From: Candidatus Kapaibacterium sp.
Lineage (GTDB): Bacteria > Bacteroidota > Ignavibacteria > Kapaibacteriales > UBA2268
NCBI GenBank assembly: GCA_963664875.1
Contig: OY761611.1
Location: 2,144,001 to 2,208,000 of the forward strand
Direction of reading: 5' to 3'
Length of the DNA stretch: 64,000 bases
Positions 1 through 64,000 of the stretch are shown here, piece after piece. Position numbers and translations under genes: made by a program. Positions within the stretch are counted from its first letter, which is position 1. Each line of letters opens with the position of its first letter. A model generated the notes under the pieces. The model had not been told where the DNA came from and did no database searches. It saw nothing but the letters and a program-made list of their open reading frames with translations.

Positions 1-100
1 GTTATAAAAGTTATGGCTTGTTAGATTTAGCAGCGTTTCAACATACAAAGCGATAGTGATTTCAAAAGGAATTATGGGCAGATGTATAAGGAGGATTTTA

Positions 101-670
101 ATGCAAGAAGTAATAACGTATTCAAATGTACTGCTAACTGTTTTAACAGGAATATATGTCTATCTTACTTACAAGATTTCTAAAACAAATTCTGATCTGT
201 TAAAAGAACAAACACGCCCTTTTGTGGTAGTAAAATTTCCGTTAGAAGACAATGCTTTAGATATAGTGATTGAAAACATAGGTTTACGACCTGCTTATAA
301 TGTTTCCATTAAGATCTTAAACTTGGAAGAATTGAAGTCTGTCATCCACCCCCATAAATTGAACGCAGGGGATTTTAATAAGCAATCTGATTTATTTCAG
401 CATACATTTCTACCTCCGAATCAGATTATCAGAGATTTTATAAACTTTTCTGAACTCATCTTGAAGAAAGAAAATTTAGAGCTTCCTTTTTTGAAATTAG
501 AGATTTCATATTTAGATACTTATAAAAAAAAGTACAAAGAGGAATATACGATTTCTTTACAAAGCTATCTATACAAATCTAAAATAAAGCAATTCACTGA
601 TACTTACTTTATTGAAGAAATATCAAAACAACTGAAAGAAATTAACAAAACTCTAAAGGCAAAGAAATGA
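101..670 (+). CDS. hypothetical protein with N-terminal transmembrane segment (mobile element cargo)
   Basis: ORF 56-670. The likely start is the ATG at 101, after a GGAGGA RBS. Hydrophobic stretch VLLTVLTGIYVYLTY; overlaps the next ORF (ATGA). Confidence 0.65.
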   Translation: MQEVITYSNVLLTVLTGIYVYLTYKISKTNSDLLKEQTRPFVVVKFPLEDNALDIVIENIGLRPAYNVSIKILNLEELKSVIHPHKLNAGDFNKQSDLFQHTFLPPNQIIRDFINFSELILKKENLELPFLKLEISYLDTYKKKYKEEYTISLQSYLYKSKIKQFTDTYFIEEISKQLKEINKTLKAKK

Positions 671-1053
671 GACGGGATAAAGATTTAATCAGAAAGCTAT
701 TATTATTTGCTGAAGAAAGACATGATTTTCAGATAGGTTTCGAAGGCAACATTGATTCAGCTTCAAGTGAAGATTTTGCAGGTATAACTGAAGGTGATTT
801 AGCTGGTCACTTTAAATTACTAATTGATTCTAAATATTTGGAAGGTAGTTATTTAAAAGCAGAAGATGGTATCATATATGCAGTAGCAGTAACAGCCATC
901 ACTGAAAAAGGATATGATTTATTAGATTCCATCAGAGACAATAGTGTTTGGTCAGAGATAAAACAAGAATTAGGCATAGCAGGCGAATCATGGAGCATGG
1001 ACGTTATTGCAAAACTATCCAGTAGAATCATTGCAAAAAAATTAGGGCTATAG
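667..1053 (+). CDS. DUF2513 family protein
   Basis: MRRDKDLIRKLLL start and ITEKGYDLLDSIRDNSVW motif, typical of DUF2513. Confidence 0.8.
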   Translation: MRRDKDLIRKLLLFAEERHDFQIGFEGNIDSASSEDFAGITEGDLAGHFKLLIDSKYLEGSYLKAEDGIIYAVAVTAITEKGYDLLDSIRDNSVWSEIKQELGIAGESWSMDVIAKLSSRIIAKKLGL

Positions 1054-1149
1054 CTTAAAGTCCATATACTTATCAATAGTTTTTGCACCACTATAACAAA
1101 AAGAATACATATTCGTACCACCTAATACATTATATTAGGGTATTGAATT

Positions 1150-1533
1150 ATGCACAAAATACACGAAACTTTATATTGTCCATTCTGCTATGCAAGGGCT
1201 TACTTTAAGGAATATTATCCTTCAAAAATAAAAGCTACTGGCGAAAATCCATCACGCAAACGGTACAAATGTATTCATTGCAAGAAAACTTACATCGCTG
1301 AAGGTGACTTTTATATCAACGCACGTCCGCAAAAACCATCCGCACAGCTTGACAAAGTCAGTAAATTGCTGAGAGAAAAAGTCGATGAAATAGCTAAACT
1401 ATACCCTCAATTTGATAATCTATTCAATTTACACTATAAAAAGCAAACAGATCCTCTCGGCAACACAGCCATAGAAAGATTTAAGCAGGATATTCTATCT
1501 TCATTAGACAGTACTATCAATGAAGATGAATAG
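1150..1533 (+). CDS. zinc-ribbon protein (InsA/IS1-like N-terminus), hypothetical
   Basis: CPFC...G...RKRYKCIHCKKTY four-cysteine motif. Confidence 0.55.
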   Translation: MHKIHETLYCPFCYARAYFKEYYPSKIKATGENPSRKRYKCIHCKKTYIAEGDFYINARPQKPSAQLDKVSKLLREKVDEIAKLYPQFDNLFNLHYKKQTDPLGNTAIERFKQDILSSLDSTINEDE

Positions 1534-1541
1534 CATATTAT

Positions 1542-2873
1542 TTAACCAACAAACCTTATAATATTGGCATCCCTATAACCCTGCTCATTCGGTTCATAGA
1601 TTTTTTGGACTTCTTCGCATGCTTCTAATTTTGTGCGTCTTATATATTTGTTAAAATGCTTATCTGAGCGATGTCCTGAAAGTTTTTTAACGACATCAAT
1701 GGATACACCTCGTTTAATCAAGTTCGTAATAAACGACCTTCGCCCAGTATGAGACTTGACCATTTCAAACCTCTGTTTTTGTACTAATTCATTACCTGAC
1801 AGTAGAGCAGATTCCACAGTAATTAAGTTGGTAATGTTTGCCCTTTTTGCGATTTCTTTTAAATATTTGTTATAAACAGCATTTGAAAAAGTTGGGAAGC
1901 TGTTATTATAAATACAATTTCTAATTATCCCCCGAATGTGTGGTAAGATTGGCAGTGTAACTCTCTCATTAGTTTTCATGGTAATTAGTGAAATAGTATT
2001 ATCTTCCAAATTGATACTACTTGAATTTAGATTATTAGCATCTTCGAATCTAAGCCCTGTCCAGGATTGTATCATAAACAAATCCTTTGCTTTTCGTTCG
2101 TCTTCAGATAAGCCTTTCAAACTCCCGATTCTTCCTAATTCTTCTTCCGTCAAATATACTTCATCCGCTGAAGCAGTAGGTATTATTAAAACTTTACTAT
2201 AGTTTTTGTTGTCAATTAAGTTACAATCGTAGCTGTAGTTCAACATACTTTTGATGATTTTGATATGCTTGCCAAAGCTATTAATCTTCATATCAGACTG
2301 GGAGCAAAAATCACGGAAGCTATTATAAAATTCTTTACCAATATGATTCGCATTGATATTAAATGCACACTCTGTTTGAAATCTTTTTAGAAGGTTATAG
2401 GTTGATTGATATGACTTTATAGTAGCACTCTGAAGCAATCTCCCATTAATGTTTCTGCGGTTTCCTGACTTAGAATCTTCAATAAAGTTATAAAAAAGAT
2501 CTTCAATTGTTGCTTGTGTGCTACTCGGAACTCCTTTAGTTTGGACAATAAGTTTTTTAAGATGAGTTGTCTCTACAAAATCAATTTTATTGTTAATTAA
2601 GTCGATGCAATAGTTTATAACAGCATCTTCCAAATTATCAAGAAAATTATTGATAGTAGCTGAATGTGGATCTGTTCTCTTCAATCTTTGTTTATTTTTA
2701 TCCCAAAAATGTTTATTTACTTCAAGAGATAGGCTTGTTCGAATCCTTCTCTTGTTAAAATTAAAAACAATATAAAGATATGATCTTCCATGTACATCCT
2801 GTATATAGAATCGTATATTCGGTATTTTACATCTATCGAAGAAATTTATATTACTGTTTTTTTCTTGCATCAA
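1542..2873 (-). CDS. tyrosine recombinase/integrase (Bacteroidetes type, arm-binding and SAM-like domains)
   Basis: Catalytic motifs TGLRFED, KT, SHTGRRSF, SGH and YIR are all intact; N-terminal RIRTSLSLEV..FWD..KQR arm-binding motif. Confidence 0.92.
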   Translation of the reverse strand: MMQEKNSNINFFDRCKIPNIRFYIQDVHGRSYLYIVFNFNKRRIRTSLSLEVNKHFWDKNKQRLKRTDPHSATINNFLDNLEDAVINYCIDLINNKIDFVETTHLKKLIVQTKGVPSSTQATIEDLFYNFIEDSKSGNRRNINGRLLQSATIKSYQSTYNLLKRFQTECAFNINANHIGKEFYNSFRDFCSQSDMKINSFGKHIKIIKSMLNYSYDCNLIDNKNYSKVLIIPTASADEVYLTEEELGRIGSLKGLSEDERKAKDLFMIQSWTGLRFEDANNLNSSSINLEDNTISLITMKTNERVTLPILPHIRGIIRNCIYNNSFPTFSNAVYNKYLKEIAKRANITNLITVESALLSGNELVQKQRFEMVKSHTGRRSFITNLIKRGVSIDVVKKLSGHRSDKHFNKYIRRTKLEACEEVQKIYEPNEQGYRDANIIRFVG

Positions 2874-2945
2874 GCATACTCAAATTGGTTTGTTTGATGT
2901 ATATATTTCCGTTGCTTTGCCCTATTTGTGGAGAATAGGGTGTTA

Positions 2946-4187
2946 TTACATACTATCCAAAATATTTCTTATGCTATTAACAGATTCTACCTGAGTTATC
3001 CGCACGTATTTATCGAAGGATTTACGTGATCTGTGCCCAGAGACTTTCATGACCAACTCTGGTAAAACTCCACGTTTTAACATTAGTGTGATGAACGTTC
3101 GACGTGCTGTGTGTGAAGTCAGCATTTGAAATTTGGGCATCAACTTTTCAATACGACGATTCCCAGAATATCTCACAGTTTTGACTGCTTCATGTATTCC
3201 TGCAAGTTCCGCTATGCGTTTTATATGTTTATTGTATAGTTGAACATTTATTTTTGGAATTTCAAAATTATATTTTTGTAGAATTGCTATACTCTTGTGT
3301 GATAATGGGATAACAAGGTTGTGTTCTGTTTTATGAGTAGTAATTATTAACAACTGTTCTTGAATGTTTATATTAGAGCTTTCTATTGACAATAGATCTC
3401 CAACTCTGACACCTGTGAAGCATTGGAGTAAAAATAAATCTTTTGCAAACAATAATGTATTTGGTAGGTTATCAGTAACTTCAATTTTGTTCAGTTCGTC
3501 TTCAGTCAGAGCTATGTGGTTGGGATCAGATGGAAATACACGCAACCCTTTTACGAATTTGTCATATGAGTTCCAGGATTGTTCTTTCGCATAATGCAAG
3601 AACGTCTTTATTATTTTGACCAGTTTGCCAGCAGACCCATTCAAAATTGACAGAGACGAACAATATGAAGTAAATTCTGAAAAGAAGATTTTATCAATAT
3701 TCTCAAATTTTAACTTGTATCCCGTCGATGTTTGAAACTTGACCAAGTGATTGTAGCAACTATGATAACTTTGAATGGTAGATTTTTTTATTCTTCGTCC
3801 ATTAGGTGTCAATCGTTTTCCTTCAGAAGAATCTGAAATAAATTCTAAGAAAAAAGCCAAGAATGTTTTCTCTTTATTTTGAGCTTTAGGTGATATTAAA
3901 TCATCAATATACTCTACAAAATTTGTTAAATCCACAGCTTCGTTTCTCAAAAGATGGCTATTGTAAAATTCATAGATGTCATTTGTTAATTGCGCAAGAT
4001 AGTTATTGACAGTTCGATTGTTTGAAGACGAAGCATCTAACCTCTGCTTCTTCTTGTCCCAGTCAGATGCTTGAAAAACGACATGAAGTTTTTTGCGAAT
4101 TCTTTTTCTATTGTGATGTATTGAAATGTATAAATAAGAATTATTTCTTACTTTGATAAGATTAAAATTGACATTTAGCTTCCCCAT
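2946..4187 (-). CDS. tyrosine recombinase/integrase (Bacteroidetes type)
   Basis: Motifs TGVRVGD, KT, SHTARRTF, SGH and YVR are intact; N-terminal WDKKKQR motif. Confidence 0.92.
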   Translation of the reverse strand: MGKLNVNFNLIKVRNNSYLYISIHHNRKRIRKKLHVVFQASDWDKKKQRLDASSSNNRTVNNYLAQLTNDIYEFYNSHLLRNEAVDLTNFVEYIDDLISPKAQNKEKTFLAFFLEFISDSSEGKRLTPNGRRIKKSTIQSYHSCYNHLVKFQTSTGYKLKFENIDKIFFSEFTSYCSSLSILNGSAGKLVKIIKTFLHYAKEQSWNSYDKFVKGLRVFPSDPNHIALTEDELNKIEVTDNLPNTLLFAKDLFLLQCFTGVRVGDLLSIESSNINIQEQLLIITTHKTEHNLVIPLSHKSIAILQKYNFEIPKINVQLYNKHIKRIAELAGIHEAVKTVRYSGNRRIEKLMPKFQMLTSHTARRTFITLMLKRGVLPELVMKVSGHRSRKSFDKYVRITQVESVNSIRNILDSM

Positions 4188-4377
4188 CAGATTCCCACTA
4201 TATTGATAAAAATTTTATGTCAAACTGTATGACAGTATTTGACATTCTTACCGCCAAAACTTTAAATTGAAAGATAAAGTATATTTAACATATATGTCTA
4301 TTCGGTTGAGATTATGGGAGATATGAAATATATAACAAAGAAGAAGGATAAATGCTTTTCTAAACAATTGACTTATG

Positions 4378-4451
4378 CAATTCCGTCCCCGACCACTGGA
4401 AGAAACTTATAAATCCTTATAGCTGATAAAGTTATAAGGATTTTTTGTTTG
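4378..4451 (+). mobile_element. att-like site: 3' end of tRNA-Phe (from the T-loop) plus downstream terminator
   Basis: 74 bp identical to the reverse complement of 39606-39679; lies next to the integrase genes. Confidence 0.85.
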
Positions 4452-4461
4452 GGGTTGGGGG

Positions 4462-4555
4462 GTGTCAGCTTAACACTATTGAAAATTTACAATATTAAGC
4501 CCACCGCCCCACCCACTCGAAAGGCAGTGTCAGCTTAACACTATTGAAAATTTAC
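4462..4555 (+). repeat. 29-bp direct repeat pair (GTGTCAGCTTAACACTATTGAAAATTTAC) separated by 36 nt
   Basis: Exact copies at 4462-4490 and 4527-4555. Confidence 0.85.
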
Positions 4556-5155
4556 TACATTGTAAATTTCTACAAATGCTTTACTCTGAGTTCTTAGAGT
4601 TTTGCTTTTATTAAACCTCAATTCCTTTTTACTTTGATAGACTCAATGTGTTTTTTCTTCCTCAGCGGTATTTGAATTCATTCTTGCAAAAAATTTACAT
4701 CACTCTTCCTGCCTTCCATTGAATTTAGGCAAATTAGAATCTCGCGGTACTTACTTCAGAACTATTTTAGAACTTTTTGATAGCTCTTAGTCGTCCTATC
4801 TACTCTATGTTTTCCCTGCCTTATTGCTTTAAAATTAAAGTGCTTCAACTAATACTCATCTGTAAAGTAAATGTTATTCCAAAATTTTGATTAGATATAC
4901 CATTTAATATTATTTTTGTATAAATAGGTGTCATAATATGTCACTAATAAAAGTCTATATACATATAAACGATAATAGATTCAGGGAATACAAAAAAAAG
5001 AAATCTCAAAGAAGTTAAAAAATAATTAGACAATTGGAAAAATATTATTATATTCATTGTATTGTATGTTTGTTATCCTACGGGAATGCTCTAATATACA
5101 ATATTATAAACAATATTCTAACAATAAAAAATATTCACAATGTTAAGGAGGATAC

Positions 5156-5812
5156 ATGAGGTTATATGTAAATTTTAGTGCAAATGACTCACCTATTCCA
5201 TTTGACTATCAGTACAAGCTAACCGGGTTGCTGCACAAATGGCTCGGTAAAAATGATATTCATGATGGCAAAAGCTTATATTCTTTCTCGTGGCTCAAGG
5301 GTGACTACTATCTGCAGCATGGTCTAAACTTTGAGCAGGGAGCGAAGTGGTTTATAAGTTTTCATGACAGTGAGCTTGGCAAAATTCTGATTGACGCAAT
5401 CCAAAAAGACCCAACCGCTATTTACGGGATGAGAGTCGAAGAGATTGTTATAAAAACTGATCCTGAATATACTGACAAGGCACACTTACCTGCTGCCTCA
5501 CCAATTTTAGTTCGTGACTATAGCAGCAATCCAAACGGGAACTATCTAACGCCTAAACACGAGGACACCGGCAAGCTACTTACCGACTCTATCAAGAACA
5601 AAATGAAGTTTGCGGGGTTAGACTACGACATAAAAATCAATTTTGACAAAACTTATCCAAGAGCCAAAACCAAACTAATCGACATCAAAGGCATAAAACA
5701 CAGAGCCAATATCTGCCCTGTGATAATGGAAGGCGACCCGGAAGCCATTCGTTTCGCCAGAAATGTAGGCATAGGTCACCTGACCGGTTGTGGTTTTGGA
5801 GCATTGGAATAA
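5156..5812 (+). CDS. cas6: CRISPR-associated endoribonuclease Cas6
   Basis: C-terminal glycine-rich loop GIGHLTGCGFG; YSFSWL motif; AGGAGG RBS. Confidence 0.92.
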   Translation: MRLYVNFSANDSPIPFDYQYKLTGLLHKWLGKNDIHDGKSLYSFSWLKGDYYLQHGLNFEQGAKWFISFHDSELGKILIDAIQKDPTAIYGMRVEEIVIKTDPEYTDKAHLPAASPILVRDYSSNPNGNYLTPKHEDTGKLLTDSIKNKMKFAGLDYDIKINFDKTYPRAKTKLIDIKGIKHRANICPVIMEGDPEAIRFARNVGIGHLTGCGFGALE

Positions 5813-5824
5813 AGGAGAGAAGAG

Positions 5825-6439
5825 ATGAAACTATACTTAGTTAAATATAAAGGCCCATTTGGATATATCAAACCTTGGACCGCTGTCAGAGACGATGAAA
5901 CTTTCAGCCAGCAATTTTTGACACCTTCCATTATAGAGGGTATGGAGAAAAAGCTTTTTCCGGAAATGCTCTCCCAAAAGGGAATTCAAAAGATTAAGAG
6001 ACATCGGTTGAGGTATAGAAGCATGTCAAAACAACAGGAAGTTACTCAACCCAAAGGTACTGAAATTAAAAGCAAACCAAAAGAAGGTAAAATTGAAGTC
6101 AAGAGAGATAGATCTATTATCAATCGCTTTGTACTCGTTGAACCAACTTTGTTTTTAGCATTTGATAACCAGGAAGATGCTGAAATAGCTTCAACACAAC
6201 ACATCTGCTTATGTAGAAATGAAGATGTGTTGCTTCCTACTCAGGAAATTATCGAAACAACTTCCGATGAATTCGATAACAATAATGGGAGTTTCAATGG
6301 TTTTGAACTAGTTTTTGGAGAGTCGGAAGATTCGTTTATTGTAGGTATGAATCGATATGATATGTCAAAAACCATGCACGGCAGTTTCAAAATAGTCGGT
6401 CAAAATCCTTTAATTTCTGAGTTTACTCATGAAGACTAA
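5825..6439 (+). CDS. cas5: CRISPR-associated protein Cas5
   Basis: N-terminal GPFGYIKPW...TPS..EG pattern, size and position in the cas operon. Confidence 0.75.
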   Translation: MKLYLVKYKGPFGYIKPWTAVRDDETFSQQFLTPSIIEGMEKKLFPEMLSQKGIQKIKRHRLRYRSMSKQQEVTQPKGTEIKSKPKEGKIEVKRDRSIINRFVLVEPTLFLAFDNQEDAEIASTQHICLCRNEDVLLPTQEIIETTSDEFDNNNGSFNGFELVFGESEDSFIVGMNRYDMSKTMHGSFKIVGQNPLISEFTHED

Positions 6440-8570
6440 TAGATATATTTACGCAAAAAGTGATGGAGTTTTGCTTAAAGATCACCTAAATCAAGTTGCA
6501 ATAGTTGCGGAACGAATAGCACACAAATTAGGCTATAATCCTAAGTTATTGAAAAATGGTGCAATTTTGCATGATATTGGTAAAACTCACCCAAAATTTC
6601 AAGAAGCCCTTTTCAGTAAAAGCAAGCCAACTGAGGAAAAGGTGTTTAGACATGAGATTGCTTCTATACTATTTTTGCCCTTATTTCCTAAAGAAGAATG
6701 GAATCAGCTGATTGAGATGGTTATTGCACATCACAAATCACCTGAGACTTCTGAAAAAAAAGGTAACGGTATTATCGATCTTATAGAAATTGAAGGGGAA
6801 GAAGAGATCTTTGATTTTCACACTTCTCAATGGGATGATTGGTCTAAAGACGCATTGCAAATTTTGGATTCTTTTGGGATTACTTCTAAATATTTATCAT
6901 TAGATGATGCCCAAGAAGCATTTGATTATTGTATCGATTATTGCGAAAATTTAGGCTCTGGGTGGTCGGAATACAAAGGAATTTTGAACATAGCAGATCA
7001 CATAGCATCTTCTATATATGATGCAACTGAAACTATTTCAGAACAACTTTTTAATATTCCTAATTTGGAACAATATAATGCCTTAGAGAGAAAATCTGAG
7101 TTATTCCCTTTGTCCCTAATTTCTGTAGAAAGTAAATGTCCTCACTCTTTGGTGATTGCTCCAACCGGAGCTGGTAAGACAGATTATTTGTTTAGAAGAT
7201 GCAATGGTCGGGTTTTTTATACACTGCCATTTCAAGCCTCAATAAATGCAATGTATCATCGAGTGAGAGACTTTCTGCCTGATGACACTGATATTAGATT
7301 GCAGCACTCGACTTCAAGGTTACAAATTGACGACAAGAATAATTTTGAAGAAAAGGTGATGCAATCTAAAGCCGGAGCTGCTATCAAAATTCTTACTCCT
7401 CATCAGTTAGCTGCTTTAATATGTGGCACAAAGGGGTTTGAAGCTATCGCTTTAGATATAAGAGAATGTGATGTCATTTTGGATGAAATACATTGCTATT
7501 CTGATGTATCTCAGGCAATGGTAATTGAAATAGTGAAAGTATTAGTTAGACTTGGTTGCAGAATACACCTTGGGAGTGCGACTATGCCTACTGTGTTGAC
7601 GGATATGCTGTTAGATATCCTTGGTCGAGATAATGTGCTTATCACTAAACTTGATGATAATGAGCTTGACAAATTTGACAGACACAGAATTATTAAATGT
7701 GATACTGCAGATTTGCCAATAAACACTGTCTCTGAGTACATTGAGCAAAACCAGAAAGTATTGGTTGTATGCAATAAAGTTGATACAGCACAAGCGAGAT
7801 ATGATTCTCTCAAAGAGACTTTTCCTAACATTCCGATTTTGCTACTCCACAGCAGATTTAAAAGAGCTGACAGAGCGCAAAAAGAATTCGAACTCATTAA
7901 TACGTACAACAATCGAGAAGTAAATCCTGATGCGTGCATAGTAGTTTCTACACAAGTAGTAGAAGTAAGTTTAGATATTAGCTTCGATGTGATGTTTACT
8001 GATGCAGCACCAATAGATGCTATGATACAAAGATTTGGTAGAATCAACAGAAAACGTACAAAAGAAACAGTAGCAAAGAAAATTATAAAAGATATACATA
8101 TTCTTGCACCACCTGATTCCCAAAGAGATGTTCTTCCATACAAAAAAGAAATAGTTGATGCTTCATTTGAGCAATTCGAAAATGGGGAAATTGTCAAGGA
8201 AAAACTTATCCAAAATAAAATTGACAATGTTTATCCAAAAATAGATATGGCATCAATCAAAACTAAAATTGTATGGGATGGAGACAGGTTTTTGCTTAAA
8301 AAGCTAAATCATTATCCTAAAGCAGTTTTGATGGAAACATTAAATATCGAATCTGCTACAGCTATTGTTTATCAAGACGCTGAGACTTATAACAAGAGTA
8401 AAGGTGATGATAGGATACCTCTTGAAATACCTATACCAAGAAGCACCCGCTTCAAAAAGTTTACAAACTTTGGATATAGTTCTGAAGGAGCAAGACCTGT
8501 AATAGTCCATGATGACCTATATTCATACGAACGTGGATTGATTTTTGAAGAAATAGATAACTTTTTATAG
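6429..8570 (+). CDS. cas3: Cas3 HD nuclease/helicase
   Basis: LHDIGK HD motif, HH, ADH, Walker A APTGAGKT, DEIH, TQVVEVSLDI and QRFGRINR. Confidence 0.96.
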   Translation: MKTNRYIYAKSDGVLLKDHLNQVAIVAERIAHKLGYNPKLLKNGAILHDIGKTHPKFQEALFSKSKPTEEKVFRHEIASILFLPLFPKEEWNQLIEMVIAHHKSPETSEKKGNGIIDLIEIEGEEEIFDFHTSQWDDWSKDALQILDSFGITSKYLSLDDAQEAFDYCIDYCENLGSGWSEYKGILNIADHIASSIYDATETISEQLFNIPNLEQYNALERKSELFPLSLISVESKCPHSLVIAPTGAGKTDYLFRRCNGRVFYTLPFQASINAMYHRVRDFLPDDTDIRLQHSTSRLQIDDKNNFEEKVMQSKAGAAIKILTPHQLAALICGTKGFEAIALDIRECDVILDEIHCYSDVSQAMVIEIVKVLVRLGCRIHLGSATMPTVLTDMLLDILGRDNVLITKLDDNELDKFDRHRIIKCDTADLPINTVSEYIEQNQKVLVVCNKVDTAQARYDSLKETFPNIPILLLHSRFKRADRAQKEFELINTYNNREVNPDACIVVSTQVVEVSLDISFDVMFTDAAPIDAMIQRFGRINRKRTKETVAKKIIKDIHILAPPDSQRDVLPYKKEIVDASFEQFENGEIVKEKLIQNKIDNVYPKIDMASIKTKIVWDGDRFLLKKLNHYPKAVLMETLNIESATAIVYQDAETYNKSKGDDRIPLEIPIPRSTRFKKFTNFGYSSEGARPVIVHDDLYSYERGLIFEEIDNFL

Positions 8571-8581
8571 GAGATTCTTAT

Positions 8582-9958
8582 ATGTACGCTTCGCACATAG
8601 GGAAGAAATTCCTGCAATATTACAACAAAAAACATGGGACTAACTATTCTGCAAAGGAATACTTTATAAAAGTACATTGGCCTTTGTTTTACGATGACCC
8701 TAATTATTTACACTATTCAGGAAACGACCCTATCGGACAGTTGACTAAGCAAAAAGATGTAAATAATCAACCAAAACAAAACATAGAAATTGAAAGAAGA
8801 ACTGCATTAGAGAAGTTAACATTAAAACTTGACAAATATGATTCTTCTGAATTAAAGTTTCCAAATGCAGGTATGAGTGTGTCGTTTCCTGCGGAGAGCC
8901 TAATAGGAACAACTTCAGGTCAAATTACTTCCTTATATCCTAATTTTAGATCTGAAGACTTGTATCTAGATTGGATAGGAATTGCTTTTACCATTGGCAT
9001 TGCAGGTGGTATAAATATACTCATCGACGATGAACAAGTTTTCGAATTTTTGGAAGAAGGATTTTCAATCTATAGAGAATACATAAAAGAGACCCCTGAA
9101 ATAAAAAATAAGATTGAAACATGGAATGGCATTTGGCTGATGCACAGAACTTCCAAACATTATGATTCTGATAATCCAAGATATCAATTTAATCCTGTGT
9201 CATTCAAAAAAGATAATATTGAAATGACACGCATCACTTGGATACAAATCTACTTTATCTTTTCGGATATTTCGGATAACGAAATTGTAAATGCTTATGT
9301 CTTTTCATTAGGACAGATGAATAAAACCATCGGGTTTATCCAGTTTATCATAAAGGATGTTAAGAGACTATCTCATTTATATAAAGAATTATATTCAAAC
9401 AATGAAAGTCTCTTAAATAAAAAACTATCAATGATTTATGAGACCGAAAGAGGTTTCTATGTTACGTGTCAAAGTGGAGTTGTCGGTCTAAAACAACTCG
9501 AACCTAAAGACTTCAAAAAATTTATGCATCCGGGAGCAAATGGCACTTATCCCAAACCAAAGACAGATGAAAACTCACAAATCAGTTATTATATTTACAA
9601 ACTATGGATTGTTGCTATGTTAAATAACAAAGACATGTTAGAATTAGCTAAAGAATCTGCAAACGCCTTTAGAGACTTCACCAAGCTAATTAAGAGAGTG
9701 GGTACTGCAAAGGACACCATAATTTCAGCAATTCTCGAAGCTAAAAGTAAAAAGGCATTTGTTGATGCTATTAATGATTTATTAAGCTCGAAAGACTTCA
9801 AAGCAGAAGTGTTCATGGAGTTTGACGGGAATCCTTCTTTAGCTTCTGTTTTAGAAAAACTTGTTGAAGCAGCGATGTTAGACATTGCCACTGACAACTT
9901 ACCGTTATTCATTTCACTTTTAAAATTCGAATATCTAATCAATAACTTGGAGAAATAA
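8582..9958 (+). CDS. cas8: Cascade large subunit (Cas8b-like)
   Basis: 458 aa between cas3 and cas7; TTSGQIT motif and helical C-terminus. Assigned mainly by position. Confidence 0.65.
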   Translation: MYASHIGKKFLQYYNKKHGTNYSAKEYFIKVHWPLFYDDPNYLHYSGNDPIGQLTKQKDVNNQPKQNIEIERRTALEKLTLKLDKYDSSELKFPNAGMSVSFPAESLIGTTSGQITSLYPNFRSEDLYLDWIGIAFTIGIAGGINILIDDEQVFEFLEEGFSIYREYIKETPEIKNKIETWNGIWLMHRTSKHYDSDNPRYQFNPVSFKKDNIEMTRITWIQIYFIFSDISDNEIVNAYVFSLGQMNKTIGFIQFIIKDVKRLSHLYKELYSNNESLLNKKLSMIYETERGFYVTCQSGVVGLKQLEPKDFKKFMHPGANGTYPKPKTDENSQISYYIYKLWIVAMLNNKDMLELAKESANAFRDFTKLIKRVGTAKDTIISAILEAKSKKAFVDAINDLLSSKDFKAEVFMEFDGNPSLASVLEKLVEAAMLDIATDNLPLFISLLKFEYLINNLEK

Positions 9959-9959
9959 T

Positions 9960-11030
9960 ATGAAACAGGATTTTTTATATATCCGCGGCTTAAAACATGC
10001 AGATCATACTGTATTTGCAGTGACTGAAGGGCAAAAAAACTACTGGGACAATCAGTTTGACAGACGTGTTGCATACTCAAGTGGCCAACAAGTGAAAAGA
10101 CAAATTTTGGAAAATGTTCTCAGTTTTTTGGGTGAAGAACCTACTCCAATTACATTTTACTTCGAAAACAAAAGTAAAATGAAAGAGTTAGAAGTTACTT
10201 CACCTGCTAATCCAAAATACACAGACCAACTATTAGGGGGCTGGATGGTTGCAAAATCTAAAACTTCAAAAGATGCAGGCAGAACTGTAAAAAGAAGAAG
10301 TCCACTTTCAATATCTGCTATGCGACCTTTGCATCCTTTATTGAGTAATATTGATAGTGAAAATGTGTCCTTTGATAGAAGCGACAGACCTGATTTGCAT
10401 AAAGTAGTTGTTTATGAAGGTACAGCAGGAACAAAAGAGTTAACTTCCGAAGAAATTGCTGAAGCTCTTAGCGGCTCTGACAGAAGTTTACGTAGAAAAT
10501 GGATACAAGATAATAAAAGAACGAGCGGCTTATTTGTGTACGATATTTGTATTGACATGAGAACACTTTTTGCTGTTTCTTTGAGCGATACTGAGCCCGA
10601 ACTTACACCGGAAACAATTGAAGAATTACTAAATGAGGGTTGGGTAAAAAGTACAAACGCTTTTGGACCTTGTCTGATTGCACCAAAAAATATTAGAGAA
10701 AAGATTATTCCGGCACTTGCCAACTCAATTGTAAATTGGCGAATTGCTACAAATCAATCTCGTACATTTTCTCTTATGGAAACTCTTGCTATTGCAACAA
10801 GTGACAATGCTAATCAGCTTGCAGGTGCGATTAGAGCTCAACTCGTTCCTGAAGTGGAAAGACCAAAAGCCAAACCAATTATCGACGAAACGGCTAAAGC
10901 AGATATATTTGTTTCACTTCCATGTGATGGCTATATCGAAAATGCTCACGGCACTGCCAACGCCCTCGACGATGCCCAAGCTCACATCACTAAAATTCTT
11001 AGTGAGTATGACTATGAAAATCAAATGTAA
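9960..11030 (+). CDS. cas7: Cascade backbone Cas7
   Basis: SSGQQVKR, DQLLGGWM and RRSPLSISAMRP motifs. Confidence 0.85.
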   Translation: MKQDFLYIRGLKHADHTVFAVTEGQKNYWDNQFDRRVAYSSGQQVKRQILENVLSFLGEEPTPITFYFENKSKMKELEVTSPANPKYTDQLLGGWMVAKSKTSKDAGRTVKRRSPLSISAMRPLHPLLSNIDSENVSFDRSDRPDLHKVVVYEGTAGTKELTSEEIAEALSGSDRSLRRKWIQDNKRTSGLFVYDICIDMRTLFAVSLSDTEPELTPETIEELLNEGWVKSTNAFGPCLIAPKNIREKIIPALANSIVNWRIATNQSRTFSLMETLAIATSDNANQLAGAIRAQLVPEVERPKAKPIIDETAKADIFVSLPCDGYIENAHGTANALDDAQAHITKILSEYDYENQM

Positions 11031-11035
11031 CGCTT

Positions 11036-11551
11036 ATGTTTGATCAGATTTATAAATCGCTTTCCGCTACAGGCACTGAGATTAACTATTTCTTTGTCTG
11101 TAAGCGGAAGCTTTGGTACTCAGCTCATCAGATTAACTGCGAAAACGAAAGTGATAATGTAGCTGCCGGTAATCTTTTGCACTCTGCCTCCTACCAAAAT
11201 AAAAGAAAAGAATACCTTTTCGATAAAATCAAAATTGACTGGTTGGATCTGAAAAACGGAATCATCCACGAAGTCAAAAAGTCTGACAAAATGGAAGAGG
11301 CTCACCTCTGGCAGCTTAAATACTATCTGCACTATTTCCGAGAAAAAGGTATTGGCAACTTCACCGGCGAACTAAACTATCCTCTACAAAAAAGCAAACT
11401 CACGGTTTCACTCGAAGATGATGATATCCCTAAATTGGAAAAGCTGCTGGAGGATATAGAAGCCATAAAACTGCTCGAAACAGTGCCGCCTTTGCCTTCA
11501 AAGAAGTCAATTTGTAATAAGTGCGCATACTATGAGCTGTGCTATATCTAA
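11036..11551 (+). CDS. cas4: Cas4 exonuclease
   Basis: CKRKLW, KID, EVKK, QLKYY and C-terminal CxxCxYxxxC. Confidence 0.95.
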   Translation: MFDQIYKSLSATGTEINYFFVCKRKLWYSAHQINCENESDNVAAGNLLHSASYQNKRKEYLFDKIKIDWLDLKNGIIHEVKKSDKMEEAHLWQLKYYLHYFREKGIGNFTGELNYPLQKSKLTVSLEDDDIPKLEKLLEDIEAIKLLETVPPLPSKKSICNKCAYYELCYI

Positions 11552-11560
11552 GGGGAACTT

Positions 11561-12634
11561 ATGAAAAAAAATATGTTTATTTTTACTCCGGGGAAGCTAT
11601 CGAGAAAAGATAATACCGTTTTTTATATGCCGTTTGCGTTTCCTACAGAAGCGGATGACGAGCAGTTGCAGGAAGAAATACTGCTTTCTATCGATAGTGA
11701 GCAGCCGGAAACTAACAGAGGTAACAAAAAAGTGCTGCCTATTGCCGACATTGATTCATTTTATATTATGACCGAAGCAAGCTACAATACTAAGTTTTTA
11801 GAGTTTTGTTCACAAAATAGCATAAGTATCCATTACTTTAACCGATTCGGATTTTACTACGGCTCATTTATTGGCAAAAGCAAACTCCAAAGCGGATATG
11901 CCCTTGTGCATCAGGTAGAGCATTACAAAAACAAGAAAAAGCGTCTTGCCCTTGCAAAATCTTTTGTTCGAGGTGCCGCATTTAACATTAGTAAAAATCT
12001 GAAATACTACAACAATCGCGAAAAAGACATGAGTGCCCAGCTTGACACAATTGAGTCTGTGCTTTATGAAATAGACGAAGCACAGGATATTGAGCACATT
12101 ATGAATGTGGAAGGCAGGATTCGCAAAATATACTATACTGCTTATAACGAGATATTGTCGAATGGATTTAAGTTCGAGAGGCGAAAATACAATCCGCCGA
12201 CCGACCCGATAAATGCGATAATTTCATATTGCAATTCGCTTGTTTATACTACTTGTTTGTCCGAGCTTTATCACACCCAGTTAGAACCGACAGTCTCGTT
12301 CCTGCACCAACCAAGCGAAAGGCGTTACTCTTTAGCGCTGGACTTGGCAGAGATATTCAAGCCTCTTATAGCAGACAGAATGATGTTCAAACTCATCAAT
12401 CAGGGGCAGCTCAAGCTAAATGATTTTGAAAAAGACCTTAACTACTGCTATCTCAAAGAATCCGGCAGAAAGAAAATCACACAGGAATATGACAAACGAC
12501 TACAAAAAACTATCAAACACAGAGATCTAAACAGAAATGTATCCTATCGCCGGCTAATCCGACTCGAATGTTACAAGCTGATAAAACACATCACCGGCGA
12601 AAAAGAATATGTACCATTTAAGGCATGGTGGTAG
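11561..12634 (+). CDS. cas1: Cas1 (type I-B)
   Basis: LSRKDNT, EGRIRKIYY, NAIISY, FLH, SLALDLAEIFKP and PFKAWW terminus. Confidence 0.96.
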   Translation: MKKNMFIFTPGKLSRKDNTVFYMPFAFPTEADDEQLQEEILLSIDSEQPETNRGNKKVLPIADIDSFYIMTEASYNTKFLEFCSQNSISIHYFNRFGFYYGSFIGKSKLQSGYALVHQVEHYKNKKKRLALAKSFVRGAAFNISKNLKYYNNREKDMSAQLDTIESVLYEIDEAQDIEHIMNVEGRIRKIYYTAYNEILSNGFKFERRKYNPPTDPINAIISYCNSLVYTTCLSELYHTQLEPTVSFLHQPSERRYSLALDLAEIFKPLIADRMMFKLINQGQLKLNDFEKDLNYCYLKESGRKKITQEYDKRLQKTIKHRDLNRNVSYRRLIRLECYKLIKHITGEKEYVPFKAWW

Positions 12635-12635
12635 T

Positions 12636-12902
12636 ATGTATTACATAGTAGTTTACGACATCAACGAAAAGCGTGTCAATAAAATGCTGAAGCTATGTCG
12701 GCAGTATTTGCACTGGGTGCAAAATTCAACATTTGAAGGCGAACTGACACCGGTGCAAATGGCAGAATTAAAAATGCGAGCCAAGCAGATAATGATCAAT
12801 GAAGAAGACTCATTAATCATTTATAAAATACGCTCGGATAAGTACTTAGACAAAGAAATGATGGGCAAGGACAAGAGTGACTTGACTTCAAATTTCATAT
12901 AA
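12636..12902 (+). CDS. cas2: Cas2
   Basis: MYYIVVYDI...WVQNSTFEGELT; true start is the ATG at 12636. Confidence 0.95.
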   Translation: MYYIVVYDINEKRVNKMLKLCRQYLHWVQNSTFEGELTPVQMAELKMRAKQIMINEEDSLIIYKIRSDKYLDKEMMGKDKSDLTSNFI

Positions 12903-13124
12903 TTGGTCGTCGGGCTATAAAAATCCGGACATTTTTTCTCAAAAAACAGGAGACAAATCAACTTTGTTCTTTGACAACTTAGAAATAAAGGGAACATAGA
13001 GATAGTTGTCGCAGTCCCGAGGAAAAAGCAGAATAGCACATCGACAACAGGAGCAATCAAAAACGAATATAAAAAACGACGAAAATAGAAAATATTCGTA
13101 TATTTGCCTATGAAAATTGTCGGC
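12903..13124 (+). promoter_or_regulatory. CRISPR leader
   Basis: AT-rich non-coding segment between cas2 and the first repeat; degenerate repeats lie at the opposite end of the array. Confidence 0.8.
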
Positions 13125-16100
13125 CATCTAATCGCACCACTGTAGTATTGAAATGTTGCATTGTGTCTATGCCAAAGAATAGTGCCGATACATCTAATCG
13201 CACCACTGTAGTATTGAAATCATCACAAACGCAAAGCACAAGTTTATTGTTTTTTCATCTAATCGCACCACTGTAGTATTGAAATAAAATTTTAGCAAGT
13301 TTTTTTGAATAAATTGCGTATCATCTAATCGCACCACTGTAGTATTGAAATAATGTAGCAGAGTCTATTAAGTCGTTCGCTTCCTTTCATCTAATCGCAC
13401 CACTGTAGTATTGAAATGATATTTGCTCTCTAATAAAGTTAAATATGTTTACACATCTAATCGCACCACTGTAGTATTGAAATTTTTGTAATAATACCAT
13501 AGCGGCTCTAATTTGAGTACATCTAATCGCACCACTGTAGTATTGAAATAATAAAAACAGTTTATAGCTTGTTTATGTAGCTCGTCATCTAATCGCACCA
13601 CTGTAGTATTGAAATTCGATTGCTCCACCTTTCCAAAATCCTTTTGCATTTGCATCTAATCGCACCACTGTAGTATTGAAATAATAATTCTTATGTATTG
13701 TACCATATTTACGCAGTCGGCATCTAATCGCACCACTGTAGTATTGAAATACTGATAACTTATAAGCATTTAATACAGACGTTAATCATCTAATCGCACC
13801 ACTGTAGTATTGAAATTTAGGTTCTGAAATTCCATTACTTTCAGTAGATGTCATCTAATCGCACCACTGTAGTATTGAAATGTGAATTGTGAAATACTAT
13901 TAGTTATAGCTGTTAACATCTAATCGCACCACTGTAGTATTGAAATCTCGATAAACTCTATATCGGATAAGTCAAATATTGTCATCTAATCGCACCACTG
14001 TAGTATTGAAATTGCCAAACGTGGAATATACAACTTAGTCAATATCGGCATCTAATCGCACCACTGTAGTATTGAAATTCAAACCTTGCAACGCCTTGCA
14101 ATTTCAATTCAATTTCATCTAATCGCACCACTGTAGTATTGAAATCTAAGATTAACAAAGACGATGCACAATTAAACAGCGACATCTAATCGCACCACTG
14201 TAGTATTGAAATACGTATTCGTAAGCTAAAGTTAAATCTACTGTAACGTCATCTAATCGCACCACTGTAGTATTGAAATTTGGAGTTACAGTTAGATTCT
14301 CTGTCGTTGTTTGGCCATCTAATCGCACCACTGTAGTATTGAAATGTAAATAACAGAGCTATTCACTATCTCTACGAGCAACATCTAATCGCACCACTGT
14401 AGTATTGAAATCATGGGAAACTATATCATATCAGGAACAACTTGAAACATCTAATCGCACCACTGTAGTATTGAAATACTAAAATTATGATAGTAAGCTA
14501 TCTCTGCGGCGTTCATCTAATCGCACCACTGTAGTATTGAAATAGGAATTTCCCCGGCTACATATTTAATAATTCGTGACATCTAATCGCACCACTGTAG
14601 TATTGAAATTCAATACTCTGAAAAATGTCACAAGCTCTGAGTCAACATCTAATCGCACCACTGTAGTATTGAAATTTGCAAGGGCAATACCTTTAGCACG
14701 ATCATTGAAACATCTAATCGCACCACTGTAGTATTGAAATCATTTTGTTAAACAACATATTGATTCTAAAATTCCCGCATCTAATCGCACCACTGTAGTA
14801 TTGAAATGTGTTTTTTACAGTGCGATTGAAAGTATCAAATTCGCATCTAATCGCACCACTGTAGTATTGAAATTTTAATGGTTAGTTATGATATTAATAC
14901 TATCCTCAAACATCTAATCGCACCACTGTAGTATTGAAATGGCTGACGAGTCGTAGAGCTTGGGTCTTGAAACCTACATCTAATCGCACCACTGTAGTAT
15001 TGAAATCTGCATAAACGGCAGCCGCTGCAAGACCGCCCATTACATCTAATCGCACCACTGTAGTATTGAAATTGCGTTCGCTTTGTCAAAACCTACTGTT
15101 TTTATATCCATCTAATCGCACCACTGTAGTATTGAAATGTATGTAATCACTTAAATTAACTGATTTAATATTCCATCTAATCGCACCACTGTAGTATTGA
15201 AATCTCGAATATTGTTTTAGCCTTGATATTGCTCTTTGCATCTAATCGCACCACTGTAGTATTGAAATACCGCACAGGCAGCTACTCAAATTAGAGCTGC
15301 TATGGCATCTAATCGCACCACTGTAGTATTGAAATTCGACAACGGGGCGACGTGGCGTAAATTTGAAACGGCATCTAATCGCACCACTGTAGTATTGAAA
15401 TAAATCTAAAGCAAGCATCTCTAATTCAATATCATTGACATCTAATCGCACCACTGTAGTATTGAAATTATCAAATAGTTGCTACTGAAAAGATAATTGA
15501 AGAACATCTAATCGCACCACTGTAGTATTGAAATATTACTACAATGGCTATAAGTCAGACGACGGTAAACCCATCTAATCGCACCACTGTAGTATTGAAA
15601 TTGATGTAACATTAACTTTAGAGGGTACTGATAATGCATCTAATCGCACCACTGTAGTATTGAAATATAGTGCCTTATGCTATTCAAGCATTCAAAGATT
15701 ATCATCTAATCGCACCACTGTAGTATTGAAATCGATTGAGAATTACGTTATGATCGATAGCCGTTTGCCATCTAATCGCACCACTGTAGTATTGAAATGA
15801 TGTTAGAATTTCTTTAAAATCGGTATCGTATTCGCATCTAATCGCACCACTGTAGTATTGAAATGCTATTAAGTTATAATCTTGTGCTTTTGGAATTGCC
15901 ATCTAATCGCACCACTGTAGTATTGAAATTTAAAAACATCAGTAGAGGCATTAAGCGACGTTGTTCATCTAATCGCACCACTGTAGTATTGAAATTAATG
16001 CAAGATAATTACTATGTAGAAGCGCCAATTTCATCTAATCGCACCACTGTAGTATTGAAATATAGTTAGATATTCAAAAGGGCTTGCAATGGTAAGACAT

Positions 16101-19100
16101 CTAATCGCACCACTGTAGTATTGAAATTTTTGTGAAACAGCAAGCTCTAAAGACTTATTAACCATCTAATCGCACCACTGTAGTATTGAAATCAGTTCAA
16201 AGATTTCTTGCTCTGTCATATCTCGCATCATCTAATCGCACCACTGTAGTATTGAAATTTCGCAAGCAGAAAATCTTGCGGAGGGCTTTATTAGCATCTA
16301 ATCGCACCACTGTAGTATTGAAATTTGACTGCAATGTTTCGTTTGGTATGTATTCGAGGCATCTAATCGCACCACTGTAGTATTGAAATAATAATACGGA
16401 TAACACAGTAACTGACAATACTGATCATCTAATCGCACCACTGTAGTATTGAAATCCAAATAGCGTTTGGCTTCTCGCATCAACAAAACAACATCTAATC
16501 GCACCACTGTAGTATTGAAATTTTTCAAAAACTTTATTAGTGTAGAAGTCCCAAACTACATCTAATCGCACCACTGTAGTATTGAAATTATTAAAATAAA
16601 ATAATTGTATAATTCAAAACTTTTCATCTAATCGCACCACTGTAGTATTGAAATGAATTGTAATCATTTGTTACTAAAGTTTGATACAAACATCTAATCG
16701 CACCACTGTAGTATTGAAATATGAGTATAATCAGGCACTTGCAATCAGCGATAATGCATCTAATCGCACCACTGTAGTATTGAAATTAAGCCAAAAACAA
16801 GACCTATGACTAAAGAGGAAATCATCTAATCGCACCACTGTAGTATTGAAATACTAAATACATAGAAATTGGTTCTTTGGAATCTGACATCTAATCGCAC
16901 CACTGTAGTATTGAAATACCGACAGATAATAAATTATTTTATGATACTAAAGCCATCTAATCGCACCACTGTAGTATTGAAATCAGTACAACAATTAACT
17001 CTGTTAAAGCTATGGATAACATCTAATCGCACCACTGTAGTATTGAAATTTTTCAAAAACTTTATTAGTGTAGAAGTCCCAAACTCATCTAATCGCACCA
17101 CTGTAGTATTGAAATTTCTATCCTTAAAAGAATGAGCAAAAAGCCTATCCACATCTAATCGCACCACTGTAGTATTGAAATTATCTACTCGATTAAAAAC
17201 AATATTGTCCGTGTCAGCATCTAATCGCACCACTGTAGTATTGAAATGCTGGTGAAGCTATTATACCACTTGACAAGTTGCCAACATCTAATCGCACCAC
17301 TGTAGTATTGAAATTTCTGTTTATAAAATTAACTAACTTACTATCTTTGCATCTAATCGCACCACTGTAGTATTGAAATGATTATACTCATCGGTTTGCA
17401 AAAATCGTTCAATATCATCTAATCGCACCACTGTAGTATTGAAATCCAAAATATGATAGTCTTTGCCTGTAATCTTATTCATCATCTAATCGCACCACTG
17501 TAGTATTGAAATTTTATTTTCATAAATTACTAAACTCGGATTTCTATCCATCTAATCGCACCACTGTAGTATTGAAATCCATGAATGACAAAATCACAAT
17601 TTTCTTTATGGAAGCATCTAATCGCACCACTGTAGTATTGAAATATTTATGAAAAACATATCTGTTAGAAAAATATTCAAACATCTAATCGCACCACTGT
17701 AGTATTGAAATCTTGTATTAGTTCCTGTAAAGTTACCGAAAACTTGCCATCTAATCGCACCACTGTAGTATTGAAATTATGTTTGGAGTGCAAGAGCTTT
17801 GGACTTTAGCAAGCATCTAATCGCACCACTGTAGTATTGAAATTTAAATTCATAGCTAAAGATTTAGTTTTAGTGCCACATCTAATCGCACCACTGTAGT
17901 ATTGAAATTTGCAATAAGCGATGTAACAGACTTACAGTCAGAGCTTCATCTAATCGCACCACTGTAGTATTGAAATAACTTTAGCCAAAATTCAGGTCAA
18001 TATTATGATAATCATCTAATCGCACCACTGTAGTATTGAAATCCTGCTGGTTCGATAATGCTTGCACTTTCGGCAGGCATCTAATCGCACCACTGTAGTA
18101 TTGAAATCTTTGTATTTGATAACATTCAAAATAACACGAAGTAACATCTAATCGCACCACTGTAGTATTGAAATTCAAATTGTTGCGACTTAGTCAAAAC
18201 TCGCAATTCCATCTAATCGCACCACTGTAGTATTGAAATAAGTCAGGAGATTACTTAGTTTGGAATTACGGAAGTGCATCTAATCGCACCACTGTAGTAT
18301 TGAAATTATAGACCATCAGATGATGACGGATTAGTACCATTTCATCTAATCGCACCACTGTAGTATTGAAATCACGGTACACATACTATGGTGGCTCTCG
18401 CTTTAATCATCTAATCGCACCACTGTAGTATTGAAATTTAAATTTGCATTTAGCTTTGACTGCTCGCTTCCGCATCTAATCGCACCACTGTAGTATTGAA
18501 ATTTAATCAATGGCTTGTTAACTCGTATAGTTTCGAGCACATCTAATCGCACCACTGTAGTATTGAAATCGTAAGGTTTGCGGTTCATAAGTTTGAGTAC
18601 TTGAACCATCTAATCGCACCACTGTAGTATTGAAATGACACATATTATCAGATTATAGATGACGATGATTCTCATCTAATCGCACCACTGTAGTATTGAA
18701 ATTGCGGAATCGGTCCATATAAGAGCTATGACAGAATCCATCTAATCGCACCACTGTAGTATTGAAATAACGGTCGACGTTGGATATATTAAAGTCCAAT
18801 ACACCATCTAATCGCACCACTGTAGTATTGAAATAGATTTTGATTTATATTACGAAACAGCCGACACAGACATCTAATCGCACCACTGTAGTATTGAAAT
18901 GTAGTATTTTTACGTACTCTGTAATTTTGAGCCGCAACATCTAATCGCACCACTGTAGTATTGAAATAATATAAAAGTAATCGGATTTATAATTTTGTCT
19001 CCACATCTAATCGCACCACTGTAGTATTGAAATCTTGTTCAAAGAGCTGCATAACATTATAACCGTCCGCATCTAATCGCACCACTGTAGTATTGAAATG

Positions 19101-22100
19101 AACTAATACTTGACATTTTGCCCCTGATTTATCTGACATCTAATCGCACCACTGTAGTATTGAAATATGTTATCCTCACCTGTTTCAGCACCACCGATAT
19201 TGCCATCTAATCGCACCACTGTAGTATTGAAATATTGAACTTGTGCATAATTAGTATTTATCTTCTCTCATCTAATCGCACCACTGTAGTATTGAAATTA
19301 GAAAGGATTTAAAACGCAAACATTTGATAGAAAACATCTAATCGCACCACTGTAGTATTGAAATTTTTTTAAATTGTCATTAGTGCCGTCGGGTTGGTCG
19401 CATCTAATCGCACCACTGTAGTATTGAAATTAATAAATATCTAATCAATTTATAATCTTCTTTCTCAACATCTAATCGCACCACTGTAGTATTGAAATGA
19501 GCTTTGATATTTGTAGTCCGAAAGATTCATTTTTCATCTAATCGCACCACTGTAGTATTGAAATTTATTCATTGCTTTTAACATTGGACGGTACTTGTTA
19601 GCATCTAATCGCACCACTGTAGTATTGAAATTTGACTACGTTGTTCTCTTTACATATTCTAAATACCCATCTAATCGCACCACTGTAGTATTGAAATACA
19701 TTTGCCTATAACTATATGCAAAATGTTAGTCGTCATCTAATCGCACCACTGTAGTATTGAAATTTGCTATTTGCTTACACTTCTTACTAATTTTACTTAC
19801 ATCTAATCGCACCACTGTAGTATTGAAATTACTGAGTGCAATGTGGGAAATGACAGAGGCGGCAACATCTAATCGCACCACTGTAGTATTGAAATACAAT
19901 TAAAGCCGATTCAGCTTCAGGAATGCCCTGTCATCTAATCGCACCACTGTAGTATTGAAATAACTCAATTATAGACAATATGTTTGATTTCCAAAAACAT
20001 CTAATCGCACCACTGTAGTATTGAAATCGTTCTAAGGCTGCGATTATATTGCTGAATTGTTGCCATCTAATCGCACCACTGTAGTATTGAAATGCTACGA
20101 CAAATTATGTCGTAATGTTTACAATCCATCATCTAATCGCACCACTGTAGTATTGAAATACGCTACCCGTCACCGTGCAAATAGGGCGTTTGTATCATCT
20201 AATCGCACCACTGTAGTATTGAAATTAAAATTTTTTCAATAGGTCTCGTTCGGCAATATATCATCTAATCGCACCACTGTAGTATTGAAATAAGCTTACG
20301 AGGGCTCAATAACAGAATTAAGTCAAACATCTAATCGCACCACTGTAGTATTGAAATTCGTTCACGGCATCCATTACGACCTGCCCTTGCGACATCTAAT
20401 CGCACCACTGTAGTATTGAAATGCACAATACAGATATTCTTGTCGTGTTATAGCTATACATCTAATCGCACCACTGTAGTATTGAAATGAACGCGCGACG
20501 TTAACAAAAAACAGCTTCGTTGCCATCTAATCGCACCACTGTAGTATTGAAATTAAAGACCCAACAACGGGAGCAAATATCAAGTTCTGGCATCTAATCG
20601 CACCACTGTAGTATTGAAATTTTAACGATGCTCGTATAGTATCTATATGTAACTCTTCATCTAATCGCACCACTGTAGTATTGAAATCATTTGCTCACAT
20701 TTGGTTTGCTATTGTGCAGGCTCCATCTAATCGCACCACTGTAGTATTGAAATTTTTGATTATACTTTATTACTAAGTCGTAATATTGCATCTAATCGCA
20801 CCACTGTAGTATTGAAATTTTTTGAAAACAAGTATATAGTCAGGCTGAGCTGTCATCTAATCGCACCACTGTAGTATTGAAATGTAGAAGAAGCGTTGCA
20901 CTTAAATTGTCTGCTATGCATCTAATCGCACCACTGTAGTATTGAAATACAAGTAATGGATAAGAAAAAAGGAATATAGAATGACATCTAATCGCACCAC
21001 TGTAGTATTGAAATCTTGGCTCTACACAAGCCCCGGAAGAATACTATCCTCATCTAATCGCACCACTGTAGTATTGAAATCCTTTAATACCATGTAATTG
21101 ACTGGTTTATTTCAATCATCTAATCGCACCACTGTAGTATTGAAATGTAAAATTACCAAAAACTTGCACTACTCCTGCACTACATCTAATCGCACCACTG
21201 TAGTATTGAAATAAGTCTAAAATGCTTGCTTCCTGTATCGGTTTAATTGCATCTAATCACACCACTGTAGTATTGAAATTATGGTGGTGCTGGGGAAGTA
21301 TTTAAAGGTCAAGACATCTAATCGCACCACTGTAGTATTGAAATCACGCTTAAATATATAATTAACTTGTTAAACAAACACATCTAATCGCACCACTGTA
21401 GTATTGAAATCTTGGTAGTGGGGGGATATGGAGCGACTCGGCACAACATCTAATCGCACCACTGTAGTATTGAAATAAGAACACAATATCCGCTTGATGC
21501 AGGAAGAACTTTGCATCTAATCGCACCACTGTAGTATTGAAATTAAAGTACCCTCGCCTTTACGTGGGTTCGCACCCGCATCTAATCGCACCACTGTAGT
21601 ATTGAAATACCAAAGACACATAAAGAATGTAAATAAATTTCCACATCTAATCGCACCACTGTAGTATTGAAATTCAGCACTAAACAAGAAGTCAATAGTT
21701 GTCGTCCCGCATCTAATCGCACCACTGTAGTATTGAAATTAAGAACCGAATAGTAGTAAGATACCTAATACTATCCATCTAATCGCACCACTGTAGTATT
21801 GAAATGATACTATGCAACTGGGTAGCGTAACAGAGGTATTTGCATCTAATCGCACCACTGTAGTATTGAAATTATGGTGGTGCTGGGGAAGTATTTAAAG
21901 GTCAAGACATCTAATCGCACCACTGTAGTATTGAAATCACGCTTAAATATATAATTAACTTGTTAAACAAACACATCTAATCGCACCACTGTAGTATTGA
22001 AATCTTGGTAGTGGGGGGATATGGAGCGACTCGGCACAACATCTAATCGCACCACTGTAGTATTGAAAAATCAGTAGAATTGCAGATATTAAAAGAACGT

Positions 22101-25100
22101 ACTGACATCTAATCGCACCACTGTAGTATTGAAAAATGCCTATAATCTGGAACAGCTTGCTTAACTTCGTACATCTAATCGCACCACTGTAGTATTGAAA
22201 AATTGAGGCAACTGAATTAACGGACGACGGGACAAGTCATCTAATCGCACCACTGTAGTATTGAAAAATTGCAATATCAGATGTAACAGGCTTGCAGGGC
22301 GAGCCATCTAATCGCACCACTGTAGTATTGAAAAAAAATTCAAAACCTGAGCCGCCTCCGCCGCCCATTGCATCTAATCGCACCACTGTAGTATTGAAAA
22401 AAAGATAACATTAGTCATTTTTTTCATTTTAGAACTCCATCTAATCGCACCACTGTAGTATTGAAAACCAGCAGCAGCACTAACAATTCCAATCGGTTCG
22501 CAAGGCATCTAATCGCACCACTGTAGTATTGAAAACTTAGCTCTGCATAACTTGCAGCTCTATAACGCATCATCTAATCGCACCACTGTAGTATTGAAAA
22601 CCGCCTGCATTGCGTATCATCTGCCCCCGTGTACGACATCTAATCGCACCACTGTAGTATTGAAAACCGCCTGCATTGCGTATCATCTGCCCCCGTGTAC
22701 GACATCTAATCGCACCACTGTAGTATTGAAAAAAAGTATCAAACAATCCTGAAAACAAAGCTTGTACCATCTAATCGCACCACTGTAGTATTGAAAAAGG
22801 TCTAAATTTGCGTTTTTGGCTCTGATTACGCCACATCTAATCGCACCACTGTAGTATTGAAAAGTAATTTTAGTATTATCACCAGTACCGCCAGCTGTTC
22901 ATCTAATCGCACCACTGTAGTATTGAAAATTATAAGTAGATTTCCCTTGCGTTTCATAAAACAGACATCTAATCGCACCACTGTAGTATTGAAAATAAAT
23001 CCGAATATTTCAAGCCTACAAAGAACGAAAATCATCTAATCGCACCACTGTAGTATTGAAAACAATTAAATACTGATAATTCATTCCGTAAATAAACTTC
23101 ATCTAATCGCACCACTGTAGTATTGAAAATGCAATCCCATTGTAGAAACCACCGCACCAGTCATATCATCTAATCGCACCACTGTAGTATTGAAAATTGC
23201 TTATATGAGTTCCTTTGTAGTAAGTATCTACATCTAATCGCACCACTGTAGTATTGAAAACACTCTTAAAGATGAAGGCAAGGTAGCAATACCTGACATC
23301 TAATCGCACCACTGTAGTATTGAAAATTTTCGGCAACAGCACATACGGCAGAACTATCGTTCATCTAATCGCACCACTGTAGTATTGAAAATTGGATATC
23401 GTTATCAATATCATTCATAAAATCAGCCATCTAATCGCACCACTGTAGTATTGAAAACTAAGCTATCCAATGCCATTGCTTCGGATTCAAATTGCATCTA
23501 ATCGCACCACTGTAGTATTGAAAAAAAGAGTCTTTAAAGGCTACATATAAGCAAATGTTACATCTAATCGCACCACTGTAGTATTGAAAAAAATCAGCTG
23601 GAACCGGAAACTGAACACGCAAAAGCATCTAATCGCACCACTGTAGTATTGAAAACTGTTTATAATCAGCATGTTTTCTAATCTTTGTAAACATCTAATC
23701 GCACCACTGTAGTATTGAAAAAACCCTAAGAACTCCTTAACACCGTTTGCAATGTCCATCTAATCGCACCACTGTAGTATTGAAAACTGCAAATATTATT
23801 GATTACTTGCATCCAAAATCAGTCATCTAATCGCACCACTGTAGTATTGAAAATTTAAGTCAGCACAAATGATGTGTGATAAGCACGTACATCTAATCGC
23901 ACCACTGTAGTATTGAAAATATTCAAGATACAAGAATTATAGGAGCCCGTATATACATCTAATCGCACCACTGTAGTATTGAAAACAGGGTATAGGTGGG
24001 ATTGCTAACAGAATATATCACATCTAATCGCACCACTGTAGTATTGAAAAATTGTTCTTTAATTTTTGTATCTCTTTTAATCGAATCATCTAATCGCACC
24101 ACTGTAGTATTGAAAACACTAATCGGCAGCATAGTATCGACGTCTAACTCACATCTAATCGCACCACTGTAGTATTGAAAATGTTTTAATACTAAAGGGG
24201 GTAATCCATTATTATCTACATCTAATCGCACCACTGTAGTATTGAAAATCCATTATTGCATAATACAAATCTTCTTTGCTCATTCATCTAATCGCACCAC
24301 TGTAGTATTGAAAATGCATTATTTAGAAGTAATCCATGTTCAATATAACCCATCTAATCGCACCACTGTAGTATTGAAAAATTGTAGCTGCTGATGTGAT
24401 TGTGATTGACTGTAAAGCATCTAATCGCACCACTGTAGTATTGAAAAGTTAATGAATTGCCTAAAAGCCTATGCTCTTTATGCATCTAATCGCACCACTG
24501 TAGTATTGAAAAAGTTATACGAATTAGACGTTAATACAATGCTTCATACATCTAATCGCACCACTGTAGTATTGAAAACTCGTTATGAGTGAAACGGTAT
24601 ATGTGCCGGCTGGGCATCTAATCGCACCACTGTAGTATTGAAAAAACAAAAACACGGTTTTGTTCTTCAACAAATTGCACATCTAATCGCACCACTGTAG
24701 TATTGAAAACACCTAACTCGCCCGTGTTGTCATAGACTTGTTTGTCATCTAATCGCACCACTGTAGTATTGAAAAAAAAGTTATTTAGCTCACCGCCTGA
24801 CAAATTGCTACATCTAATCGCACCACTGTAGTATTGAAAAGGATTTGGCACGTACGCAATCAATTCAGATAACGAGGCATCTAATCGCACTACTGTAGTA
24901 TTGAAAAGCGTCTATTTCGTCTCTATGCCTAATTACTTTGTAGTCATCTAATCGCACCACTGTAGTATTGAAAAGCGAAAATCATTAGGCTCTTGAAGCA
25001 ATTTGATTTCACATCTAATCGCACCACTGTAGTATTGAAAAACGCAAAATGAATAACATCAAAGCACAAAGCGAGGGCATCTAATCGCACCACTGTAGTA

Positions 25101-28100
25101 TTGAAAATATAAACTCCAAACGTACTTTGTCAAACTCTTTCACCATCTAATCGCACCACTGTAGTATTGAAAATATAATCTATACGGATACTAATGAGCG
25201 ACGTATTTCATCTAATCGCACCACTGTAGTATTGAAAAGTTCTTTATGAACTATAACTAATTGATTGTTTTCAGCATCTAATCGCACCACTGTAGTATTG
25301 AAAAATTGGTGTTATATAGTAGGGGCGGCTAAGCCCCTATCATCTAATCGCACCACTGTAGTATTGAAAAGACATTGTGATAGGCTTTTTAAATTCTCTG
25401 CATTTCATCTAATCGCACCACTGTAGTATTGAAAAGAATCCCATGTTCGGGCCAATGGATTGTAAACGTTACGCATCTAATCGCACCACTATAGTATTGA
25501 AAACCAACAACAAGTGCATCTATTAAGTCGTTCGCTTCCTCATCTAATCGCACCACTGTAGTATTGAAAATATTCTGAAACATATTTTGCAATTTTTTTT
25601 AGTTTTCATCTAATCGCACCACTGTAGTATTGAAAATAATGAGAATGAAACATATTTTGATGAAGATACTTATGCATCTAATCGCACCACTGTAGTATTG
25701 AAAATTGACAATTTCCCCTGTATAAATAGCAGTTTTAGCCACATCTAATCGCACCACTGTAGTATTGAAAACCATTCAGCACTTTGTTTACATATTCTAA
25801 TTCAATTCATCTAATCGCACCACTGTAGTATTGAAAAGAAACATATAATGCTTTTATAGATTATATATATGCTTCATCTAATCGCACCACTGTAGTATTG
25901 AAAAGCTGATTTCGGAGCCGGCTATTACGTTCCTCGCTCCCATCTAATCGCACCACTGTAGTATTGAAAATTTTCTTTACCGATTCCACAGCTCTCACAC
26001 CCCCACATCTAATCGCACCACTGTAGTATTGAAAATAGCCGTAACAGAGTTAATTGTGGTGCTGTGGTCTCCATCTAATCGCACCACTGTAGTATTGAAA
26101 AAAAAAATGAGCACAAAAGTATTAAATCCAAATATTTCATCTAATCGCACCACTGTAGTATTGAAAATGCCGAGCAATTTATAACATTGACAGCCGACAC
26201 GACATCTAATCGCACCACTGTAGTATTGAAAATTGTGCAATATTCGTATAATAATAATCAGGTTCTTTTCATCTAATCGCACCACTGTAGTATTGAAAAT
26301 GAAACAGTGGTGTTTGAGGATGGTTCAAAACATCATCATCTAATCGCACCACTGTAGTATTGAAAAGATAAACTATAAAATTAGAATAACTACTTGCGTT
26401 CGCCATCTAATCGCACCACTGTAGTATTGAAAATGCACTTGAATTGAGCTGTCTGGGTGCTGATTGGCAGCATCTAATCGCACCACTGTAGTATTGAAAA
26501 CAAAGAACGGCTAAATCATTTAATATGGATTGCACTTCATCTAATCGCACCACTGTAGTATTGAAAACGATTAGCAACTGGTGGCATCGCTACGAGTGAT
26601 ACACATCTAATCGCACCACTGTAGTATTGAAAACATGAAATAATAAAATTGCATGAAAAATATGGCTTCCCATCTAATCGCACCACTGTAGTATTGAAAA
26701 AACGATATGACTTCCTTAAAGGTCAATTTGAGTATTACATCTAATCGCACCACTGTAGTATTGAAAAGTTTTTCAGTCAGTAGGCGGTGCAATCGGTGAA
26801 TTACATCTAATCGCACCACTGTAGTATTGAAAATGACTTCTAAGTTCAATAATCTTCAATGTAACTTTGTCATCTAATCGCACCACTGTAGTATTGAAAA
26901 ATCTATCTATTACATCTAATTGTAACGGATGTACGTGCATCTAATCGCACCACTGTAGTATTGAAAACCGGTTACGAGCTTAACAATTATATTGACTTAA
27001 AGGCATCTAATCGCACCACTGTAGTATTGAAAACCTTCTTGCTCAAATACCTGCTTAACTTCGTAACCGTCATCTAATCGCACCACTGTAGTATTGAAAA
27101 GTCTATTAGTGCCAAGTATTCAGAGTCACCGTACACATCTAATCGCACCACTGTAGTATTGAAAAAAATATCAGCAGGCTCTTTGTAGTCATCAATACCA
27201 AACATCTAATCGCACCACTGTAGTATTGAAAATATTTTTTAATATATGACTTTGCTTTTTGGTATAACACATCTAATCGCACCACTGTAGTATTGAAAAG
27301 TCATTTTCAATAGCCACTATATCCTGAGGTAATTTCATCTAATCGCACCACTGTAGTATTGAAAATTAGGCTGTCCATTAACACCTGAGCCTAAGAGCAA
27401 ACATCTAATCGCACCACTGTAGTATTGAAAATGTTTTTAAATCGAGTGAGTAAGTGAAACGTTCGTATCATCTAATCGCACCACTGTAGTATTGAAAATT
27501 GGAAGTTCAAAGTAAAGAGGTTGAATTTAAATTTCATCTAATCGCACCACTGTAGTATTGAAAATTTTGTAGAGCTGCCTGTATCGCTGTTACTATTCCC
27601 CATCTAATCGCACCACTGTAGTATTGAAAAACGTGCAGGGACTGCCAAACCGTCAAGTTTTGATTTCATCTAATCGCACCACTGTAGTATTGAAAATTAA
27701 TAATCGTTTCTAAATACATGCCATATTCTGCACCATCTAATCGCACCACTGTAGTATTGAAAATAGTATCAATAATACCTAAGACCGAGTCATACATGAC
27801 ATCTAATCGCACCACTGTAGTATTGAAAATATCTACTCATTTTGTAACTCCGATTGCTGTTGTTTGCATCTAATCGCACCACTGTAGTATTGAAAATTTG
27901 CAGGCATAGATATTTAGAGCCGAAAAAATGACATCTAATCGCACCACTGTAGTATTGAAAATTTAGTATATTTCTCTAACTTAACTATTATATCTTTCAT
28001 CTAATCGCACCACTGTAGTATTGAAAATTATCGGGCAGGTCGCCTGTATTTGATTGCCCTAAAACATCTAATCGCACCACTGTAGTATTGAAAACGGAAA

Positions 28101-29056
28101 TTTTATAGTATTGATCCTTTGATTACGTTGTCATCTAATCGCACCACTGTAGTATTGAAAAAAGGCTTGGAACGTGCGAGTATAACGAGATGTTTGGACA
28201 TCTAATCGCACCACTGTAGTATTGAAAATGAAGCAGACAGGCAGGCAGAAGAAGTAATATATACCATCTAATCGCACCACTGTAGTATTGAAAAGCTTGG
28301 AAGTTCGAAGATGCGTCATTATCGAGATGACATCTAATCGCACCACTGTAGTATTGAAAAGTTCCTGCCGTCCCTCCTCCTCGGAAATTTTATAGTACAT
28401 CTAATCGCACCACTGTAGTATTGAAAACCAACACGGAAAAGTCCAAGCTCGTTCGCTACCTGCCATCTAATCGCACCACTGTAGTATTGAAAATTATCAC
28501 TATTGACTGCATTCATAAGCTCTGAATAACATCTAATCGCACCACTGTAGTATTGAAAAACGAGCAGGAACTGCCAAACCGTCAAGTTTTGATTTAGCAT
28601 CTAATCGCACCACTGTAGTATTGAAAACTTCTATATCCTTAATACAATTTTCAACCGAAGCACATCTAATCGCACCACTGTAGTATTGAAAATTTTCTGT
28701 CTTAGCTTCACTTTCTAAGCTCTTGTGAACATCTAATCGCACCACTGTAGTATTGAAAAAAGAAATTTGGTAAAACTACTTTTTTATTGAACTCTCATCT
28801 AATCGCACCACTGTAGTATTGAAAGCTAATTTTTCGGCAATTTCCTGATTCGCTTCAAAAGCATCTAATCGCACCACTGTAGTATTGAAAGTTCATCACG
28901 TATAAGATTTTCAAAATAAATACAAAACATCTAATCGCACCACTGTAGTATTGAAAGGACCGACAACCGGGGTCGGTTTTGTTGTGGTTATATCATCTAA
29001 TCGCACCACTGTAGTATTGAAAGCAGCATTATGCCTTCAAAATTCCCCTCAAGAGG

Positions 29057-30248
29057 CAGGGATGATTTGTTCTTTGTAAATATCATATAATATAGTAAAT
29101 TATAGAAAGCCAAACACAAACTTTTCTAATCTGGGGGGATTTATGGAAAAGCAAACGTTAGTAAATTATCTTGATAAGTTGACAGATAAGCGTCGCAGGG
29201 AAGGCACACGCCATAATCAATCATTTGTATTATTGCTGGTTTTGATGGCGACTATGAGCGGACAATATGGCTATCGTGGCATAGAAAGATTTATAAAGAA
29301 GAATGCCGAAGACATACTGAAATATTTAAAGCCTCATAAAGATAGATTACCAACTTACGCAACAATTTTTAGAGTGGTAAATAATATAGATTTTGATGAA
29401 TTTGCACAGATTTTTAAAGAGTGGTCAAAAGTTTATGCAAAGCCTCAAAGCGGTGAAATAATCAGTATAGATGGCAAAGCTTTGAAAGGCACATTAGTAG
29501 AATACAATTCGAAATACCAGAACTTTATAAGCATTGTTTCTGCACATTCTCAATCAAGTAAAATGTCACTAAGTATAAGCAAATATGAGAATAAAAAATC
29601 AAGCGAGATAAGCGTAGTTGAAGAAATGATTAGAGATTTAGAACTGACTGGCGTAGTCTTTACAATGGATGCTTTACACTGTCAAAAAAACTCTAAGAAC
29701 AATTGTTAGTACTAACAACAACTATATTATTTGCGTAAAAAAGAATCAAGGTCGTTTGTACAAAGAACTGGAGAGTTTGAGTTCGAGCTGGTCAACAAAG
29801 ATCGATTATTATAAAACCGAAGAAACTAATAGAGACAGACGAGAAACTCGTAAAGTATATGTATATTCATTAAACGATAAAATTAAGAACGAGTGGTCCG
29901 GATCACAGCAATTAGTAAAGGTACAAAGGATTAGAAAAACAAAACAAATGCAGGAAGTTCATGTACATTATTATTTGAGCAGTCAAGAAAAACCAGCAAA
30001 GTATTATATGCAGAGCATACGAGGACATTGGGGCATTGAAAACCAGCTACATTGGGTAAAGGATGTGGTAATGAAAGAAGATGCTTGGAAAGTGAGAAAT
30101 ACACAAGCAGCTTCAGTCATGAGTATAATAAAGTCAATTTGTATCAATATTTTTAGGTCAAAGAAGCGTATTGATTGTACCAACTTTTTCTATGAGACTG
30201 CCGACAATGTAGAACTATTGGTGACTTTGTTAGAATGAATCAACCCTG
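29057..30248 (+). mobile_element. ISAs1-family insertion sequence inside a CRISPR spacer
   Basis: Terminal inverted repeats CAGGGATGATT...AATCAACCCTG; transposase motifs IDGKALKG, DALHCQK and HWGIENQLHW. Confidence 0.93.
29143..30238 (+). CDS. ISAs1 transposase split into two ORFs (29143-29709 and 29669-30238)
   Basis: The frame changes at the A7 run (29684-29690) in HCQK; either frameshifted expression or a pseudogene. Confidence 0.8.
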
Positions 30249-32394
30249 CCTCTTGAGGGGTGGCATCTAATCGCACCACTGTAGTATTGAAAGAATAGTT
30301 ACAAAGAGGGTACGGAGGAAAATGAGAGGCATCTAATCGCACCACTGTAGTATTGAAAGTGACTTCGAAGCTCAATAATTTTGAGTGTAACTTTACATCT
30401 AATCGCACCACTGTAGTATTGAAAGAAGCTTTTGATAATATTCTTAGGTCTAAGGTATGGCCATCTAATCGCACCACTGTAGTATTGAAAGTAATACGTG
30501 TATCTGGTAGCGTTCGTTATTGATTTCCATCTAATCGCACCACTGTAGTATTGAAAGGTGCCTGCGTTTCTAACAAGATTCTAAAATTCATTCATCTAAT
30601 CGCACCACTGTAGTATTGAAATACATTACCAAGTAGTGTTACTCGGTTTAGTGATTTTGCATCTAATCGCACCACTGTAGTATTGAAATTTGAATATCGT
30701 TATCAATGTCATTCATAAAGTCAGCCATCTAATCGCACCACTGTAGTATTGAAATCCGATGGCGTGAACTATGCTGCAGCTACTGGAAGCGACATCTAAT
30801 CGCACCACTGTAGTATTGAAATTACATCCTCGCCCGCGGTCTTGAAAGTTGCTGCAAGCATCTAATCGCACCACTGTAGTATTGAAATTACATCTTTTCA
30901 ACTGCAAGCGTTGCAACTGCAATGCATCTAATCGCACCACTGTAGTATTGAAATTAAGGCGGTGTAATATGGCAAGAACAATAATAGTTAACATCTAATC
31001 GCACCACTGTAGTATTGAAATTGGATTAACGGCAGGTCGTCTAAGTTAGATTTTGGTCATCTAATCGCACCACTGTAGTATTGAAATACAGTGAATTATT
31101 AGACAAAAAATACTTAGATAACGCATCTAATCGCACCACTGTAGTATTGAAATCAAGCTCCTAATCTAAATAGAAAGCTTTGGCTTGACATCTAATCGCA
31201 CCACTGTAGTATTGAAATACTAAGTGGCAAATATCACATGATAACTACACACACCATCTAATCGCACCACTGTAGTATTGAAATTATGCTTATAAGTATA
31301 AGACCAATTCTCAAGTATATCATCTAATCGCACCACTGTAGTATTGAAATAAAACTTGTACCACACCCTGTGAGTTGTTCGGTATGCATCTAATCGCACC
31401 ACTGTAGTATTGAAATTGGATTAACGGCAGGTCGTCTAAGTTAGATTTTGGTCATCTAATCGCACCACTGTAGTATTGAAATCTTTTTCCTCTAATAATT
31501 GAACTATCAAAGTGTCTTGCATCTAATCGCACCACTGTAGTATTGAAATTGATTTTATGGTAGGCAGATATTTGTTTATCAGTTCACATCTAATCGCACC
31601 ACTGTAGTATTGAAATAGCTAGCAACTATAAAAACACTTTTGCACAATTTGCCATCTAATCGCACCACTGTAGTATTGAAATGATCATGAAGATATAGCC
31701 GCATATATCGAATACACCCATCTAATCGCACCACTGTAGTATTGAAATTAATCAGCACCAACTGTAAATACTATCTCATTGCCTTCATCTAATCGCACCA
31801 CTGTAGTATTGAAATGACTTGTCTTTATCTATTGATTCAAGTATAAAGCAATCATCTAATCGCACCACTGTAGTATTGAAATTCCAATACACATCGCTGT
31901 TATCAACTTCTTCTTTTAACATCTAATCGCACCACTGTAGTATTGAAATACAAATACGGTCTATTTAGTAGCTGTAAGAGTCGCTGCATCTAATCGCACC
32001 ACTGTAGTATTGAAATTTTCAAGATGTAGATTTAGATACAAAAACTATTTCATCATCTAATCGCACCACTGTAGTATTGAAATTTTTGAGCAAGATTTGT
32101 CCCCATAGAGTTTCATTTTCATCTAATCGCACCACTGTAGTATTGAAATATAGATTTGATTAGTATATTTAACCTTGCTCACTTCCATCTAATCGCACCA
32201 CTGTAGTATTGAAAGGACTGCAATTTTACATTTAGGCTATACGAAACAAAAAGCTCTAATCGCACCACTATAGTATTGAAATCCGAATTTTTCGGCAAGT
32301 TGCTGAGCTTTTCCGCCACATCTAATCGCACCACTGTAGTATTGAAATATAATAGCGATATTAAAAAGAAATCCCCGGATAATGCATCTAATCG

Positions 32395-32570
32395 AATCAA
32401 TCTTGCAGGCGGAATACATGGTAAAAGAAGCTATTGAGCTATATAATACTTATAGACCTCACTTAGCTTTATAGATAATAACTTCAGATTATATATATAA
32501 AATCCCCGATAAAAATTTTACCAGGGATTATTTTGATAATTAAATCTGTCAACTTATTTTAGGACTTTAT
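32395..32570 (+). pseudogene. IS3-family transposase 3' remnant and probable right end
   Basis: Reads MVKEAIELYNTYRPHLAL* (IS3 YNxxRPHxxL motif); followed by TGTCAACTTATTTTAGGAC, which resembles an IS3 end; truncates the last CRISPR repeat. Confidence 0.6.
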
Positions 32571-32574
32571 ATCT

Positions 32575-33870
32575 CTATTCCATGATAAACTTCAATACAA
32601 ATAGTGCTGCAAGGACTATCGTTACCCATGACAAATCTTTGAATTTGCCGGATAAAAGTTTAAGCACGACATAAGAAAGCATACCAAATACTACACCTTC
32701 TGCTATGCTATATGCCAATGGCATCATGATAACAGTTAGGAATACCGGAATTGTTTCTGTGATGTCATCAAAGTTAACTTTCAAAATTGGAGATAGCATA
32801 AATGCACCCACCAAAATAAGTGCCGGTGCGGTAGCCGCCGCAGGAACCATTAGGAAGAGAGGTGCAAGGAACAAAGCAAGGAAAAACATTCCGGCTGTTG
32901 TAAGAGAAGTAAGACCTGTGCGACCTCCTGCAGTTACACCTGATGCTGACTCTACATAAGTAGTTACAGTAGAAGTACCAAGCATAGCACCAACTGTAGT
33001 ACCAACTGCATCGGCAAATAATGCTTGTTTTACTCTTGGTACTCTGCCTTCTGCGTCCAACATATTTGCTTTAGAAGATACACCTACTAAAGTGCCCACA
33101 GTGTCAAACATATCTACAAAAAGGAAAGTAAAAAGAATTACAAGCATATCAATTGTAAATACCTGAGAAAAATCAAATTGAAAAGCTATAGGAGCAATGC
33201 TCGGAGGCATAGAAATTAGTCCACCTTCCGGCAAATGTGTTACATCAAGTGGGATACCAAGCACTGTGGTCGCAAAGATACCGATTAGCAATGCACCTTT
33301 GACATTTTTAGCAAGCAAAACACCACTAAGTATCAAACCAAATAACATAAGCAATACTTTTGTAGAATGAATTTCTCCAAGTCCGACAAGCACTGCATCG
33401 TTATTGACAATAAATCCTGCATTCTGCATACCGATAAAAGCAATGAATAGGCCGATACCGGCAGATATGGCGTGCTTCATATTTATTGGTATTGCATTTA
33501 CAATCAGTTCTCTGATGTTGAAAGCTGTTAATAGAAGGAAGATAATACCTTCCAAAAACACTGCAGTCAACGCAAACTGCCACGAATATCCCATGCCAAG
33601 GCAAACAGTAAATGCAAAAAATGCGTTTAGGCCCATTCCGGGAGCAAGTGCAAATGGCAGCTTTGCAACAAGTGCCATTACCAATGTCGCGATTATAGAA
33701 GCAATCGCTGTGGCTGAGAAGACAGCGTGTTTATCCATACCGGCAGCCGATAATATGTCGGGGTTGACAGCGAGGATATATGCCATAGTCATAAAGGTAG
33801 TAATACCTGCTATAACCTCAGTCTTTATCGTTGTCTTGTTTTCTGATAATTGAAAGAATTTTTCTAACAT
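32575..33870 (-). CDS. NCS2/AzgA family purine (guanine/hypoxanthine) permease
   Basis: TTFMTMAYIL, APGMGLNAFF and TTYVESASGV..GGRTGLT motifs. Confidence 0.93.
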   Translation of the reverse strand: MLEKFFQLSENKTTIKTEVIAGITTFMTMAYILAVNPDILSAAGMDKHAVFSATAIASIIATLVMALVAKLPFALAPGMGLNAFFAFTVCLGMGYSWQFALTAVFLEGIIFLLLTAFNIRELIVNAIPINMKHAISAGIGLFIAFIGMQNAGFIVNNDAVLVGLGEIHSTKVLLMLFGLILSGVLLAKNVKGALLIGIFATTVLGIPLDVTHLPEGGLISMPPSIAPIAFQFDFSQVFTIDMLVILFTFLFVDMFDTVGTLVGVSSKANMLDAEGRVPRVKQALFADAVGTTVGAMLGTSTVTTYVESASGVTAGGRTGLTSLTTAGMFFLALFLAPLFLMVPAAATAPALILVGAFMLSPILKVNFDDITETIPVFLTVIMMPLAYSIAEGVVFGMLSYVVLKLLSGKFKDLSWVTIVLAALFVLKFIME

Positions 33871-33904
33871 GATTCAATATTTTTTATAGTTGACAATACT
33901 CTGT

Positions 33905-34582
33905 TTAGAAAGTCCATCTTACTGCAAGGGTAGGATTGACCATAAAGCCTTTGTGAGCTGCAAAATTGTTGCTCAGTTCTATTTCTGTACCTACCGAAAA
34001 CTGTTTCGTAGGGTTGTACCAAATTTGGGGCTCTGTCAGGAATACATAATCTTCCATACCCGGATTCCCATCCTCGTCAGCAACATAGACTTCCTCTTTC
34101 CAGAAATCAGCAAATCCGGAAAATGTTATCATATTGTCAAAGAAATTCAAAGTCCAAACACCTGTAAGCTGGAACGAAGCATAATCAGTACGCTCTATGT
34201 TTTTGTACATAGCTTGTATAGTGAAAATGCGTGAGAAATCCTGTGAAGCAAAAGTGTAATGAGCACCAAAGAGCCATGCATTGTTAAAATTGATTATACC
34301 GCTGGTACCCCCATTAAATTCGATATGTACTTCTAAAGGTTCATCCCAAAACTTAATACCTCTTGCAATTTCCATATAAGCACCTGAAACACTGCCGTTG
34401 GCAGCATAATCTAAGTCAGTAAAGGTAAAAGTGCTGCCATACTTATCTACTTTGAACATTTCGAATGTAGTAGTATAGTATTCGCGATCTTCGCCAAAAT
34501 CATAGTGAAGCTGTAAATTTTGAGCATTTGCATAGATTGAAATAGCAAACACAGCAATAAGGGTTAAAAGAATCTTTTTCAT
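33905..34582 (-). CDS. DUF5020 / Tsx-like outer-membrane nucleoside channel
   Basis: Signal peptide MKKILL..ANAQNLQLHYDFG; TTFEMFK.D..GSTF.F.D; terminal Phe; adjacent to the purine permease. Confidence 0.8.
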   Translation of the reverse strand: MKKILLTLIAVFAISIYANAQNLQLHYDFGEDREYYTTTFEMFKVDKYGSTFTFTDLDYAANGSVSGAYMEIARGIKFWDEPLEVHIEFNGGTSGIINFNNAWLFGAHYTFASQDFSRIFTIQAMYKNIERTDYASFQLTGVWTLNFFDNMITFSGFADFWKEEVYVADEDGNPGMEDYVFLTEPQIWYNPTKQFSVGTEIELSNNFAAHKGFMVNPTLAVRWTF

Positions 34583-34881
34583 ACCCATCCAATATATTGT
34601 TATAAAACCACCTAATATTCTATTCATAAATATATTTCAATAATATAATAAATATTTGCAGTACGACAAACTAATTTCTATTTGGAAACAAATTGAGTTT
34701 AGTATAGAGAATATTTTCGCAATATAAAGTTTTTTTGTTTTTCCAAAGCGTTGATTTTTCGACAAGTTCAATAATGCAGCTCAGTGATTAAGTAAATACT
34801 TTATTTTTTGACTACAATATTTTGTGTATTTTGTTGTATAAATGATATATTGTTTATCTTTCCATTCCGGCAGGTATAGCT

Positions 34882-36270
34882 ATGAAAGATTTGCTACTTT
34901 CTCTCTTCAGCTATTTCAAAGATATGTTTATAGAAGTAGTTTCCATCAAAGACGGAACTGATGTTGATGGTACTATCGATAGTATTAAAAAAGATGTCGG
35001 GGTTCGTGGTGCTAACGTTTGGATCTTGGTAAGTGCAGCAATGCTGGCTTCAATAGGTCTCGATGTTTCCTCTAGTGCTGTAATTATTGGTGCCATGCTT
35101 ATTTCACCGTTAATGGCTCCTATCCTCGGTATTGGATTGAGTATTGGCATAAGCGACCGCACCTTTCTTGAGGACTCACTTAAAAATTTTGGGATAGCAG
35201 TATTTGTTTCTTTAGCTACAAGTTTTGTATATTTTACGTTAACCCCTTTGGGGCAACCTACTGCAGAGATGCTGGCACGCACACGTCCGACTCTATTAGA
35301 TGTGGGTGTGGCAATATTTGGTGGTGTTGCTGGCATTGTAGCAAATTCAAGAAAATATAAAACAAACGCAATTCCGGGTGTTGCTATCGCAACTGCTTTG
35401 ATGCCTCCTTTGTGTACAGCCGGATACGGACTTGCAAGCGGGGACGGAGCATTTTTCTGGGGAGCATTCTATTTGTTTTTTATCAATGCCGTATTTATTG
35501 CACTTTCCACTTATGCAATAGTTCGATTCTTAAACTTCCCGCTTGTTGAGTTTTTGGATGTTAAAATCAAAAGAAAAATGCAAAGTTGGATTGCAATTTT
35601 TGCAACCATCGTTATAGTTCCGTCTGCATATATTTTCTATGGTGTGGTAGTAGAAGCCAAACGAGAAAAGGACACAAATTCTTTCGTCAAAAATAGATTC
35701 AATACTGCAAAATATGAAGCTATCAGAACTGAATTTATAGAAGGAGACAGCACAACTACTCTCAAGCTATATGCTATAGGTGAACCTATTCCGAAAGATA
35801 CTGTAAAACAGCTTCAAAAAGATCTCGAAAAATACGGATTGGAAGATATTACATTAAATCTGGTTCAAATGAATGTGCCTGAAAGCGAACGTGAACAGAT
35901 CAAAAACGAAGCGATGGTAGCAGCAGCTACTGACGTAATGAGAAAGATATCAATGACAAAGGAAGTATATGATGCAAAAGACAGACAAATAGATTCTTTG
36001 AAAAAACATATACAATACGTATCTTTGGATTCGGGTACAGTGGCTCAGCTGAAAAAAGAATCTTTTGCTCTTTATCCTGAAATCAAAAAAATATCCTTTG
36101 GTATGATTGATGATTATCAGGACAGCACAGGGTACAAACCAATACCGGTAGCTCTGATAGAACTTATCGGCAATGGTAAGTCTCGAGACAAAGACGAAAT
36201 ATTCAAAAGATATTCTGAATACTTTAAAGTCAGAATGGGACGCCAAACAGCAAGAGTTTTTTTGAAATAA
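34882..36270 (+). CDS. DUF389 membrane protein
   Basis: IIGAMLISPLM and IPGVAIATALMPPLCT motifs. Confidence 0.9.
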   Translation: MKDLLLSLFSYFKDMFIEVVSIKDGTDVDGTIDSIKKDVGVRGANVWILVSAAMLASIGLDVSSSAVIIGAMLISPLMAPILGIGLSIGISDRTFLEDSLKNFGIAVFVSLATSFVYFTLTPLGQPTAEMLARTRPTLLDVGVAIFGGVAGIVANSRKYKTNAIPGVAIATALMPPLCTAGYGLASGDGAFFWGAFYLFFINAVFIALSTYAIVRFLNFPLVEFLDVKIKRKMQSWIAIFATIVIVPSAYIFYGVVVEAKREKDTNSFVKNRFNTAKYEAIRTEFIEGDSTTTLKLYAIGEPIPKDTVKQLQKDLEKYGLEDITLNLVQMNVPESEREQIKNEAMVAAATDVMRKISMTKEVYDAKDRQIDSLKKHIQYVSLDSGTVAQLKKESFALYPEIKKISFGMIDDYQDSTGYKPIPVALIELIGNGKSRDKDEIFKRYSEYFKVRMGRQTARVFLK

Positions 36271-36354
36271 TTTTTTTTGATCTTGTATAAAAAAATACTT
36301 GCATCAATCACAAAAACTCCTTAAGTTTGTACTCCTAATTGAGACGGGGAATAC

Positions 36355-36427
36355 AGGGATGTCGCCAAGTGGCTAAGGCACCGGTTTTTGGGTCCGGCAT
36401 TCGCAGGTTCGAGTCCTGCCATCCCTG
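36355..36427 (+). tRNA. tRNA-Gln(TTG)
   Basis: Acceptor stem AGGGATG/CATCCCT, anticodon loop TTTTGGG, T-arm GCAGG-TTCGAGT-CCTGC; typical position before prs. Confidence 0.9.
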
Positions 36428-36465
36428 CTTTTTTTTTATTTATACATTACGACGATAAATAAAAA

Positions 36466-37407
36466 ATGCCTGAATTTAAAATAGCTGGTGGCAGAGCAAG
36501 TCAGTCATTAGCAGAAAAAGTAGCGACTCATCTGGGTATTAAGTTAGCTAAAACATCAATTCGCAATTTCTCCGATGGCGAGATTTGGGTTAAATACGAA
36601 GAGAATGTTAGAGGCGTTGATTTGTTTATAGTACAATCAACTTTCGCTCCATCTGATAATATCATGGAGCTTTTAATGCTTATAGATGCAGCAAAGAGAG
36701 CTTCCGCCAGTAGAGTAACAGCTGTTATTCCTTACTTCGGATACTCACGACAAGACAGAAAAGATCAGCCCCGCGTAGCACTAACTGCAAAATTAGTTGC
36801 TAATTTGCTCGAAAGAGCAGGAGCTGACAGAGTCATTACAATCGATTTGCATGCTTCGCAAATCCAAGGTTATTTCGATATTCCTATGGATCACTTGTAT
36901 GCCTCTCCTGTGATGATTAGACGTCTGAAAAAATTGAGCGGATTAGATCCGTTAGCAGTAGGTGCCCCTGATGTAGGTGGTGCCAAAACAGCACGCTCTT
37001 ACGCGAATAAATTAGGTGCAGACTTAGTTTTGGTCGATAAAAGAAGACCAGAGCATAACGTAGCAGAAATCATGCATATAATTGGTAACTGCGAAGACAA
37101 AAACGTGCTAATAGTTGATGATATGATTGATACCGGGACTACTTTTGTCAAATGTGCTGAGGCTTTGAAAGCCCAAGGTGCTAAAAGGGTTCTCGGTCTT
37201 TGTGTGCATCCGGTGTTTTCCGGTCAGGCTCTTGACAAAATCGAAGCTACAGACGCTGTAGAAAAAGTCTTTGTTACTGACACTATTCCTCTGAAAAGAC
37301 AGTCAGACAGAATAGAAGTAGTTTCAGTTGCAGAACTGCTTGCAGAGGCTATCATTCGCACACACGACAATCGCTCAATCAGCTCGCTTTTTGAGATAGA
37401 AAGATAA
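36466..37407 (+). CDS. prs: ribose-phosphate pyrophosphokinase
   Basis: FSDGEI, PYFGYSRQDRK, DLHASQIQG and VDDMIDTGTT. Confidence 0.97.
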   Translation: MPEFKIAGGRASQSLAEKVATHLGIKLAKTSIRNFSDGEIWVKYEENVRGVDLFIVQSTFAPSDNIMELLMLIDAAKRASASRVTAVIPYFGYSRQDRKDQPRVALTAKLVANLLERAGADRVITIDLHASQIQGYFDIPMDHLYASPVMIRRLKKLSGLDPLAVGAPDVGGAKTARSYANKLGADLVLVDKRRPEHNVAEIMHIIGNCEDKNVLIVDDMIDTGTTFVKCAEALKAQGAKRVLGLCVHPVFSGQALDKIEATDAVEKVFVTDTIPLKRQSDRIEVVSVAELLAEAIIRTHDNRSISSLFEIER

Positions 37408-37443
37408 AATAATTTAATAAGCTATATTCTGAAGGGTGTTGCT

Positions 37444-38025
37444 ATGAAAGAGGTAGCATTAAAGGTTCAAAAAAGAGATACAGGCAAAAAAGAAGTAAAA
37501 CAAGTAAGAGCTGAGGGACTTATCCCGGGTATCTGCTATTCTAAATCAAACGAACCAGTTGCAATTGCTGCAAAGCCTTTGGATATGCGTTCTGTTGTAT
37601 TTACTCCTTATACTAAAAAAGTATGCTTGGAAATCGAAGGTGGTCAAAATTTGGAATGTGTATTGAAAGAAGTTACTTTCGATCCTATCACTGACGAAAT
37701 CAAACACTTTGATTTGCAGGTTTTGGAAGAAAATACTCCAATTACAGTTAGCGTTCCATTTGTTCTTGTAGGTCAGTCAAGCGGTGTTCGTGCCGGTGGT
37801 ATTATGCAACACGTTTTGCGTAAATGCCCGGTTACATGTATGCCTAAAGATCTTGTAAGTGCTGTCGAAGTTGACGTTAAAGCACTTGAAATCGGCAAAT
37901 CTATTCACATTAAAGATGTGAAAAAAGAGAACATCAAATACGGTGTACCTGATCATACTATTATTTGCTCAGTTGCTGCTTCAAGAGCTTCTCGTTCTGC
38001 TGCAGATGCTGCTCCTGGCAAATAA
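37444..38025 (+). CDS. rplY: 50S ribosomal protein L25/Ctc
   Basis: R.EGLIPGICY, DPITDEIKHFD and GVRAGG; follows prs. Confidence 0.93.
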   Translation: MKEVALKVQKRDTGKKEVKQVRAEGLIPGICYSKSNEPVAIAAKPLDMRSVVFTPYTKKVCLEIEGGQNLECVLKEVTFDPITDEIKHFDLQVLEENTPITVSVPFVLVGQSSGVRAGGIMQHVLRKCPVTCMPKDLVSAVEVDVKALEIGKSIHIKDVKKENIKYGVPDHTIICSVAASRASRSAADAAPGK

Positions 38026-38051
38026 TAAGTTATATATCTCTAGTTTTTATG

Positions 38052-38082
38052 CAAATAGCTGTCATCCAATGACAGCTATTTG
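38052..38082 (+). terminator. hairpin terminator after rplY
   Basis: CAAATAGCTGTCAT-cca-ATGACAGCTATTTG perfect stem between convergent genes. Confidence 0.75.
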
Positions 38083-38212
38083 TGTATATCTATGGTCTGT
38101 GTGAACCTTTTTATGGCTTGTTCTTCTTGCAATATAATAGTGCACATAGATCCGTAAAAAAAGGTACTAAATAATATTTAGCACCCTTAATTTGACGAAT
38201 TTTGCGACAGTA

Positions 38213-39379
38213 TTAGATCATCATTTTAAATATTTCTAAGACATCGTCTCTATCCAATTTTCTAAATTGACCTATCATACCAAATTTTGTAGCTTTGTCT
38301 GCCATTTCTTCTATTCTGCTATCATCGATGTCAAAATCTGATAGCTTTGTAGGCAATCCCATTGCTTTAAAGAAAGCACGCAACTTGCTAATACCTTCTT
38401 TTGCAGCAATGATTTTATCTTCGTTTGCTGGTACTCCCATAACATTAACTGCAAAATTGTAGTATTTCTCTACATTTTTCTCAGTCATAGTATATTCCAT
38501 CCAATAAGGAGTAATTAGAGCCAAGCCTGCACCGTGGGTTACATCATATATTGCACTGACTGCATGCTCAATCATGTGAACTGCCCAATCACCATATCTG
38601 CCGGTGGAGAGCAGTCCATTGAGAGCTAGAGTTCCGGTCCACATAAGGTTTGCTCTTGCTTCGTAGTTCTCAGGTTCTTTAATCGCAATTGGTCCATAAT
38701 GCATCGCAGTTTTTAGCATTGCTTCGCACATTCTGTCTTGAATATGAGTGCCGCCGATTGGAGAAAAGTATTGCTCTAAAATGTGACTCATTATATCTGC
38801 AGTTCCGGAAGCTGTTTGCCATTCATTCACTGTGTAGGTGTTTTCCGGGTCGAGTATTGAAAATTTTGGAAGTACTAATGGAGAGCCGGCTGGAAGCTTG
38901 TCTTGAGTTTCCCAATTAGTAACTACAGTGCCGCTGTTCATTTCCGAACCGGTAGCAGCCAAAGTCAGAATAGAAGCTACAGGGACTGCATCCATTGGAG
39001 TAGCTTTTCTTAAAAAGAAATCCCATACATCTCCATCATACTTTATACCCATAGAGATAGCTTTTGCTGCATCGATTACAGAGCCTCCGCCTACTGCTAG
39101 AATAAAGTCGCATTTATCTCTTTTGGCTACTTCTATTCCTTTATTGACAGACGAAAGACGTGGATTAGGTTCGATTCCACCAATCTCGGAGTGCTCTAAT
39201 CCTGCAGATCGAAGAGAGCTTGTAACCTTTTCAAACATACCGTTTATTTTAATGCGTTCGCTACCATAAACAATCAGTACTTTAGTTGCACCATGTTTTT
39301 TTGCAGCGTCGCCTACATGATCCATTTGTCCTTTGCCAAAAAGAATTTCTGTTGGTTGTGTAAAATTAAAGTTCAGCAT
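38213..39379 (-). CDS. iron-containing alcohol dehydrogenase (NADH-dependent butanol dehydrogenase-like)
   Basis: IEPNP, AVGGGSVIDAAK, TLAATGSEMN and H..EH..SA.YDVTHGAGL. Confidence 0.92.
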   Translation of the reverse strand: MLNFNFTQPTEILFGKGQMDHVGDAAKKHGATKVLIVYGSERIKINGMFEKVTSSLRSAGLEHSEIGGIEPNPRLSSVNKGIEVAKRDKCDFILAVGGGSVIDAAKAISMGIKYDGDVWDFFLRKATPMDAVPVASILTLAATGSEMNSGTVVTNWETQDKLPAGSPLVLPKFSILDPENTYTVNEWQTASGTADIMSHILEQYFSPIGGTHIQDRMCEAMLKTAMHYGPIAIKEPENYEARANLMWTGTLALNGLLSTGRYGDWAVHMIEHAVSAIYDVTHGAGLALITPYWMEYTMTEKNVEKYYNFAVNVMGVPANEDKIIAAKEGISKLRAFFKAMGLPTKLSDFDIDDSRIEEMADKATKFGMIGQFRKLDRDDVLEIFKMMI

Positions 39380-39661
39380 AAGAACAATCTCCTATATTTA
39401 TAATATCAATTATCCAAAGCTTAATACGAAAGAAAGGGCTAAGTAGTTCAAAATATTAATGGCATGCAGTTGCGTGATAGCGAAACGTGATAGGGGTCAT
39501 GTGCTGATACATGGATTCTAAAGTATATACAAGGGACAATAATGAGCCCCAGTATATCTATAAGATTTATGGAGGTAGCTAAAAGTAACACAGCCCCCCA
39601 ACCCACAAACAAAAAATCCTTATAACTTTATCAGCTATAAGGATTTATAAGTTTCTTCCAG

Positions 39662-39734
<73 letters not shown>

Positions 39735-39784
39735 TCCTTAAAAAGGAATACAAATTTAAGTGGATTTTTCTTTTTATCCAAACT

Positions 39785-40507
39785 TTATTTTTCACTATCT
39801 ATATTTTTTTCAGATGCAAGATTAGATTGTATAATAGAATGCAGCTTTTTCATTAGCTCATTTTCTGCAATTCTGTCCAATTTACCCTTGTTTTCTATAG
39901 GTTCCCCGATAATTAGATTTACTTCTGTCGGGATTATCTTTCTTGTAGTAGGTTCGTAAACTTTCCATGCATTGATAAGGGTTATGGGCACAATTGACTT
40001 TTCTGCTTTAGAGGCAAGCATGAACGCACCTCTCTTGAATTCACCCAATACGCCATTTCCGGAGCGTGTCCCTTCAGGAAAAATTACTATCGAGCTTCCA
40101 CTGTTTATTTCATTAACTGCAGTCTCTATGGATTGCATTGCTTTTCTTGGATCTTCCCTCACTATCGGAATAAAAGGCGATTTTTTTAAAGCATAACCGA
40201 AAATCGGAATCTTTTCTAATTCCTGTTTATATATCATTCTAATATCATCGCCAAGACCATAGATGAGTAGCGGGATGTCAAACATACTGGTATGATTGCT
40301 TATATAAATGTAAGTTTCGTCTTTTGCTAAATTCTCTTTTCCGATAATATTTAATTTTATTTTGCTTTTTTCAACAATATTCCTTGCCCATCTTTTGGAC
40401 AAAACGTTGAAAGAACGCTTGCCAAATAGTATCATACCGATGGCTACAAGGGCACTGTCAAAAATGGTGAAAAAAAGTATATTTGCAATTCTAAAATACG
40501 AACCCAT
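39785..40507 (-). CDS. plsC: 1-acyl-sn-glycerol-3-phosphate acyltransferase
   Basis: NHTSMFD, FPEGTRS and FKRGAF. Confidence 0.9.
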   Translation of the reverse strand: MGSYFRIANILFFTIFDSALVAIGMILFGKRSFNVLSKRWARNIVEKSKIKLNIIGKENLAKDETYIYISNHTSMFDIPLLIYGLGDDIRMIYKQELEKIPIFGYALKKSPFIPIVREDPRKAMQSIETAVNEINSGSSIVIFPEGTRSGNGVLGEFKRGAFMLASKAEKSIVPITLINAWKVYEPTTRKIIPTEVNLIIGEPIENKGKLDRIAENELMKKLHSIIQSNLASEKNIDSEK

Positions 40508-40509
40508 GA

Positions 40510-40839
40510 CTATTCCTTTGCTGCTTCTAAGCAGTTAGCATCTTCGGACGAACAGAGTATGGTACAGATTTTTTTAACTGTCTGGTCTTTAACAGAGTAA
40601 TACCTTTGAAGTCCCTGCGCCCGGCATTCCAAAATGTTATTAGTAAGAAATAGCTTTAATTGTTTGGATACATTAGCCTGCAGCAAGCCTGTTTGCTCGA
40701 TTATTTCAGTTACGCACTTTTCACCGGCAAATAGAGTCCTAAGAATTTTTAATCTTGAAGGCTCTGATAATATTTTGAATTTGGTAGCTAAAATATCTAA
40801 CTCTTCGTCAGTAAAGATTTTTTTTTCGGAAGATTCCAC
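40510..40839 (-). CDS. ArsR/SmtB family transcriptional regulator
   Basis: FKILSEPSRLKIL...CVTEI...QANVSKQL winged HTH; GTG start. Confidence 0.88.
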   Translation of the reverse strand: MESSEKKIFTDEELDILATKFKILSEPSRLKILRTLFAGEKCVTEIIEQTGLLQANVSKQLKLFLTNNILECRAQGLQRYYSVKDQTVKKICTILCSSEDANCLEAAKE

Positions 40840-41113
40840 AACAAACCCCCTACAATAAAAGGATTAGAGATTATATAAAGCAGATTTAGTTCTGTTTTCT
40901 GTTCGCTTAATGCATCAATTGCAGCTATTAAATACAATTTGTCATTTTTATGATAAGTAAAGATATTCTAAATATTTATAAAAAACAAATAGTCCTTATA
41001 CATTTTCGATATTTGTTGTAACGAGTAAAAATTATAACAATAGTTATTAAAATATTTCGTATATTTTTGCAAGACTAATTTGTATTTTTGTTGCAACTAA
41101 AGAAAAGTGAATC

Positions 41114-41308
41114 ATGGCTTTGCATACTTATACATGTGCCAAATGTGGCAGAGAAAAACAAATCGAAATACAACCCGGGCAATCTATCGAAGATGCCAAA
41201 GGCGGTTGCGGATGCGGAAGCAAATCTGATAAAATAAACGGATTGGATATCATGTCTGATAATAAATCAGGCTGTGGATGTGGCGGCGGTGGATGTGGTT
41301 GCCACTAA
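41114..41308 (+). CDS. small Cys/Gly-rich protein (FmdB-like zinc ribbon with metal-binding tail)
   Basis: YTCAKCG, GCGCG and CGCGGGGCGCH; followed by a terminator-like hairpin at about 41381-41412. Confidence 0.7.
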   Translation: MALHTYTCAKCGREKQIEIQPGQSIEDAKGGCGCGSKSDKINGLDIMSDNKSGCGCGGGGCGCH

Positions 41309-41451
41309 TCAAATTAAATTGTTGATTTAACAGAATCCCAATCATATATAACTCTCTAAGAGGCTATCTGTACCAAGCAGTAGCCTTTTTTTATTTTCTG
41401 CTATTACTTATATATATTTGCATAGATTCAATTTCGGATAAGGAAATTTCA

Positions 41452-42381
41452 ATGACAAAGCCTAAAATAATATTTATGGGAACTCCCGATTTTGCGGTCC
41501 CTACTATGGAAGCTATCCACACAAAATGGGGCATTACGGCTGTTGTAACTGTGCCTGATAAGCCTCAGGGGCGTGGCAGAAAGCTTGTTCCGTCTCCTGT
41601 CAAAGCTAAGGCTCTTGAGCTTGGATTGCCCGTGTTGCAACCTGAGAAGCTGAAAGATCCTGAGTTTGAACAGCAAATTGCAGAATTAGATGCTGATATT
41701 ATCTGCGTTGTGGCTTTTAGAATTTTGCCAAGACAGATTTATACAAAATCGAAAATAGGTACTTTTAATATACATGGTTCGCTTTTGCCAAAATACAGAG
41801 GTGCAGCTCCGATAAATCACGCTATCATCAACGGTGACAAAAAAAGTGGTGTTACCTCTTTCCTTTTGCAGGATATTGTTGACACAGGCGATATGCTTCT
41901 CAGAAGAGAAGTTCAAATACCTGACGGCAGCACTGCTGGCGACTTGCATGATATGCTAATGCCAGAATCTGCTTCGTTAGCTGTTGAAACAATAGACTTG
42001 TTACTCTCCGGCAACTACAAAGCCTTGCAGCAGGACGACACTCAAGCTACTCCTGCTCCGAAAATCTTCAGAGAGGATATTAAAATCAACTGGAACACTG
42101 ACGCACTAACTCTAAGAAATTACATACATGGTATGTCTCCTGTTCCGGGGGCATGGACAATGTGGGGCGATAATAACTTTAAAATACTTAAATGCAGCCT
42201 TGCTGAGGATTTAAACCTTGAGCCGGGCGAGTTCATATGTAAAGACAATTCAATATACGCCCAGGCTGTCGGTGGCTCTTTAAAACTCGAATACTTCCAG
42301 CTACAGGGCAAAAAAGCCTTAGCCTGCGAAGATTTTATGCGTGGGTATAGAGGCGAAGCATCAGGTAAGTTTGAGTTTTAG
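41452..42381 (+). CDS. fmt: methionyl-tRNA formyltransferase
   Basis: IIFMGTPDFAV, PDKPQGRG and NIHGSLLPKYRGAAPI. Confidence 0.97.
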   Translation: MTKPKIIFMGTPDFAVPTMEAIHTKWGITAVVTVPDKPQGRGRKLVPSPVKAKALELGLPVLQPEKLKDPEFEQQIAELDADIICVVAFRILPRQIYTKSKIGTFNIHGSLLPKYRGAAPINHAIINGDKKSGVTSFLLQDIVDTGDMLLRREVQIPDGSTAGDLHDMLMPESASLAVETIDLLLSGNYKALQQDDTQATPAPKIFREDIKINWNTDALTLRNYIHGMSPVPGAWTMWGDNNFKILKCSLAEDLNLEPGEFICKDNSIYAQAVGGSLKLEYFQLQGKKALACEDFMRGYRGEASGKFEF

Positions 42382-42488
42382 GAGTAGAGCAAATTCACTT
42401 TTATTTTTAATGTACGGCTACAAATAATACTTTTTCTTTTGCATTGTAAAATATTTTGTATATTTTTGTAAACCTTTTTTAAGGACGT

Positions 42489-42561
42489 GCCAACGTAGCT
42501 CAGCTGGTAGAGCAGCTGATTTGTAATCAGCCGGTCGGCGGTTCGACTCCGTTCGTTGGCT
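42489..42561 (+). tRNA. tRNA-Thr(TGT) copy 1
   Basis: Acceptor stem GCCAACG/CGTTGGC; anticodon arm GCTGA-TTTGTAA-TCAGC. Confidence 0.95.
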
Positions 42562-42603
42562 CTCTCTTTGAAAATTTATCGCTTTTTTCGATTAAAGCAC
42601 TAA

Positions 42604-42676
42604 GCCAACGTAGCTCAGCTGGTAGAGCAGCTGATTTGTAATCAGCCGGTCGGCGGTTCGACTCCGTTCGTTGGCT
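42604..42676 (+). tRNA. tRNA-Thr(TGT) copy 2
   Basis: Identical to copy 1. Confidence 0.95.
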
Positions 42677-42720
42677 CTCTCTTTTGAGAAATTTATCGCT
42701 TTCTTCGATTTAAGCATCAA

Positions 42721-42793
42721 GCCAACGTAGCTCAGCTGGTAGAGCAGCTGATTTGTAATCAGCCGGTCGGCGGTTCGACTCCGTTCGTTGGCT
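42721..42793 (+). tRNA. tRNA-Thr(TGT) copy 3
   Basis: Identical to copy 1. Confidence 0.95.
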
Positions 42794-42835
42794 CTCTCTT
42801 TGAAAATTTATCGCTTTCTTCGATTAAAGCACTAA

Positions 42836-42908
42836 GCCAACGTAGCTCAGCTGGTAGAGCAGCTGATTTGTAATCAGCCGGTCGGCGGTTCGACTCCGTT
42901 CGTTGGCT
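42836..42908 (+). tRNA. tRNA-Thr(TGT) copy 4
   Basis: Identical to copy 1. Confidence 0.95.
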
Positions 42909-42951
42909 CTCTCTTTGAGAAATTTATTGCTTTCTTCGATTTAAGCATCAA

Positions 42952-43024
42952 GCCAACGTAGCTCAGCTGGTAGAGCAGCTGATTTGTAATCAGCCGGTCG
43001 GCGGTTCGACTCCGTTCGTTGGCT
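42952..43024 (+). tRNA. tRNA-Thr(TGT) copy 5
   Basis: Identical to copy 1; followed by a hairpin and T-tract at about 43034-43071. Confidence 0.95.
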
Positions 43025-43359
43025 CACAAATATAAACCGAAATACTAAACTTATAGTGTCTCGGTTTTTTTGTATCCTCTCTCTCAAGTCCCATCTTTTA
43101 CTTCCTTTGATATCTAAAGGCTTTACATTTTTGATGCTCGGAAAAGTTAGATAACAAAGACGTCGAGTCTAATATTCAATATTATGAAGCTTAGTTCGTA
43201 TCCAGATTATAAGCTCTCTTACACTTCGCTGATATTGTTGCGTCGTTTAAGAGATTTTTTTTTGAATATTTTAATTGTTTCTCTTTACAATAATAACAAT
43301 TTTGAATATCTTGTAACAAGAGATTACTGCTTTTCATGATATATCTAAGAGATCAGAAA

Positions 43360-46300
43360 ATGGCAATTAGTTCAGATTTTAACAGCGAAATATTCGGGAA
43401 CAAAAACTTATTAGAGTTTCCGGTTGTTGGTATAGGGGCATCTGCAGGCGGATTAGAAGCTATGCAGGAATTTTTCAAAAAAATGCCTTCGAAGCCGGGT
43501 GCTGCTTTTGTGATTGTGCAACACCTTTCTCCTGATTATAAAAGTCTAATGGACGAATTGCTCGCCAGATATACGAATATGAAGATTCATGTAGTGAAAA
43601 ACGGCATGGAGATTATCGAAAACAATGTATATCTGATACCTCCCAAAGCGAATATGACTATACAGGGAGGAAAATTGTATCTCACTGAAATTAGCGAAAA
43701 AAGATCTCTTAATCTTCCTATAGATGTTTTCTTCCGCTCACTTGCTCAGGATCAGGAAAAAAATGCGATTGGTATTATCCTCTCGGGCACTGGTTCTGAC
43801 GGTACTTTAGGTATCCGCTCCATTAAAGAATACGGTGGGATAATAATGGTGCAGGACGACAGAAGTGCTAAATTCGACGGCATGCCTCGAAGCTCAATTT
43901 CAACCGGATTGGTTGATTTTATCCTGCCTCCTGACAAATTAGCTGAAGAACTTATTATATATATCAAACATCCTTTTGTCAAAAGCAAAAATGAAATTGA
44001 AAATTTATTAAATACAGACCAAAATAGCCTTTCCAAAGTAATCGCAATACTCCGAGACCTAAAGGGAGTGGATTTTGGCTTGTACAAACAAAATACAGTT
44101 ATAAGACGGCTTGAGAAAAGAATAAGCATCAATCGGTTCGACAATATTGATGCTTATGTTAATTACCTTGCTGAAAATTCCAAAGAAGCTAATATCCTCT
44201 TTAATGAGCTACTTATTGGCGTTACCCGTTTTTTCAGAGATACAGAGGCTTTCAATAAAATCAAAGATGAGATAGTTCCTGAAATAATAAATAACACCGG
44301 TACAAAGCAGGAAATCAGAATTTGGGTTCCGGGGTGTTCTACCGGGGAGGAAGCATACTCTCTTGCGATGCTTTTCAAGGAGTATATGGATGAAAACTCT
44401 ACCTATAAGGATATTAAAATCTTTGCAACGGATTTGGACTCCATGTCTCTTGAATTTGCAGGCATTGGGCTATATCCTGATAGCATAATTAGTGACGTAG
44501 CTCCCGAAAGGCTTGCAAGATTTTTTACAAAAAGAGAATCCGGTTACCAAGTAAATGAAAATATAAGAAGCATGATTATATTCGCAAGACACAACCTCAT
44601 GCAGGATCCGCCTTTCTCCAAAATTGATTTAATATCATGCAGAAATTTGCTCATTTATTTTAATACAGATGTTCAGCAAAAAGTACTTTCAATGTTTTAT
44701 CTCTCTCTCAATCCAAACGCGTTCATGTTCCTTGGCAATAGCGAATCGCTTGGCAATCTTTCAGACGGTTTTTTAGTCTTAGACTCTAAAAACAAAATTT
44801 ATCGAATGCTGCAGGGATTTAAACCTGAAATAGTATATAACTACGGCACATCTGCCCTATACAAAAGCAGGAGCGAGCTAAAAAACATCAGTGCTTTCCT
44901 TAAAAACGCAAAGCCTAAGCCAAAAATTCTTGAAGGCGTGATTGATGACATTCTTTCTGATTATATTCCGCCTTCTGTGATTATTGATGAAAACTATGAA
45001 GTGATACATACTATTCATAGTGTAAGTAGTTATTTATCTCTGCCTATAGGTCAGGTATCGCTCAATTTAATGAAAATGTTAGAAAAAGAGTTGGCAATTA
45101 TTGTCAATAGCTTGATTAGAAAAAGCAGCTCAACGGACTCCAAAGTTGTAATCGAAATAAACATCGGTGAAGATCGCAAAAACCTCTCCATTTCCTGCAA
45201 ACGCCTAATCAACAGACCAACCGGCGAGATGTTCTATCTGATTTCTTTCTTAGAAATAAGCCTGGCAGACAAACCTACTCAATTGAAAAAAATTGAATCT
45301 ATTGAGCTTAGCTCGCAATATCAGGAAAGAATAGAAGAGTTAGAAAAGGAACTTCAATATAAAAGCGAAAGTCTGCAGGCTACGGTCGAAGAACTTGAGA
45401 CTTCTAATGAAGAGTTGCAATCTTCCAATGAAGAACTAATTGCTTCAAACGAAGAACTACAGAGCACAAACGAAGAGCTACAATCAGTAAATGAAGAGTT
45501 ATATACAGTCAACTCTGAGCATATAAGAAAAATCGAAGAGCTTACAGAGTTGAATGCAGATATGGACAATCTTCTAAAAAATACAAGAGTTGGCAATCTG
45601 TTTTTAGACCGAGAACTTAATATCCGCAAAGTGAACGAAGTTGCCTCAAGAATTACTAACGTGCTCCCTACTGACAGAGGACGCCCTATATACCATCTTT
45701 CGGTTAAACATCTATATGATAAATTCATTGATGATGTTAAGTCAGTAATACAAACACTTCAACCTGTCGAGCGGGAAATACAATCTCAGGATAAGTATGT
45801 TTATCTGATGCGAATAATACCTTACCGAACAGCTGAAAATGCAATAAATGGTATCATAATTACTTTTGTTGACATTACAATGCTTCAGCAATCGAGAGAG
45901 CTTGTAGATTCACTTCGCAATCGTCTGGAAAATGCTTTAGTGATGGGTGAAATGGCATGGTGGGAATGGGACTACCAACAAAATATTGTCATCACAGGGA
46001 AAGGCAAATATGAAATGCTGGGGTACAGCAAAAATGAAATAGGTACTTCATATCAGGATTGGACAAATTTGATTCATCCTGAGGATTTGCCTCTAACAAT
46101 GCACGCTATGAAAGAATATCTTGAAAATAAACGCGAGATATACTTTGTCGAATACAGAATTAAAGCAAAAAGCGGCCAATATGTATGGTATAGAGATAAA
46201 GGCGGTATCGTAGAATTTACGGAAGACGGCAAGCCTAAAAAGTTGATTGGTATCGTGATGAATATTGACAAAGAGAAAGCCATCAATAGTAAGTATGAAG

Positions 46301-46731
46301 ATAAAATTCATTCTGCAAATACCGAATTAGCAAGAACAGATTACAGATATAACTTACTCTTTACATCAATGCACCAAGGGGTTGTATTCCAAGATAAAAC
46401 AGGAAAAATTATTGATATCAATCCTGCGGCAGTATCCATATTAGGTGTAAATCCGGCTTTAGCTAGTCAAATGGATTCCAATTCCGAAGAATGGCAATCT
46501 TTAGACAAAAACAAAAAGCCTTTCCCGGGCGATAAGCACCCTTCGATGGTTGCATTAAGCACAGGGCAAAAAGTAGAAAATATTATCATGGGTGTTTACA
46601 ATCCAAAGCGTCAGTGCTACGTTTGGATTAAGATAAATGCTGTGCCTATCTTTGACGAAGAAGGAAAAGTGAGCCAGGTTTATACTGTTTTTGATGAAAT
46701 CGATTTTAAGGACGACAACAATGCTCAATAG
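43360..46731 (+). CDS. CheB methylesterase/CheR methyltransferase fusion with coiled coil and PAS domains
   Basis: VVGIGASAGG, VQHLSP, LSGTGSDGT, GVTRFFRD, GCSTGEEAYS, SCRNLLIY and ELQSSNEEL repeats; start at 43336 or 43360. Confidence 0.93.
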   Translation: MAISSDFNSEIFGNKNLLEFPVVGIGASAGGLEAMQEFFKKMPSKPGAAFVIVQHLSPDYKSLMDELLARYTNMKIHVVKNGMEIIENNVYLIPPKANMTIQGGKLYLTEISEKRSLNLPIDVFFRSLAQDQEKNAIGIILSGTGSDGTLGIRSIKEYGGIIMVQDDRSAKFDGMPRSSISTGLVDFILPPDKLAEELIIYIKHPFVKSKNEIENLLNTDQNSLSKVIAILRDLKGVDFGLYKQNTVIRRLEKRISINRFDNIDAYVNYLAENSKEANILFNELLIGVTRFFRDTEAFNKIKDEIVPEIINNTGTKQEIRIWVPGCSTGEEAYSLAMLFKEYMDENSTYKDIKIFATDLDSMSLEFAGIGLYPDSIISDVAPERLARFFTKRESGYQVNENIRSMIIFARHNLMQDPPFSKIDLISCRNLLIYFNTDVQQKVLSMFYLSLNPNAFMFLGNSESLGNLSDGFLVLDSKNKIYRMLQGFKPEIVYNYGTSALYKSRSELKNISAFLKNAKPKPKILEGVIDDILSDYIPPSVIIDENYEVIHTIHSVSSYLSLPIGQVSLNLMKMLEKELAIIVNSLIRKSSSTDSKVVIEINIGEDRKNLSISCKRLINRPTGEMFYLISFLEISLADKPTQLKKIESIELSSQYQERIEELEKELQYKSESLQATVEELETSNEELQSSNEELIASNEELQSTNEELQSVNEELYTVNSEHIRKIEELTELNADMDNLLKNTRVGNLFLDRELNIRKVNEVASRITNVLPTDRGRPIYHLSVKHLYDKFIDDVKSVIQTLQPVEREIQSQDKYVYLMRIIPYRTAENAINGIIITFVDITMLQQSRELVDSLRNRLENALVMGEMAWWEWDYQQNIVITGKGKYEMLGYSKNEIGTSYQDWTNLIHPEDLPLTMHAMKEYLENKREIYFVEYRIKAKSGQYVWYRDKGGIVEFTEDGKPKKLIGIVMNIDKEKAINSKYEDKIHSANTELARTDYRYNLLFTSMHQGVVFQDKTGKIIDINPAAVSILGVNPALASQMDSNSEEWQSLDKNKKPFPGDKHPSMVALSTGQKVENIIMGVYNPKRQCYVWIKINAVPIFDEEGKVSQVYTVFDEIDFKDDNNAQ

Positions 46732-49231
46732 TGATGAATTACGCAGAAAAGCGGAGGAACTTCTTTCCAGGGAGGGAATAATTGATAACTCGCTATTCCA
46801 AAAAGATTTAAAAGAACTTGTGGAAGAGCTCTCCATCTACAAAATTGAGCTTGAACATCAGAACAATGAACTTAAAAGATCTCAGTTAGATTTGAGTAGA
46901 GCAAAAGAAAGATATTTAGATTTATTCCAAAATGCTCCACTTGGCTATGTTGTTCTTGATTCGGATTTCAAAATCAAAGAAATCAACAACACCGCTTGTA
47001 CAATGCTGAAATTGGACTATCCTAAGATAATTGGTAAAGAAATTACTAAATTTATTCATCCGCTCTATCAGGATACTTTTTACTTTTTCTTTCAGGATAT
47101 ACTAAAGCAAGCTGCTGTGTATGACAAAAGTTGTGATTTGGAACTCAGGAAAAGCGATTTCTCTTTCTTTAGTGCAAGGATCCATAGAACAGAAAATCAA
47201 GGCAAAGATACTCCCGAGAATATTCGTCTTTCTATAACTGACATTAGTAACGAAAAGTTTTTAGAATCATCTCTTGTAAAAGAAACAGAGAAAGCTATTA
47301 AAAGTGAACAAATGTTCCGCCTGATTGCACAAAACACCTCGGATGGGATAATTTTGATAAACTCAGGTGGTGAAATAGAATATACGTCTTTAGCCTATCT
47401 TAGCCAAATAGGCTTGAGTGAACAAAAAGAACTTGGAACAAATATCTACAACGCAATTGATTTTGTACACCCGGAGGATAGAGCATTTATTCTTGAAACT
47501 TACAAAAATGCGATAAGCAATAATTTAGATACTATTACTTATGCTTTTAGAATCAAACATAAAGCCGGCTACTACATCTGGCGTGAAAATCATACACGAT
47601 TTTTGTATGACGAGAATGGGAATCACACTAAAACAATTGAAGTCTGCAGAGACATTACTAAACGCAAGGCTGCTGAAAAGTTATTGCAGGAACAAACGAG
47701 TGCTCTTAATCAAATATTTGACAACGCTCCTTATGTCTTACTGTTATTAGACAAAAACCTAAAGGTCGAAAATATAAACAAACAGGGAATACAATTCACT
47801 GGAAAAAAAGTGAACGAAGTATTTGGTAATTTGAGCGGTGCAGTTTTTAATTGTGTAAATTCTATGGCTGGAGGAGGTTGTGGTCTCAATCCTGATTGCA
47901 ATAAATGTCCGATAAGAACATCTGCAGTTTCAACCTTGAGTAACGGGAGCGAAATATTCTCTCAAGAAGCAAGAATGAAGCTAATTTTCGGTGGAGAGGA
48001 AAGGGATATTGATATGATTATCTCCACAAGTCTTCTAAATATTAACGGTGAAGACAAGATCCTGCTTTCCATAGCTGATAATACAGAACGTAAAAAGGCA
48101 GAAAGGGAATTGCACAAAACCGCCAAGTTGGAATCGCTTGGAGTTCTGGCAGGCGGGATTGCACATAATTTTAAAAATATCTTGACGGCAATGAGTTTGT
48201 CTCTCGAAATTATTAAAATCAAACCAAACAGATTAGAAGAGCATCTCCACAAAATTGCAATAAGTATTTCTCAGGCGACTGCTCTTGTAACTAAGTTTCA
48301 GACATATTCTAAAGGTGGCGGTCCTGAATTGCGTCCAACCAATCTGCATGAACTAATAGAAGATTCGGCAGACATGGTACTGTCAGGTTCAAGTTCTACA
48401 GTTGAATTCAATTTCGCTTCTCAAATCGAGAAAGTAATGCTTGATGACAAACAAATGCAGGAAGTATTTGCAAATTTATTAATTAATGCCGATCAGGCTA
48501 TGCCAAGAGGCGGAAAGATAAAAATCAGCACGTGGCTTGATGATATTGACTCAAATAATAAATTCAAACTTTCTCCTGGGAAATATATTCATGTCGATGT
48601 TGTTGATAAAGGCATGGGTATCCCTTCGTCGCATCTGGAAGAAATCTTTACACCATTTTTCACAACTAAAGATAAAGGTCAGGGTTTAGGCTTATCCTCG
48701 GTATTTTATATCATTAGCAAGCATAATGGGCATATTTCCGTTTCTTCAAAAATAGACGAAGGTACGGTTTTCAGTATTTATTTGCCTTATGTGCCGACGA
48801 CTGAGAAACTAATCCAAAAAGACTTACAACCGGAGATAAATCTTCCGGAAGGACATTTGATTTATCTTTTAGATGATGATTTGGAGATAATTGATAATCT
48901 CAATGATTTGGCTGAAAGTCTCGACATCAATCTTGTTACATTTTCAAATCCGAATGATATAATCAATGCTTTTGCTCAGGATAATAATTCCGAAAAAGTG
49001 TCTGTGGTTATTCTCGATTTGACGTTAAAGGGCTTTAGTCTCAATGGATTTGATGTATTGAACGAACTGAAAAAAATCAAATCTGATGTGAAAGCTCTTG
49101 TATTCAGTGGACATTCTACTATGCCAATAGTCGCTCAATATCGCAAATATGGATTTTTTGGCAGAATTGAAAAGCCATTTGACTTACATCAATTTTTGCA
49201 TGCTCTCGAATTATCAATGAATGATGCTTAG
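46721..49231 (+). CDS. PAS-domain hybrid sensor histidine kinase with C-terminal receiver domain
   Basis: LGVLAGGIAH, NLLINADQA, D.GMGI, FTPFFTTK, GQGLGL; receiver motifs LDDD, ILDL, SGH and KPF. Confidence 0.92.
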   Translation: MLNSDELRRKAEELLSREGIIDNSLFQKDLKELVEELSIYKIELEHQNNELKRSQLDLSRAKERYLDLFQNAPLGYVVLDSDFKIKEINNTACTMLKLDYPKIIGKEITKFIHPLYQDTFYFFFQDILKQAAVYDKSCDLELRKSDFSFFSARIHRTENQGKDTPENIRLSITDISNEKFLESSLVKETEKAIKSEQMFRLIAQNTSDGIILINSGGEIEYTSLAYLSQIGLSEQKELGTNIYNAIDFVHPEDRAFILETYKNAISNNLDTITYAFRIKHKAGYYIWRENHTRFLYDENGNHTKTIEVCRDITKRKAAEKLLQEQTSALNQIFDNAPYVLLLLDKNLKVENINKQGIQFTGKKVNEVFGNLSGAVFNCVNSMAGGGCGLNPDCNKCPIRTSAVSTLSNGSEIFSQEARMKLIFGGEERDIDMIISTSLLNINGEDKILLSIADNTERKKAERELHKTAKLESLGVLAGGIAHNFKNILTAMSLSLEIIKIKPNRLEEHLHKIAISISQATALVTKFQTYSKGGGPELRPTNLHELIEDSADMVLSGSSSTVEFNFASQIEKVMLDDKQMQEVFANLLINADQAMPRGGKIKISTWLDDIDSNNKFKLSPGKYIHVDVVDKGMGIPSSHLEEIFTPFFTTKDKGQGLGLSSVFYIISKHNGHISVSSKIDEGTVFSIYLPYVPTTEKLIQKDLQPEINLPEGHLIYLLDDDLEIIDNLNDLAESLDINLVTFSNPNDIINAFAQDNNSEKVSVVILDLTLKGFSLNGFDVLNELKKIKSDVKALVFSGHSTMPIVAQYRKYGFFGRIEKPFDLHQFLHALELSMNDA

Positions 49232-49398
49232 TTATGTTAACTCTCAGGGATGGATTCTTTTCGAGAGTTTTGAGCAAAAAGCAATTGCATGAGATTTAGT
49301 TTAAGATTCAACTTAGTGCTCTATAACAAGAAGCCAAAAATGTCATTAGAAGATTAAACAATGGTAGATTCTTATAAATAAGTGTCTGCTACATTTGA

Positions 49399-49686
49399 AC
49401 ACCCCGTCACGTCTTCGACGTGCCAGAGGCTGTCTCAGAAGTCAAAATGTGCTCTGTATAAATGTAGAATCATTTTTCCACCCCGTCATGCTTCGCATGC
49501 CACCCCTCAAGAGGGGAATTTGTAAACACCTCAAATAAAAGCAGTTATAATACAATGTAGCACTATTGTAGTTGTTGAATTATAAATATCTTAAATTGAT
49601 TACAAGACAGCCTCAATTTTGATTCCCCTTCTTGGGAAGAAGGGGTGCCCGAAGGGCGAGGCGATGCACTGAGCTTGCCGAAGTGT
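49399..49686. repeat. cluster of REP-like palindromes with a MITE-like segment
   Basis: CACCCCGTCA..TGCCA at 49400 and 49479; CCCCTCAAGAGGGG at 49503-49516; inverted repeats GAGGCTGTCT (49426) and AGACAGCCTC (49605-49614); CCCCTTCTT-ggg-AAGAAGGGG; CTGAGCTTGCCGAAG. Confidence 0.7.
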
Positions 49687-49844
49687 AGTTGATGCTTTAT
49701 GATTATAAACTTACCTCAAAATGGTAAGCCAATCTTACTCATTTGACAACCTTTTATTGTTATAACTCAAAATCAAATAAGAATTTAGATTGAATTTGCT
49801 TTTTCTAATTACAAATCTCCGATGAAGCAAGCAATAATTGCATA

Positions 49845-50693
49845 CTATCTTTTCCTGTTATAGAGATACATGGCGGCAGATACTATAATCATTATCGAGC
49901 CACCTATGATGCTATATACATCTGAGACTTCACCCCAGAACATAAAGCCTACTGCTGCAGAAAACAGTATATGGGAATAGTTGTAAATAGTTACTTCCGA
50001 AGCAGGTGCGTATTTATAAGCATAAGTCAAACCAAACTGACCACCTGCAGCAAAAATTCCGGTTGCTAATAGTGCAGCTAATTCTATCCATGTTGGCATC
50101 ACAAAGTTTGCTGCGACTGCAGGAATCATACCAAGTACAGAAATCAGGCTGAAGAAAAAAACAATTGTTGCAGGCTTTTCCCTCGAACCAAGGTATCTGA
50201 CAAGGGTGTAGGCAGCTCCGGCTACTGCTGCTCCTACGAAACCGGCAAGGGCAGGCAGCACTGACAAATCAAATTTCGGTTTAATAATCAGAGTTGCTGC
50301 AGCAAATACCAATATAAGTGCAGGTATTTGCATTTTTGATATTTTTTCCTTGAGAAATATGTATGCAAAAAGCACTACAAAAAAAGGAGACAGTTTATTG
50401 AGCATGGAAGAGTCGGCAAGGTACATATTATCAATCGAATAAAAATACAGCACTACACCGGTGAGACCAAATAAAGACCTTGCAAGTAGAAACTTTCTGT
50501 TCTCAGGCTTGCCGAAAAGCAAATCTCCCGACTTCCTAATAGAAATATAAGCAATTACCAGACTAACCAAGTTCCTAAATAACACTTTCTCAAATATCGG
50601 CAAATCTCCTGCAAATTTGACCATTGCTCCCATAAATGCAAAGGAGAGTGAAGACGCAAGCATTAAAAGAACTGATTTAGTCTTATCCGACAT
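49845..50693 (-). CDS. EamA/DMT family transporter
   Basis: Ten hydrophobic segments; LSPFF..LFAYIFLKEK and AYKYAPAS; likely start MSDKT. Confidence 0.88.
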   Translation of the reverse strand: MSDKTKSVLLMLASSLSFAFMGAMVKFAGDLPIFEKVLFRNLVSLVIAYISIRKSGDLLFGKPENRKFLLARSLFGLTGVVLYFYSIDNMYLADSSMLNKLSPFFVVLFAYIFLKEKISKMQIPALILVFAAATLIIKPKFDLSVLPALAGFVGAAVAGAAYTLVRYLGSREKPATIVFFFSLISVLGMIPAVAANFVMPTWIELAALLATGIFAAGGQFGLTYAYKYAPASEVTIYNYSHILFSAAVGFMFWGEVSDVYSIIGGSIMIIVSAAMYLYNRKR

Positions 50694-50783
50694 CTGATTC
50701 CTAATAACAATATTGAATAAAATAGTTAGTGCAGAGTATTTTACCGCAAAGAGTCCGTTTTGCAAATACTGATACAATAGCGG

Positions 50784-51677
50784 TTACATTTTCGCTCTTT
50801 TGGTTAGATATTCCCGAAGAGCTTTGTCGAATGTATCTTCAGTGCTGACCAAATGGTAGTCTATTTTATGTAGCTGACATTCACGTTTGACCTGATTGAT
50901 AAAGTCACTCACGGCTCCTTTGTAAGCTTTTTGGATTTGGTAAGGCTGAGTAACAATTTCTTCGCCCGTTTCCAAATCAATAAAATTAGCACCGTCCCCG
51001 AAGTCAAAGTTAATTTCTTTCGGATCGAGCAACTGCATAGCTAAAACATCATGATTTCTGTGTCTGAAATGTTTTAGAGCATCAGTAACTGATTTAATTT
51101 CATCGAAGAAATCACTAATAATTATCACTAAGCCCCGGCGTTTGATTCTTTCTGCAAGTTCATCTAAGGCTTTGGCTGTCCCTGTTTCGTTTGCAGGTTG
51201 GTAATCATCTAAGGTTTTTAATATTGGATGTATAAACGAAGGCTTAGAATTTGGAGGTAAAAATACCTTGAGCTCCGAATCGTACAAAGCAAGACCTACT
51301 GCATCTCGCTGACGTATAAGCAATGTAGCGAGGGCAGCTGCTAAATAGGTAGCATATTCGAATTTACTTATATTGCCTTTAGATGCATATCTCATTGAGG
51401 CTGATGCATCGATTGCAATTACTGCTCTTAGATTTGTTTCTTCTTCATATTGCTTTACATAGTATTTGTTTGACCTGCCGTACACTTTCCAGTCGATGTG
51501 CTTTATTTCATCACCCGGTCGGTATTGCCTATGTTCAGCAAACTCTACAGAGAACCCATGGTAAGGAGACTTATGCAAGCCTGTGATAAAACCTTCGACC
51601 ACGAGCTTTGCTTTCATCTCGATATTGGCAATCTGTGCTATTACTTCAGGTTTTAGATACTTTTTATAATCGTTCAT
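50784..51677 (-). CDS. DUF58 domain protein (MoxR-associated, vWA-like)
   Basis: GLHKSPYHGFSVEFAEHRQYRPGD, IDWKVYGR and DASASM. Confidence 0.93.
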   Translation of the reverse strand: MNDYKKYLKPEVIAQIANIEMKAKLVVEGFITGLHKSPYHGFSVEFAEHRQYRPGDEIKHIDWKVYGRSNKYYVKQYEEETNLRAVIAIDASASMRYASKGNISKFEYATYLAAALATLLIRQRDAVGLALYDSELKVFLPPNSKPSFIHPILKTLDDYQPANETGTAKALDELAERIKRRGLVIIISDFFDEIKSVTDALKHFRHRNHDVLAMQLLDPKEINFDFGDGANFIDLETGEEIVTQPYQIQKAYKGAVSDFINQVKRECQLHKIDYHLVSTEDTFDKALREYLTKRAKM

Positions 51678-51794
51678 TTAAAGCTCTTTTGTTTTTTGCA
51701 GTTTCCGTATTGATTAGTATAGCGGAAGACAATCTTGTTCAAAAATATGGAATAAACAGCACTGATAAAAATATTTTGGGAAGCTGTTTTGTAT

Positions 51795-53330
51795 TTACTT
51801 TATTATGCAACATCGCTTTCTGATTGTTTGACTTCCTATATCAAGCCTGTAAAAATAAACACCTGAGCTGAGTTTCCCTGTGTCATAAGTAAAACTATGC
51901 TGCCCGGCACTCATTTCTTTATCTATAGCAGTATCTGCCAATCTACCGTCCAAGCTTTCTATGTATAAGCTAACGTGAGCGTTTGATTCTAAGGTAAATT
52001 CAATATTAGACACTTCCTCTGACGGATTAGGTGATACTTTGACTTTATGACTCTCAGCATCTTCTTCCACAGAGTAACATTTATCAGATAGGAATGCGGC
52101 TATAGCAGAAGGACTTGAAATATTGCTCCTATAAGTCCAGGCTATCCATACATTGCCGTCATAAGAATCGATGCCTAAGTAATCGCCCAAAAAATATTCT
52201 GAATTGGGGACTATTGGCAGAGCATTTATTTTCATTACCTGAAAAGTTTCTCCGCCATCTTTAGAAACCGATAAATAGATGTCACTTTTGCTATTATCTT
52301 CATAATTTCTATTGTCATAGTATGCTGCATAAATATAGCCCGTTATAGGATCTACATCCATCCATGCCATAAACTGATGACTATCGCCGTAAGCGTCGCT
52401 TATGTCTTTGGGTTGGCTCCAAGTCTCTCCGCCATCATCTGACATGGTAAGGTAAACATTTGTATTTATGCTGCTTACTTGAGCGGAATATAATATATAT
52501 ATTCTGCCATTGTACTGAGAGTTTGAAATGTCGCAGGCTGTTACCGGTAAGCCATTGCATCTTTTATAGTTTGGTATGTCATAAGTCCAACCTCCGGGTT
52601 GGTCAGTTACAAATATATCTTTACCAAATGAGAAGCCTCCATCAAGAGATTTGTCGAACATTATACCAAGAGGTCCTGACCAGCTTACATAAATTTCTCC
52701 GTTTGGGCCGGTGCATGGCACTGCGCCCTCCACTGTCTCGTCCAAATCTATACAATTACCGGAAACATCTGAGATAACTATTGGTTCAGACCAAAACTCC
52801 CCCGAGCTCTCGCTACTCGAAAATAGAATTCGAGTACTGTCCCCAGGGTCTTCACTGCCATATAAATCAAACTCTGTCCAAGTTGTATATAGATTGCCAA
52901 ATCTTGGCGATTCGGGTAAGACATCAGCAACAATCCATTCTTTGTCATGTTGAGTTACGCCATTATAACCGATGCCTTTATCTATATCCCACGACTTACC
53001 GCCGTCTGTGCTTCTTTGGATAACTATCCTGTCCAGCCAAAATTCGGAATTGGATAAATGAGCATAGTAAACATTACCCTTAGCATCAAATTCCAGTGCA
53101 GGATCTCCCCAGACACCGTTCTGTGAGGAAATTGAGGAAGAAATCCATGTGTTACCCATGTCAGTAGTGTACCACAGCTGCTTCAAGTTGGCACCTACTA
53201 CTACGTTATATGGATCTGTAGGATTGATTGCAATTGAAATTTCATTGCCACTGCCAAGGTAATAATTTGGGATGTCCGAAGCTAATGCCACGAAACAATT
53301 TAATATAAACAGAAAAAGCATTTTTTTCAT
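51795..53330 (-). CDS. secreted BNR/Asp-box (sialidase-like) protein with T9SS C-terminal domain
   Basis: Signal peptide; repeated S.DGG.T/SW/F Asp-boxes; C-terminal PNP...SSGVYFYRL. Confidence 0.85.
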   Translation of the reverse strand: MKKMLFLFILNCFVALASDIPNYYLGSGNEISIAINPTDPYNVVVGANLKQLWYTTDMGNTWISSSISSQNGVWGDPALEFDAKGNVYYAHLSNSEFWLDRIVIQRSTDGGKSWDIDKGIGYNGVTQHDKEWIVADVLPESPRFGNLYTTWTEFDLYGSEDPGDSTRILFSSSESSGEFWSEPIVISDVSGNCIDLDETVEGAVPCTGPNGEIYVSWSGPLGIMFDKSLDGGFSFGKDIFVTDQPGGWTYDIPNYKRCNGLPVTACDISNSQYNGRIYILYSAQVSSINTNVYLTMSDDGGETWSQPKDISDAYGDSHQFMAWMDVDPITGYIYAAYYDNRNYEDNSKSDIYLSVSKDGGETFQVMKINALPIVPNSEYFLGDYLGIDSYDGNVWIAWTYRSNISSPSAIAAFLSDKCYSVEEDAESHKVKVSPNPSEEVSNIEFTLESNAHVSLYIESLDGRLADTAIDKEMSAGQHSFTYDTGKLSSGVYFYRLDIGSQTIRKRCCIIK

Positions 53331-53651
53331 TCTTTAGGTCTCTTATTAGATAAGTTCATAGCAATATAAAAAAATATAAGCGTATTTGCTATTTCCTCTT
53401 TACTGCTTATTCTATTTTATACTTTACCAAAGAGAATGTATATATTATTTTTACACTTTAGTTATTCAATCTATATTGAAGAGACTTTAAATTTGCACTC
53501 GAAAACGAGCTTGTATTCAATAAATTGCCAGATGGGAATTTAATTTTGAAACAAAGGCAAATACTAAATCGTATTTAATCCTACAAAAGAAATATATGAC
53601 TATTTTGTCTGTTTAATTATTAGGTTTTGGAATGTAAAAGGAGATTATGAG

Positions 53652-55190
53652 ATGAAAAAGACCATTATGGCTTCGGTTCTGTTTACCACCATTGGTATCG
53701 TGATGGGTGTGCTTCTTGTATCCAGCTTTAATTCTAACTCAATTGAGCGTTTGTTTGCCTCTGAAGATATGAAAATTGGCAAAGACGATGCACCTGTGCA
53801 TCTTCAGGCAAATGCAAAAACAATAAATGATGCCTTAGTCGCAGCAAGCGACGCTGTTATTCCTTCCGTTGTTTCTATAGGTGTAGTCACCGAAGCAAAA
53901 AATCCTCATCAGGGAATGGATGAATTTAGAGAGTTCTTCAAATTCTTTGGTATGCCTCAGGAAGAAAATAACGACGAAACTTTCAAATCTCGAGGCTATG
54001 GCTCAGGCGTTATCATCAATGAAGACGGATACATTGTTACAAATAATCATGTGGTGCAGGACGCCTCTGAAAATGGCATCACAGTCAGCCTCTCTGACCA
54101 GAGAGAATACAAAGCCGAATTGGTTGGAACTGATCCATTGACAGACCTCGCTGTTATTAAAATTGACCCTAAGGGAGAAAAGATTGAACCTGCTCATTTT
54201 GGGGATATCGCCAATGTCAAAATCGGACAGATGGTGCTTGCAGTCGGCAACCCTTTGGGACTCACTTCTACAGTTACCAGCGGTATAGTTTCTGCTATAA
54301 GCCGTGGTAATATTGGTGGCGGTAGATCCGGGGGATATAACATCGAAAATTATATCCAAACTGATGCTGCTATCAACCCGGGGAACTCCGGCGGCGGACT
54401 TTTTAATGTAAATGGTAGCCTTATTGGTATCAATACTGCTATCGCTACACGAACCGGCACTTACATTGGCTATGGATTTGCCATCCCTATTGATATTGTT
54501 AAATCGGTGGTTGCTGACATAATGGACGATGGTATGGTTAGCCGAGGATATATCGGAGTTACTATCAGAAGCGTTGATGCCACTTTTGCAAAATCGCTTG
54601 GACTCGAAAAAGCCGGTGGTGTTTTTGTAAATGGAGTGCTCGAAGATTCTCCTGCTGAAAAAGCCGGAATTAAAGAAGGAGATGTGATACTCTCGCTCAA
54701 CGGCAAAGAGCTCAATAGCTCTAATGAACTACAAGGGCAAATTGTGCTACACAAAGCCGGAGACGTTGTAGATTTGGTCGTATGGAGAAATGACAAAAAA
54801 ATCAATCTGAAAGTCAAGCTCGAATCGCGAGACGAAAAAGAGGAAATTGCTATCAAATCTGACAGCAAGGAAAAAGATGAAACAAAAGAAAAATCTGATG
54901 AGCCGTTAGAATTTGACAAACTTGGCTTTTCTGTCAAGCCGCTTAGTAAACAAATGAAAAAAGACTTTGAAGTGGAATCCGGCGTTTACGTTCACTCTGT
55001 GAAAAGATTTAGTGCTGCTGCAGAACGCGGACTTTTCCCTAATGGAGTAATCATTGAAGCTGACAGAAAAAAAGTCAGCTCAACCGGAGGGCTGCAAAAA
55101 ATAATTGATTCTAAAAGCTCCGGCGATGCCATCCTACTGCAAGTTAAATACAAAGAAACTACACAGTTTGTGGCAATCGAAATTCCATAA
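53652..55190 (+). CDS. htrA: HtrA/DegP-type serine protease with two PDZ domains
   Basis: TNNHVV, TDLAVIK and QTDAAINPGNSGG. Confidence 0.95.
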   Translation: MKKTIMASVLFTTIGIVMGVLLVSSFNSNSIERLFASEDMKIGKDDAPVHLQANAKTINDALVAASDAVIPSVVSIGVVTEAKNPHQGMDEFREFFKFFGMPQEENNDETFKSRGYGSGVIINEDGYIVTNNHVVQDASENGITVSLSDQREYKAELVGTDPLTDLAVIKIDPKGEKIEPAHFGDIANVKIGQMVLAVGNPLGLTSTVTSGIVSAISRGNIGGGRSGGYNIENYIQTDAAINPGNSGGGLFNVNGSLIGINTAIATRTGTYIGYGFAIPIDIVKSVVADIMDDGMVSRGYIGVTIRSVDATFAKSLGLEKAGGVFVNGVLEDSPAEKAGIKEGDVILSLNGKELNSSNELQGQIVLHKAGDVVDLVVWRNDKKINLKVKLESRDEKEEIAIKSDSKEKDETKEKSDEPLEFDKLGFSVKPLSKQMKKDFEVESGVYVHSVKRFSAAAERGLFPNGVIIEADRKKVSSTGGLQKIIDSKSSGDAILLQVKYKETTQFVAIEIP

Positions 55191-55216
55191 AAGCAAAAAC
55201 ATAATTAAAACCTTTC

Positions 55217-55252
55217 AGCCTTCGGATGATTTTAGTCCGGAGGCTTTTTTTT
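55217..55252 (+). terminator. rho-independent terminator
   Basis: AGCCTTCGGA...TCCGGAGGCT followed by a T-tract. Confidence 0.8.
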
Positions 55253-55404
55253 GATACTAATTAAAGCTGCACCTCAATAAATAGTTAGAAATACACTTGA
55301 TAAAAAAACCTTTCTAAATTAACTGATATTTTAATTTTATTATTCCAATATAAATATTATGTTGAATATGCCATAATGTTAATATAATTTTTAGAGAAAG
55401 CTTT

Positions 55405-56733
55405 ATGAAATCCTTACGTATGATTTTGATTTTATGCTGTATGTTAGTTCTATCTGCTCCTGCTTCACAGGCAGGTGAAATGAAGTTTTTGTGGTCAGAG
55501 GCATTGGATGAAGGATATGTTTCTGATATAGAATTTATGCCTGATAATGATTATTGTGTTATTGCAAGATACAATGTTCTCGAAATACGGGAAGTTCTTA
55601 CAGGACAAGTAATCTTGAGTAGAGAAGAAAATTTAACAGATATAGAATTTTCTGCTGACAGCACAAAAATGATTACAAGAAAGAATACGATCCTCGAAAT
55701 ACGTGATATTGAAACATTAGAAGTGGTACAAAGCATAGAGATGCCAACTGAAGATGGTGATTATCATTTGTTTTATGGTCAAATGCAAATAGATCCGATT
55801 AGACCACTTTTGTACTTAAGAATAGAATACATTATAAATCAGCCTGATAAAGAAGAAAGTAAATCTAAGATAGTTATATACAACTCTGAAACATTAGAAT
55901 ATGTAGGTGAGCTTACAGATGAAAGTCATTTTGATTTGTGGTTGATAAATCTTGCTGTTTCGTATGATGGTAAATACCTCGCTTCCATCAGCGAAGGCAA
56001 ATCAAAACTCTTAGTTTGGGATTTGGAAACAAGAGAGCAGATTGTTGACCACTATATGGCAACTCAAACTTCTAAAGAATTGGGAGAGCCTGGAGATTTG
56101 AAATTTTCAAGAGTGAACACAGATAATATTTATATAACAGGTAAGTTTCGACATTTTGCAAGTGATAAAGATCATCAAGGATTATCGGTTTACAATGTTT
56201 TTGAGAATAAAATTGTTGATGAAAGATTTAATATAGAAGAATCATCTTTTGGCATGAGCAAAATATCACTTTTTACTTTAGAAAGATATATATTATGTAC
56301 TTCAAGCAACTATACAAAAGTAATAGATTTTAAGGAAAACAGAGTGTTGTACGCTGTATTCCATAAAAAACCTTATTATTGGGGTGGTATTCACAAAATA
56401 TCGCAACAAAATAGAATAATTGGATATATGCCCAATACTTTCTCCGCAGGTTACTACGATTTTGATACATCTATAGAAGAAGAAATACATAAAGATGTAA
56501 TCTATCCCAATCCTACTACAAGTATAGTAACAATACCTTTTATCTGCGAAACAAGTGAACCAAGTTTATCAATTTTTGATTCCAATGGTGCAGATGTAAC
56601 ATCTCAGGCAGAATGGGATTACAACGGTGAAGATATTACTGTTGATTTAAGTCATATTAGTGTAGGAATCTATATCGTTAGAGCTGCTTGTGGTACTACT
56701 GTTGCGGATTATAAAGTTGTCAAGGAGAATTAG
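55405..56733 (+). CDS. secreted WD40-like beta-propeller protein with T9SS C-terminal domain, paralog 1
   Basis: Signal peptide; S.DGKYLA..LLVWDLET; C-terminal IYPNPT...GIYIVR. Confidence 0.8.
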   Translation: MKSLRMILILCCMLVLSAPASQAGEMKFLWSEALDEGYVSDIEFMPDNDYCVIARYNVLEIREVLTGQVILSREENLTDIEFSADSTKMITRKNTILEIRDIETLEVVQSIEMPTEDGDYHLFYGQMQIDPIRPLLYLRIEYIINQPDKEESKSKIVIYNSETLEYVGELTDESHFDLWLINLAVSYDGKYLASISEGKSKLLVWDLETREQIVDHYMATQTSKELGEPGDLKFSRVNTDNIYITGKFRHFASDKDHQGLSVYNVFENKIVDERFNIEESSFGMSKISLFTLERYILCTSSNYTKVIDFKENRVLYAVFHKKPYYWGGIHKISQQNRIIGYMPNTFSAGYYDFDTSIEEEIHKDVIYPNPTTSIVTIPFICETSEPSLSIFDSNGADVTSQAEWDYNGEDITVDLSHISVGIYIVRAACGTTVADYKVVKEN

Positions 56734-56734
56734 A

Positions 56735-58060
56735 ATGAAAAAGTTGCTCATTGTTTTAACTATACTCGCATCTATTGCCCATTCCACCGCCGGTGAAATG
56801 AAGTTTTTATGGTCTCATAGCTTCCAAGACGGCTATCTTTGGGATATAGAATTTATGCCTGATAACGATTACTTTGTTTTAGGGTATTTAGATAGAATTG
56901 AGCTGAGGGAGACAGGTACGGGAAATTTAGTCAAAGTTGATAGTGTAAATGCAAGAAATATCGAAATATCATCTGACAGTTCAAAATTCTATGTTAACAA
57001 CTATGGAACATTCCAAGTAAGAGATGTAAATTCATTTGAAGTCTTACAATCTGTAAAATTACTTGATGAAATTGATGGTTATCCAACATATTATGCAGAT
57101 TTTTGTGTTGATCCAGTTAGACAATTCCTTTATATAGAAAGAGCTATAGAATATGATAGAGACATAAATACCAATCCATTATTTTGGTTGTCAATCTGTA
57201 TTTATGATGCTGAAACTTTAGAGTTCATTACAGAGTTAACTACAGAAGATCAAAAGTTGATGCGATTTTCCAAAATGGATATATCATCTGATGGAAAATA
57301 CTTTGCACTAATCACAGAAGGCAAATCAAAACTCTTAGTTTGGGATTTAGAAACAAGAGAGCAGATAGTTGACCACTATATGGCACCTCACGCTTCTAAC
57401 GAGAAGGGAGAGCCTGGAGATTTGAAATTTTCAAGAGTGAACTCGGATAATATTTATATAACAGGTAGGTTTCGACATTTTGAAAGTGATAAAGATCATC
57501 AAGGATTATCGGTTTACAATGTATTTGAGAATAAAATTGTTGATGAAAGATTTAATATAGAAGGGAATCAGATTGCAACAGCACGGATATCATTTGTTGA
57601 AAATGAAGAATATGTTTTATCAACCCACTCATATTCCACAAAAATTCTTAATTTAACGGATGGTAAAATCGAATACTCTAAAGCAAATCATTATACTTAT
57701 GGCTGGGGTGGAATGCAGAGAGTTTCAAAAAAGACAAACAAAATTATTGGTTTTATGGCAAATTTCTTTTCCGCAGGTTATTACGACTTCGATACATCTA
57801 TTGAGGAACAAAATAAAAACGAAATAATATATCCAAACCCTACTACAAGTATAGTAACAATACCATTTATCTGCGAAACAAGTGAAGCAAGTTTATCAGT
57901 TTTTGATTCTAATGGCGAAGATGTTACAGTACTAACAGAATTGAATTACAACGGTGGAGATATTACTGTTGATTTAAGTAGAATAAGTGCAGGTGTCTAT
58001 ATTGTTAGAGCTGCTTGTGGTGCTACTGTTGCTGATTATAAAGTCGTCAAGGAAAATTAG
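56735..58060 (+). CDS. T9SS beta-propeller protein, paralog 2
   Basis: Start MKKLL one base after the previous stop (TAG-A-ATG); same architecture as paralog 1. Confidence 0.8.
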   Translation: MKKLLIVLTILASIAHSTAGEMKFLWSHSFQDGYLWDIEFMPDNDYFVLGYLDRIELRETGTGNLVKVDSVNARNIEISSDSSKFYVNNYGTFQVRDVNSFEVLQSVKLLDEIDGYPTYYADFCVDPVRQFLYIERAIEYDRDINTNPLFWLSICIYDAETLEFITELTTEDQKLMRFSKMDISSDGKYFALITEGKSKLLVWDLETREQIVDHYMAPHASNEKGEPGDLKFSRVNSDNIYITGRFRHFESDKDHQGLSVYNVFENKIVDERFNIEGNQIATARISFVENEEYVLSTHSYSTKILNLTDGKIEYSKANHYTYGWGGMQRVSKKTNKIIGFMANFFSAGYYDFDTSIEEQNKNEIIYPNPTTSIVTIPFICETSEASLSVFDSNGEDVTVLTELNYNGGDITVDLSRISAGVYIVRAACGATVADYKVVKEN

Positions 58061-58061
58061 A

Positions 58062-59387
58062 ATGAAAAAGTTGTTCATTATTTTAACTATAATCGCATCT
58101 ATTGCCACTTCCACCGCAGGTGAAATGAAGTTTTTATGGTCACAAAGCTTCCAAGACGGCTATCTTTGGGATATGGAATTAATGCCTGATAACGATTACT
58201 TTGTTTTGGGATATGACGATAGACTTGAACTAAGAGAGACTTCGACAGGAAATTTAGTTAAAGTAGATAGCATTATTGCAAGAGATATTGAAGTTTCATC
58301 GGATAGCACTAAGCTGTATGTAAATTGTTTTGGTAGTTTCCAAGTAAGAGATGTTAATTCATTCGAAGTCTTACAATCAGTAAAATTACCTGATGTTACA
58401 GATGGATACCCAACTTATTATTCAGAATTTTGTGTAGATCCTGTAAGACCACTAATTTATCTCAGAAGAGCAATAGAATACGATAAAGATATTAATACCA
58501 ATCCATTATTTTGGTTGTCAATCTGTATTTATGATGCTGAAACTTTAGAGTTCATTACAGAGTTAACTACAGAAGATCAAAAGTTGATGCGATTTTCCAA
58601 AATGGATATATCATCTGATGGAAAATACTTTGCACTAATCACAGAAGGCAAATCAAAACTCTTAGTTTGGGATTTAGAAACAAGAGAGCAGATTGTTGAC
58701 CACTATATGGCACCTCACACTTCTAACGAGAAGGGAGAGCCCGGCGATTTGAAATTTTCAAGAGTGCACTCGGATAATATTTATATAACGGGTAGGTTTC
58801 GACATTTTGCAAGTGATAAAGATCATCAAGGATTATCGGTTTACAATGTTTTTGAGAATAAAATTGTTGATGAAAGATTTAATGTAGAAGGGAATCAGAT
58901 TGCAACAGCTCGGATATCATTTGTTAAAAATGAAGAATATATTTTATCAACCCACTCTTATACATCAGAAATTCTAAATTTAATGAATGGTAGAATTGAA
59001 TATACTATCGAAAATCACTATTCATATGCTTGGGGAGGATGCCAGAGAATATCACAAAAAACAAAAAAAATTATTGGCTATATGTATAAAAGTTTCTCCG
59101 CAGGCTATTACGACTTCGATACATCTATTGAGGAACAAAATAAAAACGACATTATCTATCCCAATCCAACTACAAGCATAGTAACAATACCTTTAATCTG
59201 CGAAACAAGTGAACCAAGTTTATCAGTTTTTGATTCGGACGGCAAGGATGTTACAGCACAAATTGAATGGAATTATAACGGTGCAGATATTACTGTTGAT
59301 TTAAGTAGAATAAGTGCAGGTATCTATATCGTTAGAGCTGCTTGTGGTGCTACTGTTGCTGATTATAAAGTCGTCAAGGAGAATTAG
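58062..59387 (+). CDS. T9SS beta-propeller protein, paralog 3
   Basis: TAG-A-ATG coupling; same architecture. Confidence 0.8.
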   Translation: MKKLFIILTIIASIATSTAGEMKFLWSQSFQDGYLWDMELMPDNDYFVLGYDDRLELRETSTGNLVKVDSIIARDIEVSSDSTKLYVNCFGSFQVRDVNSFEVLQSVKLPDVTDGYPTYYSEFCVDPVRPLIYLRRAIEYDKDINTNPLFWLSICIYDAETLEFITELTTEDQKLMRFSKMDISSDGKYFALITEGKSKLLVWDLETREQIVDHYMAPHTSNEKGEPGDLKFSRVHSDNIYITGRFRHFASDKDHQGLSVYNVFENKIVDERFNVEGNQIATARISFVKNEEYILSTHSYTSEILNLMNGRIEYTIENHYSYAWGGCQRISQKTKKIIGYMYKSFSAGYYDFDTSIEEQNKNDIIYPNPTTSIVTIPLICETSEPSLSVFDSDGKDVTAQIEWNYNGADITVDLSRISAGIYIVRAACGATVADYKVVKEN

Positions 59388-59388
59388 A

Positions 59389-60708
59389 ATGAAAAAGTTG
59401 CTCATTGTTTTAACTATACTCGCATCTATTGCCCATTCCACCGCAGGTGAAATGAAGTTTTTGTGGTCAGAGGCATTGAATGAAGGGTATGTTTCTGATA
59501 TTGAATTTATGCCTGATAATGATTATTGTGTTATTGCAAGATACAATGTTCTCGAAATACGGGAAGTTCTTACAGGACAAGTAGTCTTGAGTAGAGAAGA
59601 AAATTTAACAGATATAGAATTTTCTGCTGACAGCACAAAAATGATTACAAGAAAGAATACAATCCTTGAAATACGTGATATTGAAACATTAGAAGTGGTA
59701 CAAATCAAAGAAATGCCAACTGAAGATGGTGATTATCATTTGTTTTATGGTCAAATGCAAATAGATCCGATTAGACCACTATTGTACTTACGAATAGAAT
59801 ACATAATAAATCAGCCTGATAAAGAAGAAAGTAAATCTAAGATAGTTATTTACAACTCAGAAACATTAGAATATGTAGGTGAGCTTACAGATGAAAGTCA
59901 TTTTGATTTGTGGTTGATAAATCTTGCTGTTTCGTATGATGGTAAATACCTCGCTTCCATCAGCGAAGGCAAATCAAAACTCTTAGTTTGGGATTTAGAA
60001 ACAAGAGAGCAGATAGTTGACCACTATATGGCACCTCACACTTCTAACGAATTTGGCGACCCTGGCGATTTGAAATTTTCAGAAGTGAACTTGGATAATA
60101 TTTATATAACAGGTAGGTTTCGACATTTTGCAAGTGATAAAGATCATCAAGGATTATCGGTTTACAATGTTTTTGAGAATAAAATTGTTGATGAAAGATT
60201 TAATGTAGAAGGGAATCAGATTGCAACAGCTCGGATATCATTTGTTAAAAATGAAGAATATATTTTATCAACCCACTCTTATACATCAGAAATTCTAAAT
60301 TTAATGAATGGTAGAATTGAATATACTATCGAAAATCACTATTCATATGCTTGGGGAGGATGCCAGAGAATATCACAAAAAACAAAAAAAATTATTGGCT
60401 ATATGTATAAAAGTTTCTCCGCAGGCTACTACGATTTCGATACATCTATAGAAGAAGAAAATAAAAACAAAATAATATACCCAAATCCAACTACCAGCAA
60501 AGTAACAATACCAGTTATCTGCGAAACAAGTGAACCAAGTTTATCAGTTTTTGATTCGAACGGTAAGGATGTTACAGCACAAATTGAATGGGATTACAAC
60601 GGTGAAGATATTACTGTTGATTTAAGTCATATTAGTGTAGGAATCTATATCGTTAGAGCTGCTTGTGGTACTACTGTTGCGGATTATAAAGTTGTCAAGG
60701 AGAATTAG
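59389..60708 (+). CDS. T9SS beta-propeller protein, paralog 4 (chimera of paralogs 1 and 3)
   Basis: N-terminal half nearly identical to paralog 1; distal propeller identical to paralog 3. Confidence 0.8.
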   Translation: MKKLLIVLTILASIAHSTAGEMKFLWSEALNEGYVSDIEFMPDNDYCVIARYNVLEIREVLTGQVVLSREENLTDIEFSADSTKMITRKNTILEIRDIETLEVVQIKEMPTEDGDYHLFYGQMQIDPIRPLLYLRIEYIINQPDKEESKSKIVIYNSETLEYVGELTDESHFDLWLINLAVSYDGKYLASISEGKSKLLVWDLETREQIVDHYMAPHTSNEFGDPGDLKFSEVNLDNIYITGRFRHFASDKDHQGLSVYNVFENKIVDERFNVEGNQIATARISFVKNEEYILSTHSYTSEILNLMNGRIEYTIENHYSYAWGGCQRISQKTKKIIGYMYKSFSAGYYDFDTSIEEENKNKIIYPNPTTSKVTIPVICETSEPSLSVFDSNGKDVTAQIEWDYNGEDITVDLSHISVGIYIVRAACGTTVADYKVVKEN

Positions 60709-60709
60709 A

Positions 60710-62032
60710 ATGAAAAAGTTGCTCATTGTTTTAACTATACTCGCATCTATTGCCCATTCCACCGCAGGTGAAATGAAGTTTTTATGGTCACAAAGTTTCC
60801 AAGACGGCTATCTTTGGGATATAGAATTTATGCCTGATAACGATTACTTTGTTTTAGGGTATGACGATAGAATTGAACTAAGAGAGACAGATACAGGAAA
60901 TTTAGTTAAAGTAGATAGCATTATTGCAAGAGATATTGAAGTGTCTTCAGATAGTACTAAGCTTTATATAAATTGCATCAACTCTTTCCAAGTGAGAGAT
61001 GTTAATACGTTCGAAGTCTTACAATCTGTAACTTTACCTGATACTATAGATGGATATCGTGCTTATTATTCAGACTTTTGTGCTGATCCTGCAAGAGCAC
61101 TAATATACCTGAGAAGAGCTTTGCAATATGATGAAGACAATAACGGCAATGCTTTGCTATGGCAATACATTTGTGTTTATAATTCTGAAACTTTGGAGTT
61201 TATCACAGAGCTAAGCTCGGAAGCTCATAAAATGATGAATTTTACTAAAATGGATGTCTCTGCTGATGGAAAATATTTGGCAGCAATCAATAGCGGAAAA
61301 TCCAAGCTAATGGTATGGAATTTAGAAACAAGAGAGCAGATTATTAATCATTATATGGCTCCTGAAACATCTACTGAGTATGGCGATCCTAAAGATTTGA
61401 AGTTTTCAAATGTAAACACTGATAATATTTATATATCAGGTTCTTTTAGACATTTTGAGAATGATAAAGACCATATGAGCTTGTCTGTCATTAATATTGA
61501 GAAAGAAGAAGTTATTGATGATAGATTTAATGTTGGACAAAATCAGTTTGGAGCTACAAGACTAACATTTATAGATAATGAAAAGTATGTATTGGCATCA
61601 TCATCTAATCTTACAATTATGATTGATTATTTAGATGGGACTATTTTATATAAAGCAATTCATCATAGAGATTATAATTGGGGAAGAAATAGATTTAGTA
61701 AAGATAAAAACGTTATTATTGGTCACGGTGGAAATTCGTTTTCATCAGGCTACTACGACTTTGAATCTTCCATAGAAGATCCAAATAATGATGAAGTTAT
61801 TTACCCCAACCCTACTACAAACGAAGTAAATATTCCATTTTCTTGTACTTCACCAGAATTTACAATTTCCATGTTTGACTATAATGGTAATGATTTAACT
61901 ACTCAGATTCAGTGGCAGTACACAGGTGAAATGTACACTATTGATTTAAGTAATATAACAGCAGGGGTTTATGTTGTAAGAATTAATTGTGGTGAATCTT
62001 CTTCTGATTATCGAGTAGTGAGGGAGAAATAA
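60710..62032 (+). CDS. T9SS beta-propeller protein, paralog 5 (most divergent)
   Basis: TAG-A-ATG coupling; IYPNPT...GVYVVR C-terminal domain. Confidence 0.8.
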   Translation: MKKLLIVLTILASIAHSTAGEMKFLWSQSFQDGYLWDIEFMPDNDYFVLGYDDRIELRETDTGNLVKVDSIIARDIEVSSDSTKLYINCINSFQVRDVNTFEVLQSVTLPDTIDGYRAYYSDFCADPARALIYLRRALQYDEDNNGNALLWQYICVYNSETLEFITELSSEAHKMMNFTKMDVSADGKYLAAINSGKSKLMVWNLETREQIINHYMAPETSTEYGDPKDLKFSNVNTDNIYISGSFRHFENDKDHMSLSVINIEKEEVIDDRFNVGQNQFGATRLTFIDNEKYVLASSSNLTIMIDYLDGTILYKAIHHRDYNWGRNRFSKDKNVIIGHGGNSFSSGYYDFESSIEDPNNDEVIYPNPTTNEVNIPFSCTSPEFTISMFDYNGNDLTTQIQWQYTGEMYTIDLSNITAGVYVVRINCGESSSDYRVVREK

Positions 62033-62033
62033 G

Positions 62034-62303
62034 ATGTATAAATATCTATTTGCATTTTTCTTTTTGCCAATAATTCTTTTTGCACAAGAGCCACAGCCAA
62101 TAAGCTTAGAGTTTAGTAATCAGGCTTCACACATATTAAATCCAGATGATTACAAACAAAATAGTATTTATCATGGATTTCAATGGTCAGGTACACCTGC
62201 CATGGATGAGGCTCTCGGAAATAATCTAAGAACCTCGGGAAATATACATGCTGTAAACTTAAAAGCAAATATTTTTTCGCATTATACACCCTATACATCC
62301 TGA
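62034..62303 (+). pseudogene. short ORF with signal peptide, probably the truncated 5' end of a larger secreted protein
   Basis: MYKYLFAFFFLPIILFAQ signal; coupled to paralog 5; ends after 89 aa. Confidence 0.45.
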
Positions 62304-62499
62304 TTCGCCAAAATACTAGCTCCATTTATCGAGTACGAACTGTGGCTTTAGTCAACTCAAAGATTGAGATAGCATAATTTTTTACTCTAAGTAAAATAGA
62401 CAGTCTCGCTTCTAGTTTGCATATTTGCTATACATGAGTGTAGATTTCTTATTATTTTGTATATTTTGAAAACTTATACAACATACTTTGGTAAATGAT

Positions 62500-63882
62500 A
62501 TGATTAGCAATAAAGCTTCTTTTGACATGTACGAATTATCCGTCATTTTTGGCGAAGACAATGTTATCTGCGACGATACTTTTAGTTGCCTTTCTGTTTC
62601 GACTGACTCTAGAAAGATCTCAGGTGGAGAACTGTTTGTGGCTTTAAAGGGTGAGAGCTTTGACGGACATGACAAAGTGATTGATGCTTTCGATTCGGGT
62701 GCAGTAGCAGCCTTGGTTAGCAAGGATTGGTACGATAGTTTGAAGACTAAACCCAATAATAATTATATACTCTGCAAAGACACACTCGACGGGCTGGGTA
62801 AACTCGCCCGATTCCATAGAGATAGGTTCCGTTTGCCTGTGGTAGCAATTGCCGGATCTAACGGCAAAACAACTACTAAAGAAATTTGTTCTTCGATACT
62901 AGAATTAAAATTCAAAACTCTAAAAACATATAAAAATTTCAACAACAGAGTCGGTGTTCCTTTAATGCTTTTGTCTTTAGATGAGACTTACGAAGCTGCA
63001 GTTCTCGAGATTGGCACAAACGAGCCGGGAGAAATTGCTATGCTTTCTAATATCTGCAACCCTACTCATGGATTAATCACCAATATTGGCAAAGAACATC
63101 TCGAATTTTTGTTGAATCTTGATGGCGTAGAAATGGAAGAGACTTTCCTTTTTGGCTACTTACGCAGTAAGGGAGGAATAGCTCTTATAAATATGGATGA
63201 TGATCGTCTGTCGAGATATGAACCAATTTTAGACAATAAGCTTTCTTTCGGTAGTAATGATTCTTCAGGACTGAAGGCATCTTATTCATTTGATGAGACA
63301 TTATGTGCGACTATATCTTTTGAATACGAAGAAACGAAACTATCTGCAAAATTACAGATACCCGGAATTGCTCCGGCTCTTAATGCAATAGCTGCTGCTG
63401 CTGTCGGCTTCATTCTGGAATTACCGGCTGAAACAATAGCACAGGGCATAGAGAGATTTAACAATCAAGATGATTCTGACTATGGCAGGATGAAGGTAAT
63501 CAACTATAAAGATTGTATTATTCTCAATGATACATATAACGCAAATCCTTCGTCTATGATGATGTCTTTACAGACATTGGACAAGATGTCTTCAAAATCA
63601 AATAAAATCGCTGTACTTGGCGATATGTTCGAATTAGGCAAAGAAGCTGAGGCTGAGCACCTAAATATTCTACTAATGGCTGCTAATTTTGCAGATGAAG
63701 TATTGCTTCTTGGAGACAATATGAGAGCAGCACACAAGAAAACAGGAAAAGGGCAACATTTTGAGAATCATGAAGGCATTGCAGAATATTTAAAAAATGC
63801 GACTCTAAACTCTGCCATTCTTGTCAAAGGATCTCGCGGTATGAAAATGGAAAAGGTAGTAAATATATTATTAGGCAAGTAA
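62500..63882 (+). CDS. murF: UDP-N-acetylmuramoyl-tripeptide--D-Ala-D-Ala ligase
   Basis: TDSRKI, LKGESFDGH, AGSNGKTTTKE, NDTYNANP, LGDMFELG and VKGSRGMKME. Confidence 0.96.
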   Translation: MISNKASFDMYELSVIFGEDNVICDDTFSCLSVSTDSRKISGGELFVALKGESFDGHDKVIDAFDSGAVAALVSKDWYDSLKTKPNNNYILCKDTLDGLGKLARFHRDRFRLPVVAIAGSNGKTTTKEICSSILELKFKTLKTYKNFNNRVGVPLMLLSLDETYEAAVLEIGTNEPGEIAMLSNICNPTHGLITNIGKEHLEFLLNLDGVEMEETFLFGYLRSKGGIALINMDDDRLSRYEPILDNKLSFGSNDSSGLKASYSFDETLCATISFEYEETKLSAKLQIPGIAPALNAIAAAAVGFILELPAETIAQGIERFNNQDDSDYGRMKVINYKDCIILNDTYNANPSSMMMSLQTLDKMSSKSNKIAVLGDMFELGKEAEAEHLNILLMAANFADEVLLLGDNMRAAHKKTGKGQHFENHEGIAEYLKNATLNSAILVKGSRGMKMEKVVNILLGK

Positions 63883-63902
63883 TTGCACGATGTTATTGAT
63901 TT

Positions 63903-63929
63903 AAAAAAAGGGGCTAATGCCCCTTTTTT
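63903..63929. terminator. bidirectional terminator
   Basis: AAAAAAAGGGGC-taat-GCCCCTTTTTT between convergent genes. Confidence 0.85.
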
Positions 63930-64000
63930 ATTTAGATATTATTATTATCTCGGTTCGTCGATTTAATTTTCTTCCAAATTGAGTGAGATTACTTGCAATC
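63928..64000 (-). CDS. 3' end of an OmpA-family protein (partial, runs off the window)
   Basis: Reverse strand reads IASNLTQFGRKLNRRTEIIIISK*, matching the OmpA C-terminal N..GR..NRR.E motif. Confidence 0.7.
   Translation of the reverse strand, partial: IASNLTQFGRKLNRRTEIIIISK

What the first reader, a model, noticed from the sequence alone, without database searches (positions are those of the whole stretch)
13125..32394. Only the last repeat base changes, in long blocks (T, A, G, T)
Seen: repeats end in GAAAT from 13125 to about 22003 (about 135 repeats), GAAAA from 22040 to 28759 (about 100), GAAAG from 28796 to 30557 (9), and GAAAT from 30593 on, with one G at 32186. The other 29 positions show only isolated variants that do not propagate. 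Known: new repeats are copied from the leader-proximal repeat, and in type I-E the last repeat base comes from the PAM. Inference: position 30 is normally templated but is occasionally overwritten by a prespacer/PAM-derived base during integration and then inherited. This would be an intermediate acquisition mode that stamps epochs into the array. Recombination between arrays of different strains is the alternative.
Basis: partly seen in the sequence, partly recalled or inferred. Interest (0 to 1): 0.7.

Follow-up and report, generated by a model that had tools for sequence, protein, structure and literature searches.

The report
Last CRISPR repeat base inherited in blocks
A very long CRISPR array keeps 29 of its 30 repeat bases fixed but has switched the last base several times, each new letter being copied into all later repeats, so the array carries time stamps that point to an unexplained event at the site where new spacers are joined.

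Summary
The window holds a type I-B array of 273 full 30-nt repeats. The last base runs T x135, A x102, G x9, T x24, G x1, T x2 from the leader end. Only 4 repeats vary anywhere else, and none of those variants spreads.

The pattern is not local. In 72 related arrays (3670 repeats), 18 of 20 multi-repeat variant runs lie at position 30, leaving out one aberrant array. Ordinary point mutation predicts about 2% inherited runs. The other 29 positions fit that (2 of 61); position 30 does not (18 of 24).

Position 30 is normally copied from the leader-proximal repeat, and the changes arise in that repeat. The proposed source of the new base is not supported:
- The PAM inferred from overlapping spacers is CCN, and position 30 differs from PAM -1 in 17 of 21 spacers.
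- Spacers at the switches are not shorter than others.
- The new bases (T19, C13, G9, A3) do not follow PAM -1 composition.

No protospacer of a switch spacer was found. Switching between two states within an array, and crowding of switches toward the old end, remain unexplained. Recombination between lineages stays a live rival for part of the pattern.

The parts
5156..12902 (+). cas operon: cas6, 204-aa ORF (no family hit), cas3, 458-aa ORF (no hit, in the cas8 position), weak cas7, cas4, cas1 (type I-B model), cas2
   Evidence: Cas1 scores 430.5 bits on TIGR03641 (cut-off 304.1). Cas6, Cas3 HD+helicase, Cas4 and Cas2 are above their cut-offs. Cas7 is below its cut-off. This is the only cas1 in the genome.
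12903..13124 (+). leader between cas2 and the first repeat; it sets the newest end of the array
   Evidence: The same layout (cas2 end, leader, array) is seen in relatives G094, G035 and G071.
13125..22039 (+). newest block: repeats 1-135 ending in T, with their spacers
21250..21446 (+). repeat-spacer units 124-126, identical in spacer content and order to units 133-135
   Evidence: spacers 124/133 match 35 of 35, 125/134 36 of 36, 126/135 36 of 36.
21843..22039 (+). units 133-135, the second copy of the three-spacer segment; its right edge is the T/A boundary
22040..28795 (+). block of repeats 136-237 ending in A, with their spacers
28796..30592 (+). block of repeats 238-246 ending in G, with spacers; interrupted by an insertion sequence
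29045..30260 (+). insertion sequence in spacer 241 (DDE transposase in two overlapping ORFs, 29143-29709 and 29669-30238); limits approximate
   Evidence: PF13808, PF01609; same left end at 7 places in the genome.
30593..32185 (+). older block: repeats 247-270 ending in T, with spacers
32186..32215 (+). repeat 271, a single repeat ending in G
32253..32348 (+). repeats 272 (three internal changes) and 273, both ending in T
32385..32394 (+). 10-nt stump of a 274th repeat; the old end of the array is cut off and followed by a fragment that reads like the end of a transposase gene
   Evidence: sequence read directly. The transposase reading is my inference from the translated tail and was not searched.

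Best explanation
The blocks are inheritance marks. At each acquisition the integrase (Cas1-Cas2, with Cas4) copies the whole leader-proximal repeat over a fixed 30 bp. Whatever base stands last in that repeat is therefore passed to every later repeat, and each spacer keeps the last base of its own upstream repeat as a birth mark. The changes themselves arise in the leader-proximal repeat, at the one base that borders the spacer-side joining site, and roughly 250 times more often than at other repeat positions. The most likely cause is an error of joining or of the gap repair that follows at that phosphodiester. The new base is not the PAM -1 base. Shown: the blocks, their restriction to position 30, the excess over point mutation, the CCN PAM, the mismatch between position 30 and PAM -1, and the 30-bp ruler. 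Inferred: that the event is coupled to integration or repair, and which enzyme makes it.
For: (1) Window: T135/A102/G9/T24/G1/T2, and only 4 isolated variants at other positions. (2) Family survey of 72 arrays and 3670 repeats. Leaving out array L045, variant runs at position 30 are 18 blocks and 6 singles; at the other 29 positions together they are 2 blocks and 59 singles (Fisher p = 1.8e-11). With 2% of repeat-time spent as first repeat, the other positions fit point mutation (2 of 61, 1.2 expected) and position 30 does not (18 of 24, P = 3e-26). (3) Position 30 is templated. The PAM from overlapping spacers is CCN (CCA 9, CCG 6, CCT 5, CCC 1 among 37 inferences), and position 30 differs from PAM -1 in 17 of 21, e.g. 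window spacer 227 (repeat A, PAM CCT) and spacer 55 (repeat T, PAM CCG). (4) Ruler. In the genome's second array an insertion sequence split the leader-proximal repeat after base 20. Since then 9 spacers were added with 10 chimeric repeats made of 20 repeat bases plus the first 10 bases of the insertion sequence, all exactly 30 nt. The genome has one cas1, the one in the window. This matches the experiments in Haloarcula hispanica, where repeats mutated at positions 21-25 or 26-30 were still duplicated over 30 bp (PMC4872114, passages read). (5) Spacer length at boundaries is unchanged (+0.29 +/- 0.18 nt, n = 44), as expected for a substitution and not for a shifted cut.
Against: No acquisition event was observed, so the coupling to integration or repair is inference. 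Arrays toggle between two states (G071 C/T through 9 switches, G035 T/G through about 9), which a simple copying error does not predict. It needs added selection on allowed bases or another mechanism. Boundaries crowd toward the old end (mean relative position 0.77, 75% in the last third, KS p = 8e-10). This needs loss of old spacers, or recombination, as an extra assumption. Only 23 of 44 changes are transitions (tally), a weak fit to polymerase error. Purifying selection could hide inherited variants at the other 29 positions. One array (G026, L045) shows mixed variants at positions 5 and 18, and G071 has a run at position 2.
Confidence: 0.5

Rival explanations
1. The last base is occasionally overwritten by a base brought in by the prespacer (the PAM -1 base or the first spacer base), through a one-base shift of the spacer-side cut. 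It is then inherited.
For: Only a shift at the spacer-side cut leaves a heritable mark, which would explain why position 30 alone changes (reasoning from the known two-site integration chemistry, described in PMC6698737, passages read). The 5' end of spacers does shift by one base at a rate similar to the switching rate: 6 of 216 directed long matches have offset +/-1, against 44 boundaries in 3670 repeats. In G035 the three inferred PAMs are CCT, CCG, CCT, and its array toggles T/G. A PAM-derived last base is established for type I-E and suggested for I-C (PMC8482600, section 9 read).
Against: Boundary spacers are not 1 nt shorter (+0.29 +/- 0.18), which excludes a shifted cut with a normal prespacer. 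New bases (T19 C13 G9 A3) differ from PAM -1 composition (A9 C1 G6 T6): chi-square p = 0.002, A depleted p = 0.0015, C enriched p = 0.024. In G071 both inferred PAM sites are CCA, yet its array toggles only C/T. The new base equals the first spacer base in 13 of 44 cases, about chance. In the two one-base 5' shifts that I looked at (arrays L030 and L031), no variant at position 30 was recorded in either array. If many boundaries are recombination junctions, these tests lose power.
Confidence: 0.2
2. Mosaic by recombination. Lineages that had each fixed a different last base exchanged or fused array segments by crossovers within repeats, so many block boundaries are junctions and not switches.
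For: Position 30 is the last homologous base, so it always travels with its downstream spacer (reasoning). Units 124-126 recur as units 133-135 in the same order with six unique spacers between them. This is most simply the fusion of two sister-lineage arrays, and the right edge of the second copy is the T/A boundary. Repeated replacement of the trailer part would give both two-state toggling and crowding of boundaries at the old end. Related arrays that differ only in the last base exist.
Against: No other array shares a spacer with the window's. The same repeat occurs in only one other genome held (G094, 135 repeats, all T), the exact repeat had 0 hits in the metagenome scan, and no G094 (L014) spacer matched a window spacer over more than 13 nt. 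Blocks of 1-3 repeats need many nested events. With 16 duplication edges and 5 boundaries, one coincidence has a chance of about 0.26 (my arithmetic). Each last-base allele still had to arise once in a first repeat, at least 12 times across 11 arrays against 2 at all other positions, so this does not remove the position-30 effect.
Confidence: 0.2
3. Ordinary neutral point mutation. Position 30 is simply the only unconstrained base, and mutations in the first repeat hitch-hike into later repeats.
For: Variants at the other 29 positions behave exactly as this predicts (2 inherited of 61, 1.2 expected). The last base differs among related repeat families (C in 35 arrays, T in 33, G in 4), so it is weakly constrained.
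Against: If position 30 were neutral, isolated variants should outnumber inherited ones about 50 to 1. The counts are 6 singles and 18 blocks (P = 3e-26). In the window the same test gives P = 1.5e-6.
Confidence: 0.05

Closest known systems
Ruler-based duplication of the leader-proximal repeat in type I-B Haloarcula hispanica (Wang et al. 2016, PMC4872114; passages read)
   Same: Both have a 30-bp repeat and a Cas1-Cas2-Cas4 module. The spacer-side cut lies at a fixed distance, and the 3' end of the repeat is copied whatever its sequence. The chimeric repeats of the second array are a natural equivalent of their mutants.
   Different: That work used engineered mutants and reported shifted duplication sizes (29, 31-33 bp). 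It did not report spontaneous heritable substitution of the last base in natural arrays.
PAM-derived last repeat base in type I-E, suggested for I-C (as summarised by Vink et al. 2021, PMC8482600, section 9 read)
   Same: The last repeat base has a special origin linked to the spacer-side junction.
   Different: There every new repeat takes its last base from its own prespacer. Here the base is inherited and disagrees with PAM -1 in 17 of 21 spacers.
Collapse and replenishment of type I-F arrays in Legionella pneumophila (Deecker and Ensminger 2020, PMC7056967; passages read)
   Same: The polymorphism is at the last repeat base (A or G in their Table 2), and a variant repeat that becomes leader-adjacent converts all later repeats.
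   Different: There the whole array is lost first, so no older blocks remain. Here successive blocks coexist in one array.
Pyrococcus furiosus Cas1-Cas2 integration in vitro (Grainy et al. 2019, PMC6698737; passages read)
   Same: The bases at the two attack sites (the first and last repeat base) influence efficiency and accuracy of integration. This offers a reason why only some last bases are seen.
   Different: It is an in vitro study of engineered substrates and has no data on inheritance in natural arrays.

Membership tests
Type I-B CRISPR-Cas | Cas1 of the I-B kind with Cas2 and Cas4 next to the array | tested here: met
   TIGR03641 430.5 bits (cut-off 304.1), Cas4 TIGR00372 75.5 (65), Cas2 TIGR01573 55.5 (24.5).
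Type I-B CRISPR-Cas | Cas3 with HD and helicase domains, and Cas6 | tested here: met
   TIGR01587 223 bits, TIGR01596 75.4 bits, Cas6 TIGR01877 88 bits.
Type I-B CRISPR-Cas | Cas8b, Cas7 and Cas5 of the I-B effector | tested here: inconclusive
   the 458-aa and 204-aa ORFs have no family hit. The 356-aa ORF hits the Cas7 models below their cut-offs (28.6 and 22.5 bits).
Type I-E-like PAM-derived last repeat base | The last base of each repeat equals the PAM -1 base of the spacer that follows it | tested here: not met
   equal in 4 of 21 spacers with an inferred CCN PAM. In the window, spacers 227 and 55 disagree, and 65 and 122 agree.
Ruler-based whole-repeat duplication (H. hispanica type) | A constant 30-bp duplication independent of the sequence of the last 10 bases | tested here: met
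   10 chimeric 30-nt repeats (20 repeat bases + 10 insertion-sequence bases) with 9 new spacers of 35-38 nt in the second array. There is a single cas1 in the genome.
Array collapse and replenishment (L. pneumophila I-F) | All repeats carry the sequence of the former last repeat, and no older block remains | tested here: not met
   six successive runs of three different last bases coexist.
Slipped spacer-side integration (29-bp duplication) | The spacer acquired at the switch is one base shorter and its lost first base is the new last repeat base | tested here: not met
   the mean deviation of 44 boundary spacers is +0.29 +/- 0.18 nt. The window's five are 36, 36, 35, 36 and 37 nt against a mean of 36.1.

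The most novel reading that the evidence does not exclude
The adaptation complex of this type I-B family occasionally rewrites the last base of the leader-proximal repeat while joining a spacer. This would be a mode between fully templated duplication and the type I-E mode, with a preference for C, T or G. Every spacer would then carry a birth mark. The 'mutated last repeat' seen in many CRISPR types would be a relic of earlier epochs of the same process and not decay of the terminal repeat.
Probability: 0.25. Interest if true: 0.75.

Novelty: new variant of a known kind. Interest (0 to 1): 0.6.

Why it matters
If the last repeat base is rewritten at the joining site and then inherited, it gives a built-in clock and lineage marker for CRISPR arrays. 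Blocks would date spacers, expose fusions and rearrangements, and separate loss from gain. It would also point to a step of spacer integration (fidelity of the spacer-side cut or of its repair) that has been studied only with engineered repeats. It can be tested directly with existing adaptation sequencing methods. It may also explain why terminal repeats so often differ at their 3' end.

Tried and rejected
Protospacer searches, all without a usable hit:
- Megablast of the whole array against the phage collection found no match.
- blastn of window 21100-29050 and 30250-32400 gave only noise. The best was E = 0.02, 52 nt at 81%, longer than a spacer. Window 13100-21099 was not searched in this mode.
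- Seven IMG/VR scans with pieces of spacers gave 0 hits each.
- BLAST of all 272 window spacers against the genome found only the two spacers shared with the second array.
- BLAST of 3586 family spacers against the 169 loci held at that point plus the genome found no convincing protospacer. One G094 spacer matches a multi-copy element in 32 of 37 bases, which I did not use.
- A family-wide DNA search with the array scored only 2 candidates per genome and gave related arrays, not protospacers.

Other searches that gave nothing:
- Sequencing runs: none was listed.
- The exact repeat was not found in metagenome contigs.

Models considered and rejected:
- A one-base insertion in the A run of the repeat to explain G to A. 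Spacer 237 would then start with G and be one base longer, and it does not.
- Copying of the next template base. The new base equals the first spacer base in 13 of 44 cases, about chance.
- The first repeat base or the last leader base as the source of the new base. This is inconsistent between arrays.
- Deletion between repeats as a cause of toggling. The last base travels with its spacer, so deletion cannot create new boundaries (reasoning).

Papers:
- Searches found no paper describing block-wise inheritance of the last repeat base in natural type I-B arrays. These are four keyword searches of an open-access library, not proof of absence.
Per-event junction data of PMC4872114, PMC6698737 and the P. 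furiosus uptake papers may bear on the claim, and I did not see them.
Full report
**Observation.** located every repeat in the window.
- There are 273 full 30-nt repeats on the + strand from 13125 to 32348. None lies on the reverse strand. A 10-nt stump of a further repeat sits at 32385-32394.
- The last base is T in repeats 1-135, A in 136-237, G in 238-246, T in 247-270, G in 271 and T in 272-273.
The G block looks long because a 1.2-kb insertion sequence lies in spacer 241.
- Elsewhere in the repeat only 4 of 273 copies vary, each alone: repeat 124 G10A, 179 C14T, 188 G18A, and 272 C1G, A2C, G18A.
- Spacers are 34-38 nt, mostly 36.

**Context.**
- Upstream on the same strand lies a cas operon (5156-12902). 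It holds cas6, cas3, cas4, a cas1 that passes the type I-B model, and cas2. There is also a weak cas7 and two ORFs without family hits in the places of cas5 and cas8.
- A 222-bp leader separates cas2 from repeat 1. The repeat ends in the motif that forms the 8-nt crRNA tag in such systems (recalled knowledge). The newest spacers are therefore at 13125 and the oldest at 32394.
- The history of the last base, old to new, reads T, G, T, G, A, T.
- The old end is cut off and followed by what reads like the tail of a transposase gene (my reading).
- The genome (3.83 Mb, one contig) has this repeat only here (273 of 273 matches). It has one cas1.

**Chance and point mutation.** A change is inherited only if it hits the repeat next to the leader.
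- In an array grown to 273 units, that repeat accounts for 2/(N+1) = 0.73% of all repeat-time.
- At least 3 of 4 position-30 events being inherited has P = 1.5e-6.

**The pattern is general.**
- The sister species G094 has the identical repeat 135 times, all ending in T.
- This gave 72 arrays of at least 8 repeats, 3670 repeats and 47 different consensus repeats. They are almost non-redundant: two pairs of loci share 2 and 1 spacers.
- The consensus last base is C in 35 arrays, T in 33, G in 4 and never A.
- Leaving out one aberrant array (G026, locus L045), variant runs at position 30 are 18 blocks of two or more repeats and 6 singles. At the other 29 positions together they are 2 blocks and 59 singles (Fisher p = 1.8e-11).
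- With 2% of repeat-time spent as first repeat, the other positions fit plain point mutation (2 of 61, 1.2 expected). Position 30 does not (18 of 24, P = 3e-26). Because many arrays are partial, the 2% is an overestimate, so the test is conservative.
- Results against a clean picture: G026 shows a salt-and-pepper mixture at positions 5 and 18 (9 short runs), and G071 has a run at position 2 and a pair at position 20.

**Is the last base taken from the PAM each time?** No protospacer could be found. I therefore inferred the PAM from spacers that overlap one another, so that one spacer shows the flank of the other.
- Of 37 such inferences, 21 had CC at -3 and -2: CCA 9, CCG 6, CCT 5, CCC 1. The other 16 were scattered triplets, mostly from 12-14-nt matches between arrays that are probably chance (earlier rounds).
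- The PAM is CCN, as listed for some type I-B systems (PMC8482600, Table 1 passage).
- The last repeat base equals PAM -1 in only 4 of these 21.
- In the window, spacer 227 (repeat ending A) has CCT and spacer 55 (repeat ending T) has CCG. Spacers 65 and 122 (T) have CCT.
- The last base is therefore normally templated and not taken from each prespacer as in type I-E.

**Is it occasionally taken from the prespacer?** Several tests speak against this, none of them direct.
- A shifted cut with a normal prespacer would make the spacer at the switch one base shorter. The 44 boundary spacers deviate from their array means by +0.29 +/- 0.18 nt. The window's five are 36, 36, 35, 36 and 37 nt.
- If an untrimmed PAM -1 base were used, the new bases should follow PAM -1 composition (A9 C1 G6 T6). 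They are T19 C13 G9 A3 (chi-square p = 0.002; A depleted p = 0.0015; C enriched p = 0.024).
- The new base equals the first base of the switch spacer in 13 of 44 cases, about chance.
- Spacers from the same site start at the same base in 204 of 216 directed long matches and one base off in 6. In the two shifted cases I looked at (arrays L030 and L031), no variant at position 30 was recorded in either array.
- These tests lose power if many boundaries are not switches but junctions.

**A natural test of the ruler.**
- The genome holds a second type I-B effector cluster (cas6, cas8b, cas7, cas5, cas3) without cas1, cas2 or cas4. It has its own array with a different 30-nt repeat.
- Two of its spacers are the same as window spacers 189 (35 of 36) and 99 (34 of 36), with the same 5' start. 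This fits one adaptation module serving both arrays.
- An insertion sequence of the same kind as the one in the window split the leader-proximal repeat of that array after base 20.
- Between the leader and the element there are now 10 chimeric repeats. Each is made of 20 repeat bases plus the first 10 bases of the element and is exactly 30 nt. They separate 9 spacers of 35-38 nt.
- The integrase therefore kept measuring 30 bp and copied whatever lay there. This is the behaviour shown with engineered repeats in Haloarcula hispanica (PMC4872114). It explains why any change of base 30 in the first repeat is inherited.

**What remains unexplained.**
- Arrays toggle between two states. G071 reads C4 T27 C70 T7 C17 T2 C8 T1 C6 T19. 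G035 reads T91 G1 T1 G2 T2 G6 T9 G3 T2 G3. A metagenome array reads T34 C1 T12 C5 T1 C4. The window reads T, G, T, G, then A, then T.
- Boundaries crowd toward the old end: mean relative position 0.77, 75% in the last third, KS p = 8e-10. The leader side is assumed from repeat orientation for contigs without cas genes.
- Loss of old spacers would compress old history, and selection on which last bases work would restrict the states. In P. furiosus the bases at the attack sites matter for integration (PMC6698737). Both remain assumptions.

**Recombination.**
- Because base 30 is the last homologous base, it always stays with its downstream spacer in any crossover between repeats.
- The window shows one clear rearrangement. 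Units 124-126 recur as units 133-135, in the same order, with six unique spacers between them. This is most simply a fusion of two sister-lineage arrays. The right edge of the second copy is the T/A boundary.
- With 16 duplication edges and 5 boundaries, the chance of one such coincidence is about 0.26 (my arithmetic).
- Other repeats of a spacer (52/60, 144/145, 253/259) may be re-acquisitions. Spacers 52 and 60 differ in length by one base.
- Repeated replacement of trailer parts between lineages with two last-base alleles would produce both toggling and crowding at the old end. I cannot exclude it for individual boundaries.
- It does not remove the core effect. Each allele had to arise in a first repeat, at least 12 times in 11 arrays, against 2 at all other positions.

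**Comparison with what is known.**
- Copying of the leader-proximal repeat by a ruler is established (PMC4872114; PMC5039180, search listing only).
- A last base brought by the PAM is established for type I-E and proposed for I-C (PMC8482600, section 9).
- In Legionella type I-F arrays the last repeat differs at its last base, and arrays refilled after collapse carry that base throughout (PMC7056967; review PMC8047081).
- What I did not find in four searches is a report that natural arrays change almost only the last repeat base in inherited blocks, at a rate far above point mutation.

**Verdict.**
- Templated inheritance from the first repeat is well supported.
- A process specific to the first repeat and to the base at the spacer-side junction is strongly indicated.
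- A PAM or prespacer origin of the new base is disfavoured but not directly tested.
- Recombination explains part of the pattern at best.
- I rate it a new variant of a known kind, interest 0.6.

Noticed in passing
L168 16622-17245 (G000:C1:1388621-1389244), outside the window: In the genome's second CRISPR array an insertion sequence split the leader-proximal repeat after base 20. Ten chimeric 30-nt repeats (20 repeat bases + the first 10 bases of the element) and 9 new spacers have since been added. This is a natural demonstration of a 30-bp ruler and of adaptation continuing on a repeat that has lost its 3' third. Whether these units give working crRNA is unknown.
   Followed up: yes
window 25571-25606 and 19632-19667; G000:C1:1394161-1394263: Window spacers 189 and 99 recur (35 of 36 and 34 of 36 bases, same 5' start) as neighbouring spacers near the old end of the second array, which has a different repeat and an effector-only type I-B cluster. 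The genome has a single cas1, so one adaptation module seems to feed two arrays.
   Followed up: partly
window 29045-30260; G000:C1 1389235, 1390966, 2078469, 2086485, 2592041, 3619275: The same insertion sequence (transposase in two overlapping ORFs) occurs 7 times in the genome. Two copies sit at the identical position inside repeats of the second array. Four of the others, among them the copy in window spacer 241, are flanked on the left by the same short motif; its inverted copy on the right was read only at the window copy. The copy at 3619275 has a different flank.
   Followed up: partly
window spacers, position +6: Spacer position 6 is A or T in 81% of the window's 271 spacers (T 49%), against 64% overall. 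In 3315 spacers of related arrays it is 71% against 59%. No explanation was tested.
   Followed up: no
window 42489-43025: Five tandem copies of tRNA-Thr (anticodon TGT) lie at a spacing of about 115 bp.
   Followed up: partly
L045 3128-5717 (G026:C2): An array of 40 repeats shows a salt-and-pepper mixture of variants at repeat positions 5 and 18 (and 4, 1, 17) but an almost constant last base. This is the opposite of the pattern studied here. Cause unknown.
   Followed up: no
L040 13688-14446 (G071:C1): Near the old end of the G071 array a variant at repeat position 2 (T to A) runs through about 11 repeats with one interruption. It is the only clear inherited variant outside position 30 in the survey apart from G026.
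   Followed up: no
window 32395-32475: The array ends in a 10-nt repeat stump joined to a fragment that reads like the C-terminal end of a transposase gene, so the oldest part of the array has been lost.
   Followed up: no
window 1542-4187, - strand: Two adjacent tyrosine recombinase genes (443 and 413 aa) lie upstream of the cas operon, which may mark a mobile island.
   Followed up: no
window about 12960-12975; L168 about 16600-16615; leaders of G094 and G071 arrays (L014, L040): A short T-rich motif recurs in the leaders of both arrays of this genome and of related arrays. A similar stretch follows the first 10 bases of the insertion sequence. Seen by eye only.
   Followed up: no

Follow-up and report, generated by a model that had tools for sequence, protein, structure and literature searches.

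An ISAs1-family insertion sequence within a REP-bearing CRISPR spacer of Candidatus Kapaibacterium sp.

We found that, in a type I CRISPR array of Candidatus Kapaibacterium sp., spacer 241 of 272 is interrupted by an ISAs1-family insertion sequence (IS; Table 1), and that the interrupted spacer carries REP-derived sequence, both as a first-pass annotation of this DNA had described. The array lies in a window of 64,000 nt, which is the whole stretch that was analysed. The most probable reading (roughly 0.8) is that an old, REP-bearing spacer provided a target site in array 1 and that a sequence-selective IS recently transposed into that site. We observed the anatomy of the insertion, the REP identity of spacer 241 and the site preference of the IS, the last of these in two genomes. 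Since no source protospacer was found, the capture of the spacer from a REP copy elsewhere is a step that we infer.

Table 1. Features discussed in the text (window positions, except for array 2)
Feature	Position	Strand	Remark
cas operon	5156..12902	+	Pfam and NCBIfam profile matches
Leader of array 1	12903..13124	+	GAAAAT 7 nt upstream of first repeat
CRISPR array 1	13125..32394	+	273 repeats of 30 nt and a truncated last one; 272 spacers
Repeat 241	28994..29023	+
Spacer 241, left part, 23 nt	29024..29046	+	First 16 nt unique in genome; REP-derived from 29040
Target duplication, left 10-bp copy, CCTCAAGAGG	29047..29056	+	Centre AA, where TT expected
ISAs1-family IS, 1192 bp	29057..30248	+	Identical to five other genomic copies
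Left terminal inverted repeat, begins CAGGGATGATT	29057..29073	+
Transposase ORF1, 188 aa	29143..29709	+	ISAs1 profile positions 1-151
Transposase ORF2, 189 aa, +1 frame	29669..30238	+	ISAs1 profile positions 148-314
A7 run, frame-change point	29684..29690	+	Conserved recoding site (predicted)
Right terminal inverted repeat, ends AATCAACCCTG	30232..30248	+
Target duplication, right 10-bp copy, CCTCTTGAGG	30249..30258	+
Spacer 241, final 5 nt, GGTGG	30259..30263	+
Distal repeat-spacer units 3' of IS, n=32	30264..32394	+	Count includes spacer before truncated last repeat
Intergenic REP unit	49478..49521	+	CCACCCCG box, first hairpin, then CCCCTCAAGAGGGG hairpin and AATTT
CRISPR array 2	genome 1388621-1394490		Two IS copies split its repeats

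The cas operon has the order cas6, a 204-aa ORF, cas3, a 458-aa ORF, a 356-aa Cas7/DevR-like ORF, cas4, cas1 and cas2, with the 204-aa and 458-aa ORFs matching no family in Pfam or NCBIfam. Given cas3, cas6, a cas7-like gene, cas4, cas1 and cas2 adjoining a leader and a repeat array, we assigned the locus to type I CRISPR-Cas (I-B-like); its cas1 is the only one in the genome, as determined by a whole-genome profile search that returned a single PF01867 match. Degenerate repeats are found at the right-hand end of array 1, and the leader was accordingly placed on the left. Repeat 241 and repeat 242 (30264-30293) are separated by a gap of 1240 nt (29024-30263), while the other 271 spacers of the array measure 34 nt (n=1), 35 nt (n=46), 36 nt (n=145), 37 nt (n=72) or 38 nt (n=7). 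When the IS and one 10-mer were deleted in silico, a spacer of 38 nt was restored, so that the 'normal 38-nt spacer' of the first-pass annotation had the right length and falls within the range of the array, but at the top of that range (34-38 nt).

The earlier assignment of the element to the ISAs1 family was borne out by the profile searches. Both ORFs scored above the cut-off of 70 bits against NF033564, the NCBIfam ISAs1 model (ORF1 122.7 bits, ORF2 141.4 bits), and jointly they span the model end to end (1-151 and 148-314 of 314); in Pfam, PF13808 (DDE_Tnp_1_assoc) was found in ORF1 and PF01609 (DDE_Tnp_1) in ORF2. Members of the family are about 1.2-1.5 kb long, have terminal inverted repeats beginning CAGGG (ISfinder) and usually carry one long transposase ORF; for the target duplication we took about 8-10 bp as the mark of membership. 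The genome holds seven copies, six identical and one with 5 differences, all of them 1192 bp in length and bounded by CAGGGATGATT...AATCAACCCTG. Their target duplication is 10 bp long, perfect in four copies, with one mismatch in another and with two central mismatches in the remaining two, the window copy included. In place of the single ORF, two ORFs with a frame change at the A7 run were present in 7/7 copies here and in 9/9 copies of the related element in a same-genus genome (G001), and distant homologues have A8 at the same codons. Judged from these sequences, the two-ORF layout looks like conserved recoding more than decay. A literature search on frameshifting in ISAs1 elements gave nothing useful, and scanning the IS for promoters and terminators gave counts no higher than in shuffled sequence. 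We ruled out IS ends that include CCTCAAGAGG, as three differently flanked copies have perfect 10-bp duplications starting directly at CAGGG and CCCTG; a motif common to the IS end and both leaders, TTGTTCTTTG, was dropped with 30 genomic occurrences.

At the insertion in the window, the two flanking 10-mers agree at 8/10 positions, differing at the centre (AA on the left, TT on the right), and are mutually reverse complementary. The duplication claimed before is therefore of the stated length but imperfect, its divergent centre having been masked by 'NN'. When the right-hand 10-mer was used, the last 22 nt of spacer 241, together with CAT from repeat 242, proved to be the exact reverse complement of 49497-49521, in agreement with the first-pass annotation; an exact match of 25 nt cannot arise by chance in 64 kb. 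The first 16 nt of the spacer, already reported as unlike this REP, matched neither it nor any other site in the 3.83-Mb genome. The REP unit folds into two hairpins, and its 14-nt palindrome CCCCTCAAGAGGGG is intact at 16 sites and interrupted by the IS at 4 more, always within the same asymmetric context, a copy number that is low compared with classical REPs. A 20-mer of the REP was also found in 8/40 other relatives searched (9/41 with this genome), some of which belong to other genera and families.

We listed the flanks of all IS copies. Four of the seven, the window copy among them, split CCCCTCAAGAGGGG at the identical position; two lie in repeats of array 2 (target CTGCTATAAG followed by GGG) and one at CCTGAATGGG followed by GG. 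That four of seven insertions fell on about 20 sites is far beyond chance (rough estimate <1e-15). G001 carries an IS of 81% identity, with nine copies listed, of which five lie in REP-like CCCCT..AGGGG palindromes adjoining GCCA and AATT, either in register with the sites here or offset by 1 bp, one in a similar non-REP site and three, recombinant-looking, at sites lacking a target duplication. Most copies in each genome (4/7 and 5/9) thus occupy one position of a repeated palindrome, which supports REP targeting by this ISAs1-family IS, as the earlier annotation had supposed. The use of non-REP sites by 3/7 copies would leave room for a chance insertion into a spacer only resembling a REP, but the exact identity of the spacer to a REP copy over 25 nt and an insertion position in the palindrome exactly as in three other copies make such a coincidence extremely improbable.

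We propose that the IS, with its CAGGG...CCCTG ends and 10-bp target duplication, would select its targets by sequence and would enter short CC-CCTCWWGAGG-GG palindromes at one constant point, the G run always lying to the right of the IS. Spacer 241 would have been captured long ago from DNA with a REP copy whose core is the target palindrome, probably DNA absent from the present genome, for example that of a mobile element or a relative sharing this REP. The capture would have placed one more target site inside array 1, into which the IS would have transposed recently.

The AA/TT mismatch counts against this proposal, as plain transposition does not predict it. The IS at genome position 2078469, the only other copy that faces the same way within its REP, has the same AA/TT pattern, and it is 100% identical to the window copy over the stretch that opens with ATTCCCCTC at its left end and closes with GAGGGGTG at its right end, the odd pair included. 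Such identity is what recombination or gene conversion would leave, had the IS and its REP half-sites been copied from 2078469 into the REP-bearing spacer via short REP homology. We regard this as unlikely: beyond the IS, homology extends for just 15 and 14 nt, too little for homologous recombination to be efficient, two independent insertions in one palindrome predict an equal extent of identity, and gene conversion from inside the identical IS out into the REP flank would explain the AA without moving the IS. A weaker suggestion is that the IS may carry a 10-nt donor flank into the new site, because the left-end 10 bp read like the donor flank in both same-orientation REP copies. The transposition mechanism of the ISAs1 family is poorly known, and a donor flap of this kind, if true, would be a first clue to how these elements move.

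The first-pass annotation had gone further, in that it had a self REP captured as the spacer, at a risk of autoimmunity, and the spacer destroyed by the IS insertion. In its full form, this scenario has the spacer taken from the host's own REP, the array rendered self-targeting and the IS insertion kept by selection for destroying the spacer. It is true that 22 nt of spacer 241 match 16 chromosomal REP copies and that IS insertions relieving CRISPR self-targeting are known generally, but we consider this scenario very unlikely as a whole. Searching the genome with the 38-mer gave no full protospacer, and the best self match, 29 of 38, falls short of the full or near-full match, PAM-proximal seed included, by which we defined self-targeting. 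Type I systems need seed pairing at the 5' end of the spacer, on the side adjoining the PAM; since the 16 nt that adjoin the PAM are unique to the array, the 16 REP copies would be poor targets, and the supposed risk of autoimmunity is not supported. Nor did the other 323 spacers of both arrays give any full self match (best 23 of 24 nt). Because the REP 20-mer also occurs in other genera and families, a foreign source of spacer 241 is at least as likely as a self origin. The position of the spacer (241/272) marks it as old, and five other copies share the exact sequence of this IS, suggesting that the cell lived with the intact spacer while about 240 further spacers were acquired. On the transposition reading, spacer 241 would never have been a serious self-targeting hazard, and selection would be unnecessary to explain the insertion.

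Further searches concerned the source and the former state of the spacer. Its left part (27-nt query) had no exact match in IMG/VR, GTDB species genomes or JGI metagenomes and, with up to 3 mismatches, was absent from 129 other genomes of the family. Megablast of the whole of array 1 against phage and plasmid records gave no match, and therefore no PAM could be derived for the array. A congener (G004) has the same repeat as array 1, yet 0/133 spacers in common. Eight sequencing runs were among the matches listed in a run search, none recorded as RNA, and in the short-read contigs of the four that we examined the junctions of the IS with other genomic sites were visible; these contigs are short and break at repeats, and the empty site was found neither in them nor in G004.

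As for the effect on the array, the insertion would strip the downstream repeat from the transcript of spacer 241, so that no mature crRNA would be expected from it, and 1.2 kb of co-oriented IS now separates the leader promoter from the last 32 spacers. A CRISPR array can thus import a site-specific IS landing site as an ordinary spacer, and some of its memory is then lost, so that keeping a record of foreign DNA carries a cost, small yet concrete.

CRISPR arrays or cas genes interrupted by IS elements are known from, among others, Xanthomonas citri, E. coli and Sulfolobus; the landing site here is traceable to the target motif of the IS, in a spacer in array 1 and in a repeat in array 2. A close parallel in behaviour is ISPlr1 of Planktothrix rubescens, which is listed as ISAs1 (PMC9366434) and is described as having inverted repeats CAGGGCTG..., 10-bp direct repeats and a location only in REP-like palindromic repeats (PMC4766695). 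It resembles the window IS in its CAGGG ends, 10-bp direct repeats and GC-rich, REP-like palindromic targets, and differs in length (1423 bp versus 1192 bp), in its cyanobacterial host and in the palindrome sequence; the available passages on ISPlr1 describe no CRISPR insertion. What is new is thus one further ISAs1-family IS with REP targeting, a behaviour already reported for ISPlr1, and it represents a second, independent case of palindrome/REP targeting in the family, with a usable target consensus. In other families, IS1397 and ISKpn1 (IS3), IS621, ISPpu9, ISPpu10 and ISPa11 (IS110) and ISRm22 (IS4) target REPs and, like the window IS, have most or all of their copies at one particular site of a host REP, as far as the available text of one survey goes, which covers five families (IS3, IS110, IS4, IS256 and IS5) and contains 'ISAs1' 0 times (PMC1525189). 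Their transposase chemistry and target duplication lengths differ from those of the window IS.

The same site preference would have sent two more IS copies into repeats of array 2. On its leader side this array has nine hybrid repeats, in each of which 20 nt of repeat are joined to the initial 10 nt of the IS, and each is followed by a different spacer, indicating that spacer uptake continued after the insertion. We lean, by a little, towards the view that the IS repeatedly disables CRISPR arrays and that array 2 records the aftermath, with nine spacers added via 30-nt chimeric repeats. The IS would have split the leader-proximal repeat, and the integrase would then have copied a 30-nt chimera at each acquisition, from which it follows that the far cut would be set by distance and not by sequence. 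The cas1-cas2-cas4 genes of the array-1 locus would serve the different repeat of array 2 via a shared leader motif; because they are the only such genes and sit at the other locus, this adaptation would be in trans, and the hybrid repeats point to such adaptation between two arrays with different repeats. Since the chimeric repeats lack the repeat 3' end, the nine new spacers are probably unusable memory. Metagenome contigs yielded no match to the hybrid 30-mer, and natural hybrid or chimeric repeats generated by an IS were not found in the literature searched. According to the available passages on the type I-B system of Haloarcula hispanica, the junction of leader and repeat is where copying of the 30-bp repeat begins, and its end point is fixed, independently of sequence, by the distance from a motif in mid-repeat (PMC4872114). 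The 30-nt hybrid repeats fit this ruler model, which comes from laboratory mutagenesis in an archaeon, whereas array 2 is a natural, IS-made case in a bacterium, on which the model of repeat duplication can be tested as it occurs in nature.

The gap between repeats 241 and 242 of array 1, the CRISPR array inside the window, spans 1240 nt (29024-30263) and contains 23 nt of spacer followed by CCTCAAGAGG, the insertion sequence (IS), and CCTCTTGAGG followed by GGTGG. The first-pass annotation had proposed that removal of the IS and one 10-mer restores a normal spacer, and the resulting 38 nt do fall within the range of the other 271 array 1 spacers (34-38 nt, with 38 nt in seven). The REP (repeated palindrome) identity claimed for its 3′ part was likewise recovered, as the last 22 nt of the spacer restored with the right-hand 10-mer, extended by CAT from repeat 242, equal the reverse complement of the REP copy at 49497-49521; the first 16 nt, said not to match that copy, have no second occurrence in the source genome (3.83 Mb, 36% GC, one contig, of which the window is 2144001-2208000). 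The claimed 10-bp duplication stood only in part: a 10-mer is present on each side, but the two differ at the central two bases, which had been passed over as 'NN', and are mutual reverse complements rather than a direct repeat. Since the split leaves no downstream repeat within 1.2 kb, a normal crRNA could presumably not be cut from spacer 241.

Coordinates of the IS and of the two CRISPR-Cas loci
Feature	Position	Strand	Details
cas operon	window 5156-12902	+	cas6, 204-aa ORF, cas3, 458-aa ORF, Cas7/DevR-like ORF, cas4, cas1, cas2
Array 1 leader			222 nt, directly 3′ of the cas operon
Array 1	window 13125-32394		273 30-nt repeats and a truncated final one; 272 spacers
IS	window 29057-30248		1192 bp; ends CAGGGATGATT... 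and ...AATCAACCCTG
Array 2 interference genes	genome 1381865-1388494		cas6, cas8b, cas7, cas5, cas3 (type I-B)
Array 2	genome 1388621-1394490 (extracted loci L018, L012, L010)		directly after the cas genes; 30-nt repeat differing from that of array 1

The assignment of the element to ISAs1 agreed with the domain searches, in which ORF1 (188 aa) and ORF2 (189 aa) both passed the NCBI ISAs1 transposase model, jointly spanning positions 1 to 314, and the Pfam domains DDE_Tnp_1_assoc and DDE_Tnp_1 were found. The genome holds seven copies, all of 1192 bp, six of them identical and one with five differences. In all seven the transposase is encoded by two ORFs, the break lying at TGTCAAAAAAACTC, an A7 run (window 29684-29690), and the same split at A7 was observed in 9/9 listed IS copies of the congener G001 (loci L002-L017). 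In five distant homologues (33-45% identity; loci L038, L042, L051, L063 and L100) the same DALHCQKK codons contain A8, a classical A_AAA_AAA slippery site, and the downstream protein sequence continues in the -1 frame. The frame change at A7/A8 looks like a conserved recoding in an ISAs1 subgroup, in which the A7 version would need a +1 or -2 shift, or the loss of one A from the mRNA. This recoding site and the record kept in the second CRISPR array (array 2, which is outside the window) are, in our view, of more interest than the window feature itself.

The flanks of all copies supported the earlier claim that the IS targets REP palindromes. Four of the seven (one in the window, the others at genome 2078469, 2086512 and 2592041) split the palindrome CCCCTCAAGAGGGG at one same position. 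The REP is repeated, although intact copies of the palindrome number only 16, all in a single asymmetric context (...GCCA, palindrome, AAT...); with about 20 such sites in total, their use in four of the seven insertions cannot be chance. Two of the three non-REP copies split array 2 repeats, with the duplication CTGCTATAAG and then GGG, and the third is at CCTGAATGGG followed by GG; all three have perfect 10-bp duplications that begin exactly at CAGGG and CCCTG, which fixes the IS ends and the duplication size. In G001, five of the nine listed copies of an IS 81% identical to this one are in REP-like CCCCT..AGGGG palindromes, flanked by GCCA and AATT as in the source genome; the register is unchanged in three and displaced by 1 bp in two. 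One further listed copy is in CCATTAGAGG followed by GG, and the other three, which have no duplication, look like products of recombination between copies. All non-palindromic sites in the two genomes present a G run on the IS right-end side. We infer that target recognition by the transposase relies on a motif approximating C-Y-N6-R-G then GG, which resembles the abutted termini of the IS itself (CCCTG and CAGGG) and would make the palindrome usable in either orientation.

This preference has a precedent in ISPlr1 of Planktothrix, classed as ISAs1 in PMC9366434; PMC4766695 describes it as having IRs beginning CAGGG and 10-bp direct repeats and as located only within REP-like palindromic repeats. 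Five other families are named in a 2006 survey of IS that target REPs, and ISAs1 is not mentioned there (PMC1525189). REP targeting by ISAs1 is therefore already known in kind, and the present IS adds one member. The window feature is a site-specific IS meeting its palindrome inside a spacer. As a separate observation, the copies at genome 2078469 and 2086512 are about 7 kb apart in the same REP-plus-flank context, in opposite orientation relative to it; a 33-kb stretch contains this context at least four times, the REP copies at 2056692 and 2089148 among them, a pattern suggestive of local duplication or rearrangement.

Both orientations of the palindrome are represented among the four REP-borne copies. 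In the reading direction of the IS, their left 10 bp are CCTCAAGAGG in three and ACTCAAGAGG in the fourth, older copy, independently of how the REP faces, and their right 10 bp track the local REP orientation. Both 'reverse' copies (window, 29047-29056 versus 30249-30258; genome 2078469) have AA at the centre of the left 10-mer and TT at that of the right. At 2078469 this is no assembly slip, since the TT version joined to that flank was also present in short-read contigs from other runs. One candidate explanation is gene conversion between identical IS copies extending into the near-identical REP flank; another is a donor-derived 10-nt left-end flap annealing to the gapped target in cases where that too is a REP, although this finds no support in G001, whose single 'reverse' REP copy has a perfect duplication.

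The first-pass annotation had further proposed that the array captured a self spacer, with a risk of autoimmunity. A genome search with the full 38-mer gave no full match elsewhere, the best being 29/38 at a REP copy, and the 16 unmatched nucleotides form the leader-side end, which in type I systems adjoins the PAM and holds the seed. Among the other 323 spacers of both arrays no full self match was found (best 23/24 nt). The REP 20-mer (at most one mismatch) occurred in 9 of the 41 genomes searched, the source genome included, with 23 copies in a genome of another genus (G024) and 11 and 6 in genomes of other families (G030 and G033), which makes a foreign REP copy plausible as the spacer source; no source was found in IMG/VR, GTDB species genomes, JGI metagenomes, 129 family genomes, or phage or plasmid records. 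Spacer 241 is 240 acquisitions deep and the window IS copy is identical to five others, so the intact spacer had been kept over a long period. On these grounds the self spacer was not upheld, and the insertion is accounted for by target preference alone, leaving the autoimmunity step unsupported.

Mutated repeats lie at the right end of array 1, indicating spacer entry on the left and transcription from left to right, and the transposase gene runs in the same direction. Beyond the IS there are 32 spacers, whose transcription, as the first-pass annotation noted, the IS may alter; a search of sequencing runs listed none of RNA. A consensus scan of the IS found no excess of promoter-like sites over shuffled sequence, and no terminator within it. 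The adjoining spacer 240 (28954-28993) has a hairpin and subsequent T run resembling a terminator, which may be chance. Counted from the leader, base 30 of the array 1 repeat varies in blocks, being T in the first 135 repeats, then A in 102, G in 9, T in 24, G in 1 and T in 2, which reads as a fossil record of successive leader-proximal repeat changes, each copied into all later repeats; in the array of the congener G004 this base is T in all 134 repeats. Two tyrosine-integrase genes with Arm-DNA-binding domains (1542-4187, minus strand) lie just upstream of the cas operon, and the locus may be on an integrated element. Elsewhere in the window, 42489-43025 holds about 4.6 tandem near-identical 115-bp units, each with a tRNA-like sequence (Thr, anticodon TGT, read by eye).

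The array 2 locus has no cas4, cas1 or cas2, and the cas1 of the window operon is the sole one in the genome. Two array 2 repeats are split by IS copies at the same position. Upstream of the first IS, beside the leader, are nine complete 30-nt hybrid repeats, in which the initial 20 nt come from the repeat and the other 10 nt are the start of the IS (left end). After each comes a different 35-38-nt spacer; a tenth hybrid forms the junction with the full IS. Such hybrids can be produced only by repeated spacer integration duplicating the leader-proximal 'repeat', so adaptation went on after the IS hit, and their 30-nt length indicates that the far cut fell within IS sequence, at 30 nt from the leader junction. 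The laboratory result for type I-B given in the abstract of PMC4872114 agrees with this: there the end of the duplication is independent of sequence and lies a set distance away from a mid-repeat motif; the literature searched, which covered few subscription journals, yielded no comparable natural case. Because the hybrid is missing the final 10 nt of a normal repeat and has a different predicted fold, the nine post-IS spacers may give no working crRNAs. Although their repeats are unrelated, arrays 1 and 2 have leaders with shared short boxes (GTYGTC and CGACRAC) and, 6-7 nt ahead of the first repeat, a GAAAAT, which fits, but does not prove, a single cas1-cas2-cas4 set serving array 2 in trans. 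The same boxes and GAAAAT of window 12985-13124 and L018 18482-18621 were also observed in the G004 array leader (locus L112, 4037-4176).
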